From Neophaeotheca triangularis (lineage: Eukaryota), in contig BAAIJX010000003.1 of NCBI GenBank assembly GCA_054600435.1, positions 62,001-126,000 on the forward strand: a DNA stretch of 64,000 nucleotides. The letters are read 5' to 3'. Positions within the stretch are counted from its first letter, which is position 1; the number at the start of each line of letters is the position of its first letter. A program made the position numbers and the translations under genes. Under the pieces are notes generated by a model, which was not told the DNA's origin, did no database searches, and saw only the letters and a list, made by a program, of their open reading frames with translations. Of this stretch, positions 1 to 64,000 are shown piece after piece.

Positions 1-232
1 GCCCTTTGGGTTGTCGTGAACGATAGAGCTTGCGTTCCTCTTCACCTTCAAACGCTCACTTACGACTATTCGCCACCGGCCGTCTCAACTTGCGCACTCG
101 GTGCTGGCGCTTCCTTTCTCTGACTCTGCAAGCGGCAAAGTCCCTGCTACCGACTGGTTGAACTTGGTTGGTCGCAAAGCAAAGACTTCGGCCTTCAAGA
201 TTCATGCAGTAAGTCGGAGGCGAGTAGACGGA

Positions 233-945
233 TCATGTCTGCTTAGGCCGCTGTCTCCACGACGAGTCGAAATAATCCGACAAGCGCTTCTCGACGACAT
301 CCTCTGAATCCTCCACCGTGATGATAAAAACAATGATGACGCAGAAAAAGCTACATGCCAAAGCGAGTATGGCAATGAAAAAGCCGGCAGCGCTCAAAAA
401 GTCATTGTCCGACTTGCTGACGGCGAGTGAACCCTGCGTCACGAGACCAAGAGAGACAGAAAGGGAACCAACGAGGGCACAAACTGTGTGGCGTGTCAGC
501 ATTTCTAACCTTGGTAAATCGATTCAGCCCTCTTCCACAGCAAAGGCGAGAAGCGAAACGTACCTGCTTCGGTCTTACGCCTCCCCCGTCCAGCATTGTG
601 CAAAATAACCTTGACATCCTTATAAACGATCCGACCATCCTCGTCTCCAAAAATCTCCGCGTATCTCTTGACCGACCACGCATCCATCTCGTGCCCATTG
701 CCAATCGTCCACCGCGCCGCTATGCTCCGGGCATGGTCAACGTCCAGAGATCGCTTCGCCACCAGCAGCTGTGCGATAAACGTGCGGACTTGTTGCGGTG
801 TCGCCTGTTTATCAGGAATTGCGATGGAGCCGTCAGGTTCCCGCCCAAGGGTGTCCGTGTACAGCGGTTGATTTTCATTGGTCTCGCTTGGAGGGTCTCC
901 ATCGTGGGTTTTGCCCGTTTTGTGGACAACTTCAGCACTTCCCAT
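233..945 (-). CDS. Hypothetical protein with two C-terminal transmembrane segments; exons 945-564 and 504-233
   Basis: ORF 505..1191 from the Met at 945 (MGSAEVV...) joins ORF 233..502 in frame through an intron GTACGT(563)...TTAG(505). Exon 2 has two hydrophobic stretches (TVCALVGSLSVSLGLV; FFIAILALACSFFCVIIVFII). Confidence 0.55.
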
Positions 946-1348
946 TTCAGCGGTCCTTGTTTTGGGGTTGAGTGGTTGATGGTGTTCGATTCGGATGCTG
1001 GGTGTTTTGAGTGAGGTGCTCTCGTGCTTTCGGTTCTTAAAGCAAGTTGACACGCCGTGGCAAATGAGCGGGCGCTTTACTTGATGAAGTTTTAGGGTCA
1101 TGGCTACTACTTGGCGTAATGTGTTGTTCACTTCACGCCTGGATTGAACCGAAGAGAGTCGACTACAAAGAAATATGGAGACAAACGTCAAACCAAAGCA
1201 GGTGTACTTACTTATCTACTTTTTTTGTATATAGACGGGAGATCCGTTATGTACTCATCTGTGCTTCCAAGCTGAAGTAGCGAAGCCACTGAGCTCACAC
1301 CTCGAGCACTCAGTAGTAGAAGCGTCCCTTCAGTCTTACAAAGGAACC

Positions 1349-2999
1349 TTACACGTCACAAACCCCATCCACACTCTCAACACCCACCTCCCGCTCCACC
1401 TCGCCATCAACTCCAAACCTCAACATCCTCCCACTCTGATACGGCGGCCAACCAGCCTCCCTCGGCCCACTCTCCGGATCCCTCATAAAAGCCAAAAGCA
1501 AATCCTGCATCCTGTCGCTAACCTCATAAGCCCGTGGCGGGGACTCACCCTGGCCGTTAGTATAGTCCGGATGCGTGCCAAACAATATGGGCAAATCAGC
1601 GCCATGGAAAGCGCCCGCCCAGGGAAGGGGGGAGACATTGCTGAAATTGCCAGAGTAGAGGTAACGGTAGGTGGTTAGGCCAAGCTTCTGGCGCATCTGG
1701 GAAGCAGTGGCAGCCGGGCAGAGGAAGCCGTTCCGCGTGAAAGCATCCGCTTCGGTTTGGTTGACACCCTCGACGTCGTAGGGGATGAGCGTCGCACCTT
1801 CGTTCTCGCACGTGGAGAAGATGGTGGGGCCCTGAGAGATTTTCCCTGCGTCGTAACGGGCGCTGTAGTTTGAGAAGACCAATTCTTCGTCCGGGACTGG
1901 GCTGAATGAGATGGCGGGCTGGGTGCCGTTGTCGCCGTATTCGCCGACGAAGTCCTCGATAGTTTCCCAGTCGAGGTTGCGCATGCAGTCGATTTCTGCC
2001 GTGGCGTTGTCGGGGTGATCGCAGCCAAGGCTTTGAGCAACGAAGGTGAAGTTTGTCTGGTTGGGATCGGAGTCTGAAACGAGTAGGCCTGCTACGCCGG
2101 ATTGGGCGAAGAAGCCCGTGACGATGGGATCTTCGTAGAAAGCAAAGTTTTGGTAGTCGACGCTGCCGGCTCCTGCAGACTGGCCCCAGAGAGTGATGCG
2201 GGAAGCTAGAACGATGAATTAGCGATCGATGCACCGCAAATGAGTAAGAACATCAGATAGGACTCACCATCACCGCCAAAAGCTTCGATGTGATCTCTGA
2301 CCCACTCTAGCGCCAGGCGTTGATCCATTAATCCCAGGTTCTGCTGTTCGAGAGCCGCAGCGTTGGGAAAACCAAAGATGTTCAGTCGGTAGCTGTACTT
2401 CGAGTCAGTCAAAGCTTCATTTCAGACATAAAACAGTCTCTGCCATACTTGATCGTAACCACGATATGCTCCTGACTCCGCTGAACCCAATTGTAGGGAA
2501 GCTGATAATTTATCTCTACGCCTCCTCCATTAAAACCTCCGCCCGTCATGTACATGACTACCGGCAACTTCTCTCCATTCATCGGGGCCCAGATGCTCAG
2601 AGCAAGGCAGTCCTCGGAAATGGGTCCTCCGATGCCGTACCCCTTAGTCGCATCATTGAAGAACGAGGGGATCTCAGTCAGGTATTGTGGACACGATGGA
2701 GGGTATTGCGTAGCGTCGTAGACCTGGCTGGCATTTCCTTCGAACTTCTGAGGGGGCAGCCAACGGTTTTCGCCAGTCGGGGGCGCAGCAAAGGGGACAC
2801 CGTGGAATTGGCGTACGTCTGGGGTGCTACCATTGATAATGCCCCGGTAAATGCCTGACTCGGTCTCGACGATGAGAGGATTATCGCAGTTGCTTTGATG
2901 CCCCCTGTGCGGCGGCCGCTGATGGTAGTGTTCGTCGGATCCTCCGGCAGTGGCGAGACTGCTGAGAGCAAGCAGGGCTATAGCCTTGTAGGAAAACAT
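1349..2999 (-). CDS. Secreted type-B carboxylesterase/lipase (alpha/beta hydrolase), at least 2 introns
   Basis: Signal peptide MFSYKAIALLALSSLATA; motifs FHGVPFAAPP, SEDCL, YRLNIFGFP, NLGLMDQRLALEWV, nucleophile elbow ITLWGQSAG (~2170-2200) and GAFHGADL. Introns near 2447-2393 and 2267-2207. Confidence 0.93.
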
Positions 3000-4513
3000 C
3001 GTGTAGGACTGACTGGCTATAGAGGAAGATGCAAAAGCTGTCGTAAGCTTGGGAAGAAGCTTCTGGGTGTCGCTTGGCCGGACATTATGGACCTTAAGTA
3101 GCTACCTGAGCATTCTGTTTACTAAGACATAGGTCCCGTGACTACCATGATTGTGGTGAAGGTGCGGTGAAGACGCTCAAGGTCGCCTAGCTGCCTCAAT
3201 GGTCCTCCCTAGGCAGGAAATATTGCGTACTCAGTAGTTACTCCGCTCGCAAGAGGCTTTTTCCCGCATTTTTCGTCCGCATTGGTGGGGTTGCGTTCTC
3301 CGCATCGAACTGGATCGAGAATTGGGAGAGTCAGGATCGGACTTGGACCAAATCATGGGCTCTGTAGTCCGCACGCTCTAGGAAGTACGGGAAAATTGCG
3401 TCATGTGTCGTTGCTTTGTAAAATGCGATGGTATTGTGGAGCAGGGAGAATGTGAGTGAGGAAGTGTCTTGGTTCAAGCACAAGTGCAGATATACCTAGC
3501 TAGGTACTTAAGGTATGTGTTGGGAGATGTCGTTGTCATTTCTGAGATGCCTAAGGCCAGAACAGGCATGCTGATCTAAGCGAGGACCTCACTCCCAGGC
3601 CGTCTCTAACTACCTCGGCTTACTTTACAGGCTCTATTGAACTTCACTCTCTCCTTTCGCTTCTTGTCAACACTGTCAAAGTCAAGTCTGAAAGCTCGTT
3701 GATAGATTGACAAAATGATACAGCAAAGAAGGAAGCTTTGGACTGATGTTCAACACGCGCCCGTCTCAGGACTCGACCGGCAAGGCCAATAGCATCAAAC
3801 TGCGCCTCAGCAGGATTCAGCCTTGCATACGCCTTCGCTTCGTAGGCCCGGGGCTTGGAAGCTATGCAAGATATGGAAATTGGGCGGCTTTTCCTGCTGC
3901 CGCTTATTCCAGTTCTAGCCTTCTGGGTTGGATATGAGGGTGTTTCTACATGATGAAGGAAAATCCGCCCAGTATCCATCGTATCCACCGACCTAAGACC
4001 TTCGAGGGTACTTCGACGAAGACAGACGAGCTACCGGAACGTCAACTTGATTTTGGGCTGCTTGCAGGACCTGACCTGGCAATCGTGACACGCTTGCAGA
4101 ATTCAGACCCCATGAGCAAAGCTCCTAGGATAGACACGTGGATAGACCAACGGTATCCTTAGGAACGACATCTTTCCGCAGCCGCTATAGATTGGCTGAT
4201 AATCAGGTCACTCAGATGCTCATAGCGCATCAGGGTCTTTCGATTCATCATTAATAATCACGGAAACGTTGGATTCGGCCGCTGAAAGATGGGAACCATA
4301 GTAATGTAATTTCGCTCTATGCTGGAAGCCCACCAAAAGATTCTCTGACACATTTCATAGATCGCACAGCCTGGAGTGTCGGTCTCCAACTCAAGTACAG
4401 ATCTTTTCTCAAACCTCGGTCAAGCTCCCTAGGCACAGTCTCCACTCTCAGATCTCAAAATCGCAGTCAACTCTCAAGTCTTTTCCCCCACGCATGACAG
4501 AGAGAAAAAAGAA

Positions 4514-5100
4514 TCACTTGCAGTTAAGCGTCACCCTCGTCTGCCCCTTATCCGTATTGGCGGTAAACTGCAAGTTGGCAAAGACCGCCGCATCATCCAG
4601 ATCAAAGTCGTCGTCGTCAAGTCGCAGGGCTGTGTTCCAAATATCCACAACTTTCGGGTCGGGCTTCTGGTTGGAGAAGAGTTCGTACGAAGTGTACCAC
4701 TTGCCCACGCGAGCCGTTGAGAAGAGCCCGGATTTCTCTGTCTGTTGGGCCAGAACGTCTTTGAGGTCTTTGAGATCTTGTTTGGTTTCCGCTCGGCAAG
4801 GGCGGTCGCCTAGGTAAGTGATGCAGCACGCGTTGGCGGCGTTTCGGTCCTGGCAGACTGTGAAGGGGTTAGTTATTGTCGATTTTATTTGGGGGGAGGG
4901 GCATAGATGGGATGTATGCGGGACTTACCTTTGCTGAGGTCCCACCAATCGTAGTTTGACAGGCGCTGTGCACCCGTTGGCTCGCAGACAGAAGGGACGT
5001 CACGCTTGTCAAGAGTGTCCAAAGAGTCAATTGGGGAGGCAAAGCTCGAGGGCAGAAGGACTGCAATTGCAGTAGCAGCAAGGGCGGAAGTTGGCTTCAT
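4514..5100 (-). CDS. Small secreted six-cysteine protein (171 aa) with Kex2-type pro-domain; effector candidate; exons 5100-4929 and 4857-4514
   Basis: Signal peptide MKPTSALAATAIAVLLPSSFA followed by SPIDSLDTLDKR. Intron GTAAGT(4928)...CTAAC...CACAG(4858) joins in frame to VCQDRNAANACCITYLGDRPC...RVTLNCK*. TATA-like ATATAAAA on the minus strand near 5243-5250. Confidence 0.85.
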
Positions 5101-5513
5101 TGTGCTTTGGAAGATGGTTGTATTTGGGAATAAATCGATGATTCCGTGGTGTAGGTTGGGTTCGGTGTGTTCGATGCAGAGATAAATGTTGGTTGCTGTT
5201 GGTAGTGAGGTTATGCTGTCTGTAAGAATGGGATCAAGTCGGTTTTATATTCATCTTTACAAGACATCCAACCACTCTCTTCTACTTTCGAGACCATGGT
5301 CAACATGCTATATTCGTTCATGGCACTGCGCCTTGTCGAACGTGGGTCAGGACAACGGACGTGTTTCTCCTACTAGGCACGATGGATTTAGCCAATCGAC
5401 CTACATATGGCTCGTGAGTTTTGTGATCGCTGTTGGCATACACTTGTCACCGCCACATTTGAGCTTGGCTGCGCCTTATAAATATATGTAAACATATATA
5501 GCAAAGCAATTAG

Positions 5514-5665
5514 TGTTGTAATATGTAGCGGTACGAACTCGATTGATTGATTACCAAGGACTAAACTAGGTGCTTTGCAGCAAAGCCTATAAAGACAGGT
5601 TGCGGCTTCTGCAGCTTCTACCTCAGGCATCTGTTACGTGCTACGTAGTACGGCTCATTACAACA
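5514..5665 (-). repeat. Copia 3' LTR (152 bp)
   Basis: Matches 19668-19819 with 8 differences by manual alignment, all transitions. Purine tract AGGGAGAG directly upstream on the minus strand (5666-5673). Confidence 0.96.
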
Positions 5666-5673
5666 CTCTCCCT
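5666..5673 (-). other. Copia polypurine tract
   Basis: Minus strand AGGGAGAG abuts the 3' LTR. Confidence 0.75.
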
Positions 5674-5902
5674 ACTGTCAAGCAACACGTGAATGCCCTT
5701 TTTTTTTTTAGTAGTGACTATGTGAATGCTACGTTTTGCGGCAATTGCCGCTACTACGCGCTACTATGCGTTGTTATGTAGAAGCTACTAGTGATAGGTA
5801 GAAGGTGTTTTGCTATTACTTTCAGGAAGCTCCTAAAAGAACATAGTATTATAAAAAAAGGCCTACTTCTCCTACTATAGTTCTCTAACCTTTCTTACTA
5901 CT

Positions 5903-6750
5903 ATAACCTTCTCTAATAACTAGTCTTGTCTTTACTAGTTACCTTAATACTAATAGCTTTACCTTCTACTAATACTAGCTAGTAATACTAATAACTTTAG
6001 TACTAATAGTAGTATAGCTACTATTAACTAAAGCATAATAGGTAGTATAGGTAGCTCTAGTAGTAGTAAGAAGCTACTAACTAGTACTCCCTCTAGTTAT
6101 GCTATATATGACCTAAACTAGCTAGCTACTTTAAGTAAGTTACTATAGACTAGCTATAAGAATTTCGCTAACATCTTTAGTCCTAAACTATATCTAGCTA
6201 GACCTAGCTACCCTATATAGAATTCGCCGCATTATAGTTAATCTTAGACTAGATAATGTTAAGTAAATACTACTACAATTCCATAATAATGAAGCCTAGT
6301 AGTTCTATACCTCTAATAAGTCCCTAGCCCTAAAGAATGAACTAGAAATAAGGGTAGCTAGTAAGAAATTTTACCTATCTTCTACTAAGAACACTAATTA
6401 CCTCCCTACTACTATGACCTAAGCTACTAAGGGAGGCAAAATTCATGAAGGGGATATAGCTTACACTAGATATAAGAAGGGTAATAGCCCTTAGAAGAAT
6501 TGTGTTATCTTAGAACATAAAGGAAAGAAGTTTATAAAGGGAGCCTATAGTAACTATAGCTATAGTAACTATTTTAACTAATATGACTTCTCTTATAAGT
6601 ACTACTAATATAGGCCAATTTCCGTAGGAATTCTTTACTAATATATAGGTAGCCTATTAACTAGTCCTATAAATAAAGTCTTTATAGGAAACTCTAGTGT
6701 CTTTACTAAGAAGGATAGGGTTAATAGCTAGCTCTCCCGCTCCCCTAATA
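5903..6750 (+). pseudogene. RIP-mutated intron-containing gene antisense to copia pol, encoding a DUF3716-like Cys-rich domain; both ends approximate
   Basis: Plus frame ~6396-6593 reads NYLPTTMT*ATKGGKIHEGDIAYTRYKKGNSP*KNCVILEHKGKKFIKGAYSNYSYSNYFN*YDFS. Reverting TA to TG/CA gives N..AAMAQ...CxRCxKGNGPWKNCV...GACxNC...CDF. Intron GTAAGT(6135)...GCTAAC...TTTAG(6180); probable second intron 6595-6648. Confidence 0.75.
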
Positions 6751-7183
6751 ACTAGTAGATATACTAAAGTGCTAATCCCTAATAGTATTAATTAGAGTAT
6801 ACTAGCTAGGGCTACTATATTTACTTAGGCCTTAAGGTAAAGGGTAGATATCTATAGTAGTAAGTCTACCCTTAATAGGGGAATAGGTCCTAGATCTACA
6901 CTATCTACTATAAGAGCTAGGTCTAGTAGGGAAAGCACCTTTTAGGGCTTCCTAACTTCTATAGGAAGCTCCTCTAGTTCTAGTAGTTCTTCTTCCTCTT
7001 TAAGCCTCTTAGTAAGGAAGGATAATAGCTCTAAGAGTAGTTAGAGTAATCCTAAGGATAGCTAGAAGAAATAAAATAAAGGAAAAGGGTAGTGATGTCC
7101 TATAAGGGTGTTATTTTTTAGGGGATAGTTTCCTAAGGTTTTAGTGTTTTCTAGGGTTTTTTGGGTTTTGTTTCTTAGGTTTC

Positions 7184-7406
7184 TATAAGACTAAGACTAT
7201 GACTCGGTCAGGATTACGGTATAGCGAGAGTAGAACGTAATAATGGTAATAATAGTAATAGTCCTTTAATATAGAAACTATTCGATAGTAGATAGGAGAC
7301 TTTACTATTAGCTATCTCATATACTTTCGTAGTATGTATACTTAGTACTCCTAAGCTACTCTATAGCTTAGACTACTAATATCCTACTAGCGCTATAGTC
7401 GTGACA
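7184..7406 (-). repeat. Gypsy 3' LTR (223 bp)
   Basis: Aligns to 14741-14963 at identical length; minus strand begins TGTCACGAC. Purine tract GAGAGGGAGG at 7411-7420. Confidence 0.95.
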
Positions 7407-7410
7407 ATTA

Positions 7411-7420
7411 CCTCCCTCTC
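7411..7420 (-). other. Gypsy polypurine tract
   Basis: Minus strand GAGAGGGAGG, 4 nt upstream of the 3' LTR. Confidence 0.8.
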
Positions 7421-8119
7421 TAGTAGCTCGTCCTCGAGCTAGTACTTATAAGTACTATTCTTAAGACCCTAGTATAGTATATATATTAGTACCCTCGTTA
7501 AAAACCTCGGTAGTATCTTTACTAAGGAAAAGAGTAATACTATATACTACTATTATACCGTTAGGTTCCTAGAGTATATTTACCCTAAACCTGAGTTCGC
7601 TATAGCGAGGTACGTTATCGTCGCGATAAGTAGTATTAATAGCTATATAGTAGTAATCTAGTAGAGTAGTAATTACTAGTAGAGCCTTAGTATAATTACG
7701 CTATAATTACGTAGAGGTAGTCTACTAGCTACTTCTCTTTCGAAGACTTCCTCCTTCTAACCATAACAATAATAGTCTCTACTCCGTCGTAGTCCCTTTA
7801 GTATACTAGTCTACCTTTTAATAGGGTGACCTTCTTTATTAGTAAGTGAACTTTAGTTCTTTATATATATACTACTATTAGTCTATATACGGTTCCTATT
7901 ATTCTTCGATAATGAAACTAACCTTATCTAGTTTCCTATTATTACCTACTTCTAGTAACCTTTCGAAAACCTCACTTAGCGTAGTTTAATAAAAAGGCGC
8001 TCCTCGTACCTCTAATACCTTCTCCCCTTCTTTATTAACCACTTTTTTCGCGATCTTACTATCGCCTTTTTTTTCGCTAGCTTTATTTACTACCTTCATT
8101 ACTCTACTACTATTCTATT

Positions 8120-9478
8120 ATGTCTCTACATATTAGTAAGCGTATAAAGGTACTAGTCGACTATAGCGTTAGCGCTATAGCTATTAATAGTAAGGGTACC
8201 TTTACTATAGATAGGGCGATTATCGCTAAGGGAGTCTTTATGACTAAGGGCTACTATTAGATCGACACTAGTAACTTTATAGAAGAGGAGTTAAAGGATC
8301 TAGTCGATAAGTCGAAGTCTACTAAGAAGGGTTTAAAGTTAGAGAGTATTAGTACGAAGCGCACTATAGCTACTAAGGGTATAGGCTTGAAACGTAAGTA
8401 TACTATAGATAATAATAGGGAGGAGAGTAGTTCTAAGGAAGATATACTAGTGTTCTATTACCTCGCTAACATCGATAAGGATGTAGAGCTTAATCCTCCT
8501 AACATTAATCGCTCTTATTATTCGTATTATATTAAGGAGCTCTTAAGTAATATTCTTACTAGATCTATCGACTTCATCCTACTATACTAGATAGTGTCTT
8601 CTATAACTAGATCAGTATATAACATCTATTAGGATATAAAGTAGTCCTACCTCGAGGTAAGCCTACTATTACTCTATTATCATTATGAGTTCTCGCTAAT
8701 ATCTTTTTAGATCATTCCTAACCTCGCGAGCTAGTATAGCTACTATGTCTAGATGAACTATACTACTATACTCTATCGTGCTAATCATACTAGTAGTAGT
8801 AGCGCTAGTTCGCTAATATACCTTAAGGTCTTAGAAGTTAATGCTAAGGTCTCCTAGTACTTCTATAAGAATAACCGCGCTGTCATCCTAATAGGGGGCC
8901 TTCGTCGTTCTAGTCCTAATAACGATAAGATCTTAACTCTACATAATATAGTATGCCTAATTATGGATTAAACTCGCAACTTCGCCACGATCATTACTAA
9001 TGCTATCGAGAGGCTTATCGCTATCTACTATATAGAAATGTCTATGCTTATTAACGAGATGTCTAGCTATTATTATGCCATGTCTTCTTCTTCGCCGCTA
9101 TATACGACTCCTAGTGTTAGTGTGTCGCCGCCTTATGATAAGACTATCGGTATACTAGTAGAGGCCCTTAAGGTACTAATGTCGACATCTAGAGCTCTAG
9201 TTCGGAGGAGTAGTAGGGACGATACTAGTATGCTACTAGAGATGTCTTCTAATAAGGATTCTTCTTCTTTATTAGAGTCGGATTAGGAGGACGAGGCTCC
9301 TATAGTACTAGTAGTAATTCCTAGGTATATAACGGAGGTTAAGGGTTTGTTTTAGATAAGTAGTAGGAACGATGACGCTCTATCGGTAGTAGAGAATGTA
9401 GGGGGGTCTATTAGTGCTAAAGATTAGCTATAGGCTAATATTGCTAAGGTTTTAAAGGAGTTAGACACTAGGGCTTAA
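8120..9478 (+). pseudogene. RIP-mutated intron-containing accessory gene (~435 codons) antisense to gypsy pol, with putative six-Cys motif
   Basis: ATG 8120 and track ORFs 8387..8590 and 9038..9286 share one frame, with about 12 internal stops by manual count, all TAG/TAA. 54-nt intron GTAAGC(8657)...GCTAAT...TTTTTAG(8710). Confidence 0.7.
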
Positions 9479-9559
9479 GCGTTTATTTAATCATTTACAT
9501 ACTCTCTATAAGCGCCGTTGTCCTATCGCTAGTCTATCTATAGTAGCTATTAATTAAGA

Positions 9560-12500
9560 AGCTTATATACTATGTCCTTTTCCTATAGTTTTCTTCTTTT
9601 TTCCTAGCTATATATTCTTAACATTCTTTTTCTTTAGGCTTTATGTTTTCTTTCTATGCTTCTTTTTCGCGCTACTATAGGTCTACTAGTGTTACTCGAA
9701 GTCTATAATTACTTCTTTCGCATTATTTAGATGCTTCTCTTTCTCCTAGGTTCTCTCTTCTATTAGCTAATCTCTCTAAAGAACATAGTATGTCTTATTA
9801 CTATTATTATCGAGACTAGATACTGTTATTTCATCGATAACCTATTTATCGCCTCTATCGACTTCTCGCTCTACTAGTAGTACGAAGTCAGTATATTAGT
9901 AGTATAGTTCGAGGAGGGAGATGTAGAAGATATTATAGATCTTTCCGAGGTATAGAGGTAGGGCTAATTAGTATACTTGTTTTCTAACCCTTATTATGAT
10001 TTAGAAGGGCCCTACATAATGTGAGGAGTACTTTTTTGTTAGTCTTAATGTTTTCAGGTTTTTCGCGGAAATAAGAACCTTATTATCGACACTAAATACT
10101 ATAGGATCATGTTTTCGGTTATAGTATTCTGCCTACTTACTAATAGTATACTAAATGTTGTCCTTAATAGCTTCGCGAATTGCTTTCTAGTTTTCAGTTC
10201 TTTCTTAGAGGTTAGGGATTGTCAGTTCGCTACCTCCCTCTCTAATAGCATTATCCATAATACTACTAGGCTGTTAGGGCTCTACTCTATAGATAGTAAA
10301 GAATAGCGACACTTTAGTTAATATACTTATACTATTATTATAGGCAAATTCGGCCTATACGAGGTAATAAGGCTAATCTGTCTATATAAAGTTAACAAAA
10401 TATCATAGATACTATTCTATTATCTAGTTTTGCCTCTCTATCTACCTATCGGACTAAGGGTAGTATGCTGTCGATAACTTACGCTTAGTTTTCTAATACC
10501 GAAAGAGCTCTATCTAAAATGTAGAAGTGAATATACTACCTCTATTAGTTATAATTGAATTTAGCTTACTAAACTTAGTAAGAATTTCATGCTCGAAAAT
10601 ATTAGCTAGTTAGTAGGTCCCTATTACTTCGCTAATAGGGATATACCTCGTGAACTTTAAGAAGCGGTTAACAATAATTAATATAGAATTAACTATTTTA
10701 CCCTTATATGTCTCTATAATAGACAACTTAACTACTATATCTATAGACTAATACTTAAAGATCTTATTAGCACTTAGAACCCTTAGCGATTATAATACGC
10801 TATAGGGCTAGTAATAGCGCGATTTATGTCTTTAGTAGGTATTATACCTAAGGACATACTCTTCGACATCCTTAGTCTACTTAGACCACTAAAACTCCTT
10901 ATAGAAGATAGCTTTAGTCTTCCCTACTCCTAGATATCTTACTAATAGGTCCTTATAGTAGTAGCTTAGTATAGCGGTCTATAGGCTTTCTACTAGTAGT
11001 ATATATACCTTTCTATTAATCTTAAGAAGTCCTATAAAACTAACTAACTATATAGGTATAGCGCTATTAGTATCTCTATAGTACTATCTCTTATCGATCT
11101 CTTTACGAATACATTTAGTAAAGGGATCTCCCTACTATATATGTAACATATCCGCTCTAAGGTTAATTCAGTCTACTACTATGTTAGGCTCTCTAATGTC
11201 TAGCTCGGTAATAGCGAGTATACCTAGCTACTTACCTATAGGGTCATAATAGGTTAGTACTACTATAGTGATAGAGCTAGTCAGGTTTAGTTTACCTCCC
11301 CCTTAGAGCTTTCGCTTAGTGTACATAGTATCATTACTCTAAAGCTTATTATTTAGAGGACTAGTGTCTCTAGTAGCTATTATGTAGCCTACTAGTAAGG
11401 CGGCTAATGTCTAGTAGTTTACTAGCGCTATATACCCTAGCGATATAGATAGGATCTCTACTCTATCTTCGGTAGCTATTATGTAGCTACTCGCTAGAAC
11501 TTTAGTAGCCTTATAGGGGCCTACTAGGGGAGCGAAAAGCCTAGTTAATATAGATAGTATTTCCGCCCTACTTAGTTCTCTATTAGCCTCTATATTAGGA
11601 TAGCGCGAGAGCCTATCTACTCTAGGGTTTAATTTACCTTTATAGTATGTGATCTCGATGTTATATTGCGATAGCTCTTCTATAGCGCGCGCTTAGTAGC
11701 CTAACAATTTCTTTATCGATAGGAAGTATTTCAGATTGTTATAATCTATAAGTACCTAAACTTTACTCTTAGCTAACAATATGTAATACTACTATTAGCA
11801 TATTACCTTAATAATGGTAAGTAGTTCCTAATCATATACTAGATATCGTAACTCTAGCCCTTTAAGCTTCTTAGAGTAGTATACGACCGGATACTATAGT
11901 ATGTCCGAGTGCTTCTATATAAGTATACCTCCTAATACATATCCTAATATATCGGTCTTAAGGTAGGTCTCTAGCATAGCATTAAAGTGCTGTAGTACTA
12001 GTACTGAAATGAAGCTATACTTTAACCTTTTAAAGGATTTTTAGGTATCTTTACCTAGTAGCTACCATTTACTACCGCTATACTATAGGTAGTCTATAAG
12101 GGGAGCGGTAATCTTTACATATCCCTTAATAAAGCGATAATAGAAATTCGCGAATCCTAGGAATACTTAGAGTTCTTTTAAGGACTTTAGTATTAGCTAA
12201 TCCTAAACTATAGCTACCTATAGGGGCTCTATCGCTACTCTAGTAGAGTTAATAATAAAACTAAGGAATCTAATCTCTTAGACTATAAACTCGCATTTCT
12301 TGAGACTAGTATATAGCTTAGCATTAGCGAGCTAACGGTAGACTACTCGAACATGTTCGCGGTATTCTACTTCAGTATAGGAATAGATAAGAACGTTATC
12401 TATATATACTACATAGTAGTAGTTAACTAGCTCTATAAGTATCTTATTAATAAAGGCCTAAAATGACGCTAGTATGTTAGCGAGTCTAAAAGGTATGACC

Positions 12501-14692
12501 TTATATTAGAAATAGCTATACTAATAGTAGAACGCTATCTTCTACTCATCGCCCCGGGCGATACGTAAACAGTAGTATACTTCGACTAAGTCGATTTTCG
12601 AAAACTATGTTGATCTATAGACTCTATCTAAGAGTTTACTAATAAGCGGTAAAGGATACTTGTTCTTAATAGTGATTTCGTTTAAGCCTTAGTAATCGAC
12701 ATATATATAGAGTTTACTGTTTTTCTTCTTAACAAATAGTAATAGTATACTAGTAGGGCTAGTACTAGGCTTAATACGGTCTATCGCGAGTAGGTTATTA
12801 ATCTATAACTACATTTCCTCGAGCTCGGGCTTAGAACATAGGTAGATTAGTCTACTAGGAGGATTCTTCCCCTCGACTAGTTCGACATAGTAGTTATGAA
12901 GTATATATAGAGGTAACTCTTTCGCCTTCTCCGATTTAAACACCTTAGTATACTCTACTAACTACTTAGGTACCTATAGCTCTACTAGGGTCCTATATAG
13001 ATCTTCTATACTAATAGCGAGGATAGATGCTCTACTATTAATATTTTAGGCTAGTTCTTTGGCCTCGATAATTTCGACTTCTTCTTTATTATACATACTA
13101 CTATAGCGCTACTATACTAGTAGCGACGCGAAATCGAGCTATGCTTTTATAGATTAGATCTAAGGCATTCTAAGAATCATTTCATGATCCTTCTAGTTCA
13201 CTACTTCGAACATTTATAGAATGGTCTGAACTATACTGTCTAAATTAGCGACTTTAGTATAGAGTCGACATCAGCCTACTATTAGGGCTTTAATATCGCT
13301 AAAGGCTTATAGCTTACGAATCTAGTCACCCTTTATTAGTAGGTTATACTAGACTACGATGTCTTCTAAGATGACATTATAATGCGCTCTTATATCGATA
13401 AGCCTATAGGCCTTAAAGCGTAATCTGTCGTGGGTTCGATCGTATATCTTTATAACAGCCTATAGGCGCTCTATTAACATACTACCTACTTATCGCCCTA
13501 AGCCTTTAAGGCTAATAATTGAATGACCTAGGGCTAAGCTTTTCCCTTTTAGCAATTTTCTTACTAGTAGCCTTTACTACTATACTTAAAACAAAGGTTT
13601 TCTTTAAGGGCTCTATTGTTTCGTTCGCTACTATTAGTCGAACCTATATAGTTCATACTAGTCGCTAGTGTCCTATTAGTACGCTAGTAGCGCAGTTTAG
13701 AGTTGTTATCGCTTATACTCTAGTTTTGTTCTCTTTTCTTATAGCTAGAACCTCTTAAGTCGGTCTTATGTAGCTTGTCTACTATCTCGCCTCTAGCGTC
13801 CTAGCTACTATAGCTAGTATCGTCGAGACGTATATAAAGCGCGATAAGGTTATACTAGTTATCTAGTACTATTAGCTAGACATTTAGCTTAGTCTTAAGG
13901 TTTTCCTATAGACTAGTCTTAATAAGGGTAAGGAGTATATACTCTAGTAGTAGGGTAATGTTAGCCTTATAGAGGGAGTCTTCGACATATAAGAGGTAGT
14001 CGTGAATAGATTAGGTCGCTCCCTAAATATGTCTAAAACCTCGGAATGCTATGTTTATAGTATGGTTTTTAGGATTGAGGATCTAATCTAGTAGCCATTC
14101 TTTAAACATAGGCTATTTCATCTCTTCACGTTCGAGTCATAACTCTTTACTCTCCTAGTTCTAGCTAATATAGCTATATAGGTAGCCTATAGTATACTAG
14201 ACACACTCGTACTAATAAAAGTAAATATAAGGGTATGTCTTAAATACACGCTCATATTACTAGATAAATATCTATACTTTTAGGAGGTTAGGGTAACTCC
14301 TATAAGCCGCTAGTTTGGCTAAGCGAAAAGCTTTCTCGATATCGATATGAGACTTTCGCTCCTTTATCGTTATACTAGTAAGTAGATCTTCGTCTACTAT
14401 CTACTTATATGCTACTAGGGTAGGGGTAATGTCTACTAGGTCCTCTAGTTCGATATGTCCTCTTTTAGACTCGTTATAGGGGACCGTCGCTCTATTAGTA
14501 GCTCGCTAAATAGACGCTATACGCTCTACTAATTGTTATTAGAGTTCCGTAATAATAGTAGTAAGGACCGTGTATTAGTCTATAGCTACCTCTTCTTGTT
14601 CTTATAGGGTGTTAACTCTAGTAATAGTGTTAGGGGAGTCCGCTAGGTTAGCGTTGTCGACCTATAGGTATAGCGAGCGCGATAGTACTATA
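9560..14692 (-). pseudogene. Gypsy gag-pol (RIP-degraded) with C-terminal chromodomain; ends approximate
   Basis: Gag knuckle LCFKYSSKGY**ENC (~13555-13600, =CxxCxxxxHxxxxC) followed by slippery GGGAAAA. RT YYVVYIDNVLIYS (~12385-12420). Integrase IIVNRFLKFTRYIP and KRKLSTAYYP*SDR*IER*N (~10430-10680). GPF motif ~10010. Chromodomain *VIDEI...YYVL*RD*LIEERT*EKEKHL (~9720-9845). Confidence 0.93.
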
Positions 14693-14740
14693 ATGTCTAA
14701 GCGAATCTTAACCTAAGAAGGTTCTAAGATCGAATAGAAT

Positions 14741-14963
14741 TATAAGACTAAGACTATAACTTAGTTAGGATTATGGCGTAGTAAGGGTAGAACGTAATAA
14801 TAGTAATAATAGTAATAGTCCTTTAATATAGAAACTATTTAATAGTAGACAGGAGACTTCACTATTAGCTATCTCATATACTTTCATAGTATATATACTT
14901 AGTACTCCCGAGCTACTCTATAGCTTAGGCTGCCGATATCCTACTAGCGCCGCGGTCGTGACA
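14741..14963 (-). repeat. Gypsy 5' LTR (223 bp)
   Basis: Pairs with 7184-7406; followed on the minus strand by the primer-site region and gag. Confidence 0.95.
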
Positions 14964-15126
14964 GTTTCTTAGTTAGTATAAAGGGAATACTACATAGTAT
15001 AGTGGGTTTCTCCTAGGATGGTTTTCTAGAGTTAGTATTTTCTTAGGGTAATTTTATAGAGTTTAGAAATAAAGGGAAAATGCTACATCCTATAAGGGTG
15101 TATTGCTCTCTAAGAGTAGGATGATC

Positions 15127-18100
15127 TTAAATCATCTAGTTAGGGGACTTTAGCTTAGTTAGACTATCTACTAGCTACTTAGTAGTATTAATGTATTTAA
15201 CACTAATAACCCCCTTCTCAAGCTACTCCTTATAGTAATAGTTTCTAAGGGATATGTGCTTTAACCGCTTTAAGTTAGTATAGTCTTCTATAAGTAGAAT
15301 AGCTAACTTATTATTAACATGAACTTTAATAGTTTTTAAGCTGAATTCTATTAAAGGCTAAAGTTTAAGGAAAAGATTCTATATCTAGTTAATTTCCCTT
15401 ATAGTCTCTATTAATATAACGTACTCTACCTTAGTACTTAATAGAACAACTTCCTTCTATCTCTAAGATCTCTAGACTATAGGTATACTATTTATAAAAA
15501 TAGCTAAGCTAGATATTAATCTAGATATAGCTAGATTACCTATAAAATCTAAGTCTAAGTAGGCCTTAATAGAAATCCCTTCCTATCTCTTATAGATAAG
15601 CCCTCTATCTATAGTGTCTATAACATATCTCTAGATATATGTTATAGCTATAACATGCTCCTTAGATAGGTTTTAAAGGAACTTTACTAAGTAGTTAACT
15701 ATATGAGACATGTCTAGCCTTATCTAGTTTACTAGGAATTATAGTTCCCTAATTATCTTATTAAAGATATGATAAACCTACTAAGTACATTACTTCTTAG
15801 AAGGTTTATATAGGTAGTTAAGTAGGTACTTAATTGTCCTTACTTAGTCTAGATTATGTCCTTTAAGTTTATTAAGGGTATAATACTTCTAGGATAGCTT
15901 AATAGTATTCCTACTCTCCTTAATATATAGGCTTAGGAAAAGGTTAGTGTCTATCTCCTTAATACTATACTTCTTCTTTATCCCTATAATGAGCTACTTA
16001 ATCTTCTTAAGTTTAGGGCTAAAGATCTAGAAGTTATCTACATGTATTAAAACTAGTACATTGTTACTAGTAAAAAGATATGTATTAGACTTTATCTACT
16101 TTAGTCCTATTAACTTAAGATAGGATATAGTATCTTAGAACTAGAGGTAAGCTATCTACTTAAGACTATATAAGCCCTTATTAATCTTTATAAGCTTACC
16201 CTTCTTATCTTTAAGAATGAGTTTAAGTCCTCCTAGTACCTAGATAAAGATCTGTCTATCTAGATCAGGATTTAAGAATGCTATCTCTATATTAATCTAG
16301 GTTCTACTTTATTTAAGCTAGAATGTAATAGCTAGGAGGATCCTTCCTATTCCTAGCCTTAGTGTTAGTATAAAGGTATTAACATAGTTAGTACCTTATT
16401 TCTATAAGAATCCCCTTATTATCTATCTAGCCTTATATTTATTAATAGAGCTATCTAGGAGAAGCTTTAGCTTAAATACCTACTTCCCTATAAGTGCTCT
16501 TCTACTAGGTAGTAGCTCTAATTACTTAATCTAAGTAATTGTACTAGTAGACTTAAGGCTTTTAATCTCCTTAATTATTATAGCCTTCTACTAGCTTATA
16601 TCCTTTCTACTAAATATATCGTGATAGTCCTTAGGATTATTAGTAGCCTAGGTTATAGCTCTTATATATAACTACCTATAATTCGACGATTTTATAGGCC
16701 TACCTACCCTTATATATATTAAGGGCTAAGGGGATAGTGATCTCTTCCTCTTACTAGTAGTTAGCTAAGGGAAGAATAGTGTTATTAAGGTATCTCCCTA
16801 ATCTTCCTCTATTAGGTTAATAGAGGGCTACTATTACTCTCTCTAGTCTATAGGGGAGACTTCTTAGTACTCTCCCTATTCTATAGAAGAGGCTTCTTAT
16901 TATTACTCTCCCTATTCTATAGGAGAGGCTTAATGTTATTACTCTCCCTTAGGAGAGACTTATTAGTAATCTCCCTTAGGAGAAGATTAGTACTCTCCCT
17001 ACTCTTTAGAGGAGACTTACTAGTATTAGTACTCTCCCTTAGGAGAGGCTTATTAATATTAGTACTCTCCCTTAGGAGAGGCTTATTATTATTACTACTC
17101 TCCCTTAGGAGAGGCTTATTGTTATTACTACTCCTATTATAGGCTATTAAAGTTCTCCTAAAGCCCTAGGATATAAAGGGCTAACTACTCTCCCTAAACT
17201 ATAGGAATCTAAATAGGCCTAAAGTAAGTATCCTTATTAAAGGTTATATATAGGCTTTAAACAATACTAAATAGGTCCTATCTAATTAGTAATATTAGGA
17301 GGTAGTTAGTAGTAGAGTTGTCTTAGAAGCCTATAAACTAGTAGATAGTAGCTCTTAGGGTAAACTTTTCTAATGTAATCCTATTCTAGTTATGTAGGAA
17401 TGCTTTATAGCTAAATCTCCTAAGGTTAGAGAGGTTAATGGTCTAGTCCTTAGATACCTCTAAATCCTCCTTAAGGTATTATAGGGGGATCTTCTTAATC
17501 CTAAGGTTATAGACTATATTAGTAATATAGATTATATAGTTTATAGCTAGGAGCTAGAGATCTCTAGGAATACTAAAGTTAATCATTATTACCCTAGCCT
17601 TAGCTAGGATGGTTTTATTAGATAACTCTATAATACTATTCTATTTAGGAGTCTTTAGACTTAAGATGTCCTATCTCATCCCTATCTACTATACTATAGT
17701 AATTAAATTATAGTTGATAAACTCCCTACTACTATTAGAGAACTATATCTTTAGTATCTTATTATAGGTATTTATAGTTCTTACTATAAAATTCCTAATG
17801 AGTAATAGTACCTCACTTTTATTTCCTATAAAGAGAGGCTACCTAAACCTGGTTTTAGAATCTATTAGGAAGATAATATACCTTAGACTAGTACTAGAGG
17901 TTAGTGTGATAGGGCTAACTATGTTAACATGTATCTTATCTAGAGCTTAACTAGTCCTTACTCTTAAGGTTCTTAAGACAATCCTTTAAGACTTTAAGAG
18001 TTTATAGACATTATAGTAGCCTAGAGCTATAGTGTTTACTACTTCAAGTCTAGTTATGTGTTATTTAGTAGCATTAAGAATATTACTACTAATGTGGCCT

Positions 18101-19575
18101 AGTCTTTAGTACTATCTAGTTATATCTATCCTTAGCGCTAATACTACTAGTACTACTAGTAATCTTAGTATAGCTATTACTATTAATAGTAGGCTTTATT
18201 ACTAAGGTAGTAGGAGGATTTTAACATTTTATATAACATCTACCTTATGAACTTACTTCACTATTCTAATAGTGCTTTTATTAGACCTTAGCTTATTAGT
18301 ATATCTATCTAGAGCAATCCTATACTTCTAGTATAGTGTGTCTACATAAATTAAGTTAGTAGAGGATCTTAAGGAGTATAGGACGTTCTTTAGGGTAATA
18401 CTAAAGATCTTGTTATTATGTTTAAGGGAAAGCTTAACTATCCCTAAATAGGTAATAGAGGCCTATCTAATAGTCTAGCTAAAGGTAATTAGCTTCCTAA
18501 GGGGCTTAATATCCTAAAAATGCTTAAGCTTATTAAAGAAAGAGAAGGATAATCTAGAGTTTAAGATAATAGTAATTTCTAGTACTATAGCTTATAGTAC
18601 TATAGGGAGAGATAGAGTAACACTTAACATACCTCCTAAAGATAAGGATAAGATTAACTTAGCGTTACTATTATCACTATTATTAATAGCTGTAGTAGCT
18701 TTTCTCCCCTTCTTCTTAGTAGACTTAGTATTCCTATTCTTCCTTATATCTTTCTTCTTTCTCCCCTCCTACTTATCCTTATTACTATCTTTACCTTTCT
18801 TATATTATTTAGGTACCTACTTTAGGTACTACTTAAAGCATTTAGTATTAGTGTGTTAGTAGTGATTATATTAGGTATAGATATTACCTTTTACTACCCC
18901 TATAAACCCCTATATCCTTCTCTATTACTAAGATAGGGGAGGTAGGGCCTTAGACCTAAGACTAGTAATTATATCCTCTAAGCATTTCCTACTCTAAAGG
19001 AGGTTATTATGTCTCTAAGTCCTAAGCTACTCTATATTAAGAGTACCCCCTTTAAAGAGAATCTTAATGTAGTTATCTAGGAGACTAATACTAGCTATAT
19101 TTGTCTAGTTCCTTAGAGTAACCTACTAGTCTATAGCTCTCTTAAAGGTCTAGTAAGCTACTATAAACTCTTAGTAATACTTTAGGGTATTTATTCCTTA
19201 TAGCTTAATGCTATAGAGGTTAGAGATAGCCTTATAGAGAGTAATTATAACATTAGGCCTATAGATAGATTTGATATACTTAAATAGCTTATAGGCTGTC
19301 TTATGTGATATATTATAGTTAGGTCTATATTCGTCTAATAGCCTTTCTATAATAATACTATATATAAGTATATCTTTCTTATAGAACTTAACTATAGTAT
19401 CCCTTATAGATAATACTAGTTAGACTACCTTTAGTAGCTATTTAAGGTCATGAAACATATAGTTAAGATAGTCCTTATTAAGTAGCTTACTCTTTAGGAT
19501 AGCCTCTTAGATACTAAAGATTATGTTCTTTTTAAGGATCTTATTGTCCTTAGCTCCCTTATTATTTGTGTCTAT
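15127..19575 (-). pseudogene. Copia gag-pol polyprotein (RIP-degraded); ends approximate
   Basis: Knuckle YT*YNHY*HTNTKC (~18840-18880). Pre-integrase *Y*RLGHIS (=WHQRLGH, ~18090-18115). Integrase LDKIHVNIVSP (~17915-17945). RT INIEIAFLN, GLYSLK*, LIHVDNF (~16030-16295). RNase H LSTKVEY, KRLKHI, *LVDSLTK (~15150-15445). Confidence 0.93.
16830..17135. repeat. Tandem repeat (~9 units of ~24-39 nt, core ACTCTCCCTTAGGAGAGGCTT) in the copia INT-RT linker
   Basis: Repeat visible directly. It reads NNNKPLLRES-like in the pol frame and produces the spurious ORF 16933..17142. Confidence 0.85.
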
Positions 19576-19650
19576 TTTGTTTAACTAGGGATAGTTATCC
19601 TAGGAATTGTTCGTAATTAGCTAGTTTTATGCTCGCTTATGTAGATTGAT

Positions 19651-19667
19651 GCGCTAGGCTCATAACC
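19651..19667 (-). other. Copia primer-binding site complementary to the anticodon arm of initiator tRNA-Met
   Basis: Minus strand GGTTATGAGCCTAGCGC directly follows the 5' LTR. Plus strand GCGCTAGGCTCATAACC resembles the tRNAiMet anticodon stem-loop with its CAT anticodon. Confidence 0.85.
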
Positions 19668-19819
19668 TGTTGTAATATGTAGCGGCACGAACTCGATTGA
19701 TTGATTACTAAGGACTAAACTAGGTGCTTTGCAGCAAAGCCTGTAAAGACAGGTTGCGGCTTCTGCAGCTTCTGCCTCAGGCATCCGTCACGTGCTGCGC
19801 AGTACGGCTCATTACAACA
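19668..19819 (-). repeat. Copia 5' LTR (152 bp)
   Basis: Pairs with 5514-5665; flanked by the ATTAG target-site duplication at 19820-19824. Confidence 0.96.
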
Positions 19820-20594
19820 ATTAGAAGGATCGTGAGAGATTTACTCCCGTAGGCCCTCCGACCCATGATCACCGAGGTCGTGCTTGATTCATAGCTCAGT
19901 GGTTACTAATTATAACTTATATGTAGCTGCACCGCCGCCTGCTCCATACGATGGATTTTGGCCGAATCTAACGACACGATTGAGAACAGGCGACCATTGG
20001 ATTATGGCATAGTCCAGCTCAATCTCAAACTGTCGAATGCCACAAACTAAACTCATCAGCTGTGCGCTAGTGTCTGCATTCCAAGACACGACAGCAAATT
20101 CTTACGAGTCTAGCTATCCTTCCTCACATATAATAGCTAGCAAAAGCAGATTCCATCACGACAGACCCGCAAACTTCAGACTCATCTGGTCGTGGCACCC
20201 CACGCCTGCTACCGAGTTCAGCAGCAGTAATCGCCTCAAAGCTAGAGAAATGCTGTGGATGATACGCCCATACCAATGATGAGGGACGTGGAGTTTAGAG
20301 CTGGGCAAGATAGACAGATACCATCGGTTCGAGGCCAGGATGAAGCTGTTGGATAGGGACATTCATCGCTCGCTCCAAGGGTACTATTATAAGCGAGAGT
20401 TTCCCGTCCCTATACCTGTCTCCTTTCATCCAATCGAACGAATGCTTCGCCGTATGCTCATGAGTCCAACCCGGAAACCAAGCACTCTCATCCCAAAATC
20501 CCCTTTTTCGAACCCACTGAACCAGCACTCACGTCCCTGCCCCCACCGAATCATCCCCCGCCATGGAAACCCAACTAGACAAACTGGAGGAATC

Positions 20595-21936
20595 CTACTC
20601 CCCCACGCCAGCACCAGCAGCCGCGCCTCCCTCTCCCGCCGCCGCAACAGAAACTCTAGCCTTCTTAGCACTCCCGCCCTCTTTTCCCCCATTACCACCA
20701 CTGTCAACCTCGCTCCCCCTCTTCCTCTTCCCCTTGCCACCACTGCCCCCACTCTTCCCCCCTTTAGCCCTATAAGTGCCATCAGGATCCTTCCCCTTCT
20801 TCTTACCCAAAAGGGGCGGTGGCGCAAAACCCACCTCCCCACCAGCATCACCACCCACACCTCCATCCTCCTCATCGACCACCCCCCCACCGGGGCTCAT
20901 ACCCTCTCTCGCCCTGGCGTGCTCTACAGCACGATCCCCAACCTGTTTAGCGAGATCGCTCTTATCCTTCTTCTGACGTTTCTTAGGCGGGGGCTTGGAA
21001 GCAGAAGTCGGAGTTTCGGAGTCGGCGGCCACGTCGTCGTGGGGATCGAGTGGGATGGTTGCGTGGGCGTTTTGATGCGGTTTGGCATGTGTGCGGAGCC
21101 AGTTGTGTTGGGAGTGGGGGTTGAGCATTTCGGCTTGACGGTCAAATTCGCGGGATGTGAGTTCGGTGGGGTTGGGAATATGGGTTGAGTGGGTGGGGGA
21201 GGGATGTGTAGTAGTGTTGGTTGTGGTCGTGAAGCTGTAGGGGTCGCCTAGGCGCGCGTCGAGCTGGGCTAGGTGATCGCGTTCTTGGTCTGGGGTTAGG
21301 AAACCAGGGAGAAGGTCGCCTGTGAGATCCGGAGGTAGGTCGGTGGGGTCTGTGGAGGGTATTGTGTGTGGGATGGTGGTTTCGAGGTGTTGTAGGGTAG
21401 GGACGTCTTGGGCTGCTAGGCGTTGATCGATGCTTTCGCGGATGATGTGAAGATCTAGAGGGGGGAGACGGCCTTGCTGAACTGCTGCGGTGTATTCGTC
21501 TAGCATGTCGTTGGCCTGTTCTGGTGTGATGTCGACGGGAACGCGATTGTTTGCGGAATGGCGGGGAAGGGAGATGTCGAAGCGGAGGTCTGGCGGGATG
21601 GAAGGGTTTTGGTTGAGTTCAAGGCAAATGTCAAGGATGCCACTGCAATTACGCATTAGTATGGCATACAAATGGTAGTGGTGAGGTTCATGCATACTCC
21701 AACTCTTGCCGCAACCTCTTCGCTGTAGCTTCCAGCTTCTGTTCCTCCCTAAACATGCGCCGGTTCTCCTCCAAGACGCCGTCGAAGTGGATGCGCATTT
21801 TGCGATACTTTTTGCGCCATGACTTGTAACGTGGTTTGTCGCCGCTACCTGTGATTGCTGCCAGACTGGCCAGTGACTTTCCGCCGTAGGGATTGTGATG
21901 ATGAGACGGGCCCGCAGTACCCTCGGAGTCGGACAT
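20595..21936 (-). CDS. IEC3: INO80 chromatin-remodelling complex subunit Iec3-like; intron 21697-21643
   Basis: N-terminal KPRYKSWRKKYRKMRIHFD...LEATAKRLRQEL, later NPHSQHNWLR and DPDGTYRAKGG. Intron GTATGC...CTAAT...GCAG joins ORF 21688..21936 to ORF 20595..22193. Confidence 0.88.
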
Positions 21937-22281
21937 GGTGGGGGATAGTCGGTCGCGGTAGTGAAGGCTATAAACCGATATTGTTCAATTGGTCGTGTTT
22001 GTTGGTGGTGTGGGATGAAGTGCGATGAGGTGAAGTCAAGCAGAGACGGACGAAAGAGGAAGGCAAGTCGCGCTGTCGCAGGCCGGGATATCTCTTGGCG
22101 AGTGTAGCTGGCCCAAGCTTTAACAGATGAGTATCCGATTGGTTGAGCCAAAACTTCCCGAGTCCAAGTTCGAGAGCTCTGGGAAATTTCCAAATCGCTT
22201 CACATGCTTCTTCTACTAAAGATACACGCATAACAGCAAACTCTTCACCCTCGGCTGGATACCTCAGGTTCACCAGCAACC

Positions 22282-23790
22282 ATGTCGGACAGTGAGAAAG
22301 ACGCTGTGCAGATAGCAAACATGTCAGACAGCGAGCAAGAAGACGCCGTAGTAGCAAAGGCAGCCGCCAAACAAGCCCGCAAACTGCAAAAGAAGGAAAA
22401 AGCGACAAAGAAAGAGTCGCGGAAGGCCTCAAAGAAGGGAGATGAAGTTATCGACGACAGCGATAGCGACAACAAGAGCAGCAGCAAGAAACGCAAGCGC
22501 TTCACCGACGACAAGTCCGCCGAAGGTTCCGATTCCGACGACGAGAACAAGCTCGAGATTGACATCAATGCCGCCGAGCCGCCCTCGAAGAAAGCCAAAC
22601 GTCAACTGCTCAAGGACCAAAAGCGAGCCCAACGCGCCGCAGCCAAACAAACCACCACTGCAGACTCGACCTCCCAAGCCGTAGAGCCAACTAAACCCGC
22701 CCCTGCACCCGCCTCCCAAACCACCCAAAAGAACGGCGCCGCTTTTGGAATCTGGATAGGAAACCTCCCCTGGAGTGCCAAACAAGAAGACATCCGCCAA
22801 TTCTTCACGGAAAAAGCCTCCATCCCAGCAAACGCAATAACCCGTTGCTACGCCCCACCACCACGAGCCGAAAACGTTGACCCCAAACGCGCGCTGAAAC
22901 CACAAAACCGCGGCTTCGCATACGTTGACTTCAGCAACAAGGAACTCCGCGACAAAGCCATCGAGCTCTCCGACACCCTCCTCAACGGCCGCAAAGTCCT
23001 AATCAAAGACTCCAAATCCTTCGAAGGACGACCAGACGCCCACACGACTGCTTCCACCACCACCAACCCCGGCGCTCCCAAAGCTGCCGGTAAACCCCCT
23101 TCGCAACGCATCTTCGTCGGCAACCTCGGGTTCGACATCAGCCGCGACGACCTCCTCACGCACTTCGCCCAAGCCGGCGAAGTCGAAGACTTGCACATGG
23201 CAACTTTCGAGGACACGGGAAAATGCAAGGGCTTCGCATGGGTGCGGTTTAAAGAGCTCGAAGCAGCGGAAGCGGCAGTACGGGGTTTCATCCGCAAGCG
23301 CCCCGACGACGCCAGCGACTCTTCCACAGATTCGGAAGATGACAGTGGCAGCGGCAGCGACGACGAGGGCGTTCACCCGGAGCGCAGGAAACGGAACAAA
23401 TCCGCGCCAAAGCAGAAATGGTACATCAACCGCCTGCACGGCCGGCAAATGCGATGCGAGTTCGCCGAGGACGCGCAGACGCGGTATAAGAAGCGTTACC
23501 ACGCCAACGCACCCACCGACCAGAAACCAGCCGATCGCCGTCGTCCCGCTCCGACCGGTGATGAGGGTGACGAGACCCATGGCCGCGGCGGGAAGATGAC
23601 TACAGGCGACTGGGCGGCTAACGGCGGTGGTAAGGTTAGGAAATCGGGGGATAAAGAGCAGCGCCGTGCGGAGAGGGCGAAGAGGCATATCGATGCTAGA
23701 AGCGTCAAACCCGGTGCCGCGTTGGCGGGAGCTAAGCGCAATACCGGAGCGATTGTCGAGGCTGCGGGAACGAAGAAGACATATGATTGA
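22282..23790 (+). CDS. NOP13: Nucleolar two-RRM RNA-binding protein (Nop13/Rnp24-like)
   Basis: 502-aa ORF with LEIDINAAEPPSKK, RRM1 IWIGNL...NRGFAYVDF, LIKDSKSFEGRP, RRM2 IFVGNL...CKGFAWVRF and C-terminal PGAALA...G.K. Confidence 0.85.
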   Translation: MSDSEKDAVQIANMSDSEQEDAVVAKAAAKQARKLQKKEKATKKESRKASKKGDEVIDDSDSDNKSSSKKRKRFTDDKSAEGSDSDDENKLEIDINAAEPPSKKAKRQLLKDQKRAQRAAAKQTTTADSTSQAVEPTKPAPAPASQTTQKNGAAFGIWIGNLPWSAKQEDIRQFFTEKASIPANAITRCYAPPPRAENVDPKRALKPQNRGFAYVDFSNKELRDKAIELSDTLLNGRKVLIKDSKSFEGRPDAHTTASTTTNPGAPKAAGKPPSQRIFVGNLGFDISRDDLLTHFAQAGEVEDLHMATFEDTGKCKGFAWVRFKELEAAEAAVRGFIRKRPDDASDSSTDSEDDSGSGSDDEGVHPERRKRNKSAPKQKWYINRLHGRQMRCEFAEDAQTRYKKRYHANAPTDQKPADRRRPAPTGDEGDETHGRGGKMTTGDWAANGGGKVRKSGDKEQRRAERAKRHIDARSVKPGAALAGAKRNTGAIVEAAGTKKTYD

Positions 23791-24914
23791 GTAGGAGAGG
23801 GCAAAAGGGAGTAAGGCATGTGAGAGGTGTAATGCAAGTGTAGCATGCGCCTGCGAGATTCCTCCCCTATCTTTGAGCGCGCGGTTCGGCTCACTCACGT
23901 TTACTTCAGACGAGAGATTTTTGGAAAATAGATAAATTTCCTCCTTCTCAGCGTGATACACGCAAATTCGTATCCTCCATCGTCTGGTTCCCAGTCGCAA
24001 TTGCATCCCACGGAAGCCCACCGTGACCGCGAAAGCATCACTACAAACCCCCTTCCCAACAGCCAGCCATTACGCACCGTACAAAAAAAAGCTATCGTTC
24101 CCTCCAACAGCCAATGCATCCCCCACCCTCCCTACCTTACCATACCGCCCATGCCCGCGACACTCCCCCCCCTAATATCCTCATCATAGCAACGATCGCG
24201 CCTCACAGTCCAACCCAACCATATCTTCCAGCACAAGCCAAGCCCAGTAACTCGAGCGCCACCCACCTCCACGAATACCTCCGCAAGTCTCGAGAAGAAC
24301 CCAAAAGGCGTCTTTGCCTCCCCACGGCACCTACCTAGGTCGACGTTGTTTTCAGACGAAAACCGGGCGTTGTTAGCGGGAGCAGTAGCTCTGGCGTCAG
24401 GCGAACCTTTGGGGCTGGGGGCTCGGGGGAATGTGTAGTGTGTTGGTGTCTCGGCGGGCGTGGATTTTATCTAGTCTTGTGGTCCTTTTGATTTACCGAG
24501 TCGGAGGGTTGTGGATGAAATGGAGGTGTCGAGGGTCGGGTTCTGGCTTTTGCTTGATTCGCTTGAGGGGGTTCGCGAGCTGGGTTCGATTGGGACGTGG
24601 GGATTTGGCCAACGGTCTTCACTCGGACACTGTTCCGGAATGAAGGTCATGGGCGCGGGTAATTGAATCGGACGGAATTTTCGCAGGCTCGAGGAAGATC
24701 TGCGAGGTTTGTTGCGGGTACGTTCGTTTGAAGAGGATTTGCGGGAAAAGCGGATCTTTCCCGGTCTGAGTTGATCAGGTTTTTTTGATATCTCATACGT
24801 TTCGTTCTATCGTACTAGTCTCAAAACCACCCATCTCAGCCAAGAAAAGTGATATAAAAATTCGTTTCGGTCGCTAAGGTGTCAAAGCCCCTTCCCCCAT
24901 CATCCCGAACCCAT

Positions 24915-25452
24915 CTATTTCTTCTTGGGCCCCAACATAGGCTCCCCAATATTAGTCCCCGTCAACCTCACATTCGCCGCCTTCTGCAGCTTCAGCAGCG
25001 CGTCCATGGGCGGGAACTCGGACCCGGCCTTCTCCAAGTCAGCGACACTCTTGACATCGACGTTCGCTTTGACGGCCAAATCTTTTTGCGTCATGGTGTT
25101 GCCCTTTTGGTTCTTGAGCTTCGTCCGCGCTTGTTGGAGAGCTTTGGCGACTTCGTCGGGAACCTTTTTCGTCGCCACGGGACCGTCGGCGCGGTCGACT
25201 TTGGTTAGGCGTTGGCCTTCGGGATTGGCGCTGGCCTTTGCTTCGGTTAGTTTGGGTGGGGAAGGGGTCCAGTGTGGTGAGGGGGCTACGTACATTCGCA
25301 GTCGAGTACTTCTTCTCCGTCCCCGTGACTGCTCCTGAGCGCTGGGCGGCGTTGAGTGCGCTTTTGCCGCGGATGGTGGTTTCGCGCTCGGATTGGCCGG
25401 GGCCGCGCACTTTGCTGCCGATTTTGGTTACTGAGTTCCAGTCGTCGGACAT
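24915..25452 (-). CDS. MBF1: Multiprotein bridging factor 1; one intron near 25292-25237
   Basis: [12 protein letters not shown]...[10 protein letters not shown]...[14 protein letters not shown] and HTH region MTQKDLA...ADLEKA. Confidence 0.95.
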
Positions 25453-26721
25453 GGTTGCTGTTTGGCGGTGGTGGTGGGGTTGTGATGGGTGCTGGGCGAT
25501 GGAACTAATGCTCTAGAGGTGTTGAGTAGGCGGCAATGGAGGTCTTTATCTGCCGTGAAGGTGGGTGGCGAAGATTTTGTCGAGGTTGAGTTGAGATGAG
25601 AGAGGTGAAGGTGGTCTCGTGCTTGTGGCCGATTGGGATTTGTTCGTTCTGGCTGTGACTGAGCGGATGTTGTCACCTTCCTCGCTACGCTTTCCGTATG
25701 TGGTCGCCGCTTTCTATGACGTTCCACGGCTCTTATGTCAGTCAGCGTGGTGGCCTCAGGCATGAAGCCATAACGACATCTCAATCACATTGGTGGTATG
25801 TTTTCGAATTGCTTAGTTTGACATGGCTCCTAATTGTCAAAAATTGACTACTATAATAGGCCATATGTGAGCCCCCAGTTAGCGCTGCCTTCATTAATCG
25901 AGTCAAGACTAGCCTCGAGCAGAGGGAGTGTCAGGACTCTACCAGAGTAAGACGGCGACAAGGAACTATAACAATACCGGCAAGATTATCTGAGAGCATC
26001 TCCAGTGTGCGATCTCGAAACTTCCACCTCTGTCATCAAAAACCTTACGCTCGTGAAATTGCCGGAGAACGTTTTCACCGACTTCGGATTCCAGACATGG
26101 TTCTTTATCACCCTCGCGAGCCATCAAACGACCTTTTCCTCCAGTCCAAACCACAGCAAGTCCTCCTTTTGCCGGGTTTCGCACTGGATTCCTCAGTTCA
26201 GATGCGATGCCTAATTTTGAGTCGACAGCACACTTGTGCCTTCTCCCCAGCTCGTGGGCTGGCCCTTTCTCTTCTCCCAAAGCTATCAAGCCCCATCAGC
26301 CGCTTAGCTGTGCCCCCTCGCATGGGCTATGATTATGATGTCGATCCAATAGCCTGCGCAGCTGCTATTTCGATGCTTTAAACGGATGTGCTCGGCTTGC
26401 GATGCTTCATAGCTACGCATCCCACAGTCCCTTCCGAAGTCACATAGTTTCGTACATATCGAGGCTTTCTGTCGGCCCTTGCAACGTCGTAACGTCGGTA
26501 AGGAGATGTTGCAATAGTGTATCGTATTGGGTATGGTCTCGAGCCTGACGCAGTCTTTGCAGTAGAGTAACTTGCAAACTTCGAGTACGCAGACGCAAAC
26601 ACGGCGCACCTGATGCCGGAGGCCAAGAGGTCGGTGAGTATTGTTTAGATGGGGTGAAAGCGATTTCCGCCCATGATCGATAGTCTTCGGGAAATGCTAG
26701 CGGATTGAAGCCAGGACTGAT

Positions 26722-27980
26722 TCAGTAAGCAGGGCTCTCATAGGCGACTGTAGGCTCGTTGGAATTTTGCTCCCATAGACTTCCATGATACACTAATTCG
26801 GACGCTTTGCTGGAATCGGAGTGCATAGCTGCAGCAGGAGGTTTTGTGGCCTGTAGCAGCTGATGATGCGGTGATTTTTCTTTCTTGATGCTGTTAGATT
26901 GTTGTCAGCTACTGGAGGTTGGATCTTGCTCGACGCCATATCACAAGGGTCCATGGTTTGAAATGTGAGTGCGGAGATTGACAAAAATGGGCGTCTTGCT
27001 AGGTAGGTGAAAAGAGAGCGATTCGGTCTTACCTGGGATCACCGGTGGGAACCTGCTGTTCAGCGATGGGTGCGCTCGTTGGAGCGTCCTCGGTTATTCT
27101 AGGATCCAAAGCACCGGCCAGAGACTGTTGTGGTTGTTGTTGCTGCAACACCGGGTGTAATGGAGGCACGCCCTTGTCCGACTCGGTCGGGGAGCTGTGA
27201 CTGCCAACGGAATTGCGCCTGCTTGGCTGGTTATTCGGGTCGTTGCTAGAAAGCGTTAGTCTAGCTCCCTCCATTCTCCTTTGTCTTTTTGAGACTAGCT
27301 CACTGTCGAGCGCGATGTCTGTTCAGCAAGTCTTCGCGGAAGAACGATCTGGTGCAGCCCGGCATCTCGCAAGGGAAAGCGCCGGGCTTGTGGTTTTGCT
27401 GGTGTCGTCTGTGGAGTAATCGTTAGGACTGAAGAGCTTGCTTTACACGATTCAGCTGGGATAGCTTACCTCAAATGCTCGGCTCTTGTATATGTCTACA
27501 GCAATTGTCAGCTAGACGAACATGCTGCATTGCGCCCCGACAAAAGGTGGAGCAGAGCGAGGCGACCGTCGACTTCAAGATCTTATACCGTTGCGCAGAC
27601 GAAAACCCGGTGTTCTCTGGCTAGATGCGGTGTTGGAGGAACATACCTTGTCACACACCTCGCATCTGTGAATGCGCTGGCCTTTGGTAGCCTTGCTAAC
27701 CCGACCCGACTTGGTGTATCTGATAGATGCAGTGCTATCGGGTGATGCGATTACTTGTTGAACATTTTCGAAAGGTCCATGTTGGGTGTTGAGTGCCGGT
27801 GGCTCCGTGTTCTGAGCATTGGCTGGGCCTCGGCTAGAGTCGATTTGTTCCAAAGGGTAGTTGGGAATGTGGTCAGCCAGGAAGTGCGGTTGTTCGGTAC
27901 TGCGCGTGTGTTGGTCGATGTGTAGGTTTGCAGCAGTGGCGGACTGCTGGAGAGCAGCGGTCGCCGGAGTGTCGGCCATG
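26722..27980 (-). CDS. C2H2 zinc-finger transcription factor with four introns; 3' end uncertain
   Basis: RYTKSGRVSKATKGQRIHRCEVCDK | TYTRAEHLR | RHQQNHKPGAFPCEMPGCTRSFFREDLLNRHRARH assembled through canonical introns (first 27646-27496). First in-frame stop after the fourth intron is at 26724-26722. Confidence 0.8.
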
Positions 27981-28891
27981 ATGCCGCTGGGTGAGAGGGT
28001 GTAAATCCAACCTGGCAAGGCACTCCCGTCGAGGAGGGACGTGGGCGTGAATCTGAAGATTGAGGCTCGATAGGGTGCGATTGGAACCCTCGATGTAGAG
28101 TACAAATAAGCGTGATGAGGTGCAGATGCTCCTAGGCAGGTACAAGTACCTGAAGTACTGAAGAGGTCAAAGTGGGGGCCAGAAAGCGTTAGGAGGCCAA
28201 AGCTGACAATGGCTGCGATGGATGCCTCATGATAGCAAACCCGTCACAGAGTCCGAATGCCGGTCGATCTGGCTAGGCGGGCGGTTTTGCAGGTACTACC
28301 CAATGGACCAGCTTGTTGCGGCCTTAGATGCTGAGGTGTCGCCCGTTGTTTGAAGTCTGGAGAGTCATTGGTCGTGTAACTTGGGAGGAGAGGTACCGCG
28401 TGCGGAACCTTATAATAGTTGTATGTGGAGAAGACGGGACGGGACGCGGGTACTCGCTATAGGCAGGTTTAGGGTTGGGATTGGGGTAAGCTTTCTACTC
28501 ACGCCTCAACAGTGGAAGTCTCGCTTCCACATTAATTTTGGGAGATTGTGAAAAAATACCAGGTCCCAGATCCATAATGAGTGCGATTCTGACAGAAATA
28601 AACAGATATACCTTCCAACTGGTTATTATTACTTATCTCCGACGTTACTATATAGCATCAATCAATCCATCCATCTTGTTAAAACCGCCGAAAGCGGCTT
28701 CACTCTGCCAAGACTATAACCCTACTCCACTTTACCATCCCGACCTCATGCTGTATCTTGTGGTGCCGAAGACAACCAATAGCTGGACTTACCTCCCATC
28801 TCCCAGTAGACACATCTCAGTGTCTTCTTTCACTGTCCCACAGAGCGTACAGCCGCTCTGATGCAGCCAGTAGTCTCCCAAGCCTATCATT

Positions 28892-30254
28892 ATGGTGAGG
28901 CTGGTCGACCTGGACCAAGAAGATGGCTCCAACCCGGACCCAAACAGCCTGATCCATCAAGTTGGCAGACCAGCAACACCGACACCAACAACTGAAGATG
29001 ATAGACCAAACCCCAACGTCGGCAGCTTCTCAGCCGCTCTCGCGTGCTATCCGTAAGTTACAGGCTCGCCCCCGACGCCTCTCTCTTTCCTCTGGCCCAA
29101 CATACATCAAACGGGTGGCAACCCAAAGCCTTCTAACAAAATCCACAGCATAGCCTCGCAACTGGCATCGTATCTAGACTTGAACAGCCTCCACGAGCTA
29201 TCGCGAACATGCCGACAGTTCCGCGCCAACCTCTTGCAGTACCGCTCGCAGCTAGTGGCCCAGTCGATGCGCTGCGAGAACGAGTTCGCGGACCACGCCC
29301 ATCTACTCGCAAATTGTTTCCGATCGAGTCGAGATGCTTGGACGACTTATGGTAGAACCGGTCAGAAGATCGATAGAATCACCAGTGGCAAAGTGGGCGC
29401 ATGCGCTCGAGATATGGTTGGCGAATGCAGGAAATGCAATAGGGCGGTTTGCAGGGTACGTTCTCGCCGCTCGTATCGATCCGTAACATCTTCTAATGTT
29501 TGTCTCTCAGAACTGCATCGTCAAGAACGCCGCTCCTGCGGTGATCAAAGCAAGGCACCGGCGCCTTTGCGCCACTTGTATGAAGTGCGACGTCGATCAT
29601 CTGACGCGCAGCACGGCCGAACGAGGCTTGGAACTTTTGTCATTCCACTCACCGTTCACTGACAGTGGGTATTCTGAAACGTTGGCATCTCAAAGCCCAA
29701 TCGAAGAAGGTGACGAGTCCCACAAAGTCTTCGTACGCTCCCCGTGCACATGCGCGGAGCAAGTTTGGATCTGTCAGCCTTGTGGTCAGACGGCACGCGC
29801 CAACGATACCACCTATCTGCGCGGTTGGACGTGGCGAGGCCGTTACTCGACTTGCGGAGGTATAGGTGCGGGTATTGGTGAAGGCCTCGAGGGTGTCAAA
29901 TGCGGCCGTGGTAGCGGATGTCTCGCGGCAGTCAAGATCTACAAGGAGATCGAATGCGATGCAGACGAGTTGGCCAATTTCGAAGCCGAGATGGAGAAAG
30001 CGGAGCTCGATGGGCGACCTCGGTCTGGATCCAGCTATACGACGCAGGAGATTGTTGGCATAGGGGGGAAGGTCAAGATCAAGGCCAAGAAGAGTGTGCT
30101 TGTAGGGGCGGAGGTTAGAGAGTACGAAGATGAGAGAGCTACGGGGAAGTTTATGGTGAGGGAGCAGACCGGACAGAACCGGTCATGGTGCTGTTGGTGC
30201 GAGCGAGTCGTCTTGTCGATGCGCGACATTGACGGCAAGCTCGGTTGTCTATGA
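28892..30254 (+). CDS. Fungal Cys-rich protein with F-box-like N-terminal motif; introns 29053-29148 and 29456-29510
   Basis: YP|IASQLASYLDLNSLHELSRTCRQFR, CARDMVGECRKCNRAVCR|NC, RHRRLCATC, CTCAEQVWICQPCG and RSWCCWCERV, with canonical splice signals. Confidence 0.8.
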
Positions 30255-30463
30255 TTGACTTATCGGACTCGACTAGCTCACCGGAATTGCCGTACGGACG
30301 GCTCTCGATCGCACTACACCAATGTGAGAAAGCGTGTAGCATGAACGGGGTCTCTCTCACAATGGCTCTCTCCATCATCAGATTACAACCTGGGTATCTC
30401 AATGCAGCAGAGAAAATTACAATCGAGGACCTCCTCAGCCAAAACCCCCCAACAGCCTTGACA

Positions 30464-31934
30464 TCAAAACAGCGCCCAAACTTCAGCCCGCCGCTCCCTG
30501 ACCCAATCCCCCCAGCCCTCAGCCGTAACCCTCCTCCCCCTCTCCTTCTGCAAAGCCAGGCGACAACAGTCCACAAACTCCTGCGCCACCGACATCCTCA
30601 ACGCACAAACCGGATCCCTCCTCGCAAACCCCAACGGATCACCCCCTTTGACCGCCTCCCTCAGCATAAAAACATTTTCCCCACAAGCAGCCGCATACGG
30701 CGACCCTCCTATCACAACCGCCAACAAGGTAATCCCCAAACTCCACACATCGCTCGCAAAGCTCGGCCGGCTGAGCTCCTTATCCAGCACCCGCATCTGC
30801 TCGGGCGCCATAAACTCCCACGTGCCACCGGCATTGCCCACCCCGGCGCCCTCGCCCGCCACAAACGAAGCCGAGAAGTCAATATACCGCGCCCTCAGCA
30901 GCGGCACGGGCCAAGAGTAATGGTCCTCGACATGGAGCAGGACATTGGCGGTCTTGACATCGGCATGCACGACGCCGGAAGCGTGCAAGAATTGCAACCC
31001 GCTCACCAAATCCTCGGCCAGTTTGGGGAAGATGGCGACGAGTTCGCGGTGGCGCGACTGCTCCGTCATGACGGCTAGCCGCCGCGTGAGCGCTTCGAGC
31101 GAGCCGCCTATGATGGCTTCGAACACTAGGGAGCCTGTGCGTGCGTCTTGGCCTAGGAAGGGGACGAGGTTTGCGGCGCTGTTGGCGTTGCGTTGCAGGC
31201 GTGTGAGGATCTGGGCTTCGTGGGTTAGGATCGGGGTTGCGTCGCGCCGGCTGGGGACTTTGATTGCTAGGAGGCTTGGACGGGGTTTGGAGGGGGTGAG
31301 CGGGGGTGTGGTGGTGGTGGTAGCGGTTGCTGCTGCGGTGGTCCGGGATTGCTGCTGCTGCTGCTGCTGCTGGGTAGGGAGGACTGGGCAACTGGCCGGC
31401 TCGGCCAAGTAGACAGTGCTCCAGAGACCGGTGCCTAGCACTTTGGCCCGGGAGAGCTCATAGTCCAATTTCGCAAAGTCGTACTCAGTGACGCGCTCCG
31501 CACAGCTTTCCAACGGCGAGACATGGCTCATATCGGCGTCGTCGGGGTCTGCAGTCTCGAGCCGCGTCGGCGTCGCGGGCGGCGTGGTGATGGCAGCTCT
31601 GCCATCCGCCGAGAAACTCTCACCAGTCGAAGTCGCGGCCGCGCCGCCACCACTGCCACTAAAGCGCCGCTCCTCGCTCCTCTGCACGAGCGCGTCAGTG
31701 AGGCGATCGCTCGACTTCAGGCGTAGAGGCGAAGGGGGCGAGGCGGCTGGGCTCGGAAGCGAGAAGTGGCTCGAGCCCGGTCGAGAGAGCGGTTGGGCTT
31801 CGCTGTGAGTGCGAAGCATGGGAGAGGGCCTGCTGGTCCTGCGTCTGGAGTTGCTGGCGTTGGGATCCGCGCTCGGTGCTGGGGAGGTTCGGGAGCCGAA
31901 GGGCTGCGTGATGAGTCGAAGTCTTGACGACATG
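30464..31934 (-). CDS. Ser/Thr protein kinase (non-RD, DFS variant)
   Basis: LGTGLWSTVY, LAIK, VVHADVKTANVLL, YIDFS, GTWEFMAPE and SDVWSLG. First ATG in the ORF at 31934. Confidence 0.9.
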
Positions 31935-32786
31935 TTTTGATAAGTAGTAGCTTTGGCGGTCGCGTTCTCAAGTCGCGCTTGGTAGGGAGGCTTTTTGAGC
32001 AGCTTCGAATCCAAGCCCACTATTCGAATCCAAGCTCACTATCTTACAAGGTCTAGCGAGGTGTAGTCCAGCAGAGTCATACAAATTCACAGCTGCCAGA
32101 CGACTCCTCCGAAGCAAGCCACAAAAAGGCTTTATAGACGGGTATCTGACATGCGTAGCGAACACCGTCAGCTCGAAAATGGAAACAGAAAAACACACCC
32201 GTTCTGATGAACAACTTGGCCAGTCTTATGATTACTATTATACTCATCTAAACTAGCCATCATCATCATCATGCTAGCGTCGGCTAGTGCGCCGCTCAAT
32301 CTATCAGAAAAAGGAATCAAGGTCTGTCTTCGGGGGGTCGAGTGACGCAGAAGTCAATCCGATCCTCTGGTGTTGGGTGTGGGGACTCCAATGCTGTCCC
32401 AAGGTTTGATTGCTGCTGAGAAACCTCAAAACAGTAAAAGTTACTTGACCTCGATAAACGCGGGGCCCCTTGAGGTTGATTGTGACCGGCTGACCTGGAG
32501 TTGGACTTTAGACTTGAACCTACCAGCTTCGAGCGGGTTCGGAGGGTGTTGAGAGGATCGCGTAGACGCTGACTGGTAACTACCGTCTGTCTCCTGTCGT
32601 GTAACTCCCAAGTCCGCAAACTAGACTTTCGTAATTATTATATCTTTACCATCTCGAGAGAGAGAGAACGGACCGCGGGCTCTCGAGAGCTAGCCGTACT
32701 TCCAGGCGAACGGGTCCATAAGCGTGGAGTAACTTTGACAGATGGTTGGCCACTTTTCTTCTTCTCAGCCCGAGCTTCGCTCACAC

Positions 32787-32870
32787 ACTACTATTACTAC
32801 TACTACTACTATTACTACTACTACTACTATTACTACTACTACTACTATTACTACTACTACTACTGCTACT
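32787..32870. repeat. (ACT)n microsatellite with an 18-bp higher-order unit (ACT)5ATT
   Basis: Seen directly; intergenic. Confidence 0.95.
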
Positions 32871-33373
32871 TACTGCAACTACCTCCTACACCTTAATCAA
32901 CGCTCAAGCGCCGAATACAATATTGCTCCTAGCTTTAATTCTTTTTCAGTGTCATGTTCGACTCGATAGAATTTGTTGTTAGGCCTCTTTCTTCTTACAT
33001 AGAAGTCGAGGTCTGATCGCCAAGGTAATTGGGAATAATATCACCGAACATCGCTTATCTTTGACACAAGCGAGCCAAGCGAGCCAAACTTCGAAGCCGT
33101 TCCGCGCCGAGGCGGGCGATAGGAGGGTCGGTCGAGGTTTGACGGCTTGAGCGTCTTCCTTGTACGTTCTCTTGCTGCAGTTTTACTAATCAAATGTCTG
33201 TCGTGTATCGTTGAAAGTTCGAACAGATGTTACTCAACAGCCATGGTGTGTGCGGGATATTGTTCGCTACGTACACGGTCGTAAGTCATTCAAGCTCAGC
33301 ATTTACTTTCCATTCGCCAGCCGCATATCTGTGCCCTTCCAACAGTATATCATCCCTCCACGTCACACTCTCT

Positions 33374-35497
33374 CTAACGTCCCTGCTGTCTATTCTGACC
33401 TTGTCCTTGTCCTTGTCCATGACCTTGACCTTGACCAGGCCCACCTCTCATAGGCATCTGCTGGCCACCTTGCTGCTGCTGATGTTGCTGAGGGCCGCCA
33501 CGACCAGGCTCGTTCCTCTGACCTTGACCGCCGCCCACATGCTGCTGTTGTGGATGATGCTGCTGCTGCTGCTGCCCAGGACCACCTCGGCTGGTTTCAG
33601 TCTTCTGACCACCACCGCCATTGTTGCGACCGGGACTGTTGCCTCGACGTGGTGGACTGTTGCCTTTGCGCTGAGGGCTGTTGCCTCTGCGCTGAGGACT
33701 CTTGTCGCGGCCTTTATTGTCTCTGTCGTTTGATCTCTTGTCGCCTCTCTCAGGACTCTTGCCTTTGCGCTGCGGACTTTGGTCTCGACCTTTGTTGTCC
33801 TTATCCTTGTCGCCAGACTTCCTGTCACCTCTCTCAGGACTCTTGCCTTTGCGCTGCGGACTTTGGTCTCGACCTTTGTTGTCCTTGTCGTTTGATTTCC
33901 TGTCGCCTCTCTCAGGGCTCTTGCCTTTGCGTTGTGGACTGTTGCCTTTGCGCTGCGGGCTCTTGTCTCGGCCAGACCTATCCTTGCTGCTAGACTTCTT
34001 GTCGCCCCTTTCCGGACTCTTGCCGCGACCGGACCTGTCTTTGCTGCTGGACTTCTTATCGCCTCTGTCTGGGCTCTTGCCCCTACCCGGTCCTTCCTTT
34101 GAGTCCTTGCCATGTCCCTTGTCGTCATCTTTCTGATCGCGTCCACGTTGCTTGAGGTCTTTGCCAATCTCATTCTTCTGATCACGTTCCTTGTCCTTGC
34201 CCTCACGTTCGTTTTCCCTGCCAGCTCCAACCTTCTGATCGCGTTCATTGCTCTTCCCTTGACCGCTCTGCTGAGCAATCGGCTTGCCGCCTTTGACAGA
34301 CGAATCGCCCTCGATCAGCTTGGCAGCAGCCATGACATCCAAAACAGCCATTTGGCTGTGAGTGGTGGGAGATTCGAAAGGACCGTTCCACCAGGGTCCG
34401 TACTGGCCGTTGCCGTTGGTGTTCTTGCTCTGCAGACTGTCGAAGTTGATCGAGATGAATGAAACGATCATCTTCTCCTCCATCTTGGCCTCAGGGGTGC
34501 CGGGTTGCGTGCGCTTGATCGTCTCGAGCAAATCCGCCAATTGGCGAATCAGGACGGATTTAAAACCAACGCTGTCGGTGGACTTGGTGGGATCTTGCTT
34601 GCCTTTCGCGTAAGCCGCCTTGTCGGTGAGCACGCCGTCATTTTCGACCCAGTCGTTGTTGCGCATGGCTTTGTGCGCAATGTGACAGGCCAGAGAGATC
34701 CACTTCTTATCCTTTGTCGCTTCGAACATCTGGGTGCAAGCACCCAATGTGACAGCGGCGAGGTGGGTGAAGACCTTGTCGGAAGCTTCGTTCTTCTTGA
34801 GGTTGAAGCCATCCAGTACCACGGCATCCTTGGGATGGTATCGACAGCGGAGAACCCAGCCAAGAGAGTCCCTGGCGGCTTGCAAGTACTCCTCACGAAG
34901 AGTTTTGTCGCCCTCCTTGGATTTCCCCTCGAAGATAGCCAGACGAGCACTCAACTCGGCGCAAAGGCCGGTGGTGATTGAGTTGATCTGTTCCTCGCCT
35001 GGTTTGGTGTTCCTGTAGACGCCGCCATGCATGTCCTGGTCCTTGAACTTGACTTGCCCCTTCTCGGCGCGGAACCTACCATCCCTGATGTGGTACCAGA
35101 TGTTCTTCGCCCGTTGTAGGAACCATTGATCGTTGCCAACTTCGTACAGGTGACAACACAGCACAGCCCACCACAAGGTCTCGTCGTTGAACTCGCCGAT
35201 GAACTCTTTCTGCCGTCTCTCGTACTTCTTCGCGGCATCTGCCACCTGGTTGTAGTACTTCTTGCTGCCGGACCACTTGTCGTAGAGGGCGAGGGCGGTG
35301 TAGCCATTGGCCGTTTGCCACGAGCTGATGCCTTTGATCTCGCCGGTGGGAGCTTGCGAGCCCAGGAAGAGTTGGTTGGCACGTTCTGTAACGTCGGAGA
35401 CATTGCTGCCTAGCTTCTGGGGCTTGTCGTGCCATGATGGTGTTTCGTGCTTGGTGTCGGCGGCCTCGAAGGCCTTCTGGAATTCGGGTCCAGACAT
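33374..35497 (-). CDS. Glycoside hydrolase family 76-like protein with no signal peptide and a ~310-aa charged repeat/Gln-Gly tail
   Basis: 707-aa ORF with WQTANGYTA, EFNDETLWWA, GGVY, NSITTGL, VGFKSVLIRQL and YGPWWNGP. Tail of KSPQRKGKSPERGD repeats. Confidence 0.82.
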   Translation of the reverse strand: MSGPEFQKAFEAADTKHETPSWHDKPQKLGSNVSDVTERANQLFLGSQAPTGEIKGISSWQTANGYTALALYDKWSGSKKYYNQVADAAKKYERRQKEFIGEFNDETLWWAVLCCHLYEVGNDQWFLQRAKNIWYHIRDGRFRAEKGQVKFKDQDMHGGVYRNTKPGEEQINSITTGLCAELSARLAIFEGKSKEGDKTLREEYLQAARDSLGWVLRCRYHPKDAVVLDGFNLKKNEASDKVFTHLAAVTLGACTQMFEATKDKKWISLACHIAHKAMRNNDWVENDGVLTDKAAYAKGKQDPTKSTDSVGFKSVLIRQLADLLETIKRTQPGTPEAKMEEKMIVSFISINFDSLQSKNTNGNGQYGPWWNGPFESPTTHSQMAVLDVMAAAKLIEGDSSVKGGKPIAQQSGQGKSNERDQKVGAGRENEREGKDKERDQKNEIGKDLKQRGRDQKDDDKGHGKDSKEGPGRGKSPDRGDKKSSSKDRSGRGKSPERGDKKSSSKDRSGRDKSPQRKGNSPQRKGKSPERGDRKSNDKDNKGRDQSPQRKGKSPERGDRKSGDKDKDNKGRDQSPQRKGKSPERGDKRSNDRDNKGRDKSPQRRGNSPQRKGNSPPRRGNSPGRNNGGGGQKTETSRGGPGQQQQQHHPQQQHVGGGQGQRNEPGRGGPQQHQQQQGGQQMPMRGGPGQGQGHGQGQGQGQNRQQGR
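33640..34090 (-). repeat. Coding tandem repeats (GRDxSPQRKGKSPERGDxKSxDxDNK units)
   Basis: Near-identical 75-81-nt units, e.g. CCTCTCTCAGGACTCTTGCCTTTGCGCTGCGGACTTTGGTCTCGACC twice on the plus strand. Confidence 0.9.
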
Positions 35498-37019
35498 GTT
35501 GCGCGGGGTGGATGAACTCTGGGTTTACTCAAAGTCAAATAGTCTTGTGATGGGAAAGAGGAAGAGGAAGAGGAAGATGGCAGTGGAAAGCAAGATAGTT
35601 GGCTAGCAAGACAGCTCTTTCTTCTTATGTAGTGATGAGCTCACTGACGAGCAACGGGAAGGAACAATGATCTAGACCCTGCCTACGTAGGTAAGGTACC
35701 TCATCAGCAATCTACGACTGCTCCATGACTAGTAGGCGAGCGTGAGTGGAAGATGGATGCATGCATGTGTGAAGTGGGTACAGTAGGCGAGGCCATGTCG
35801 AGCCCAGAAGCCTCCCGTCCATGTCATACCTCCTATATTGCCATTCCAATCGGCCAGTTCCCAATAAGATGATGTGGATGATCCTCGAGCGTCGTCGTAA
35901 GAGAGAGCTCTCGGAGCTTGGAAGTTGGTAACGCCCAGACGGAATCTTGTCCTTACAGACGGTTTCCACGTCATCACACTGAATCTTCCCGTGTTTCCAT
36001 GTGCATAAGAGGTAAGATGATGTCGCCGTTGTGTTCTGCCGTGTCCGGGGTTGGAATGAGGTAGTGCCCAGGTGGATTGATATTGATGGGAAAGCCCACA
36101 TGGCGAATCAGCCCTGTTGCCCTACAGCCCAGACCCTGGAGCTGCAAAATAATGTGGAGAGAGACGGGACCTCGGGAGTTGCTCGACAGGGTCTGGATGT
36201 CGATCTTTGAGACCAAGATGGATCATGTCGCATGGAGCATCCACCATCCATCCAATGTGTCAAGTTCATCCTGCTTTTTGAATGATATGGCAGTTGGGAG
36301 GTCGAATCTCGAAGCTGGTACATACTACGTTGCAATGGAGCCGTGTGCGCGTATCCGGAGAAATCATGGCTTTCTGCTCCTCAGCAAAGACTTCACCATC
36401 GCCGTACGACTCCCCACTGTCGTATCAGCAAATGTATCATCATCGTCGCTACAAAACTCACTTCCAGTATAGCCAAGTGCCTCAAACCGGTGAGCAGTGT
36501 CTCAGACGTCCACGACATCTTTAAAGAAGCGTTTGCGGCTGCCATTAACGCTGTCCATTATATCCCTACTGTCCCGCTGAAGAAGGTCTCGAGCGCGATG
36601 AACCCGTTCTCGAACCAGTATCCCGACATTTTCTCCAGCTCCCCACCTGCCAGTCCTTGGGTTTCGGATTGGTCAATAATGTACTTTGGAGTGCGTCGTG
36701 GATGAGCTGCCACGTTCAGATCGGGCCAGCCCTTACACAATCGGCGTGGTATAGACAATCGTGCAGTGTCCGTGCTGTAAGCGTCTCGTGAACGATCATG
36801 TTCGCGTGTCGCGGATTGCACTGAAGCTTCAATTTCCATAACGCCAAAAAAGAAAAAAAAAAATTGAAAAAGAAAAAGAAAAAGAGTCAAAGTTCATAGG
36901 GCCTCGATTTCGAGACATACTATGATGTATGCTCACAATTTTGGCAGATTTATTGAACTTCAAATGAGCAGCTTCCAGGCCGCTGCTACTGCAAGAGCAC
37001 GCTATTGATCTTTCAAAAA

Positions 37020-38313
37020 TCACCTGACAGGCAACCCCCTCTTGGCCATAGCACTCCTCTTCCTAGTCTCCGACGTAACCGGGACATTGCCATCACCATA
37101 AGGGCCAAAATTCGGCTCGCCACCAAGACTGCCCAAAACATCACCAACATAGTTCGTAGCATTGACACCCTGCGCGAAAGTGGTGTTCCAACCCTGCATA
37201 ATGCCCTCAATGATGGGGATACCGGCGCGGTAGATGTTCTCGACCGCTGGGCCGAAACCGCCGCTCTCGGCGAAGAGGAGCGAGTCCACGGCAGTCTGGC
37301 CGGAGTACGGACGGTCGAAGTTGGAAGCCGTGCGCATGAGGATGATGCGTGAGAAGTCGACGAGTTTGTCCATGGCGCCGCGGAGCAGGGCTTCGAGCGT
37401 GGCGTTGTCTTCTTGCGCCGAGGTGCAGTAGGTGCCGGAACCGTTCGTTATGAGTGAGAAGTAGTCGTCGAAGGAGGATGATAGGAGGTTGCCATGGTAG
37501 TAGACGTCTGAGGTCGCTACGTCGCATTGCCGCACGCAGGGCCCGGAGTTGCTGGCGCTGTACTCGGAGGCGTAGTTGGCGCGGTAGGTTTGGGCAGCAG
37601 TGGTATCGTTGAGAGTGGCAGTGCGTGCCCAGGAGACGGCCAAGTCTTGTAGGTTCTGGTTGAGTTCGTAAACTTCGGAGCCGTAGATGCTTTGGGGGTA
37701 TTGGCCTGACCCTTCAGCACCGAAAGGGATGTACCCCGTGCTAAAGTTTTCGGGCACTTCGCGAGGGTCAATTTCGTACTGCAACGCGACTTGCACGGCG
37801 TAGCGGGCGAAGGCAACGTCGCCCAGCGTACCGACGTTGGGGTTAATGCCAGAAATTCCAGCGATGAGGAAGTAGGTCGAAGTAAGGTCGAATCTCGAGG
37901 AGCGAGTGAGAGATGTAAGAGTCACGGCCGCGTTGATTTCTGCGTGATACTTGGTTAGTCCAAAAAGATTTACAAGTTGACTCTAAACATCAGAGCTGGA
38001 ACTAGAACTCACCTCCCATAGCAGTAGTCAACAAGCAAATCTCCCCATCAGCCGTGCAGTGAGCATCCGGAAATTGACTCGAGAAACCCGGCACAGTGAT
38101 ATTCATTGCCAAAATGTCAAAGTCCGGGGCATTATACCAGGGCTCGGCCTCGGACTCAAACATGCTAACGATGAAGACTTTGGGCTTGACAACACACTCC
38201 TCCAACGTCCTCTTCTCGAGCTTTGCCGCTGAAGGCTGTACGAGGCCTGCGTTGGCAACACTGGAAAGTGCGGCCACGCCTGCGGCTGCGCAGATGGATG
38301 TGAAGGAACGCAT
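37020..38313 (-). CDS. Purine nucleoside permease (NUP family) with N-terminal signal; one intron near 38012-37940
   Basis: PKVFIVSMFESEA, ICLLTTAMG|EINAA, FDLTSTYFLIAGISGINP, LQYEIDPRE, YCTSAQEDNATLEAL and MRTASNFDRP. Confidence 0.92.
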
Positions 38314-38954
38314 TTTTGTTTCGGGGTGTCTGATCTTTGGGCTGGTCCTCTTGCGGAAGTACAGTAAGAACTGTAGAGAAAAGGTCGGGCAAGCAAAGAC
38401 GAGGTAACGCGCACACGAGCTGGACGAAGGAGAGGAACGTTTCAAAGATGGAATGATACTCTTATAAGACTTACCTTCCTGTTCTTCATGGCTCAATATT
38501 GCAACGTCCGTTGATGGTAAGTATGATCCACTCGGCAAACTCTTTATCTCCAGCACAGTCAGCCCCCTCAAGGTCGTGCACAGACAAAGTCTCTCGCCGC
38601 ATCGCGGTCTTCGCCGACGAAGTCTCCAAAAGGTTTTCAAGAGTGTCTAAAAGATTTTTCAAGCAGGTGGTCTTATCTTGACATTATGCTCGAGTCGTCC
38701 ATACAAGCTATCTTTGCCAGAGACAGTCGTTATCTTTGCCGGCGGGACTAGGAGGTAGAGGAGCGGGGGGCTGGAAAGGGTGGAGCCGTAATAATAGTAG
38801 CTACAAAGCTAACAACAACCGCTCATCGAAAAATACGGTAAGGATCCGTTATCGTACTTGAATTGTTTTAATCACAGTATCTAAGCGTTCGACCAAGATT
38901 AAAAAAGCAACACTGTAAAACTACCTCACTATACAGCCTGACAAGCGATACCTC

Positions 38955-40757
38955 TCACATCCTCGCCTTCTCCCTCGGCGGCGTGTACAAAGTCGTAGCC
39001 ATGCTCTTCAACTCACCCAACAGAGGCTTACCCATAGCATTCCTCGGTATCGCTTTAACAGCATGCACACCACCCCTAAGCCTCTTATAGGGGCTGACTA
39101 CTTGACTCACCGTGGCCGCAATCTCTGCCAAAGCCGTCGCCGGCGCAGTCTCATCAAGCACGACAATAGCTGTGGGGAGCTCATTGCCGTCGGGGGTTTC
39201 TGCCCCCACGACCGCAACGTCAAGGACAAAGTCTAAAGTCCGACAGATGCTCTCGAGTTCCACTGGCGCGATTTGCGCTCCGTTGTATTTAATCAGCTCC
39301 TGTTGAATGGTTAGAGAAATGCGTTGCTCACGCGGTGTTTTACGAATGTGGTACCTTGTTGCGCCCAGTGACATAAACGTAACCTTGTTCGTCTATCCGT
39401 CCCATGTCGCCCGTTCGAAACCATCCTTCTCGGCTAGCTTGGTGGTCCACGTTGCTCGCGCTGATATATCCGGGTGTAATGGTAGGTCCTGCTCAAAGTC
39501 AGAGGGACGTGCTCAAGATTCAGAGCTCATGGATCTTCCTACCCGACACGAAAATTTCGCCCTCGCAATTGGCGGCGACCGCGCGCTGCTCTACATCCCG
39601 GACTTCGATCTTGTTGCCTGCCAGCGGCTTCCCGATACTGTTCATAGGCCCAGGTACACCCGGACTATGCATTGTTGCGAGGAACGTCAACTCTGTCATT
39701 CCCCACGCTTCTTGACAGAGGACTCCAGATCGCAACGCCCGCGAGAAAGCAGCCTTGACTTCGTCAGAAGCTTTTGCGGCGCCTGTGCAAGCGAAGTCAA
39801 TGTGCTCGAAAAGCTTCGGACTGAAAGAAGGAGAGGCAAGGATACGCTGCAGCACTGCAGGTACCGTGGGAAAAAGGGCAATAGGATGGTCTCGGAACGC
39901 TTTCAAGACTAGGTCGATGTCGCTGGCTGGGGCCAGCACCGTTTCCAGCCCTAATCCCAGACCGCAGAAGGTATTGAGGAACAAGCCGGCCGCATGGGCG
40001 TTGTCGAGAGAGCCTAGCATCATCGGCTTTTTCTTTTGCTGCAATATTGGCGCCCATAGCTGGCGTAATTGGCAAATCATTGAGATAATATTCTGCTGGG
40101 AGATGCATACGCCTGTTTACCATTAGCAGTGCTCCGACATAAGAATCAAATTAAGTGCAGACCTTTAGGAGTTCCGGTAGTGCCACTCGAGAAGACAATT
40201 GCTGCAGGGCTGGTTGCAATGTTCTGGTCCCACTCGACAGAAATTTCTTGCTCGTCGTGGGAGATTACAGACGTTCCATTTTCGTCGTACACCGTCATGG
40301 ACGGAGTGTCGTGAACAATAATCAAAAATTCTCTGCGGGCTTCGCTCTTCGCTCTCTTCACTAGGTCGATCGTAGCTCTAGAGCAAACGACAGCTCTCGG
40401 TCTGAGCACGTCGATGCGGAAGAGGATCTCGCGGACACTAGCTTGCGACGGACATGTTGCGACCACGGCACCAGATGCCATGATGGCAAGTACGTGGACG
40501 AAACCGAGAGGCTGATTTTCGGTCACTGCCATAACATATTGTGTGTTTTTCGAGGAAGTGTCGAGGATATTTCGGGAAATATAGCCATGTGCAAGTCGCC
40601 GGACCAAATTACGGGCCTGAGATTTGGTGATGAGATTGTTCGGGTCTTTGGCATCTCTCCACACCACTTCGTCTTTCGATTGATCCTGTTCGCCAAACAG
40701 GAAAGTCAACAGATTCTGTGGTGGTATGCCCCCTAGAACTGGTCCATTTGAGCTCAT
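38955..40757 (-). CDS. Acyl/aryl-CoA ligase (4-coumarate-CoA ligase-like), three introns, PTS1-like C-terminus -ARM
   Basis: FSSGTTGTPKG, QEAWGMTE, GEIFVSG|PTITPGY, WFRTGDMG, GRNK|ELIKYNG.QIAPVELE, KRLRGGV and IPRNAMGK. Confidence 0.92.
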
Positions 40758-40875
40758 GTTGAAGAAGTCGGCAGAGGTCGTGTCGGTGAGCTTAGTCTAC
40801 CTTCTTGTGGATCACTGGTAGATTGATCAATGTCTCCTCTAAGTAATAAGACGAGCAGGAAATATCCTTTGTTTG

Positions 40876-40941
40876 TGGAGGTGGGGTCGAGGTGGTGGAG
40901 GTGGAAGCGGAGGTGGAGGTGGATGTGGAGGTGGAGGTGGG
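40876..40941. repeat. (GGAGGT)n degenerate hexamer repeat in the bidirectional promoter region
   Basis: Seen directly between the divergent ATGs at 40757 and 41086. Confidence 0.8.
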
Positions 40942-41085
40942 GGCTTGGCGTTTTAAACCGACGTCTACTCGAAAGGCTCAGACGTACCTCCTACTGCAAG
41001 ACCCATTCATCCAGTCAGAAACCAACGCAGTATTGCTATCACACTGCCCTGCTGGAAATTGTTGAACCCGGAAGTCCAATTCGTC

Positions 41086-41973
41086 ATGGCTGCGCAAAAG
41101 TTTCAGGCTCTCCTCTACTCAACCTCCACCAACAACAGGGTGGCCACAATCACCCTGAACCGACCCGAACACTTCAACGCCATCAGTCCAGAACTACCAC
41201 AAGAGCTTCGAGCGGCAGTCAAGCTTGCAAACTCGGACGCACAAGTCCATTGTATTGTGATCAAGGGCAATGGTCCCGGATTCTGCGGCGGCTACGATCT
41301 GAGCATCTCCGCAGAGAAGGCTGAACGTGGCACTACGGCCGGCAGCCAGGATACTTCCAATGGATACGACCCCTTGCTGGACTATCAAATGATGAAGGAA
41401 TACACAGAATGTTATGCCGAATTGTTCCATAGCCACAAGCCAACGATCGCGCAAGTGCACGGAGCGGCGGTTGCAGGCGGGAGCGACATTGCGCTCTGTT
41501 GTGATCTTGTCGTTATGGCGGAAGATGCTCGCATAGGTTACACGCCGACAAGAGTCTGGGGCTGCCCGACTACAGCAATGTGGACGTACAGACTCGGCCC
41601 TGAGAAGGCCAAGCGGATGTTGTTCACGGGGGACCTCGTCGACGGAAAGACGGCGGCAGATATGGGGCTGGTTCTCAAAGCTGTGCCGTTGAGAGAGTTG
41701 GAGGAGGCTGTCCGACTTTTGACAGATCGGATCAGTTCGGTTCCCGTCAACCAGCTCTGGATGCAGAAGAGAGTGGTGAATAGCATCATCGAGGGCTCAG
41801 TGGCTTCAAGCCAGCAGCTCTCTACTATATTCGACGGTTTGACGAGGAATTCGCCCGAGGGCATGGCCTTTCAGCAGCTGGCGGCCACACGGGGTTTCAA
41901 GGCAGCGATTTCCCAGCGAGATGAGCCTGGGAGGACTGAGGACTATCGCAAAGTCTGGAAGAGCTCTTTGTGA
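41086..41973 (+). CDS. Enoyl-CoA hydratase/isomerase (crotonase) family protein, intronless, PTS1-like C-terminus -SSL
   Basis: ATITLNRPEHFNAI, GFCGGYDL, KPTIAQVHGAAVAGGSDIALCCD and RVWGCPTTAMW.YRLGPEKAKRMLFTGD. First ATG at 41086. Confidence 0.93.
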   Translation: MAAQKFQALLYSTSTNNRVATITLNRPEHFNAISPELPQELRAAVKLANSDAQVHCIVIKGNGPGFCGGYDLSISAEKAERGTTAGSQDTSNGYDPLLDYQMMKEYTECYAELFHSHKPTIAQVHGAAVAGGSDIALCCDLVVMAEDARIGYTPTRVWGCPTTAMWTYRLGPEKAKRMLFTGDLVDGKTAADMGLVLKAVPLRELEEAVRLLTDRISSVPVNQLWMQKRVVNSIIEGSVASSQQLSTIFDGLTRNSPEGMAFQQLAATRGFKAAISQRDEPGRTEDYRKVWKSSL

Positions 41974-42036
41974 CTATTAAGCATGTTGAGATTGTGGCGT
42001 GGACTGTATGCTTCGCTAGAATGGATTTGTCACAGA

Positions 42037-43782
42037 TCATCCCGGGGCGAGGATTCGCATTTCCTCTCGTCGGTCAATCCAATCAGATCCGAGCATAGTA
42101 GACCAAAGCAAAGAAGTCGTTATTGTCAAGTCGTCCATGTCAGAGATGGTGCCTTCTCGAATGCCTCGCCTGCATGCTTGCCGTAGAGACCAAATTCTAG
42201 CGCGATCGTCGTCGCTCAGGAGCTCTTCGTCTGAGGTGTGCACCTCATGGACCCACTTGCGTAGCAGAATGGCTGACGCCAGGGCGCAATACCGGCCCGG
42301 CCGACTGATCGTCATCCGACACGTTTCTGCTACTTTTGCAAACCCAACTCCAGCGCAAGAAGTGAAGAGTTCAATAGAAGCGTCAATCGCACAATCGTGT
42401 TGGTGGGAGTTGATGCTCTCAGAGCCGCAGTGAAGTGCAGTGAACATGTGTTGAAGGAGCATAGCATTCTCGGAATCCGGGTGAGCGGATATGCTGGATT
42501 GCGACTGCCATGAGGTCGCGATATTGCCGCTCCACAATATCTTACACATTTTGAGGCTTTCATTAAGTTCCCGCTTCGGCATGAAAGTTGTCATATCTCC
42601 TCGTTGCCAACCCTCTGGAGTCGTGTAGTTAGCTGGCATCGATTTTGAGGTCAAGATCGCGTCAAGCAATGCGGAGAGCAGAATGTATTGACCGAAGTTG
42701 TTACAGGCCTCTAGTCCGTGGTCTCCAATGAAATCGCGCCGCAATAATCCATGCAAAGCTCCCGAAAAAGACGGGCCGACGGTAACTCCCCCAGCAGAAC
42801 CGCCCAATGCAAGCACCCAATCTTCGCTGGTCCCAGCATGCCATAGCAACTCGTCGCAAGGCAACCATGTATCCAGATCTTGGGCGTTGATGGTGACCGA
42901 GCAGCCGAGGAATTCACGAGCTAGTACAACATTGATATATAAGCAAAATGCCGTTCTCCTGTAGGCCTCACCTTCAAGCCACTCTTCCCAGTCGAGGGCA
43001 AAGCGACCCTCGTTTCCATGGTCACGTTGCTCGCGAAGCTCTTTCGCCAACGTCGCAACCTGATGTAATGCCGATTGCTGCAAGTTGGATTTACGAGACC
43101 ATAGGCCGAACTCTATACCGAGCGTGCGAGTTTGGAATCGTACCAGATCCGAGATGGAAGCGGAATTCTCTCCTAACAGTCCTGTCAAGGTTTCATGCCA
43201 TCGCACAGCGAGGCTTCTATATTTCGGGGAGTGCAGGGCTCCGAGAGCGGCCACTGCATACTCGAGAGCCAGGTTACCATCAAGCTGTCGAACGTGAACG
43301 CAAGGAAGCCTGGGTGCTTCATACTGCATGTATAGTTTGACGCATGGTCCCAGATCAGTGCTCACCTCCACGTCTACAGTAGGCGTATCGATGTAATGGA
43401 AGGAGTGAGCCAAGAGCTGATTTGGACTTGAGGTCGACTGGTGGATGCTGTCGTCGTCGATGAAGTCAAATACACTGTCCTCATGTGTTACCGTCTCAGA
43501 CAAGCCGGCCACGAAGTCAAAGTGTTGACTCTGGGGCGTTTGGACGGACGGAGAGCTTGCACTTGCTCTCGAGTGACGGAGACTGTGTCGTTTCAGGGCA
43601 TCGCGACGGTGAAAGCGTCGGCCGCAGCCTGCATAGCTACAATGATGCTGAGGTGTCCGATGGGTCAATTCGTGGCGTTTCAGGTGATCCTCGCGGCGAA
43701 AGCTTTTGCCGCAGGTGGAGCAACGAGCATCTTTGAAGACATGACGGGTAAAGGTAGTAGACGCCGTCAGCATCCTGACCAC
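42037..43782 (-). CDS. C2H2 zinc-finger transcription factor with fungal middle-homology region; true start uncertain
   Basis: CSTCGKSFRREDHLKRHELTH and CSYAGCGRRFHRRDALKRHSLRH, then WEEWLEGEAYRRTAF and LPCDELLWHA. Confidence 0.87.
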   Translation of the reverse strand: MVRMLTASTTFTRHVFKDARCSTCGKSFRREDHLKRHELTHRTPQHHCSYAGCGRRFHRRDALKRHSLRHSRASASSPSVQTPQSQHFDFVAGLSETVTHEDSVFDFIDDDSIHQSTSSPNQLLAHSFHYIDTPTVDVEVSTDLGPCVKLYMQYEAPRLPCVHVRQLDGNLALEYAVAALGALHSPKYRSLAVRWHETLTGLLGENSASISDLVRFQTRTLGIEFGLWSRKSNLQQSALHQVATLAKELREQRDHGNEGRFALDWEEWLEGEAYRRTAFCLYINVVLAREFLGCSVTINAQDLDTWLPCDELLWHAGTSEDWVLALGGSAGGVTVGPSFSGALHGLLRRDFIGDHGLEACNNFGQYILLSALLDAILTSKSMPANYTTPEGWQRGDMTTFMPKRELNESLKMCKILWSGNIATSWQSQSSISAHPDSENAMLLQHMFTALHCGSESINSHQHDCAIDASIELFTSCAGVGFAKVAETCRMTISRPGRYCALASAILLRKWVHEVHTSDEELLSDDDRARIWSLRQACRRGIREGTISDMDDLTITTSLLWSTMLGSDWIDRREEMRILAPG

Positions 43783-44302
43783 CTTTGATGTAGGAAATTA
43801 AGATGGATGGGGAGGGAAAAGGTTCGGTGCGGATGTTGATGATGTCGGTCGGTAACTGTACTAGTAGAGCTGCAATCGGCTGTTGACTGCCAAGCCGGAA
43901 AAGGTCTGTCAGAAGTCCCCATATATATCCAATACTACACCGTACACTTCCGACGACAGATAGATACACCTCCAGTAACCAATCGTCGACGTCATCTCAC
44001 ATTCTTCTGTACATTCGATAGAGTAAGTTAAAAGAGTAAGTACATGTTGGTTGAACCATACGGACGACGCATGTGTGAGTACGGCGTTTGCGTGTCTTCA
44101 ATTCATCGGTGCATTTACATACGAGTCCGCTGCGGCGTGGGGCGAGAAGCCAAGCCAAGCCTAGCTATAGGAGTCGGGGGTTTACGTCGATAATAGGTAA
44201 TGCTGGCTGGCTGACATGTCGTTCGAAAAATCATGGCGAGCGTGAGTGTAGACGCGACGACAAATGTCGAGCACCACCAACCCAAACCCTAACAAATGTT
44301 AC

Positions 44303-47300
44303 TCACCCCAACAACTGCTTCCTCAACAACTCAGCCGCAAATCCCAACCGCAAAGCCCCCTCCCTAAGCAACTCCCACCGCGATTCCAAAAACTGCAACT
44401 GCAACTGCCCCATAACCTTCAACAACTGCTCATCGTCAACGGCAACCGCGCTCTCCGTTTCCAGCGCCCTCGAAGCGCCCGAGACTTGCTTGTCGACTTC
44501 CACTGCCGCTCGGGAAGAGGAGACAGCCGGGCCCGTTCTCGTCGTCTCGGGGCTGTCTTCGGTGGAGTTGAGGATACCGGAGAGGTCGCTCGTTTTGGTG
44601 GCTTCAGCATCGGCGGCGGTGCCGTTGGGAGCGGCTGCGCCGGCTGCGGCAGCCGCAGATGAGGAATTCGGGAGCATGGAGACCGGCGTCGAAGCGCGGG
44701 ATGGGCTGCCCGGTCGCGAGGGCCCGTGCTGTGTCGTGTCTCCTCTTGCGAAACGCCAACACCACACTACTAGGGCGGAGAAGTACAGGATCCAGGCTCG
44801 GGCGATGACGCGGTCGTAGCGAGCCGAGTACCGCGTTCGTCCCGGGCGATCCTCCTCTGACTCTTCCATGTGCGGGCGCAGAAGTTGCAGGGCGTGGAAT
44901 ACAGCCTGCCTAGCTCCGGCGGATTTGGACCATTTAGACATCCTCGCGGCAACGCGCTCGCAGTCACTGGCGGAGATGGAGCGGCCCATGACTTTGCGCG
45001 CGCCAGCGAGGACTTGGCAATCGACGATATCGGCGTTTATGGCGATGTGGGAGAAGTGGTGCTGGACGGCGGCATTGTCGGCGGAGATATTGGTCTCCCA
45101 GTCGGCGTTGGAGGATTGCCAGGAGAAGGTCGTATGGCGCATTTGTGCTAGGTCTTCTTCGAAATCCTTCTTCCAGAAATCGAAAGCTTTCATCATCGTG
45201 GCGCGCCAAATACCGGGGACGCCGGTTGCTTGGGAGAGACCTAGGGTTGACATTTGGAGCTCGCGTTGGCGGAGGTGCCAGGAGACCGAGGAGAGACCGG
45301 CGTTGATGATCATACGGCCAAAGGCGTTGGTGCGGACTTTGCGACCCGTGAGGGTGCGTTTGAGCGCTTGGGTGAAGGTGAGTGGTTTGATGCCGTGAAG
45401 ACTGAAACTTCCTTCGACTCGAGCTAATTCCGCGGGTGACGCTGCTGACCATAGGGCTTCATCGCATGGGAGTCTGAGTTGGAGCTCTTGCACTACCATG
45501 ACTGGCGGGTGGCCGAACATCGGAGCGTGCATGGAGTCTAGCATGAAAGCGGCGAACACTGTGCGGCGGGTCGCTTCTGCCGTTATCCACTTGTTCCAGC
45601 CTTCGTGCGGTGTTGACGGCTGTTGATGCTGTGGTGTGCCGTGCTGCGACGAGTCTTCCGTGAAAGCCGTTCCCCTCCGCATGAGGTTGATGGTGGAAGC
45701 GAAATGGATGTTAGCCCTCTCATGCAGTGCTCTCGTTGCGTTTCGCTTCTCAAACATTTCCAACAGCACCAGCGTCTGCAGCACCCAAAGCTGGGCGGGA
45801 GGATGAAAACTGGGATCCATGAAAAGCTGCCACCGTAAATTCCAAGCAATGAAGTTCGCCAATCGCTGAGCATTGTCGACAACAGTACGGCTGAGGTCCT
45901 TCTCAAGCAACTTCGATGCGCCAACAGTCAATACGCCCAATACCAACAAAATAGGACTCGAATCCGCCGAGAAGGTAGGCTTATGTAGTATAGGCATCTG
46001 CAGAGCCACATTAGCAATTCAATTCCACGGAAAAGGTCTTGTCTCACCATACCTGATTATGGAAATGATGCCAGTACGAAGCGATGTAATGATGCATCAT
46101 GCCCAAGCTCAAGACATGATTCTCGGAATCCAAATCTCCTTGGAAGATATATTCTTTATCAGAGTTGGCATCACTTCCTGGACCAATGTGAAAGTAGGTG
46201 CGCATCAGCTCAATCAGCTCATACCGTCTCCATTGCGAGATCAGCGGGTCTGTGATCTGATACGCCGGTGCTGCTGACGTTTCCAGCAGTGACTGACCGT
46301 AAGAAAAATCGGAGAAGTTGGTGGGAAAGAGGGTATCAGCGCTGTAATCGAGGGTTGCTGTTCCACTCGGGTTGGAGTAAGCAGGCTGGGAGACGTCGAG
46401 ATCCCCTGCAGCTCCTAAGCCCCCAAAGCCTGTGTAGTAGTTTTGGAGGTCATCGAACAGCCAAGCTGTGAATTCATCGCGGGTTGAAGCTGGAGAGTCG
46501 CTGAAGGTTTGCGTCTGTAGTGTAGACGATGGCATGTGTACCGGGCCACTCGGTGCCAGGGAGCCGATAGAAGTGCGGTGTATGTTGTTCTGACCCGGGT
46601 AAGCCGACCCCGAGCCTCGGTGCTGCAAGTTTGGCAAAAGACTGTTTGTGCCATTCTGAGGTTGCGGCTGCGGTTGCGATTGCGATTGCGATTGCGATTG
46701 CGATTGCGATTGAGACTGCGATTGTCCTTGCGATTGCGTCTGTGGTAGAAATGGTTGCGTCTGCTGCTGCTGTGGTTGAGGCTGAGCCTGAGCCTGAGAA
46801 GCGTGACCAGGCGTAGGCGATTTGTGACTCCTAGGCGTAAGACCACTCGTCATGCCCGCATTCGTCGGTGTAAAAGCAATCGGATGGAATCCACCACTCG
46901 GCATACTCGAACTCCACGAATTCTGCCTCGGCGCCGGATTGGAAGTCGCGGCAGCAGCTTTGGGTGGCGAAGCCTGGCTCGTGGCACCCGCAATCGAAGC
47001 ATGCTCTTCGCGATCCTTTTCCGCGAGACTGGGTCTGCCTACTCTGCGACGCTTGGCTTGAGGTTCTGTGGGCGGGTCGATGATGTGGCCGGTGGTGGTG
47101 GTGCTGCCGCCGTTGGTAATGGTTTGCTGTGTGTGTCGCTCTAGGTGGCGGGAGAAGAGGTCCTGACGCACGAAATTGCGGTTGCAGCCGGCGTATTCGC
47201 AGCGGTAGATTTCCTTTGGCTCATCTGTATGGTGTTAGTCGTGCATCAACCTCCCTGTGCGGGTGAGGCTCACGGTTAAGCTGGTGTCGTTGGAGGTGTT

Positions 47301-47523
47301 CGGCGCGGGAGTAGGCTTTGGAACAGCCATCATGAGGACACTTGAATCGTTTGATAGCTTCAGGCTCGGCACTCGGATCCTGCTGTTGCTGTTGTTCTTT
47401 TTGTTGATCTCGTTGTTGTTGGCTTTGCTGCTGAGGTCGATGAGGCTCCGGGGGCGACGAAGCGGGCAAAGGAGCAGTGGTAGAAGTGATTTGCGCAATG
47501 CTCGCGGGCTTGGGTGGGTCCAT
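44303..47523 (-). CDS. C2H2 zinc-finger plus fungal-specific TF domain transcription factor; introns near 47272-47226 and 46051-46001
   Basis: FKCPHDGCSKAYSRAEHLQRHQLNH|EPKEIYRCEYAGCNRNFVRQDLFSRHLERH, SYWHHFHNQ|MPILHKPTF, PPAQLWVLQ, EATRRTVFAAF and LPCDEALWSA. Confidence 0.92.
46674..46712. repeat. (GATTGC)n hexamer repeat encoding a poly-(Gln-Ser) tract
   Basis: Seen directly inside the transcription factor ORF 46044..47171. Confidence 0.9.
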
Positions 47524-47886
47524 CCCGTGTTTACTCGTCGTGTGGCCTTGGGGACTGGAATAATTAACGCAGTATTTGAGTATGGCCGCGTGGTTGGATA
47601 ATGGCCTGGGGGAGACTCCCGTCGTTTGGTGTATAAACGTGGTGTTTAAGGTGGGTGGGAAGCGTGGAGTTTTGAGGAGAGGTGGGTGGCATGGTGGGTG
47701 GGGGAGGAGCTTGATTTCCGGCCAGCCCAGCCGTGGAGAAGAAAGCTTGCCGAGGATGTATAATGTGCATATGCCTACCTATAATGGTTTGTACTGTAAC
47801 TCGGACATGCGCGAAAATCGCCATGGTCCTGACTCAGTCGGAAAATTAGAGGCATTGACGAAAGGGTCTATACATCTACCACTCTA

Positions 47887-50091
47887 TCATCCATCCGACC
47901 CTTTAACGAGAGCCCAAAAATGCACAGCAGATGCCACCAAAAGTTGCAAAACAGCCCTGCCAGCTCTATCAGCCGTCCAAGTCTCGACCCTCCACACCTC
48001 CACACCCTGCCGTCTAGCCCTTTCACAATACCACACAGCCACTAGTATCAGTAAAAACCTCAAGACCCAATCGTAGAGCGCAACGACAGCGGGAAAGCCC
48101 CCTCCTATCCTCTCAGCGGCAAAAAGCTGCGTGACCAACTTCCTGTACTTCCCTGAATCCCTCGCAGCCCCATCGATCTCGGAGAATGGCAAAGGACGTA
48201 TATCCGAGACACTGTAGCCGCTCTCTCGCCGTGAAGTTTGCTGTAGACTGTCCCCATAACTCTGCATAGCGGGCGGACAGCGCAGACGTCTCAAAAGCGA
48301 CCAGCGTAGCGAGTCGCAAAGCCCAAGCCCACTGTCATCGTCGATGGGTCGTCGTTGTGATCGCATCCCCTGCAGCAGAAGTGGAAGTAGCGTGGGTGAA
48401 GAAATCTGCAACGTCCTGTTCTTCTCGTCGGTAAACAGACATTCCCGATCAAAAGCCTCTTTCGCGTGAGCATAGTGCACGAAACGGCTGTAGAAAGCCG
48501 GCGATGTGACACCCAACTCCAAAGGCGAGTGTTGCTGTCGACCGATCTTGTCCCAATCGTGTCGACTCTCCAGTACCATCTCTTCCCTCGCGAAATGCGC
48601 AGCGCGATAGATAACCCGTAGAGGCTTTTCGGTCGCATAGACGCCTTCCCGCAACATCTTCCAGAAGAACTCCTCCAGCGCAAACTCCTCTTCCGAGTAC
48701 TCGCGTCCCAGACTTGTGGTCGCGACTTCGGGGCGATACCACACATGCAGCTTCCTCGTGAGAAACAGGGTCTTGGCCTGCCAGACAATGCGAGGGAATG
48801 TCACGAGCCCAACCCACCACCAAGCGGCAACGAAGCGCGCAAGCTGCCAGTTGGGGATGGTGGTCGCATCCCGGGGCTCGCCATCAGAAAAGACCCTAGC
48901 GACAATCTTCGCGTGCTCTTTGCTCGAGCGCAGCACAATCGTGTTGTCAATGTTCACCCTCCCCGTGCGCCGCAACTCCCCAAGCGGATCCAAAGCCCTG
49001 AGCGAATAAGACCCCTTGCGAGAATTAAAAGGCGAGACGTGAAAGTCCTTTCCCCACTCCTCCTTGAAAATGACCTTGCCATCCTCCTCTTCCCCTCCCT
49101 CTCCTTCCTCCTCATTCCCCCCCTCACTCTTAGCGAGAAAATACATCCTCCTCTCACCAAAAGTATTATTGACCTCCAAAACCATCGCCCCCAAACCCCC
49201 CTCCCTCCCATACAAATACCAAAAACTCACAGGATTAAACGCATACCCCGCGAACCTCGGCGCCGTAACCAAATACGCGCCCTCCCACTCCGCCAACCCC
49301 TTCTCCCTCCCCTGCGACCGCAAAAACCAGTCAAGTTTCGCTTCCAAACCCCCCGGACCACGATGCAAGTAATCCGCACCTCGAACCTCAAACCAGCCTT
49401 TCCCGCCCCCACCTTGCACGGAATCCACCGACAACGCCGGACCAACTTTCCCGCTCAAACCAACCGGCACTCCCACGTACAAGTACGAATACCCGAACCC
49501 ATGCTTGCGGGGAAAGAGCCTCTGATGGGTCGTGCGAGCGGGCAAAAGCAGCGACGGGAGCACCAGCGGCCCGCTGGACTCGAAGGAAGCCTCGTGCATC
49601 GTCCCCAGTGCCCCGGCCTCGGGGGTGTGAAGTTGCCGCTCGCCGTCCTCGCGTTCGAGCTGGCGGCCGCGGCCTACGATTGCCCCGGCGCAGACTGCGC
49701 AAGCGAGCAGCAGGCTCAGGGAGAAGATGTAGAAGCCTGTTTGGGATTGGGTTATGTCTAGACGGGTTTCTAGGTGCTGGAGGCGGTGGTAGGTTTGCGC
49801 GAGAGCGGGTTGGAGGTGGCTGGGGGAGAGGAGGGGGAGTTGGGATGTTGTGGAGTAGGAGTGAAGGTTTAGGAGGAGAAGAGTGGTGAGGAGGTCTTGG
49901 CGGGCGGTGGGGTTTGAGAGGGGGGTTCGGAGGAGGCGGGGTAGGTATGGGAGAAGGATGAGGAGGGGGGTTGATGGGGTTGAGGAGGGGTTTAGGAGGG
50001 TGTGGAGGAGGGTGGTGGTTGTTAAGAGGAGTAGGATGGGTGTGCTGGTCCAGATGGAGCGTCCCTGGCCGTGGGAGTGGTTGGTAGGCAT
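47887..50091 (-). CDS. DUF1365 family protein; start uncertain
   Basis: THQRLFPRKHGFGYSYLYVGVPV, LVTAPRFAGYAFNPVSFWYLY, LEVNNTFGERRMY, KDFHVSPFN and TFPRIVWQA. Confidence 0.85.
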   Translation of the reverse strand: MPTNHSHGQGRSIWTSTPILLLLTTTTLLHTLLNPSSTPSTPLLILLPYLPRLLRTPLSNPTARQDLLTTLLLLNLHSYSTTSQLPLLSPSHLQPALAQTYHRLQHLETRLDITQSQTGFYIFSLSLLLACAVCAGAIVGRGRQLEREDGERQLHTPEAGALGTMHEASFESSGPLVLPSLLLPARTTHQRLFPRKHGFGYSYLYVGVPVGLSGKVGPALSVDSVQGGGGKGWFEVRGADYLHRGPGGLEAKLDWFLRSQGREKGLAEWEGAYLVTAPRFAGYAFNPVSFWYLYGREGGLGAMVLEVNNTFGERRMYFLAKSEGGNEEEGEGGEEEDGKVIFKEEWGKDFHVSPFNSRKGSYSLRALDPLGELRRTGRVNIDNTIVLRSSKEHAKIVARVFSDGEPRDATTIPNWQLARFVAAWWWVGLVTFPRIVWQAKTLFLTRKLHVWYRPEVATTSLGREYSEEEFALEEFFWKMLREGVYATEKPLRVIYRAAHFAREEMVLESRHDWDKIGRQQHSPLELGVTSPAFYSRFVHYAHAKEAFDRECLFTDEKNRTLQISSPTLLPLLLQGMRSQRRPIDDDSGLGLCDSLRWSLLRRLRCPPAMQSYGDSLQQTSRRESGYSVSDIRPLPFSEIDGAARDSGKYRKLVTQLFAAERIGGGFPAVVALYDWVLRFLLILVAVWYCERARRQGVEVWRVETWTADRAGRAVLQLLVASAVHFWALVKGSDG

Positions 50092-51634
50092 TTTGGTGCT
50101 GGCGGTGGTGGTGTTATTGCAAGTGGCCACCGGGTTTGCGTTGTGTGTTCGAGGAGTAGGAGTCTGTTTATGCTCGCCATTTCGCGGCCTGGAATTGACT
50201 AGTCGATTTCTTGCATTGTTCCCGCTCGCTTGGGATGTATTTGTTCCGGTCTGTGAAAAGGTCAATTTAGAATCGGTGATGTCTGCCCAGTAGTGATTTC
50301 AACGGCGTTCGTTTCGTTTGGCTTGAGGTTCGGTTCGCCGGTGGCGGAATTCGGGTGATGGTGAATCCAGCTCCTCGGCTGTCGTTTAATTCGCAAGAGC
50401 AAGCCATGCCATCTTGAAAAGACTCCAAGACTGGACTACAAAGAAAACGCCACCTGGGCATTGGCTCAAATTACACGCCTAGACTTGTGTTAAAACGTGC
50501 TCTCAACTAGATGTTACCCGTCTGCCCGTCGTATAAGAACTCCGCTCGCCTTATTTAGGCATTGCTCCGTGATCATCGGCCCCTTTAGCAATGTGATGAA
50601 TTCAATCGATTATCTATGCATTAGTAGCGTGTGCAAATGATTCCCTAAACATCTTCAACGATAGATACGCGTAGTTAACACCAAGCATGTATCACACATG
50701 ACCGTATTCAAATTTGAATCAAACGTTTGTACCCAAACAATTCCACTCGACTTTCGACATCAACCACGGACACGCCTTGGTGATTATAGTGAGGTAGGAA
50801 AGATTTTTTTGTTCTAGAAAAAAAAGAAAAAAAAGAGCAAAGAAAGCTGTGACCCAAACCCTCACCCTATCACACAAACCCCCAACCACATTCTCAAACA
50901 AGAACGGAAAGACAAAGCCAAAGTCATTAAACACCAAACCCCAAGCAAGTCTCAAGTATACCATAGGTACCGGTACGTACGTAGCTAGAACAAACACAAA
51001 TACAACCCCCTTCCCAGCAACAAAACATCAAAGCAGACCCAACCATGCCATTCCACAAAGACTGCCAAGAGTTTGAACCCGCTCAGGTGTCAAAGCATGA
51101 GGTGTTACCGACCCAATCTATACTCAGATGAACCACCGAGCCAAGGAGATCCTGCCCGGCTCAACCCTTCCTTGACCCCGAAGCTACAAGGTGCAGGGTA
51201 GGATAATACTTGGTACATCAAGCCGAAGACCTCCTTTCCCCTCCACCAGCCTGCTGAGAATGCTGAGAATGCTGCAATAGAGCATGATCGGCACGCGCGA
51301 CGCCAGATCCAGCAGACGCAGACACAGACGCAGACGCAGACAGAGATGCAGCAGATCCAACCCCAGCCCCAGATCCAGCCCCAGACCGCGACGCACCAGC
51401 AACAGCAGCGCCAACGCCAACAGAATGCTCCTCCACCTTCCCCAACCCGCGACCGCCGCCAGCATGACTCATCCTCTCCACACCCCCGGCACCATCAGGA
51501 CCCAAATGCGCCTTCCGCAATCTCCCCACAGTCTCAACCGCCTTTTGCACCTCTCCTGCCCTCTTCCGCTCAGCAGCTTCAACATGCTTGACCACGACCG
51601 GCATGTGCGGCCGCACGTGATGGGGTTCGATTTC

Positions 51635-54189
51635 CTAAATAATATGGTTACCCGTGGCGTCGCCGTCGGAAGCCTCGTCCGTCATGCGCTTGAAAGTGTC
51701 CCAATTCGTGACGGCGCCGAGGGCGCGCTTCATGTGGGCGGTGACGATTTGCAGGGCGTAGACGTAGGAAGCGTTGACCCAGCCGAATCTGTGTCAAAAG
51801 TCAGTAAAAAGGCTACTTGTACTTGTTTGTTTGCTGGAGGCTTAGAGCATCTCTTACCCTTCCGTCGCCACGCCCTTGAAATCGCTCCCCTGGTTGCCAT
51901 ACTCCGCCGTAACCCTATGCGGGTCCAGCTGGCGCGTGACATCGTACTTCTCCACGACGACTCCGTTGAAGTCGACAAAAGCCTTGGTGACCATGTAGAT
52001 CCAGCGGTACGCGAGACGCTGCGCATCCTCTTCGAAACCATAGCGTAGAAGACCCGTCCAAGCGAGAATTTGCTGCGGCGCCCAGCCGTAGGGGTAATCC
52101 CATTGTCGGTTCGGGCGCTGGAGGGAGACGGGACCGCGAGAAGCTTCGGAGCCGGACACTAGACCGCCGTGAACTTCGAAGCGCGGGAGGGCTTTGGTGA
52201 CCATGAGCTGGGCTTGGCGGGGGGTTGCGGCGCCGGCCCACATCGCCCAGAAGGTTGTCGCGGACTCGTATCCGGTTTGCTCTTCCTTTTTGCAGTCGTA
52301 GTCGAAGAACATGCCCGCCTCCTCATTCCACATGAGCTTGTCCATGATCTGTCTGCGCTTCTTGGCGCGCCGGTCCCAGGTCGAGGACACTTCGAAGTGT
52401 CCTGCGTGTTGATCTTTGGTGCACCATTCCTCCGGGATCTCGAGCTTGTCGCCAAAGAAGGCGCGGATCGTGCGTGCAATGTCCACTTCGTATTTGTACA
52501 GCAGGCTGTTTAGATCAATGGTCGCCAGGTCGGCGGCGCGCTTTTCCAGCCGGTATGAGGTGTCGTGGCCGGATTCGCGGACGGCACGGTCATGGCGGAA
52601 GTACTCATCGAGAGCGGGTTCATAGACGTGGCCGTAGTTGTAGGCGTGGATGAATTCGGGGACTGTCATGTTGTGTCTGTGCGCGTAGGGCTCTAGGACG
52701 TGAGTGAAATGCGAGGACTCGGTTTCTGGGGGTACACCCAAACCGCCCGGGTGGTATTTGGAAAGACCCGACTTGTCGTCTAGCCGGGGATGGCACATCC
52801 AAGTTCTGTAGTAGTCCTTGATGGCTGCGCGCATGGCTTCGCGGAGAAAGTCCAGCGCGTAGGGCTTGTGCTTGATTTTGTCGTAGACACGAAGGGCCAT
52901 GTCGGTCAGGAAAGGCGGTTGCGAACGACAGAGGTAGTATGTGCGGTTGGCATTGAGAATCTTGCCGTAATGCTTAATGGAGAAGCAGAAGTGACGGACC
53001 ATGTTCTCACCGAGATCAGGACGGTCGTTGACCAGCAGGCCAAGCGTCTCCATGTAGCTATCCCAGCCGTAGAGCTCGTTAAAGCGGCCACCAGGAACCA
53101 CAAACTCCAGACCAGCAAAATCCGGCTCGCCTTTGGGAGTGTCCTTTACGCGCTTCATCTCGATCGCAAGAAGACCGGGTGCTTCATTCAGATCCCGCAC
53201 ATACTCTTCGTTACTGGGATCGTCATGCAGCCAGATGACTTCCAGCCGCATCTCAGGGTGTTCCTTGGCAATGCGGGTGTAGTACTGGTGCTGCTCAGGA
53301 CACCCCTTGGGGATGTAGACCCTGGGCCTTGGATCCTTTGTCCAATCCTTCTTGTCCCGCGCAACCTCAGCAATATTGCCTCCATCGATCCTCCTCGTCA
53401 GGCCCGGCCAAAAATGGTCCTTGATCAACCGCGCAAGACGATTCACCGGGTTCTCGTTCAGCCTCGACTCATCCAACACGATCTGCTTCCTCCCGTATTG
53501 CTTCGCCAACGTCAACTCTTGCAAAAGGTTCGACAGCATGTACGTCCCGCGAACGTCAAAGGTACGGTAGCCACCTGAGGCGGCGGTGCCCAGTTGCATC
53601 GTCTTGGGTCCGGCATCGTCAATGGTGATTTGAACGTTTCGATCGGTGTCTTCGCGCTTGAGGAGGGTTTCGAGCGTATCGTCGACGTTGATCAGGTACT
53701 TGCGTGGCGCCCCAACGGCATCTACAAAGCCCACGATTAGCCAATCCCCAAATTGCAAGATGTAACCGTGCAACACAACATACCATGACTCTGCCGCCGA
53801 TGCGGAGGTTTAAAACCAGCGGCTACCGCATTATTGATTTGCGGATCAACCTGTTCAAAATCCCACGTCAGTTGAGCTGTCGAACACAGAGCATTGGGGA
53901 TGCTCCAGCGCTTGGCGTACACGGCCGAGGAAGTGCAGGGCGCTCTGGGGATGTTGTCGTCGTAGAAGATGGGTCCGGACTCTTCACCTACTGCGGAATA
54001 TGTGCGGCTCTTGGCAACTTTTCTATTGTTGTGGCTCTCGCCATAGTAGAGGGCGGGGCTGGCGTAGGGGTCTACTTCTGGGATGCTGAAGCGCTTGGCA
54101 TCGCCGTTATGGTGCGTGCCGTTGCTGCTACCGTTGCTGTTGCTGTGGTTCGCGGGGTGGATTGGGAGTTCGGATTTCTGCGTGCTCAT
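51635..54189 (-). CDS. NTH1: Neutral trehalase (GH37 with N-terminal Ca-binding region), three introns
   Basis: [69 protein letters not shown] and [13 protein letters not shown] 54189, TAG 51637-51635. Confidence 0.96.
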
Positions 54190-55901
54190 GCTCTGGCGGT
54201 GTTTCTGAAAGGTGTTGATTGGAGACGTTTCGAAGGTACTTTTAATCGGTGGTGTTGGATTGTTCAAAGCTCAGGGTGAGACGATGCGGTTCCAGCAAGT
54301 TCTCGTGGTGTGTAAGTAGGACAGAGTAAGTCAGGTATTGGTGGGACGCGGCAGTGATGATGCTCGAAAAGTGTTGGACGAGTGATGTCAGACTGCTACC
54401 TCCAGAGATACCTTATCATAGGTAGGTGGGCAAGATAGGTAAGTGGATAGTAGGGTTACGGCTCGGTCCTTGGAAAGTAGTCGGGGAGTCGGTCTGCGGG
54501 TGGATGGAATGGATGGTGTGAGGTGTGGGTCTCTTTCTCAAAGGACGAACGTGTTGCTGTGTTGGCTTCGCAGATGGAGCTGGTCGTGATTGACGAACGT
54601 CGTAGCTAGTTACGAGAAGTGTCGTCGACTCTTCACTTGCTGCCCAAGGCAAAGCAAACAATGTCGCCGTCGTCAGAATCGTCAACTTGGAGAGACTTGC
54701 GCGTGTTGCCTCGAGGTCAGCAGAGCCGGAGACGGAGAAGGCAGTGGTTGGTTGTCGTCAACCAAAGAGTCACACGACAGTCAGACAATGACTGCAGCAG
54801 TTGAAGCAATAGGAAGAATGGCCTTCAATGGCGTCGTGATGAAAGAAAGCGAGTGAGCAGATGTCGAGAGGTTGGTATAACGACAAAGGAAGAAGAGACA
54901 ACCTTACAGTACTAAGGTTGATGGCGCTCCATACTCTACTGCTGCTGTCAAGTGCAGTCGCCTCCCGACCATTCCATTGGCAGTAACGGCAGATGTAGGT
55001 CGGTCCTGCTTTTTACCTCATACCTGCTATCTCAAATGGAAGGTCTGTGTGCGCACCCACGACCAGTACTGGAGGTATGTAGTGATATGTACGTCGGTCG
55101 GTTGTGGCCATGTTCGGGGATGTGCGCCAGGAAGGTCGGAATAGGCATATGCCTCGTCACGCCGACTTTTCTGTCGGGTCAAAGCCAAGGAAAGAATCTG
55201 TCTCCTTTCAGCAAATGCGCCTGGGGCTCTTCTCAAACCCCCATCTGTCAGTGAGACTGCCCCATGAGACTAACGCGACGTTCGCCTCGTCAGTTCACTC
55301 ACGCCGATATTGGCATAGGTAAATGTCGGCAATGCCAGGGATACCAAACCGCAAAAGAAAAACCAAGACCTTCAAAGCAAAGACAAATGCACGCACGCAC
55401 AGACACTGTCGCATAAAGCAACATCCATTCCGACCGGCCGCGCAGTCGTGTAACCCAAAGCCACGCGCCTAGGCGTGTGGTATTCGTCAAAAGCTCTTCA
55501 GCCTTGCATGCTATATAGCTTCGAGAGCTCCAGCTGTTCTGCGTACCTACCTCGCGCCTACCTCCCCGGCTCCCCTAGTACTAGAGAGGACGCACAGTAG
55601 TGCGGGTCGTTTACGTGCAGTACCGGGAGACATCCGAACGAGGGTGGGATAGCGGAGGTGAAGCCATTGTCAGACAGCAAGCGGGAGCGATAGGATCATG
55701 TCATAATGTGGTAGCGATGTAGGTGAAAGCAAAAGTACATACTCCCGCAACCGGCACCCACGACTTCTCGCGATACCAACACATCGATAGTTCTCAATCA
55801 CATGCTGCCAAAGAAACGTCCTCCAGGCGCAGCTACTGCAGTGTAATCGCCTTTGCGATCATTCGCCTCCCAACTGACTCACAGTAGCAGCATCCCCCAC
55901 T

Positions 55902-56847
55902 TCATTGATCTTCGAAGAAGCGCTGCAGACTGGCAACATGGCGTCCCTTTCGAGCGAAAGTGCTTGGCGATGGCGATGTAGTGGTAGTGGAACTTGCGTC
56001 TCCAATGTCGGTGTTGCGTGCCTCGTCCTGTTGATCGGCGGTCATGGTGCTTTCGCTGACGTTCGAGCTCTCTGATGCTTGGTCATCCATGGCTGTCATG
56101 AGTGATGTTGATGCTGCGCTGTCAGGAGGTTGGGCGACCTGAGTTAGGCTGGTTGTTGATTCATCGGGGATATCGGGCGTGTTGGATGCTGACTGCGGGG
56201 TTGGTAGCAAGGTCCAGCTATCGCTATCTGCAAAGTGTACTCTTGAGGGTGTAGTAGGTGTGCTCCAGCGTCGACGCCGCCGCAGTTTGCTCGGGGTGGC
56301 GGTCTTTTTCGGGGTTACTGTAGGTCGCTTGCCATTGCGATATACTGGTCAAGCTGTCAGGTTTTCGTTTCTAGCTTTCTCTGCTTGTCCTCCAAGACTC
56401 ACCCAGCTCTTTCACGCCAGAAAGTGGCTCGTACGAGAAAAGCTCTGTCAGCGAGGTCGGGAGCCGATCTGGTTTGAGCGCCGCTACCTCGATCGTATGG
56501 ATGCTCAAGAATACGAGAGAAGCCACGCCCGCCATGATCGACAGAACAAAGCTGGCTGTGACAATGGGAAACCATGGTCCCGTCACCGCGTAAAGTGCTA
56601 GGTACTCGCCGGACGCGCGCCAGACCGTTAACCAGCAAGAGACGACTGCCATTGACGCAAGCAGCAGCTCCAAGCTTTCCGCCATGTATCTGATGGTGTT
56701 GTTGCTGATGAACGGTGCCAGCTTAGGGCAGTGTTGAGCAAGTAATGACAGAACGTAGCAGGCAATGCCCATAAGAAGTGGCGCAAAGAAAGCAGAGAGG
56801 ACCGTCCAAGCCACCACTGTCCAAGCCGGACACATAGGAGATGGCAT
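55902..56847 (-). CDS. Hypothetical membrane protein (three hydrophobic segments and a Ser/Thr-rich tail); intron 56402-56345
   Basis: Intron GTGAGT...CCTGAC...CCAG joins ORF 56371..56847 in frame with ORF 55902..56210. Confidence 0.55.
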
Positions 56848-57655
56848 TGATTAGACGTCGTGGGTGGCTCGAGATGTTCCTATTGTGTTCGAGATGCTGG
56901 TGAAAGAGACGCCTGGGCGCAATCGCTTGGAGGTGTCCATGGTACACATTTTATCAGGCCAGGTGTTGTGTCTGTCGTTTGCACTTATCATTGAGACATT
57001 GTTCGAGTGTCCTGCGTCGTTGTGAGACATGCTGTGGAAGCGTTCTCGACCGTCTTCTATCAACCCTCATCGAGCTGCATTTCGATGGCTGGAATGATAG
57101 AGAACGCATCAAAAAATCTACTAGGAATGGCCAAAGAGATGTGTTTTGGGGAATTAGCCCAATGAGGAGACACGGCGAGGCCTGCCATTAGAGTGTTGTG
57201 ACTTTCAGTGACATGGGAAAGGTTGTTGATCTGTTTTGCTCGGATATCTGCATATCTGCATATCTGCAGGTAGGGTCGGAACACTGTCGATGAGTAGGAC
57301 CAACACTCTCGAAGTACCATGTCGGGTATCTCCCAAGGTTGTGGTTGGGAGGTGTCGGGTGCTTGAGAAGAAGTTATGATGTATATGTACCTTGGAGAGA
57401 AAACCACTTTACGCGCTCTATCGCGCTTTGTCGCGTGGATTCCTTGGCAATCGCGTCGCTTCGTTCGAAATGTGGAAACCAGCCATTCAGCCCTCGGGCC
57501 TCCCCTCCATTCAGCTTCAAAGGCCAACATGGATCTTCCTCACAGTCATATACACAACCACTCCATTCTCCTTTACCACAACAGCGATACAGGAGTCCGA
57601 CGTCTCATTACGACTACATCATACACTGCCATATTTAAGGATCCAATCTCCTACC

Positions 57656-59143
57656 ATGGCCATCTCTAGGAAGCGCAAACAATCCGTCGACATAGCAACG
57701 CCCGATAAACAGTCCAATGGTCAAAAAGGAATCCAAACATTCGGCGGCATCAGCAAGTCGCACGTCGTCGACGACGTCTCGAAGAAGCAGAAAATAGTCC
57801 ATCAGCGACAAGCAACTCCTCAAGCGGCCGAAGAAACACCCGTAGCGACAGGCAAAGGCGATCGCAAGAGGAAAAGGCAGCTCGATGCGATAGCCGAGGA
57901 AGACGACAACGACGACGACGACGAATGTCAACCCTCAACCGAACGACCCAACTCGCGCGTCTTCAAGCAGTTTGGAGCTACCAAGGCTGCTACACCCCGC
58001 AACAAACGCTTCAAGAATGCTCTACCGCCGTCGCCCAAGGACACTCCAACAAAAGGCACTTTGTCGCTGTTCGACAAGCTGAATTTGCGATCTTCGTCCC
58101 CCAGCATACCTTCCTCTCCAACGAAACAGCATACCGCCTACGACACACCGCCACTTACACCAGACGAGGAGAGTCTTGCCAGCGAGCCCGATCTTCCAGC
58201 TCCACTGAGCGATCTCTACAACCTCAACGCCGCCTTCTTGTCCGCGCTGTCTCTCTATTACGCCCACAATGGCACCTCAAGCTCAGTTGATGTAGAGATG
58301 CTCCTACCGATGATCACAAGAAGCTGGAAGAGACGAGCGGTAACACTAGATGACCTACGCAGAATCCTTGCCGTGGGAGAGCGGGCCTATACTTTAGAGG
58401 ATCGAGGGCGAGCTGGTCTCTCCCTCTGCCCCATCCAGCCTCGCGGCCGCACCATCAAGCGCTCTGCCAGCTTCATTGACGAACGCACTCAAAATGTCCG
58501 CTTCGAGCAAGCCCTCACTAAAAGCTTTGTGCACTGGCAAGCCAAAACCGCCATCGAGAACCGCGAGCCCAACCGCTTCGTCGCTGAGCTTCCGCTAGCC
58601 GACATCATCCAAACCGAGTCGACGCAACAAGTCGCGCCCATCTTCGCCCGAGGCCAACAACGCCTCGCAGACCTCAAAGCCGGCCAAGCAGCCGCGCGAG
58701 CAGAAAAACCCATCCCAACAACCCTACAGAAGTCCTCGCAATCCACTACCCCAACCTCCCGCGGCACCTCCCTCCTCGACCGCATCCTAGCCAAGCAAGC
58801 CCACGCCGCCTCCCTCCCGTCGGGCCCTTCCAAGACCGAACTCGACCGCAAAACAGCCCTCCACCGCGTCGAAGAAGTCTCTCGTGTTCTCGAACTCCTC
58901 GCTTCCGGCCGCCCACGTGCGAGTTTTAGTATGCAAGCCGTGGTCCAGCATTTGCAGCAGAGCTTGCGGTCGCCGATTAGCCGAGAGGAGGCGGAGAGGT
59001 GTTTGGAGCTTATGGCCGGGGAGGTCTGTCCCGGGTTCGTGAAGGTGGTGAAGGGGGCAAGTGTTTCGGGGGTTCTGGTTACAAAGGGTGGGAGGGTCGG
59101 ACCGGGGGAGTTGACGGAGAGGTTGAAGGGGCTTGGGCTGTGA
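57656..59143 (+). CDS. CDT1: DNA replication licensing factor Cdt1-like
   Basis: AFLSALSLYYAHNG, WKRRAVTLDDLRRIL, SRGTSLLDRILAKQ and LQQSLRSPISREEAERCLELMA. First suitable ATG 57656. Confidence 0.85.
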   Translation: MAISRKRKQSVDIATPDKQSNGQKGIQTFGGISKSHVVDDVSKKQKIVHQRQATPQAAEETPVATGKGDRKRKRQLDAIAEEDDNDDDDECQPSTERPNSRVFKQFGATKAATPRNKRFKNALPPSPKDTPTKGTLSLFDKLNLRSSSPSIPSSPTKQHTAYDTPPLTPDEESLASEPDLPAPLSDLYNLNAAFLSALSLYYAHNGTSSSVDVEMLLPMITRSWKRRAVTLDDLRRILAVGERAYTLEDRGRAGLSLCPIQPRGRTIKRSASFIDERTQNVRFEQALTKSFVHWQAKTAIENREPNRFVAELPLADIIQTESTQQVAPIFARGQQRLADLKAGQAAARAEKPIPTTLQKSSQSTTPTSRGTSLLDRILAKQAHAASLPSGPSKTELDRKTALHRVEEVSRVLELLASGRPRASFSMQAVVQHLQQSLRSPISREEAERCLELMAGEVCPGFVKVVKGASVSGVLVTKGGRVGPGELTERLKGLGL

Positions 59144-59487
59144 TTGGCGTGGAAGTGATGGTTGGTGAATTTGGGAAGTTTCGCCTTGGTCTAGAGAAAC
59201 AGACGAAGGGCGAGGTGGTTTCGCTGGGCGTGGTTTTGCTTCGAGCTTTATACCTTGGGTTTGGCTATTTCCTACTCTATTGCTGGGTCTTTAGGCTAGA
59301 AGAGTACAGTAGTCGTATGTATGATACTGCGCCAGCTCGCCGTGATGCCATTTCTACACCAGTCTCGTCACCACGCATAGCGAGCACGTGTATGTGCAAG
59401 GCACTTTTTGAGAATTCAGAACGACGAGTAGACTGCCAAAGATTGACCGAACATCTCTGAGCCATAAAGAATAACATCCCCACAACA

Positions 59488-61476
59488 CTACTTGGCCAAA
59501 AAGCTCTGAAAAGCCTTATTATCAATCGCCACATTCCCGACGGCCCTCAACTTCTTCCTCCCCTCCTTCTGCTTCTCCAAAAGCTTCCGTCGTCGGGAAA
59601 CATCACTGGCATGCAACTTCTGCAGCACATCTTTCCGAAAAGGCTTCAGCGTCTCGCGAGCGACAACCTTCTTGCCGGCGACCGCCTGGATGACGACCTC
59701 GAACATCTGCCTGTCGACGTGTTCCTTGAACTTCTTGACCCAGGCTTTGCCGACGCTCTCGGCTTGCGAGACGTGGATGACGCGCGCCACGGCGTCGACG
59801 GGCGCTTTGTTGACGTAGAGTTGCAGTTTGGTGATTTGCGATTTGCGGTAGCCGGCGTCTTCGTAGTCGAGGGAGGCGTAGCCTTTTGTGGTGGATTTGA
59901 GTTTGCCGAAGAAGTCGTCCACGAGGCGTTCGAGCGGGAGCAGGTATTTGAGGATGACTTGGGTGGCGGTGAAGAAGGTGAGGGAATCTTGTTGACCGCG
60001 GTTCAGTTCGCAGAGTTCGATGACTTTGCCAAGGTAGTCTTCTGGGAGTGTTATGGTGGCCGTGATGTAGGGTTCTTCGAGCGAGGAGAGTGTTTGGTGT
60101 GTGTTTTGCACGTCCGGGAAGTCGTTGGGGTTGCTGATGATTTCGGATTTGCCCGAGCGCCAGTTGACCTGGAAGGGGACGGAGGGGGGCGTGATGATGA
60201 TGCTGGCGCCGTGTTCTTGCCGCAAGCGGTCTTCGAAGACGGAGCAGTGGAGGGTACCTAGAAAGCCGAGCCGCCAGCCTGCGCCGAGGGCTTCGCTGCT
60301 TTCCTTGGTCACTGTTACGGAGCGGTCGTTGAGGGTGAGCTGGTTGATGCTGTCTTCGAGCCGGCTGAAGTCGCCTTGGTCGGTGGGGAAAGCGGCCACG
60401 AAGACCATGCTTTGCGGTTCAACAAAGCCGGGGAGGGGTTCGACGTTCTTTTCGTTGCCGATCGTGGTGAGGGTGTCGCCGACTTTGGCTTCTTTGCTGC
60501 GCTTCATGCCGGGGTTGAAGTAGATGTAGCCGACTTGCCCGGCTCGAAGGCTCGTCTGTGGTGTCTCCAAGGGGTACATGATGCCGACTTCGCCGATGGT
60601 GTACTGCAGTCTTGTTGCGAATGACATGATCTTGTCGCCTGCCTTGATCCTGCCCTCGAAGATTCTGACTAGCAGGATAACGCCACGATAGTTGTCGTAC
60701 CAGCTGTCCACGAGTAGAATCTTAGGCGGGGCATTATCGTCGCCAACGGGCGCGGGTATGTCATCTATAATAGACGGCAGGAGCTTCTCAACATTCAGAC
60801 CCGTCTTTGCAGAAACACCAACAGCGTTACTCGAGTCAATTTCAAACGTGTCCCTCAACTGCTCCAGAACACGCGGTACTTCAGCAGACGGCAGGTCGAT
60901 TTTGTTCAACACCGGAACCAGCGCCAGGTTCTGCGCAAATGCCAGGTAGAAGTTTGCCACCGTCTGCGCTTGCACACCCTGCGAGGCATCCACCAGCAGC
61001 AAGGCACCACCACAAGAAGCATAACTCCTGCTGACCTCGGCCCTGAAGTCCACATGTCCCGGCGTATCGACCAAATGCAGCAGATAATCCTCGCCCTTGT
61101 GGTTGTAAATCATAGAGCACGTCTGCGCTTTAACAGTGATGCCTCGTTCGCGTTCGACATCAAGCTTGTCCAGAATCTGCTTCTTGCCCCCCTTCTCGAT
61201 CGTCCCCGTGAGCTCCAGCAAGCGGTCCGATAGCGTAGACTTGCCATGATCGACGTGCGCGACTATGCAAAAGTTGCGGAAGCGGTCAATGGGAATGGCG
61301 GCGATGCGTTTCTCGAGCTCAGATTGCACTCTCACGGGGCCGGCGTGGCGCTGGGTGGAGGACGTGAAGCTTCTGAAGAAGCCATATCGGCGTTCCACAA
61401 GGCTTCTGGCTTGGGCTTCGTGTTGGTGGCTCAAGATTCGTAGAATGCTACGTGACGTCTGGTAGCATGGTCGCAT
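59488..61476 (-). CDS. GUF1: Mitochondrial translation factor Guf1 (LepA/EF-4 GTPase)
   Basis: [52 protein letters not shown] and KLLEKQKEG, with an Arg-rich presequence. Confidence 0.97.
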
Positions 61477-61713
61477 GAGGGGTCACGGGACTGGCATGGT
61501 ATTCTAAAAAGGTCCAACAATTCGTTCTGCCTTCGTTGAGAGGCCATCCCTATCTCAAACTTATCTGCCAAGACTTTCTTATCGCGCTGTCACTCCGCCA
61601 ACCGCATCGAGTAAACACAGACTTCTGGCTGGCTGAGCGAGTACAGGTCAGACATCTTCACGCCGTCCAGACCATTCAATTGCCATAGGCCGAGACATCA
61701 AAAATCAAAGATC

Positions 61714-62608
61714 ATGCCCTCTGCAATGCCTCCACCAGCCACTGCACCCAAAGCCGCGTCGAAGACCTCCTCGTCAAGAAGCAAGGCCTCCTCCTCGAGC
61801 TCAAAATCGCAAACCCATAAACTTGCCCTCAGAGGCAGCGCCAAACTCGTCACCGAGTTCTTCGAGTACAGCGTCAACACCATCCTCTTCCAACGAGGTG
61901 TATATCCTGCGGAAGACTTCACGGCAGTCAAGAAATATGGACTGAACATGATGGTGTCGCTGGACGATCAGGTGAAAGCCTACATCAAGAAGATCATGCG
62001 GCAACTCAACAGCTGGATGAAGGAGAGCAAGATTAGCAAATTGGTGATTGTCATCACGAGCAAGGAGACTGGGGAGAATGTGGAAAGATGGCAGTTTGAT
62101 GTGAGTGGAGCTGTACAACGAGGCTAAGATTATGGGGGCACAGAGCGCAAGCTAACGGACGCCCGTCTAGGTCAACATCTTCAACGACTTGTCAAAACGC
62201 AAGGCCTCCGGCACAGGCGACAAAGAGAACAGCGCACCGACCGAACAACAACAAGCTCCACCACCGAGCGAGCAGGAAGAAGAAAAGTCCGAAGCCGAGA
62301 TCCAAGCAGACATTCAAGCGCTGTTCCGGCAAATCACCGCCTCCGTCACTTTTCTCCCAATGCTCGACGGCAATTGCACTTTCAACGTGCTGGTGTACGC
62401 AGACGAGGACAGTGACGTGCCGTTGGAATGGGGCGACAGCGATGCCAAAGAAGTCAAAAATGCCGAGAAGGTGATGCTGAGGAGCTTTTCGACAAACAGC
62501 CATCGTATCGATACTGTGGTCAGCTACAGGTGAGTTATGCGTTCGCTGCGTTTGAGGGTTGTGGAAGCCGGACGGAAAACTGACCTTTGCTGCAGGCTCG
62601 CCGACTGA
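61714..62608 (+). CDS. MAD2: Spindle checkpoint HORMA protein Mad2; introns 62101-62170 and 62530-62595
   Basis: LRGSAKLVTEFFEYSVNTILFQRGVYPAEDF, VERWQFD, RQITASVTFLP and LRSFSTNSHRIDTVVSYR. Confidence 0.96.
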
Positions 62609-64000
62609 GGTTGTGCTTTCATTCTCGTAGCATTTTACTTTCTATTAGGGCTGTTGGGGGCTTTCTGATGGTGTTTGGGAGATTGGCCAAGGCGTGCAAA
62701 ATGGCGGGACAACAGGGCAGGCTCACATTTGCAGCCGGTAACGTAGGAATTCTGAATATGGCGCAGTTTGGGGTTTTACAGCGGACGATAGTTGACACCG
62801 TATTTTTGGGGTCTCCTTTACAGCAATGCTCGTAACACGTTTGATACCACACGCACTGTCAGTTTCACACACAAGCACTTTTGAACTAGACGGATTAATT
62901 TTGTTGTTTTCGCCTGCGGTGTTTGAAGCGATAAGATGAGCTGACCTTGTCCGAGAGCCGTGCCCTCCTCGAGTCTTGCAAATTGCGCCTACATCTTCTG
63001 GACCTCTTCTCGACCTTACCTCATTCTAACATTCGCAGAACACTAAAATTTTCCATCCATCCCGCAGGCCATGGATGGCATCAGAGCACCGTCTCGCTCG
63101 GAGTGAATTCGCCCCGGTCCAAAAACCCGCTCGTATCTACCGTAGGGAAACCACCTTGGACCCCATTCGAGCCCGGCAGGGCATTGGACTCGCGCATTTC
63201 GCAGCGTCGCAGTTGACCCGCGCGGCTTGTTTGCCCTCCACGACAGGTGTAAAGGTGAGCCGGGGTCGTGTCCTTGAAACTGCTAGTGAGTGCCTCCCGT
63301 CCACGGTCTAGTGGAGGCTGTGATTGCGACCATCAATCGGCTGCTGGCTCTCGGCCGTCGCCTGAGATTTCGATGGGTTTCTTCGACGTCGCAGAGCTGG
63401 AATTTGCCTCGAAGGTTGACCAGTCTCGTCCGTTGGAAGCTGGGCTGACCTTTCCTCGAGCTCCTGGATGCGCTCGTCCAAGTCTCGGTCTAGTAAGGAA
63501 CAAGTCGACAGCCGCAGCCCTTTCTTCCTTGGGGCAGCAAGCACAGCACATGATTCCAAGGGCTCGCGATGGTCCGGATACTCAGACCCCGCTGCAGTAT
63601 GAACGATAGCATCGCATTGCTCGAGTCTAGCCAGCGAGATGCTGACCTTTTGCTACTCTCTCTCTCGGCAGTGAAGACTGGCGCTCTTCGCCTAATCTTT
63701 CTGGAACCGCTGACCAGGCCCGGCTTTTTGGAATTTCTTCACGGCATCAGGCGAGCGTTTCCATGGTACGGCAACGAGCGCGGTTCCGTCCGTTTGGATT
63801 TCAGATCGGTTCTTTGGAATTCGTCACTCAAATGCGGGGTGGCAGTGCCTGCCGGGCGCGTCTTGGATTGTTCTTTTTTCCTACCACTACCGATGATCGG
63901 CGAGGATTGTTGTCGAGGGGGAGATGTGGACTGAGTGCAGTTGAAGTGGTGTGCTGTTATTATCATTATGTTTATTATTATTGACACTGGGTTGATAGTT

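Follow-up and report, generated by a model that had tools for sequence, protein, structure and literature searches.

An antisense, intron-containing gene of the DUF3716 kind in a RIP-mutated fungal Ty1/copia retrotransposon

A Ty1/copia retrotransposon lying in a 64-kb window of fungal DNA (the window being the whole stretch analysed here) carries, between the end of pol and its 3′ LTR and antisense to gag-pol, the relic of a three-exon gene whose product would be related to proteins of the DUF3716 family. In the reading that we favour, which as a whole we give a probability of roughly 0.8, the copy in the window is dead and RIP-mutated, and the antisense DUF3716 gene is native to the element and would have a promoter of its own, introns that pass unspliced through the genomic RNA and a product with a helper or regulatory role.

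Results

The window is of ascomycete type and gene-rich, with about 52-55% G+C and genes that include a carboxylesterase, an INO80 subunit, an RRM protein, a kinase, a GH76 protein, a trehalase and LepA, and it holds an island of 30-36% G+C at ~5.8-19.6 kb. Over positions 5831-7183, the TA/AT ratio is 2.36 and the (CA+TG)/(AC+GT) ratio 0.23, against 0.72 and 1.18 in the flanks, values which, by the usual thresholds, mark the island as RIPed. Two 152-bp direct repeats with TG..CA ends, at 5514-5665 (TGTTG...CAACA, 95% identical to its partner and hardly RIPed) and at 19668-19819, are flanked by the 5-bp target-site duplication ATTAG (5509-5513 and 19820-19824), an arrangement that fits an LTR retrotransposon of the Ty1/copia type. 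Between these LTRs, a heavily RIPed gag-pol occupies 15127-19651 of the minus strand, with a copia-type reverse transcriptase (Pfam RVT_2 at 16509-15850, minus strand, E=8e-20, 71.9 bits) and an RNase H-like C-terminus just before the pol stop at 15129-15127. Ty1/copia elements have their integrase before the reverse transcriptase in pol; a Pfam search of the RIPed copia frames gave no integrase model at E<=0.01. In the copia pol region, the frame with the fewest stops among the six is an antisense frame. The sequence GACAGTAGGGAGAG (minus strand, 5666-5679) abuts the left LTR and, from its position, would be the polypurine tract; at the other end, the primer-binding-site region GGTTATGAGCCTAGCG (minus strand, 19652-19667), which presumably resembles the half-tRNA-iMet site of Drosophila copia, adjoins the right LTR. 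Since the minus strand encodes RVT_2 and the RNase H-like end, and since the purine run GACAGTAGGGAGAG is next to the left LTR, the element is a minus-strand Ty1/copia whose left LTR is the 3′ LTR and whose right one is the 5′ LTR; the copia host proposed in the first-pass annotation is thus borne out by the reverse transcriptase match, the LTR ends and the target duplication.

The copia element measures ~6.5 kb without a Ty3/gypsy element that is nested in it on the minus strand (7184-14963; RVT_1, RNase H, integrase zinc domain and Tf2 SH3 domain). The gypsy LTRs, of ~225 bp, are 88% identical, its target duplication GTTTC lies at 7179-7183 and 14964-14968, and its insertion is 88 bp beyond the stop of the DUF3716 gene. 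Once the gypsy and the duplicated GTTTC are taken out, the distance from the pol stop to the 3′ LTR is 158 + 1518 = 1676 bp, which agrees with the earlier estimate of about 1.7 kb of extra DNA between the copia RNase H and the 3′ LTR.

Positions 6282-6750, translated in the plus frame with stops written as X (P0001), were the query of an exhaustive HMMER search against 1,835,955,588 representative proteins, and this masked translation matched 10 of them at E<=1e-3. The best match (P0002; E=1.9e-31, 62% identity, query residues 2-105) is a hypothetical protein of the Dothideomycete Neophaeotheca triangularis, and eight of the ten matched proteins score above the gathering cut-off of the Pfam family DUF3716 (PF12511; 22 bits), P0002 with 37.7 bits and P0003 with 48.8 bits. 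The window translation itself matched 0 Pfam families, whether stops were given as X or Tyr was masked as well; this miss of PF12511 is expected from the Cys>Tyr changes described below, so that it says little on ancestry, and membership of DUF3716 is reached through transitive homology. On these alignments, which span the domain, the antisense segment is supported as a relative of proteins passing the DUF3716 cut-off, and the DUF3716-like identity that had been proposed from a consensus is upheld by the match to P0002 and by the eight proteins above the threshold.

A profile built from eight intact relatives and run over the six frames of the 64-kb window gave two matches, in different frames of the plus strand, at 6195-6608 (E=1.3e-39) and at 6679-7089 (domain E=6e-6), and none elsewhere. 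In a word-indexed protein search, none of the seven candidates obtained with the RIPed query was related, intact P0002 found P0002 alone (1 of 879 candidates), and the eight-protein profile found four proteins. A scan of IMG/VR with a three-protein alignment gave 50 pattern matches and no relative, and a sequence search of the PDB gave nothing at E<=1. AlphaFold models were poor (pLDDT of 49.2 for P0002 and 62.8 for an 80-residue core), and structural comparison returned nothing usable, the best match having an E of 1.5 with Foldseek and a Z of 3.1 with VIA-align wide.

The gene was first placed at 5903-6750, and it does lie there, but it runs on the plus strand from 5972 to ~7095, a second intron and the last exon having been missed: homology continues upstream in another frame, across intron 1, and downstream in a third frame. 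The antisense placement holds, as the pol of the element is on the minus strand and ends at 15127. Exon 1 (5972-6134) ends in phase 1 and has ATA at 5972 in place of the Met of the relatives, a start that would follow from the alignment with P0008 and that puts 34 residues before the conserved KK in the window and in P0008 alike; its Gly-rich N-terminus is now Ser-rich. The 306 bp upstream (5666-5971, of which 5666-5830 are not RIPed) would contain the promoter and the 5′ UTR. Intron 1 (6135-6180; 46 nt, GTAAGT...CTAAC...TAG) is followed by exon 2 (6181-6594), which holds a conserved helical region, the NTNYLP motif and the Cys-rich DUF3716 core (~6456-6593). Intron 2 (6595-6652; 58 nt) has a branch-like TACTAAT, a TAG acceptor and a donor, ATAAGT, that is one G>A change in TpG context from GTAAGT. 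Exon 3 (6653 to ~7095), with SSPRRMG-like and Y.KVPIP.GI.Q.TP motifs, has a low-complexity tail that ends in KGKG before stops, like those of P0007 and P0008; its exact stop is putative.

Strings that look like an intron are not rare in RIPed DNA (4 in 13.8 kb, both strands counted), and intron 1 is therefore accepted on the homology across it and not on its consensus string. The spliced window frame aligns without gaps at both junctions with an intact and diverged element (L001, described below), as it does with P0008 over residues 2-340. The intron noted in the first pass at 6135-6180 is thereby confirmed, given that L001 has a 46-nt GT..AG intron (608-653) at the same codon position and phase; intron 2 coincides in the same way with the 47-nt intron of L001 (1071-1117), and both introns are of phase 1 in the window and in L001. 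The stop-poor frame reported on the opposite strand does exist (8 stops in the 156 codons of the plus frame over 6281-6750), but it is not diagnostic, since the codon-aligned minus frame has 7.

As predicted from the sequence, the encoded protein is of ~300-340 residues, from three exons with two short introns, and comprises in this order a Gly-rich basic N-terminus, a helical stretch, NTNYLP, the Cys-rich DUF3716 core and a Gly/Ser/Arg-rich tail. The core has the pattern C-x2-C ... C ... C-x2-C ... C and is presumably metal-binding. The relatives have Gly-rich basic ends, an invariant N-x-N-Y and six conserved Cys, with an Arg/Gly-rich tail in P0007 and P0008, a composition that suggests nucleic-acid binding.

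The codons from which the gene had been recognised are all present (TAC at 6462, TAT at 6471, 6546, 6555 and 6582, and TGT at 6501), and P0002 has Cys at 6462, 6471, 6501, 6555 and 6582. At 6546, P0002 itself has Tyr, but of the seven other intact relatives whose sequence extends this far, six have Cys; around it P0004 reads Ser-Cys, and P0006 ends just short of the column. In the Cys core of the relic, one codon of six is still TGT (6501) and the other five are TAY, each of them one G>A change from TGY, and the Trp of P0002 is a TAG at 6492. For the motif N..AAMAQ, expected upstream after reversion of RIP, the window reads NYLPTTMT followed by a stop and P0002 reads NYLPAAMTQ.

The direction of the differences is that of RIP. 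Over the 175 positions aligned between the window and P0002, 96 are identical and 79 are mismatches, 60 of which can be derived by C>T or G>A changes from the P0002 residue, as compared to 2 in the reverse direction, and all 13 stops within the stretch fall at a Gln (12) or a Trp (1) of the homolog. The whole window gene has 21 stops in 340 codons, with 17 Tyr and 1 Cys. With these stops, the loss of the start codon and of the intron 2 donor, and Tyr at five of the six core Cys codons, the copy of the gene in the window is, to judge from its sequence, dead and cannot work. A similar history can be read in P0009 and P0010, the matched proteins below the DUF3716 cut-off, which are Tyr-rich and Cys-poor: compared with P0008 or P0002, their forward and reverse C>T/G>A counts are 46 vs 5, 25 vs 4 and 18 vs 2, whereas comparisons of intact proteins are far less lopsided (10 vs 24, 27 vs 29, 4 vs 9 and 12 vs 21). 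These one-directional mismatches indicate that P0009 and P0010 are RIP-mutated copies from other genomes, and hence that the gene is repeated DNA in those genomes too.

Contigs of a sequencing run from the same organism (X1) were compared with positions 5400-15600 of the window. Site 6502 is covered by six other contigs of this run, all of them with A where the window has G, and there are contigs that join 7124, 7164 or 7184 to 14964-15078, that is, gypsy-less copies in which the segment leads straight into the end of pol. A 6708-bp contig from an air metagenome (X2) follows 5516-7188 and then continues at 14986-15600 into pol; its unrelated, G+C-rich flank at the LTR edge identifies it as the same family at another site. 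Between this contig and the window there are 94 places with A/T in the window and G/C in the contig, and 60 with the opposite. No joint at intron 1 or intron 2 was listed in any run, though a different 46-nt skip, at 6198-6245, was detected, and for this reason the copies appear to keep the introns. Of two further runs under the same organism label, X5 gave 0 contigs and X6 gave 3, all outside the copia element, which is not proof of absence.

The diverged element was the sole locus obtained when three relatives were searched for in JGI metagenome contigs. L001 is a 2033-bp contig, not RIPed, whose plus strand carries the DUF3716 gene in an intact form: an ATG at 466, exon 1 at 466-607, a 46-nt intron at 608-653 (GTGAGT..CAG), exon 2 at 654-1070, a 47-nt intron at 1071-1117 (GTAAGT..CAG) and exon 3 at 1118-1470, with 302 codons and 0 internal stops. 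Over the exons, the stop-to-stop frames of the plus strand are of 112, 154 and 118 codons, and those of the minus strand of at most 96 codons. As the plus strand of L001 is open across all three exons and the minus strand reaches only these 96 codons, the gene is antisense to gag-pol. The minus strand of L001 ends in a pol C-terminus that is 58% identical (29/50, E=3e-20) to the pol end of the copia element in the window, with 14 further positions explained by RIP. The DUF3716 gene and pol are convergent in L001, where their stops are 396 bp apart, as in the window, where the distance is 246 bp without the gypsy. Between their accessory proteins, 91 of 270 positions are identical and a further 52 are explained by RIP, and the convergent layout has therefore outlasted considerable divergence. 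A pyrimidine run that would be the polypurine tract lies ~78 bp upstream of the ATG of L001, and the 2033-bp contig contains no LTR. The arrangement is seen in two elements, the copia element of the window and one independent, diverged element, L001.

Because the X1 and X2 copies join the segment to pol, and the layout of L001 is the same, the DUF3716 segment is a native part of the copia family and not a later insertion. A one-off insertion had been named beforehand as an outcome that would overturn the idea, and what was found is other copies of the family with the segment joined to both pol and LTR.

Discussion

Antisense-intron reporter cassettes of the his3AI/neoAI type score retrotransposition through an intron that, lying backwards, is not spliced and is carried into new copies. 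Those cassettes are engineered, whereas the arrangement described here is natural and has two introns. The HBZ gene of HTLV-1, which is antisense and spliced, likewise serves as an accessory gene and lies at the 3′ end of an element that uses reverse transcription, but it belongs to a human retrovirus, encodes a bZIP protein and has no sequence relation to the DUF3716 gene. A review places an antisense promoter of HTLV-1 in the 3′ LTR (PMC7264820). The same review describes additional ORFs that lie antisense in the interval from pol to the 3′ LTR ("aORF-3R"), namely gene23 of maize Grande and those of rice RIRE2, Silene Retand, PvRetro13 and Botrytis Boty (brtn), whose products are reported there to have no clear similarity to known proteins (PMC7264820). 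The DUF3716 gene has features of this class, as it follows the end of pol and precedes the 3′ LTR, is antisense and is present in more than one copy; in the class itself, the antisense gene is kept in most copies of a family, and a promoter of its own and a regulatory role are presumed. Grande, RIRE2, Retand and Boty are Ty3/gypsy elements, Boty with a chromodomain in its pol, and brtn of Boty is reportedly due to Zhao et al. in 2011. The present case differs from them in its host, a Ty1/copia element of a Dothideomycete-like fungus, in a product that falls in a Pfam family (DUF3716) and in two conserved introns.

Proteins with DUF3716 are known from other settings. REP9 is an IS3EU-type class II transposon of Zymoseptoria with the DUF3716 genes REP9-1 and REP9-2 (PMC8232023). 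It resembles the copia element as a fungal mobile element with DUF3716 genes beside its transposition enzyme and, compared by description, it differs as a DNA transposon with an integrase-like transposase and without the antisense-within-LTR layout. PSC58 of F. graminearum is a DUF3716 protein and the ortholog of N. crassa NCU05718 (PMC10776026), and NCU05718 binds double-stranded TTAGGG directly, its binding domain being unmapped (PMC4650311). This result on a distant family member is the sole biochemical lead to function, an indirect one, and points to DNA binding. These share the Pfam domain with the copia gene, but they are chromosomal host genes and not element-borne. Within the open-access literature, no link between DUF3716/PF12511 and copia was found, nor any fungal copia with a spliced antisense gene, and the text of "LTR Retrotransposons in Fungi" (PMC3248453) contains neither "antisense" nor "opposite strand". 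The layout is known from a few other retrotransposons and, for fungal copia, it is unreported in the open-access literature.

Other explanations of the segment can be weighed against a native gene. It could be a passenger, a host DUF3716 gene caught by chance and carried without benefit, in which case the likeness among copies would come from recent amplification; the occurrence of DUF3716 in ordinary host genes such as PSC58 and NCU05718 and the annotation of P0002, encoded on a 188-kb contig, simply as hypothetical go in this direction. However, the diverged L001 has its 302-codon frame intact and retains the convergent layout and the positions of both introns, and a neutral passenger would have decayed over the divergence between L001 and the window, which makes this explanation improbable. 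A slightly poorer chance is given to the antisense RNA as the working product, which as dsRNA with the final 1.4 kb of the RNA of the element would tune or silence it. Such a transcript would match the genomic RNA as its perfect complement, and the possibility is raised for antisense extra ORFs in general (PMC7264820), but relatives that are 33-62% identical keep the frame, the arrangement of Cys and the splice sites, and a role of the RNA only needs none of them.

That a DUF3716 DNA transposon of the REP9 kind, or a gene fragment, inserted later into one copia copy would agree with the DUF3716 genes carried by the class II transposon REP9 in Zymoseptoria (PMC8232023). It is nevertheless very hard to reconcile with a segment that is continuous from LTR to pol in the X1 copies and in the X2 copy, with the same layout in L001, and with the lack of a second target duplication, terminal repeat or transposase in 5666-7183. 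A REP9-like transposon as such was rejected, as 5666-7183 contains no IS3EU-type transposase or terminal repeats and the segment is inside the copia LTR pair. Least credible of all is that the Tyr codons fell into this pattern by chance, in TA-rich RIPed DNA that never held a gene. Of all codons read in the six frames of the RIPed DNA, 7.9% encode Tyr, the motif is in part a near-repeat and the opposite codon-aligned frame is as stop-poor, but the homology search (E=1.9e-31), the profile of eight relatives (E=1.3e-39) and the direction of the mismatches (60 vs 2) refute it.

For the native antisense gene that we favour, the most plausible pathway would start with transcription from a promoter of its own, located either inside the LTR or in the 306 bp that separate the 3′ LTR from the start. 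The introns would be present as reverse complements in the full-length RNA of the element, which is read from the minus strand, and would escape splicing and be copied into each new insertion. It is sound logic, although still a deduction, that the introns survive retrotransposition because they are antisense to the genomic RNA. The protein would then act as a nucleic-acid-binding helper or regulator, in transcription, in nuclear steps or in the choice of integration sites. As a separate claim, such a role of the product in helping or regulating the element by binding nucleic acids, be it through integration targeting, transcriptional control or RNA handling, is proposed only tentatively. More speculative, and in our view unlikely, is that DUF3716 would at its root be a metal-binding DNA- or RNA-binding helper of mobile elements, borne by fungal transposons of both classes (the copia lineage and REP9), from which host genes such as the TTAGGG-binding NCU05718 and the sexual-stage gene PSC58 would have been domesticated. 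If this were true, a DUF3716 module might steer integration or transcription to telomere-like or AT-rich repeats, and the copia lineage would offer a natural, spliced antisense accessory gene in elements of the Pseudoviridae type.

Copia elements are textbook two-gene (gag-pol) elements, and a conserved, spliced antisense third gene puts a fungal Ty1/copia on the short list of retroelements with accessory genes, with a product that, unlike those of the plant examples, is in a recognisable protein family. In turn DUF3716, a domain of unknown function in many fungi, gains a context, which is a retrotransposon here and a DNA transposon elsewhere, and its presence on both types of element means that a part played in binding nucleic acids or controlling the element can be tested directly. 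Annotators should note that a "hypothetical protein" with DUF3716 may come from a transposon, and that copies mutated by RIP reach the protein databases as odd, Tyr-rich proteins.

Uneven RIP and the reading of frames in the copia element

The mutational load of the minus-strand copia element is unevenly distributed along its length, as judged from the (CA+TG)/(AC+GT) ratio, a RIP index that is low in RIPed DNA and is 1.18 in the flanks. Both LTRs, together with the 165 bp adjoining the 3′ LTR, have been spared by RIP (0.87-1.33; 5514-5830 and 19640-19819), and the interior of the element is strongly RIP-mutated (0.23-0.30), with an abrupt switch from RIP-spared to RIPed DNA near 5830. In such RIPed DNA, stop-poverty of the frames does not reveal the coding strand: at 6281-7183, which overlaps the plus-strand DUF3716 gene relic, the minus frame codon-aligned with the true plus frame is equally stop-poor, and in the copia pol region the frame with the fewest stops of all is an antisense one.

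The copia pol frame also contains, upstream of the reverse transcriptase, a run of 33-bp tandem repeats (some of 27-36 bp) at 16850-17133, which read on the minus strand as a repeated 11-residue 'SPKGE'-like unit. The run probably represents a variable linker, and its likeliest place is after the integrase, a domain for which Pfam gave no detection in the copia element. Like the copia, the nested gypsy element has extra DNA between pol and its 3′ LTR (7184-7408): about 2.4 kb (7409-9900) follow the final pol domain that can be recognised, a Tf2 SH3 domain near 9900, and the DUF3716 profile found no match in this interval.

Related copies of the DUF3716 gene

A G at position 6502, which retains a Cys codon (TGT), is unique to the window copy: none of the contigs covering the site shares it, all six from X1 (a sequencing run with the same organism label) and the one from X2 (an air metagenome) having A instead. 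The X2 copy lies on a 6708-bp contig and P0008, an intact relative, is encoded on one of 6462 bp, both near the 6.5 kb of the copia element without the gypsy insertion, as expected if assemblers had collapsed the repeat to about one element. Public protein libraries also contain gene calls from RIP-mutated copies of the DUF3716 gene (P0009 and P0010), rich in Tyr, poor in Cys and without a Pfam match; entries of this type could distort alignments of the family.

Follow-up and report, generated by a model that had tools for sequence, protein, structure and literature searches.

Do two LTR retrotransposons of different superfamilies, a copia and a gypsy lying together in the genome of Neophaeotheca triangularis, each carry a gene on the strand opposite gag-pol that points toward the end of pol, is interrupted by short introns, and encodes a protein with six cysteines? 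The initial annotation of this stretch of DNA (64,000 nucleotides in all, hereafter the window, whose numbering is used throughout) proposed that they do. Our preferred reading, which we consider likely, is that the window holds a nested pair of LTR elements inactivated by fungal repeat-induced point mutation (RIP) and that the gypsy family bore an antisense accessory gene between pol and the purine tract. An antisense gene in the copia post-pol region is not demonstrated.

The interval from 5.5 to 19.8 kb of the window is one block wrecked by RIP. The usual thresholds are a TA/AT ratio above 0.89 and a (CA+TG)/(AC+GT) ratio below 1.03; between 6001 and 19000 these ratios are 1.65-2.25 and 0.15-0.40, respectively, and GC content is 0.30-0.37, while most of the flanking DNA outside the block has TA/AT below 1 and GC above 0.5. 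Both indices point to RIP, as do the changes between duplicated copies, which are exclusively C:G to T:A: every difference within an LTR pair is a transition (27 of 27 in the gypsy, 8 of 8 in the copia). Ordinary RIP-degraded nested LTR elements of ascomycetes present the same AT-rich setting (GC about 0.33, TA/AT about 2, and depletion of CA/TG), the same transition-only LTR differences, and the same stops made out of glutamine, tryptophan, and arginine codons, and this block differs from them in nothing. The gypsy (7184-14963) is nested within the copia (5514-19819), in the copia post-pol region, an arrangement absent from the initial annotation. Both elements run on the minus strand, as had been claimed, and the pol domains, LTR pairs, and target-site duplications bear this out. 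In our reading, a Ty3/gypsy chromovirus inserted into the long post-pol region of the copia, after which C-to-T and G-to-A transitions riddled both. The copia has the following parts:

5509..5513, partner 19820-19824: target-site duplication ATTAG, the same 5 bases at both element ends
5514..5665, minus strand: 3' LTR, 152 nt, TGTTG...CAACA; 5' LTR partner at 19668-19819, 95% identity, 8 differences, all transitions
5666..5680, minus strand: purine tract, minus strand ...AGTAGGGAGAG adjoining the LTR, read directly from the sequence
5681..7178, resuming past the gypsy insertion from 14969 to about 15100: post-pol region, candidate frames only
15100..19500, minus strand: gag-pol, with RVT_2 at 16509-15850 and the RNase H end near 15139-15100

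Membership in Ty1/copia follows from the RVT_2 domain (Pfam, E 3e-19, about 15850-16509), an integrase upstream of the reverse transcriptase, the paired 152-nt LTRs, and the ATTAG duplication. A relative of 1314 residues (P0121) aligns to copia pol over residues 463-668 at 17955-17314 and residues 805-1302 at 16635-15139. The distance from the end of pol to the purine tract is long, about 1.63 kb. The gypsy inserted into it is made up as follows:

7179..7183, partner 14964-14968: target-site duplication GTTTC, a perfect 5-bp repeat
7184..7406, minus strand: 3' LTR, 223 nt; 5' LTR partner at 14741-14963, 27 differences in 223 bases, all transitions
7410..7422, minus strand: purine tract, minus strand AGAGAGGGAGGT
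9685..13090, minus strand: pol, with protease/RT at 13090-12251, RNase H at 12052-11663, integrase at 10987-10817, SH3_Tf2-1 at 10081-9902, and a chromodomain-like tail to about 9700

Along the minus strand, from 12730 to 9902, Pfam finds RVT_1 (E 5e-13), RT_RNaseH_2 and RT_RNaseH, Integrase_H2C2 (E 0.001, under the Pfam cut-off), and SH3_Tf2-1; this domain order with its SH3-like integrase tail, together with the paired LTRs, the purine tract, and the 5-bp duplication, places the element in Ty3/gypsy. The domain PF00385, carried by most pol relatives among the matches listed, is uncalled by Pfam in the RIP-damaged gypsy frame; by eye, the pol tail is chromodomain-like, with tryptophan codons converted to stops. 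All ten pol relatives (10/10) are collinear with gypsy pol, and their alignments reach 9806-9908, with one (P0015) extending beyond the SH3 domain to 9806. Pol ends at about 9690, and the interval from there to the purine tract is again long, about 2.26 kb. On the plus strand, this interval contains the following:

7423..8119, plus strand: non-coding stretch before the antisense ORFs, stops dense in all frames, no Pfam match; a role as promoter and 5' UTR would fit its position
8120..8590, plus strand: antisense ORF-A relic, ATG start, 1 internal RIP-made stop (8258), matching the intact protein P0130
8591..8947, plus strand: middle stretch, 6 stops in 119 codons of the same frame, holding an intron-like motif at 8657-8710
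8948..9286, plus strand: antisense ORF-B relic, 1 internal RIP-made stop (8969, glutamine in P0131), matching the intact protein P0131, with which it shares the terminal stop at 9284

The two ORF relics (8120-9286) thus sit between the end of pol (about 9690) and the purine tract (7410-7422). Over 8120-9283, 9 of the plus frame's 388 codons are stops, where each of the five other frames has 29-65; the plus frame also includes a stop-free run of 100 codons that is equalled in 4 of 500 dinucleotide shuffles. Leucine codon usage identifies plus as the coding strand: TTA, TTG, CTA, and CTG account for 20 of 27 leucine codons in this frame, resembling the true pol frames (156 of 228), but for only 2 of 34 in the in-phase minus frame (binomial 4e-14). 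Stop counts, the plus-strand match of the intact relatives, and leucine usage all assign the frame to the strand antisense to the element, and the gypsy post-pol frame is a genuine former coding region opposite gag-pol.

The intact relatives are few. An exhaustive phmmer search of the window frame against 1.84 billion representatives gives exactly two matches, P0130 (E 1e-59) and P0131 (E 1e-33), and a word-based search of shorter proteins gives the same two; neither protein search finds a relative of the middle stretch (query residues 156-279). Both proteins are singletons, and the record of each gives a 4151-nt contig, probably one and the same. P0130 is an intact ORF of 156 aa, basic (pI 9.9) and with a KRKR motif, 69% identical to the window (E 9e-72), and P0131 is an intact ORF of 112 aa, acidic and serine-rich, 71% identical to the window (E 1e-38). 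Of the 80 residue differences, 74 are reachable by a C-to-T or G-to-A change in the window codon, where chance would give about 15-16%, and the other 6 are the same transition type in the other copy. To judge by this pattern, the window copy and the P0130/P0131 copy stem from a near-identical ancestor. The stop at 8588 is present in the window copy and the intact copy alike, so it is possible that ORF-A and ORF-B are not parts of a single gene. P0130 and P0131 represent a single further copy in the protein collections, and they are known as protein records, so adjacency to pol is seen in the window copy alone; no loci encoding them were found in viral contigs or prokaryote genome contigs, and no further copy of the antisense region was found within the window. 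A metagenome contig locus (L001) with a 52-residue, lysine- and glutamate-rich match at 45% and no retroelement nearby was rejected as spurious.

Neither a known domain nor a cysteine motif is present in the encoded protein. Pfam gives no above-threshold match for P0130, P0131, the middle stretch, three copia frames, or two flanking stretches, and P0130 and P0131 show no similarity to each other or to the rest of the window. A sequence search of the PDB finds nothing for P0131 and only eL19 for P0130, at E 0.14, a compositional match that we dismiss. In the Protein Atlas, P0131 has no usable match, and the best score of P0130 is 0.88, against a tool level of 0.9, to unnamed Ascomycota clusters; one of these has Myb_DNA-bind_8 on 40% of its members, a resemblance that, at a score under that level, may serve as a lead only. 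The language-model recognition values of both proteins fall under those of most real families, and AlphaFold gives P0130 alone a mean pLDDT of 43. Their 268 residues are unusual in composition, including 1 glutamine and no tryptophan, and this partly explains why the frame came through RIP so cleanly.

The features by which the two elements had been likened fare less well. A six-cysteine pattern in both genes is contradicted by the counts: the true gypsy frame across 7410-9478 has a single cysteine codon (8954), which is RIP-made and is arginine in P0131; P0130 has 1 cysteine and P0131 none; and the copia has 1 cysteine codon in frame +0 and 2 in frame +1. Nor is there an intron directly after the last cysteine, as proposed at 6595 and 8657, since no cysteine codon immediately precedes either site. 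Short spliceosomal introns in each gene are likewise unsupported as a shared feature. Between 8100 and 9480, 9 donor sites begin motifs of the form GT..branch..AG, and all but 2 of these sites are inside stretches that are unbroken in the intact copy, so intron-like motifs are common by chance here. An intron of 29 nt is too short for a fungus, and the copia motif at 6599-6627 is only that long. The motif at 8657-8710, between ORF-A and ORF-B, is a well-formed candidate (54 nt, in frame, GTAAGC...GCTAAT...TTTTTAG), but ahead of it the stop at 8588 closes the frame in both copies. The intact relative reads as two ORFs, one basic and of 156 aa and the other acidic, serine-rich, and of 112 aa, about 360 nt apart, and the sequence between them may contain an intron or a spacer.

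How far, then, does the parallel between the elements reach? The candidate frames in the copia post-pol region are plus 6303-6596, plus 6649-7041, and minus 6345-7190, and we think it unlikely that copia and gypsy each independently gained a spliced antisense accessory gene behind pol as a recurrent fungal strategy. The idea draws on the unusually long intervals between pol and purine tract in both elements, on the well-formed motif in the gap separating the gypsy ORFs, on the stretch plus 6688-7041, whose 118 codons include 4 stops where the in-phase minus frame has 12, and on a three-base purine periodicity in the copia interval that is stronger than in 500 of 500 shuffles and whose phase steps through +2, +0, and +1 along the plus strand. 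However, the stop depletion of the copia interval is within chance: the best plus-strand stretch has 3 stops in 100 codons and the best of any frame has 2, an openness equalled in 41 of 500 shuffles (p about 0.08), and the most open frame, with 10 stops among 282 codons, belongs to the minus strand (6345-7190). Counts of TGA stops alone do not discriminate in this region. The periodicity statistic is blind to strand, fails on the true copia pol, whose value is attained by 150 of 500 shuffles, and peaks also in a low-complexity stretch rich in TAG and CTA; as a RIP-proof test of coding it is weak, and we keep it as support only. The missing cysteine motif and the chance frequency of donor motifs argue against a shared gene type as well. 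A Bet_v_1 match on the copia frame 6303-6596 (E 0.031, 14.6 bits against a cut-off of 22.4) was judged to be chance. A plus-strand gene converging on the end of pol, which had been claimed for each element, stands for the gypsy, with its stop counts, intact relatives, and leucine usage, and is not demonstrated for the copia, whose openness is no better than that of shuffles.

Two other readings concern the gypsy frame itself. P0130 and P0131 could be chance or "shadow" ORFs that a gene caller produced from a 3' region that is non-coding or codes in the sense direction, and the open frame of the window a by-product of composition, which we consider quite improbable. Such ORFs can look open: in copia pol, the true frame has 114 stops but an off-phase antisense frame has 88, and a frame with almost no glutamine or tryptophan is one in which RIP could hardly create stops. 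That both are orphan proteins, poorly recognized by language models and folded with low confidence, would also suit this explanation. Against it, ORFs of 156 and 112 codons share a single reading frame and the ATG start is conserved, purines occupy 71% of first but 38% of third codon positions in ORF-A, leucine usage matches true coding sequence when read on plus but is wholly atypical when read on minus, and the other five frames are nowhere near as open. It is very improbable that the 2.2 kb behind gypsy pol is foreign, whether a transduced host gene or a fragment of another transposon. Just two copies are known, as might be expected of an insert, but no host homologue appears among the 1.84 billion representatives, and the level of RIP is like that in the rest of the gypsy. 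Fragments of separate DNA transposons should have termini of their own, and here the check comes out in favor of an accessory gene of the gypsy: no target duplication of its own is present, and around 7380-9950 there are no credible inverted or direct terminal repeats, with only short low-complexity matches in either post-pol region. The other copy comes from a near-identical ancestor, so an insert, if there was one, is older than both copies.

Taking the gypsy frame as a former accessory gene of its family, we can suggest how it would have worked in a live element. Transcription would start from the gene's own promoter within the roughly 700 nt beside the 3' LTR and would converge on pol. Any intron in such a gene would outlast retrotransposition, because the genomic RNA carries it in reverse orientation. 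Expression of the element would be modulated either by the small charged protein or by the antisense RNA as such. In the window, RIP has killed the gene at 8120-9286, which is therefore inactive; the element, too, is dead and has no present function.

Genes in this position are not the little-described class that had been supposed. Antisense additional ORFs between pol and the 3' LTR (aORF-3R) are reviewed for the plant elements Grande, RIRE2, Retand, and PvRetro13 (PMC7264820), and a fungal antisense gene, brtn, is described in Boty of Botrytis and Sclerotinia (PMC7264820; PMC8365987), the source being a 2011 paper (Virology 417:248) as these two accounts and PMC4227169 describe it. Other Botrytis families are also drawn with unnamed extra ORFs. 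The functions first suggested for the genes of the window, as regulators or through control by antisense RNA, are already discussed in the treatments of these genes in PMC7264820 and PMC8365987. The gypsy antisense gene is a dead further case of this known layout.

Boty is the closest parallel as its descriptions present it: a fungal Ty3/gypsy with a chromodomain pol (chromodomain-like at its tail in the window gypsy) and, as here, an antisense gene drawn between pol and the 3' LTR, and brtn, like the gene here, is an orphan overlooked by genome annotation (PMC8365987). The two are likened by description; the LTR here is 223 nt, the window copy is RIP-dead, and the exhaustive search gave no third protein. 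The plant genes (maize Grande gene23, rice RIRE2, Silene Retand, and Phaseolus PvRetro13) share the position, the orientation, the long region, and mostly orphan products, as outlined in PMC7264820 and PMC11963269, which also report that some of the proteins localize to the nucleus or have predicted DNA-binding ability and that Grande has its own promoter. They differ, in these accounts, in belonging mostly to non-chromovirus elements, in having regions of 3-6.5 kb, and in being conserved across many copies and species, whereas the window gene has one relative; the Retand ORFs are described with a TRP28 domain (PF04195), whereas the window gene has no Pfam domain. The antisense gene of the deltaretrovirus HTLV-1 is HBZ, which is spliced. 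It too lies on the opposite strand near the 3' LTR, converges on pol/env, and has a regulatory role, but the likeness is one of analogy only, HTLV-1 being a vertebrate retrovirus whose bZIP protein is unconnected to P0130 and P0131 in sequence or in domains. PMC7264820 and PMC11963269 cover antisense genes of HTLV and place an antisense promoter within the 3' LTR.

With the copia gene undemonstrated, the cysteine motif absent, and splicing unproven, the architecture shared by the two elements is so far limited to a long post-pol region, and neither the cysteine motif nor the copia counterpart should be carried forward as fact. We regard as doubtful, though worth stating, the broader possibility that in this genome both superfamilies were independently armed with an orphan, intron-bearing antisense gene, which together with brtn would suggest a recurrent and largely unannotated niche in fungal LTR elements, with introns shielded by their orientation and with products or antisense RNAs that may tune element expression or host silencing. 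Antisense genes of LTR retrotransposons are known yet poorly understood, and the plant and fungal literature, as represented in these reviews, shows no function for them. In practical terms, stop density and leucine codon usage recover the original coding strand even in DNA wrecked by RIP. Fungal examples are few, and with the window there is now a second fungal gypsy family, apparently unrelated to the first, that carries an antisense gene.

The complete gypsy element carries, between pol and its purine tract, an antisense coding region that is now dead: a genuine accessory gene killed by repeat-induced point mutation (RIP). By the usual RIP index thresholds, the base and dinucleotide indices of the block at about 5.5-19.8 kb are a RIP signature: its GC is 0.30-0.37, and in 1-kb windows across 6001-19000 TA/AT runs at 1.65-2.25 and (CA+TG)/(AC+GT) at 0.15-0.40, with TA/AT mostly below 1 and (CA+TG)/(AC+GT) mostly above 1 in the flanks, and ordinary fungal-type DNA (GC about 0.5-0.6) in the window outside the block. 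The retrotransposon nest itself is intergenic, lying between a carboxylesterase gene split into exons and an INO80 Iec3-like gene. A small second RIP-like patch at 32500-33000, amid normal DNA, has TA/AT of 2.0-3.1 and a GC minimum of 0.38. Possibly a short transposon remnant, it matches copia sequence at 18138-18204 weakly (75% over 68 nt).

Features of the nest and its flanking host genes (window coordinates)
1349-3101, minus strand: carboxylesterase exons, flanking host gene
5514-5665 and 19668-19819, minus-strand element: copia LTRs, 152 nt, TGTTG...CAACA
6303-6596, plus strand: best plus stretch after copia pol, 3 stops in 98 codons
6345-7190, minus strand: most open copia frame after pol, 10 stops in 282 codons, 21% Leu
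6688-7041, plus strand: best plus stretch after copia pol, 4 stops in 118 codons
7184-7406 and 14741-14963, minus-strand element: gypsy LTRs, 223 nt
7410-7422, minus strand: gypsy purine tract, AGAGAGGGAGGT
8120-8590, plus strand: ORF-A, relic after gypsy pol
8657-8710, plus strand: well-formed intron-like motif (GTAAGC, then GCTAAT, then a T-run and TAG) in the gap between ORF-A and ORF-B
8948-9286, plus strand: ORF-B, relic after gypsy pol
12730 down to 9902, minus strand: gypsy pol domains RVT_1, two RNase H models, Integrase_H2C2 and SH3_Tf2-1, in one frame (Pfam)
16509 down to 15850, minus strand: Ty1/copia RVT_2, in a frame other than gypsy's (Pfam)
20595-22199, minus strand: INO80 Iec3-like gene, flanking host gene

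Pfam matches in the six frames of 5700-19799, translated with X at stops, are confined to the minus strand, and a repeat search with self-BLAST, followed by alignment of the ends, gave two nested pairs of direct repeats. All differences within each LTR pair are transitions (27/27 in gypsy, 8/8 in copia), a perfect GTTTC target duplication lies on both sides of gypsy and an ATTAG duplication on both sides of copia, and a GGGAGAG tract adjoins the copia 3' LTR. The 7780-nt gypsy sits within a copia of about 6.5 kb, as two complete insertions, both on the minus strand, and mutation of both came after insertion. The copia LTRs (8 differences in 152 nt; local GC 0.38-0.46) are far less mutated than the copia interior, a pattern compatible with short repeats evading RIP, and the 223-nt gypsy LTRs have 27 differences against those 8.

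Each of the two minus-strand elements has space after pol, as the initial annotation held. The gypsy pol frame is 28-40% identical to chromovirus polyproteins, both fungal and other; all ten relatives aligned (10/10) reach 9806-9908 with 45-255 residues still to spare, and beyond that the frame resembles a chromodomain, followed by clustered stops at 9694-9685, which leaves about 2.26 kb from the pol end (about 9690) to the purine tract. The copia pol frame is related to distant copia polyproteins, and since residue 1302 of 1314 in the best of them (P0121) aligns at 15139, copia pol ends near 15100, about 130 nt short of the gypsy insertion site, and the post-pol interval is therefore about 1.63 kb (15100-14969, then 7178-5681). 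About eight units of 33-36 nt are arrayed in tandem at 16832-17134, within copia and between its integrase and RT parts; their pol-frame translation is a repeated ...SPKGE... peptide interrupted by stops, and one plus frame across 16801-17100 has only 1 stop. In plant elements, tandem arrays are described as common where internal regions are long (PMC11963269).

After gypsy pol, the plus frame with codon starts at 2 mod 3 has 1, 3, 5 and 1 stops in the 300-nt windows across 8101-9300, against 6-21 in the other frames; the true pol frames of the block have 2-9 per window. Its 388 codons across 8120-9283 include 9 stops, where each of the other five frames has 29-65, and when 7410-9700 was shuffled 500 times with dinucleotides preserved, its stop-free run of 100 codons was equalled in 4 shuffles. 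Openness by itself can mislead in RIP-mutated DNA, since across copia pol (15150-18900) the true frame has 114 stops and one antisense frame, off phase, has 88. Run with X at stops in an exhaustive phmmer search against 1.84 billion cluster representatives, the gypsy plus frame matched exactly two proteins, P0130 (156 aa; 69% identity over query residues 2-155, E 1e-59) and P0131 (112 aa; 71% identity over query residues 280-388, E 1e-33), the intact relatives of ORF-A and ORF-B, respectively; a separate word-based search of shorter proteins gave nothing beyond these. Both are singletons from assembled public reads, and because each is recorded on a contig of 4151 nt, they are probably on the same one. 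Neither contains stops, and they are rich in Arg, Pro, Ala and Gly where the window reads Tyr, stop, Ser/Leu, Thr/Val and Ser/Asp. Changes of C>T or G>A in the window codon can account for 74 of the 80 differing residues (random expectation about 15-16%), and in the other six these transitions run the opposite way, so the window copy and a nearly intact copy are sisters, the former mutated by RIP; as judged from these alignments, the region shares its ancestry with the intact copy elsewhere. With so few stops and two intact relatives, the plus-strand gene proposed after gypsy pol was a real coding region.

Because the pol frame coincides with the in-phase complement of this open frame, an extension of pol on the sense strand needed excluding. 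TTA, TTG, CTA and CTG make up 156 of the 228 Leu codons in the true, RIP-damaged coding frames of the block; within the two ORF stretches they make up 20 of 27 in the plus frame and 2 of 34 in the minus frame in phase with it (binomial 4e-14, taking the pol rate). This codon usage, the gene caller's choice of the plus-equivalent ORFs on the intact contig, and the coincidence of P0130's first residue with the ATG at 8120 together argue for coding on the plus strand, antisense to gag-pol, with the gene ending at 9286 and facing the end of pol.

P0130 is basic (pI 9.9, 31 Lys+Arg, a KRKR run) and P0131 acidic and Ser-rich (pI 5.4, 22 Ser). Neither matched a Pfam family or had a PDB relative, neither resembles the other or the rest of the window, their Atlas scores fall under the tool's own threshold, and an AlphaFold model (pLDDT 43) is of no value. 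Together their 268 residues include 1 Cys, 1 Gln and 0 Trp, and because Gln and Trp are nearly absent, RIP-made stops number only 2 in 268 codons. This scarcity of Gln and Trp is unusual, far below the average protein, and amounts to near-immunity to RIP-made stops; it may reflect chance, low-complexity composition or selection. The six-cysteine pattern attributed to the gypsy gene is absent from the true frame: across 7410-9478 the true plus frame has one Cys codon, at 8954, where P0131 has Arg, and the two other plus frames have 12 each.

The approximately 360 nt between ORF-A and ORF-B have no relative in the phmmer or word-based protein searches and carry 6 stops in 119 codons of the ORF frame, whereas ORF-A has 1 in 156 and ORF-B 1 in 112; even so, neither of the two other plus frames is as open there. 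Since P0130 ends at the same stop as the window copy, at 8588, this stop would be either original or a parallel RIP mutation in the lightly mutated copy. Splicing of the gypsy gene is possible. The motif at 8657-8710 is well formed and, being 54 nt long, in frame, but RIP DNA, being TA-rich, yields similar motifs easily: 8100-9480 has nine donor sites with branch and acceptor, seven of them within stretches unbroken as ORFs in the intact copy. The putative intron near 6595 would span 6599-6627, and its 29 nt are probably too few for a fungal intron.

Of the arrangement first proposed, a spliced six-cysteine antisense gene after pol in two superfamilies, the gypsy gene stands; the cysteine motif was wrong, the introns are unproven, and the copia counterpart is not established, its open frames lying within the range of shuffles (in no frame does a 100-codon window have fewer than 2 stops, and 41 of 500 shuffles did as well). 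Neither a Pfam match nor any repeat structure was found in the 1.5 kb at 5681-7178. Purine periodicity after copia pol exceeds 500 of 500 shuffles, its phase shifting along the plus strand as an exon chain would, by a measure that misses true copia pol (equalled by 150 of 500 shuffles), is strand-blind and peaks in a TAG/CTA-rich stretch. We regard a plus-strand gene in this region as rather unlikely, and the open-access literature searched gave no description of a fungal copia element with an antisense ORF.

The kind is already known, and the gypsy gene is an added instance of an antisense ORF after pol. The review 'Additional ORFs in Plant LTR-Retrotransposons' (PMC7264820) calls antisense ORFs in the interval from pol to the 3' LTR 'relatively frequent' in plants (Grande, RIRE2, Retand, PvRetro13), gives their function as unknown and, citing Zhao et al. 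2011, includes Boty of Botrytis cinerea and Sclerotinia sclerotiorum. For Retand, 63 of 63 cluster representatives are reported to have at least one antisense ORF, and the pol-to-LTR region holds 104, with a TRP28 domain in 57 (PMC11963269). The extra antisense gene of Boty, brtn, is drawn on Botrytis BcGypsy1 and described as missed by current genome annotation, with further additional ORFs on other Botrytis families (PMC8365987), and a Boty-like element is reported with gag-pol, chromodomain and brtn (PMC4227169). Boty and brtn are likened here to the gypsy gene from descriptions in citing papers. A term search of the survey 'LTR Retrotransposons in Fungi' returned no use of the word 'antisense' (PMC3248453).

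From the layout and from writings on similar genes (PMC7264820, PMC11963269), we infer how such a gene may work. An internal promoter in the approximately 700 nt beside the 3' LTR would drive transcription converging on the gag-pol transcript; any intron would be kept through inheritance, because it is in the wrong orientation for splicing from genomic RNA; and expression of the element may be modulated either by the antisense RNA or by the protein, which would be small, charged and possibly nuclear.

Follow-up and report, generated by a model that had tools for sequence, protein, structure and literature searches.

A probable antisense accessory gene, inactivated by RIP, between pol and the 3′ LTR of a chromovirus-like Ty3/gypsy element

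Results

Nested retrotransposons in an AT-rich block

The window (the whole 64-kb stretch of DNA analysed here) has a GC content of ∼53%, except for a block at ∼5500–19800 where GC falls to 30–37%. Two pairs of repeats frame this block, an inner pair at 7184–7409 and 14741–14966 (88% identical) and an outer pair of 95% identity. These mark a gypsy element on the minus strand (7184–14963) and the copia element, also on the minus strand, that received its insertion; RVT_2 of the latter lies at ∼15850–16509, on the minus strand (Table 1). In the block, TpA/ApT is 1.8–2.3 and (CpA+TpG)/(ApC+GpT) is 0.31–0.39, with 1.83 and 0.31, respectively, for the gypsy element, compared to 0.68–0.73 and 1.16–1.19 in the flanks. 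RIP is indicated by values above ∼0.89 for the first index and below ∼1.03 for the second, and both the gypsy element and its copia host are heavily RIP-mutated.

The limits of the AT-rich block lie close to the copia end repeats (5514–19819), and the dinucleotide indices are normal outside it. Within the copia internal region, residues 16832–17133 consist of 33–36-nt tandem repeats in ∼8 copies, whose unit, TAGGAGAGGCTTATTATTATTACTACTCTCCCT, is partly palindromic. Just beyond the repeat block, the region 20000–24000 shows a GC skew of −0.34 followed by +0.36, an AT skew of up to 0.38, and long ORFs, one of which encodes a Lys/Ser/Asp-rich protein of 502 amino acids (22282–23790) and carries at its start a 39-nt tandem repeat. 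Further along are an ACT-type microsatellite of ∼16 ACTACT units (32787–32882) and, in DNA of normal GC content, arrays of 57–99-nt tandem repeats (33633–34081). A tRNA scan of 5000–21000 found none.

The gypsy element is a complete Ty3/gypsy retrotransposon, with an LTR pair, a 5-bp target duplication and the domain order RT-RNase H-integrase. The insertion is complete since GTTTC flanks both LTRs, and its minus-strand orientation follows from that of RVT_1, RT_RNaseH_2/RT_RNaseH, Integrase_H2C2 and SH3_Tf2-1. The pol domains were found in one minus-strand frame between the LTRs, with stops read as X. I searched the rest of the window for a second copy of the element, or of the ORF described below, and found none.

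Table 1. Features of the gypsy element, of its antisense ORF and of the copia ends (positions in the window).
Feature	Position	Strand	Remarks
Copia LTR-like ends	5514–5665 and 19668–19819		95% identical
Target-site duplication GTTTC, left copy	7179–7183		Directly adjoins LTR end; insertion into copia
3′ LTR	7184–7406	−	223 bp; 88% identical to 14741–14963, differences mostly transitions
Polypurine-tract-like run	7407–7421	−	AGAGAGGGAGGTAAT on minus strand; abuts 3′ LTR; read from sequence
∼0.7 kb before antisense ATG	7422–8119	+	Possible room for promoter/5′ UTR
Antisense accessory ORF (probable)	8120–9286	+	388 codons + TAG; 9 RIP-type stops; basis: stop density, gapless relatives, direction of change
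Intron-like segment, putative	8657–8710	+	54 nt; GAG|GTAAGC ... GCTAAT ... TTTTTAG
Putative 3′ UTR	9287–9478	+	C-terminal extension in the earlier note; 5 stops in 65 codons; outside the relatives' coverage
Chromodomain-like end of pol	9653–9832	−	Judged by eye, without Pfam score
Integrase C-terminal SH3_Tf2-1	9902–10081	−	PF24626, E 3.1e-09
Integrase_H2C2 zinc-binding domain, weak	10817–10987	−	PF17921, E 5.2e-04, under curated cut-off
RNase H domain of pol	11663–12052	−	PF17919 (RT_RNaseH_2), E 9.8e-16; PF17917 (RT_RNaseH), E 4.9e-13
Reverse transcriptase	12251–12730	−	PF00078 (RVT_1), E 2.1e-13
gag zinc-knuckle remnant C-x2-Y-x4-Y-x4-C	13552–13593	−	TAT/TAC at the CCHC Cys/His places
5′ LTR	14741–14963	−	223 bp; paired with 7184–7406
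Target-site duplication GTTTC, right copy	14964–14968		Directly adjoins LTR end

The element looks like a chromovirus, a label that draws on the SH3_Tf2-1 match and on a chromodomain recognised by eye. The end of pol reads ...YYVLxRDx...ERTxEKEKHLNNAKEVIIDFExH, with a TAG at the place of an expected Trp, and resembles a RIP-damaged form of the chromodomain consensus; the Pfam Chromo family does not match 9620–9862, even at E up to 10. Pol ends at ∼9650, which leaves ∼2.2 kb before the 3′ LTR (7407–∼9650), close to the ∼2.1 kb given in an earlier note made from the DNA alone.

Openness and extent of the antisense frame

The earlier note placed in this gap an accessory gene opposite to gag-pol, and not an env. 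This arrangement holds: the pol domains are on the minus strand, the ORF and its protein relatives are on the plus strand, the ORF having the end of pol on one side and the polypurine tract and LTR (from 7421 and 7406) on the other, and the minus-strand frames of the region are closed, with 15–31 stops per 200 codons.

From the ATG at 8120, stops are found at codons 47, 157, 171, 175, 197, 205, 211, 246, 284, 389, 412, 436, 438 and 453, that is, 14 up to 9478 (13 TAG/TAA and the final TAA) and not the ∼12 reported before. The nine within codons 1–388 are the minimum among 2634 stretches of 388 codons, drawn from the six reading frames of the RIP block 5514–19819 (mean 41.8, sd 12.8), so that the frame singled out in the earlier note is the most open of the block. 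First-order Markov shuffles of the stretch (n = 2000) gave a mean of 36 stops and a minimum of 20. Stop density is 2.3 per 100 codons in the antisense ORF versus 6.3 in pol of the same element, and directly upstream of the ATG the same frame has seven stops in 105 codons (7805–8119). The long antisense frame in the interval from pol to the 3′ LTR is genuine, although the copy in the window cannot make the protein and is dead.

The 3′ end of this frame had been placed at ∼9478, giving ∼435 codons. One of the relatives described below, P0005, ends at the window's TAG codon 389, five stops follow in the next 65 codons, and no relative covers these. It is therefore most likely that the ORF ends at the TAG at 9284–9286, after 388 codons, rather than after ∼435–453.

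Relatives of the ORF and the direction of change

The homologue search proposed with the earlier note returned three relatives from other assemblies, among ∼15 billion predicted proteins. Searching 5.8 billion protein clusters by word index identified P0003 (283 amino acids), which aligns to codons 1–283 without gaps, with an E value of 7e-109 and 68% identity. A word-based search with P0003, which otherwise matched only itself, added P0004 (156 amino acids, codons 1–156). HMMER with the window ORF against 1.84 billion representatives matched only P0004 and P0005 (112 amino acids, codons 280–388). All three align to the window ORF without gaps, in its frame and at 68–71% identity, and P0003 and P0004 share its start Met (MPPHVSKR...). 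Each is an unnamed protein and the sole member of its cluster, and they originate from two or three short contigs of Logan assemblies. P0003 is encoded on a contig of 1483 nt; P0004 and P0005 each lie on one contig of 4151 nt, and may therefore be two pieces of one copy.

Metagenome contigs searched with P0003 gave no match. With P0004 as the query, one metagenome locus was returned, on a bacterial-looking contig of 57–62% GC; it shares only the word FTEEELKDL, at the end of an unrelated 323-amino acid ORF, and I consider it spurious. A search from alignment A1, confined to proteins of 30–60 residues, found no homologue.

Nearly all differences between the window and its relatives are C>T or G>A in the window. 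For each differing position, I asked if the window codon can be derived from any codon for the relative's residue through C>T or G>A alone, and likewise in the opposite direction. For P0004, 47 of the 49 differences can be explained from relative to window, two only from window to relative, and none remains outside both classes. The corresponding figures for P0005 are 28, four and none (32 differences), and for P0003 they are 62, 11 and 18 (91 differences). Judged by these changes, the window copy descends through RIP from a sequence almost the same as the P0004/P0005 copy, and P0003 is a somewhat diverged, partly mutated copy.

The internal stops had all been regarded as revertible to CAG, TGG or CAA. 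This is borne out for seven of the nine, where a relative has Gln (at codon 47, P0004 has Arg), and fails for the remaining two. Codon 157 is a stop both in the window and in the P0004 copy and Asn in P0003 (codons 156–157 are at 8585–8590), and codon 171, TAG in the window, is Phe in P0003; neither is explained by single RIP transitions.

The proposed zinc cluster

A further proposal was that the ORF encodes a nuclear, Zn2Cys6-like zinc-cluster protein, with six Cys codons (TGT/TGC) converted by RIP to Tyr. The six codons in question (134, 137, 156, 167, 170 and 177) are indeed TAT or TAC, with the proposed spacing, and RIP does make Tyr from Cys or His codons in this very element, as seen in the gag remnant (Table 1) when set against the CCHC knuckle pattern. 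In addition, codon 156 is Cys in P0004. However, all six codons are Tyr in P0003, and P0004, which covers three of them, has Tyr at 134 and 137. The Tyr codons next to these, 133 and 136, are Arg in both P0003 and P0004, so that RYSRY in the relatives has become YYSYY in the window. Across codons 1–388, the 32 Tyr codons of the window correspond in the relatives to Tyr (17), Arg (14) and Cys/Tyr (one). The three relatives possess only one, one and no Cys in total, and at codon 279, the sole Cys of P0003, P0005 has Arg.

The Zn2Cys6 pattern is CX2CX6CX5-12CX2CX6-8C. The spacing of 18 residues proposed after the second Cys departs from the six of this pattern, and the likeness is confined to the last three hypothetical positions, C-x2-C-x6-C. 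Those six codons were moreover chosen out of eight Tyr codons in the region 133–177. Pfam, including Zn_clus (PF00172), has no match for the window ORF (with X at the stops), P0003, P0004 or P0005. With its cysteines absent from the less mutated relatives and no profile match, a zinc cluster is extremely improbable here; the proposal fails on the refuting condition given in the earlier note, codons that stay Tyr. This carries a more general caution, as many Tyr codons in RIP-mutated DNA derive from Arg (CGY to TAY, through two transitions), and reading Tyr back to Cys is therefore unsafe unless a less mutated copy is at hand.

The intron candidate

The intron signals proposed at 8657–8710 (GTAAGC...CTAAT...TAG, 54 nt) are present. 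Within the 14.3-kb block, the plus strand has no other strict donor, G|GTAAG, with branch point and acceptor. Patterns that loosely resemble introns are common there (10 donors on the plus strand and five on the minus strand, with three inside 8120–9478), and a loose match therefore means little. Against an intron, 54 nt is divisible by three, and the P0003 frame continues across the segment without a stop, with 10 of the 18 residues similar, about as elsewhere. The strict donor and the in-frame read-through roughly cancel each other, so that 8657–8710 may be an intron with a likelihood of about one in three.

Properties of the predicted protein

In the less mutated relatives, the N-terminal ∼280 residues are basic (pI ∼9.9), with the clusters KRTK, RRR and GSKRKRA followed by an acidic patch, and the C-terminal tail is Ser-rich and acidic, as had been suggested from the window itself. 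The product would probably be nuclear, and may associate with nucleic acid or chromatin; the support for a nuclear location is the KRKR-type basic cluster.

Structure-based searches add little to this. A profile from alignment A1 matched no solved structure in the PDB at E up to 10, and the AlphaFold2 model of P0003 alone is uninformative (mean pLDDT 34.4, pTM 0.23). The ESM Atlas gave no usable match for P0003, and for P0004 only leads below 0.9, to clusters from Ascomycota; in one of these, 40% of the members carry Myb_DNA-bind_8.

Searched with phmmer against PDB sequences, P0003 returned only chains of ribosomal protein eS21, with residues 220–275 (8777–8944) aligned to eS21 19–73 at a best E value of 0.13. 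The shared pattern is ...EVD.KV...G..RR.G..D.IL.L. This E value is not significant, and neither Pfam (eS21 family, PF01249, no match for the segment at E up to 10) nor the A1 profile reproduces the similarity, which is probably due to chance.

Discussion

A probable RIP-killed gene and its alternatives

The antisense ORF is probably a real protein-coding accessory gene of a chromovirus-type Ty3/gypsy element, situated after pol and before the polypurine tract and 3′ LTR, and killed by RIP. In an intact element, transcription of such a gene would start at a promoter of its own, within the ∼0.7 kb that separates the ATG from the 3′ LTR, and would converge with that of gag-pol. Any intron in it would outlast retrotransposition, as the genomic RNA corresponds to the other strand. 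By analogy with gene23 of Grande and with retroviral antisense proteins, the product might act as a nuclear helper or regulator of the element, associated with nucleic acid or chromatin.

Other origins for the ORF have to be weighed against this. It could be a piece of a transduced host gene, or a passenger of one lineage, with no role in the life cycle of the element. Transduction of cellular sequences is named as one possible origin of such regions in PMC11963269, the family is very small, and the eS21-like segment is a candidate source. Yet that similarity is the insignificant one described above, and the remainder of the 388 residues matches nothing. P0003 has also stayed open for 283 codons in spite of 18 residue differences that RIP does not explain, which fits some constraint on the frame, and I regard this origin as unlikely. 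With three relatives, known as protein sequences, the gene can be called a candidate for a constant part of this retrotransposon family rather than a passenger of one lineage.

An unrelated gene or transposon may instead have inserted secondarily into this gypsy copy, as the unusual distance from pol to the 3′ LTR (∼2.2 kb) could suggest. I found no ends of a nested element in 7300–9900, where repeats are at most 36 nt and at most 83% identical or complementary, and no target duplication; the RIP indices equal those of the rest of the element, and no other part of the window matches it. A secondary insertion is thus very unlikely. Somewhat less so, though still improbable, is a functional antisense RNA, acting by transcriptional interference or as a source of small RNA against the element, with an ORF that is incidental or weakly constrained. 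The lack of a recognisable domain and the low-confidence structure prediction are compatible with this, and PMC10648671 discusses transcripts antisense to fungal retrotransposons. Conversely, a 388-codon ORF whose start and end are conserved in three copies is unexpected for a non-coding RNA, and its stop density is the lowest of the block after heavy RIP.

For the protein-coding gene preferred here, a more ambitious and rather doubtful extension is that the ORF founds a lineage-restricted and so far undescribed family of accessory proteins in ascomycete chromoviruses, sequence-unrelated to brtn and to all Pfam families. Such a family would carry an antisense intron that is proof against replication, and would encode a basic nuclear protein needed for transcription, integration or escape from silencing by the host.

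Comparison with known antisense ORFs

ORFs that run antisense in the interval from pol to the 3′ LTR are described for Boty (brtn), Grande, RIRE2 and Retand (PMC7264820, PMC11963269, PMC8365987), and PMC7264820 presents the antisense accessory genes of LTR retrotransposons as having no known function in any organism. The literature on such ORFs cites brtn as a fungal case. Fungi offer tractable genetics for the function of antisense accessory genes. If the present reading is true, the ORF would provide a second, sequence-unrelated fungal case, implying that chromoviruses acquire such genes repeatedly, and another handle on their role. The window copy, being dead, is of value for pointing to intact copies in related strains.

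As in the ORF described here, the coding strand of the retroviral antisense proteins HBZ and APH-2 lies opposite gag-pol, near the 3′ LTR, and HBZ has a spliced form. They differ in that an animal retrovirus transcribes them from its 3′ LTR, and share no sequence or domain similarity with the ORF. Both HBZ of HTLV-1 and APH-2 of HTLV-2 are described as nuclear regulatory proteins (PMC11963269).

In plants, ORFs of this kind (aORF-3R) comprise gene23 of maize Grande and those of rice RIRE2 and Silene Retand, the latter with a TRP28 domain, PF04195 (PMC7264820, PMC11963269); most Retand antisense ORFs carry TRP28 (PMC11963269). For Grande, a nuclear product expressed from a promoter of its own is cited (PMC11963269), and the function of the plant ORFs is given as unknown and thought to be regulatory (PMC7264820, PMC11963269). 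Their position and orientation are the same as those of the ORF at 8120–9286. However, Grande, RIRE2 and Retand belong to non-chromovirus (Tat/Retand) lineages, while the present element is fungal and its copy RIP-inactivated, and TRP28/Transposase_28 (PF04195) has no Pfam match in the ORF or its relatives.

A fungal parallel is Boty (Zhao et al. 2011, Virology 417:248, as reported in PMC8365987, PMC7264820, PMC4227169 and PMC5987419), which has an extra gene of unassigned function on the opposite strand, in the interval from pol to the 3′ LTR. This gene, brtn, occurs in Botrytis cinerea and in Sclerotinia sclerotiorum (PMC7264820, PMC8365987), BRTN-like transcripts are reported in Monilinia (PMC5987419), and gag-pol of Boty ends in a chromodomain, with gag, ZnF_C2HC, RP, RT, IN and CHROMO listed (PMC4227169). 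Both elements are gypsy elements of filamentous ascomycetes with one extra opposite-strand gene at this place; for the present one, the flanking DNA is ∼53% GC. HMMER and word-based searches, in libraries where the presence of BRTN is unconfirmed, gave no sequence link between brtn and the ORF. With the position and orientation of Boty, Grande, RIRE2 and Retand but no detectable sequence or domain link to them, the ORF is most likely, to judge from sequence comparison, an orphan addition to this already known arrangement.
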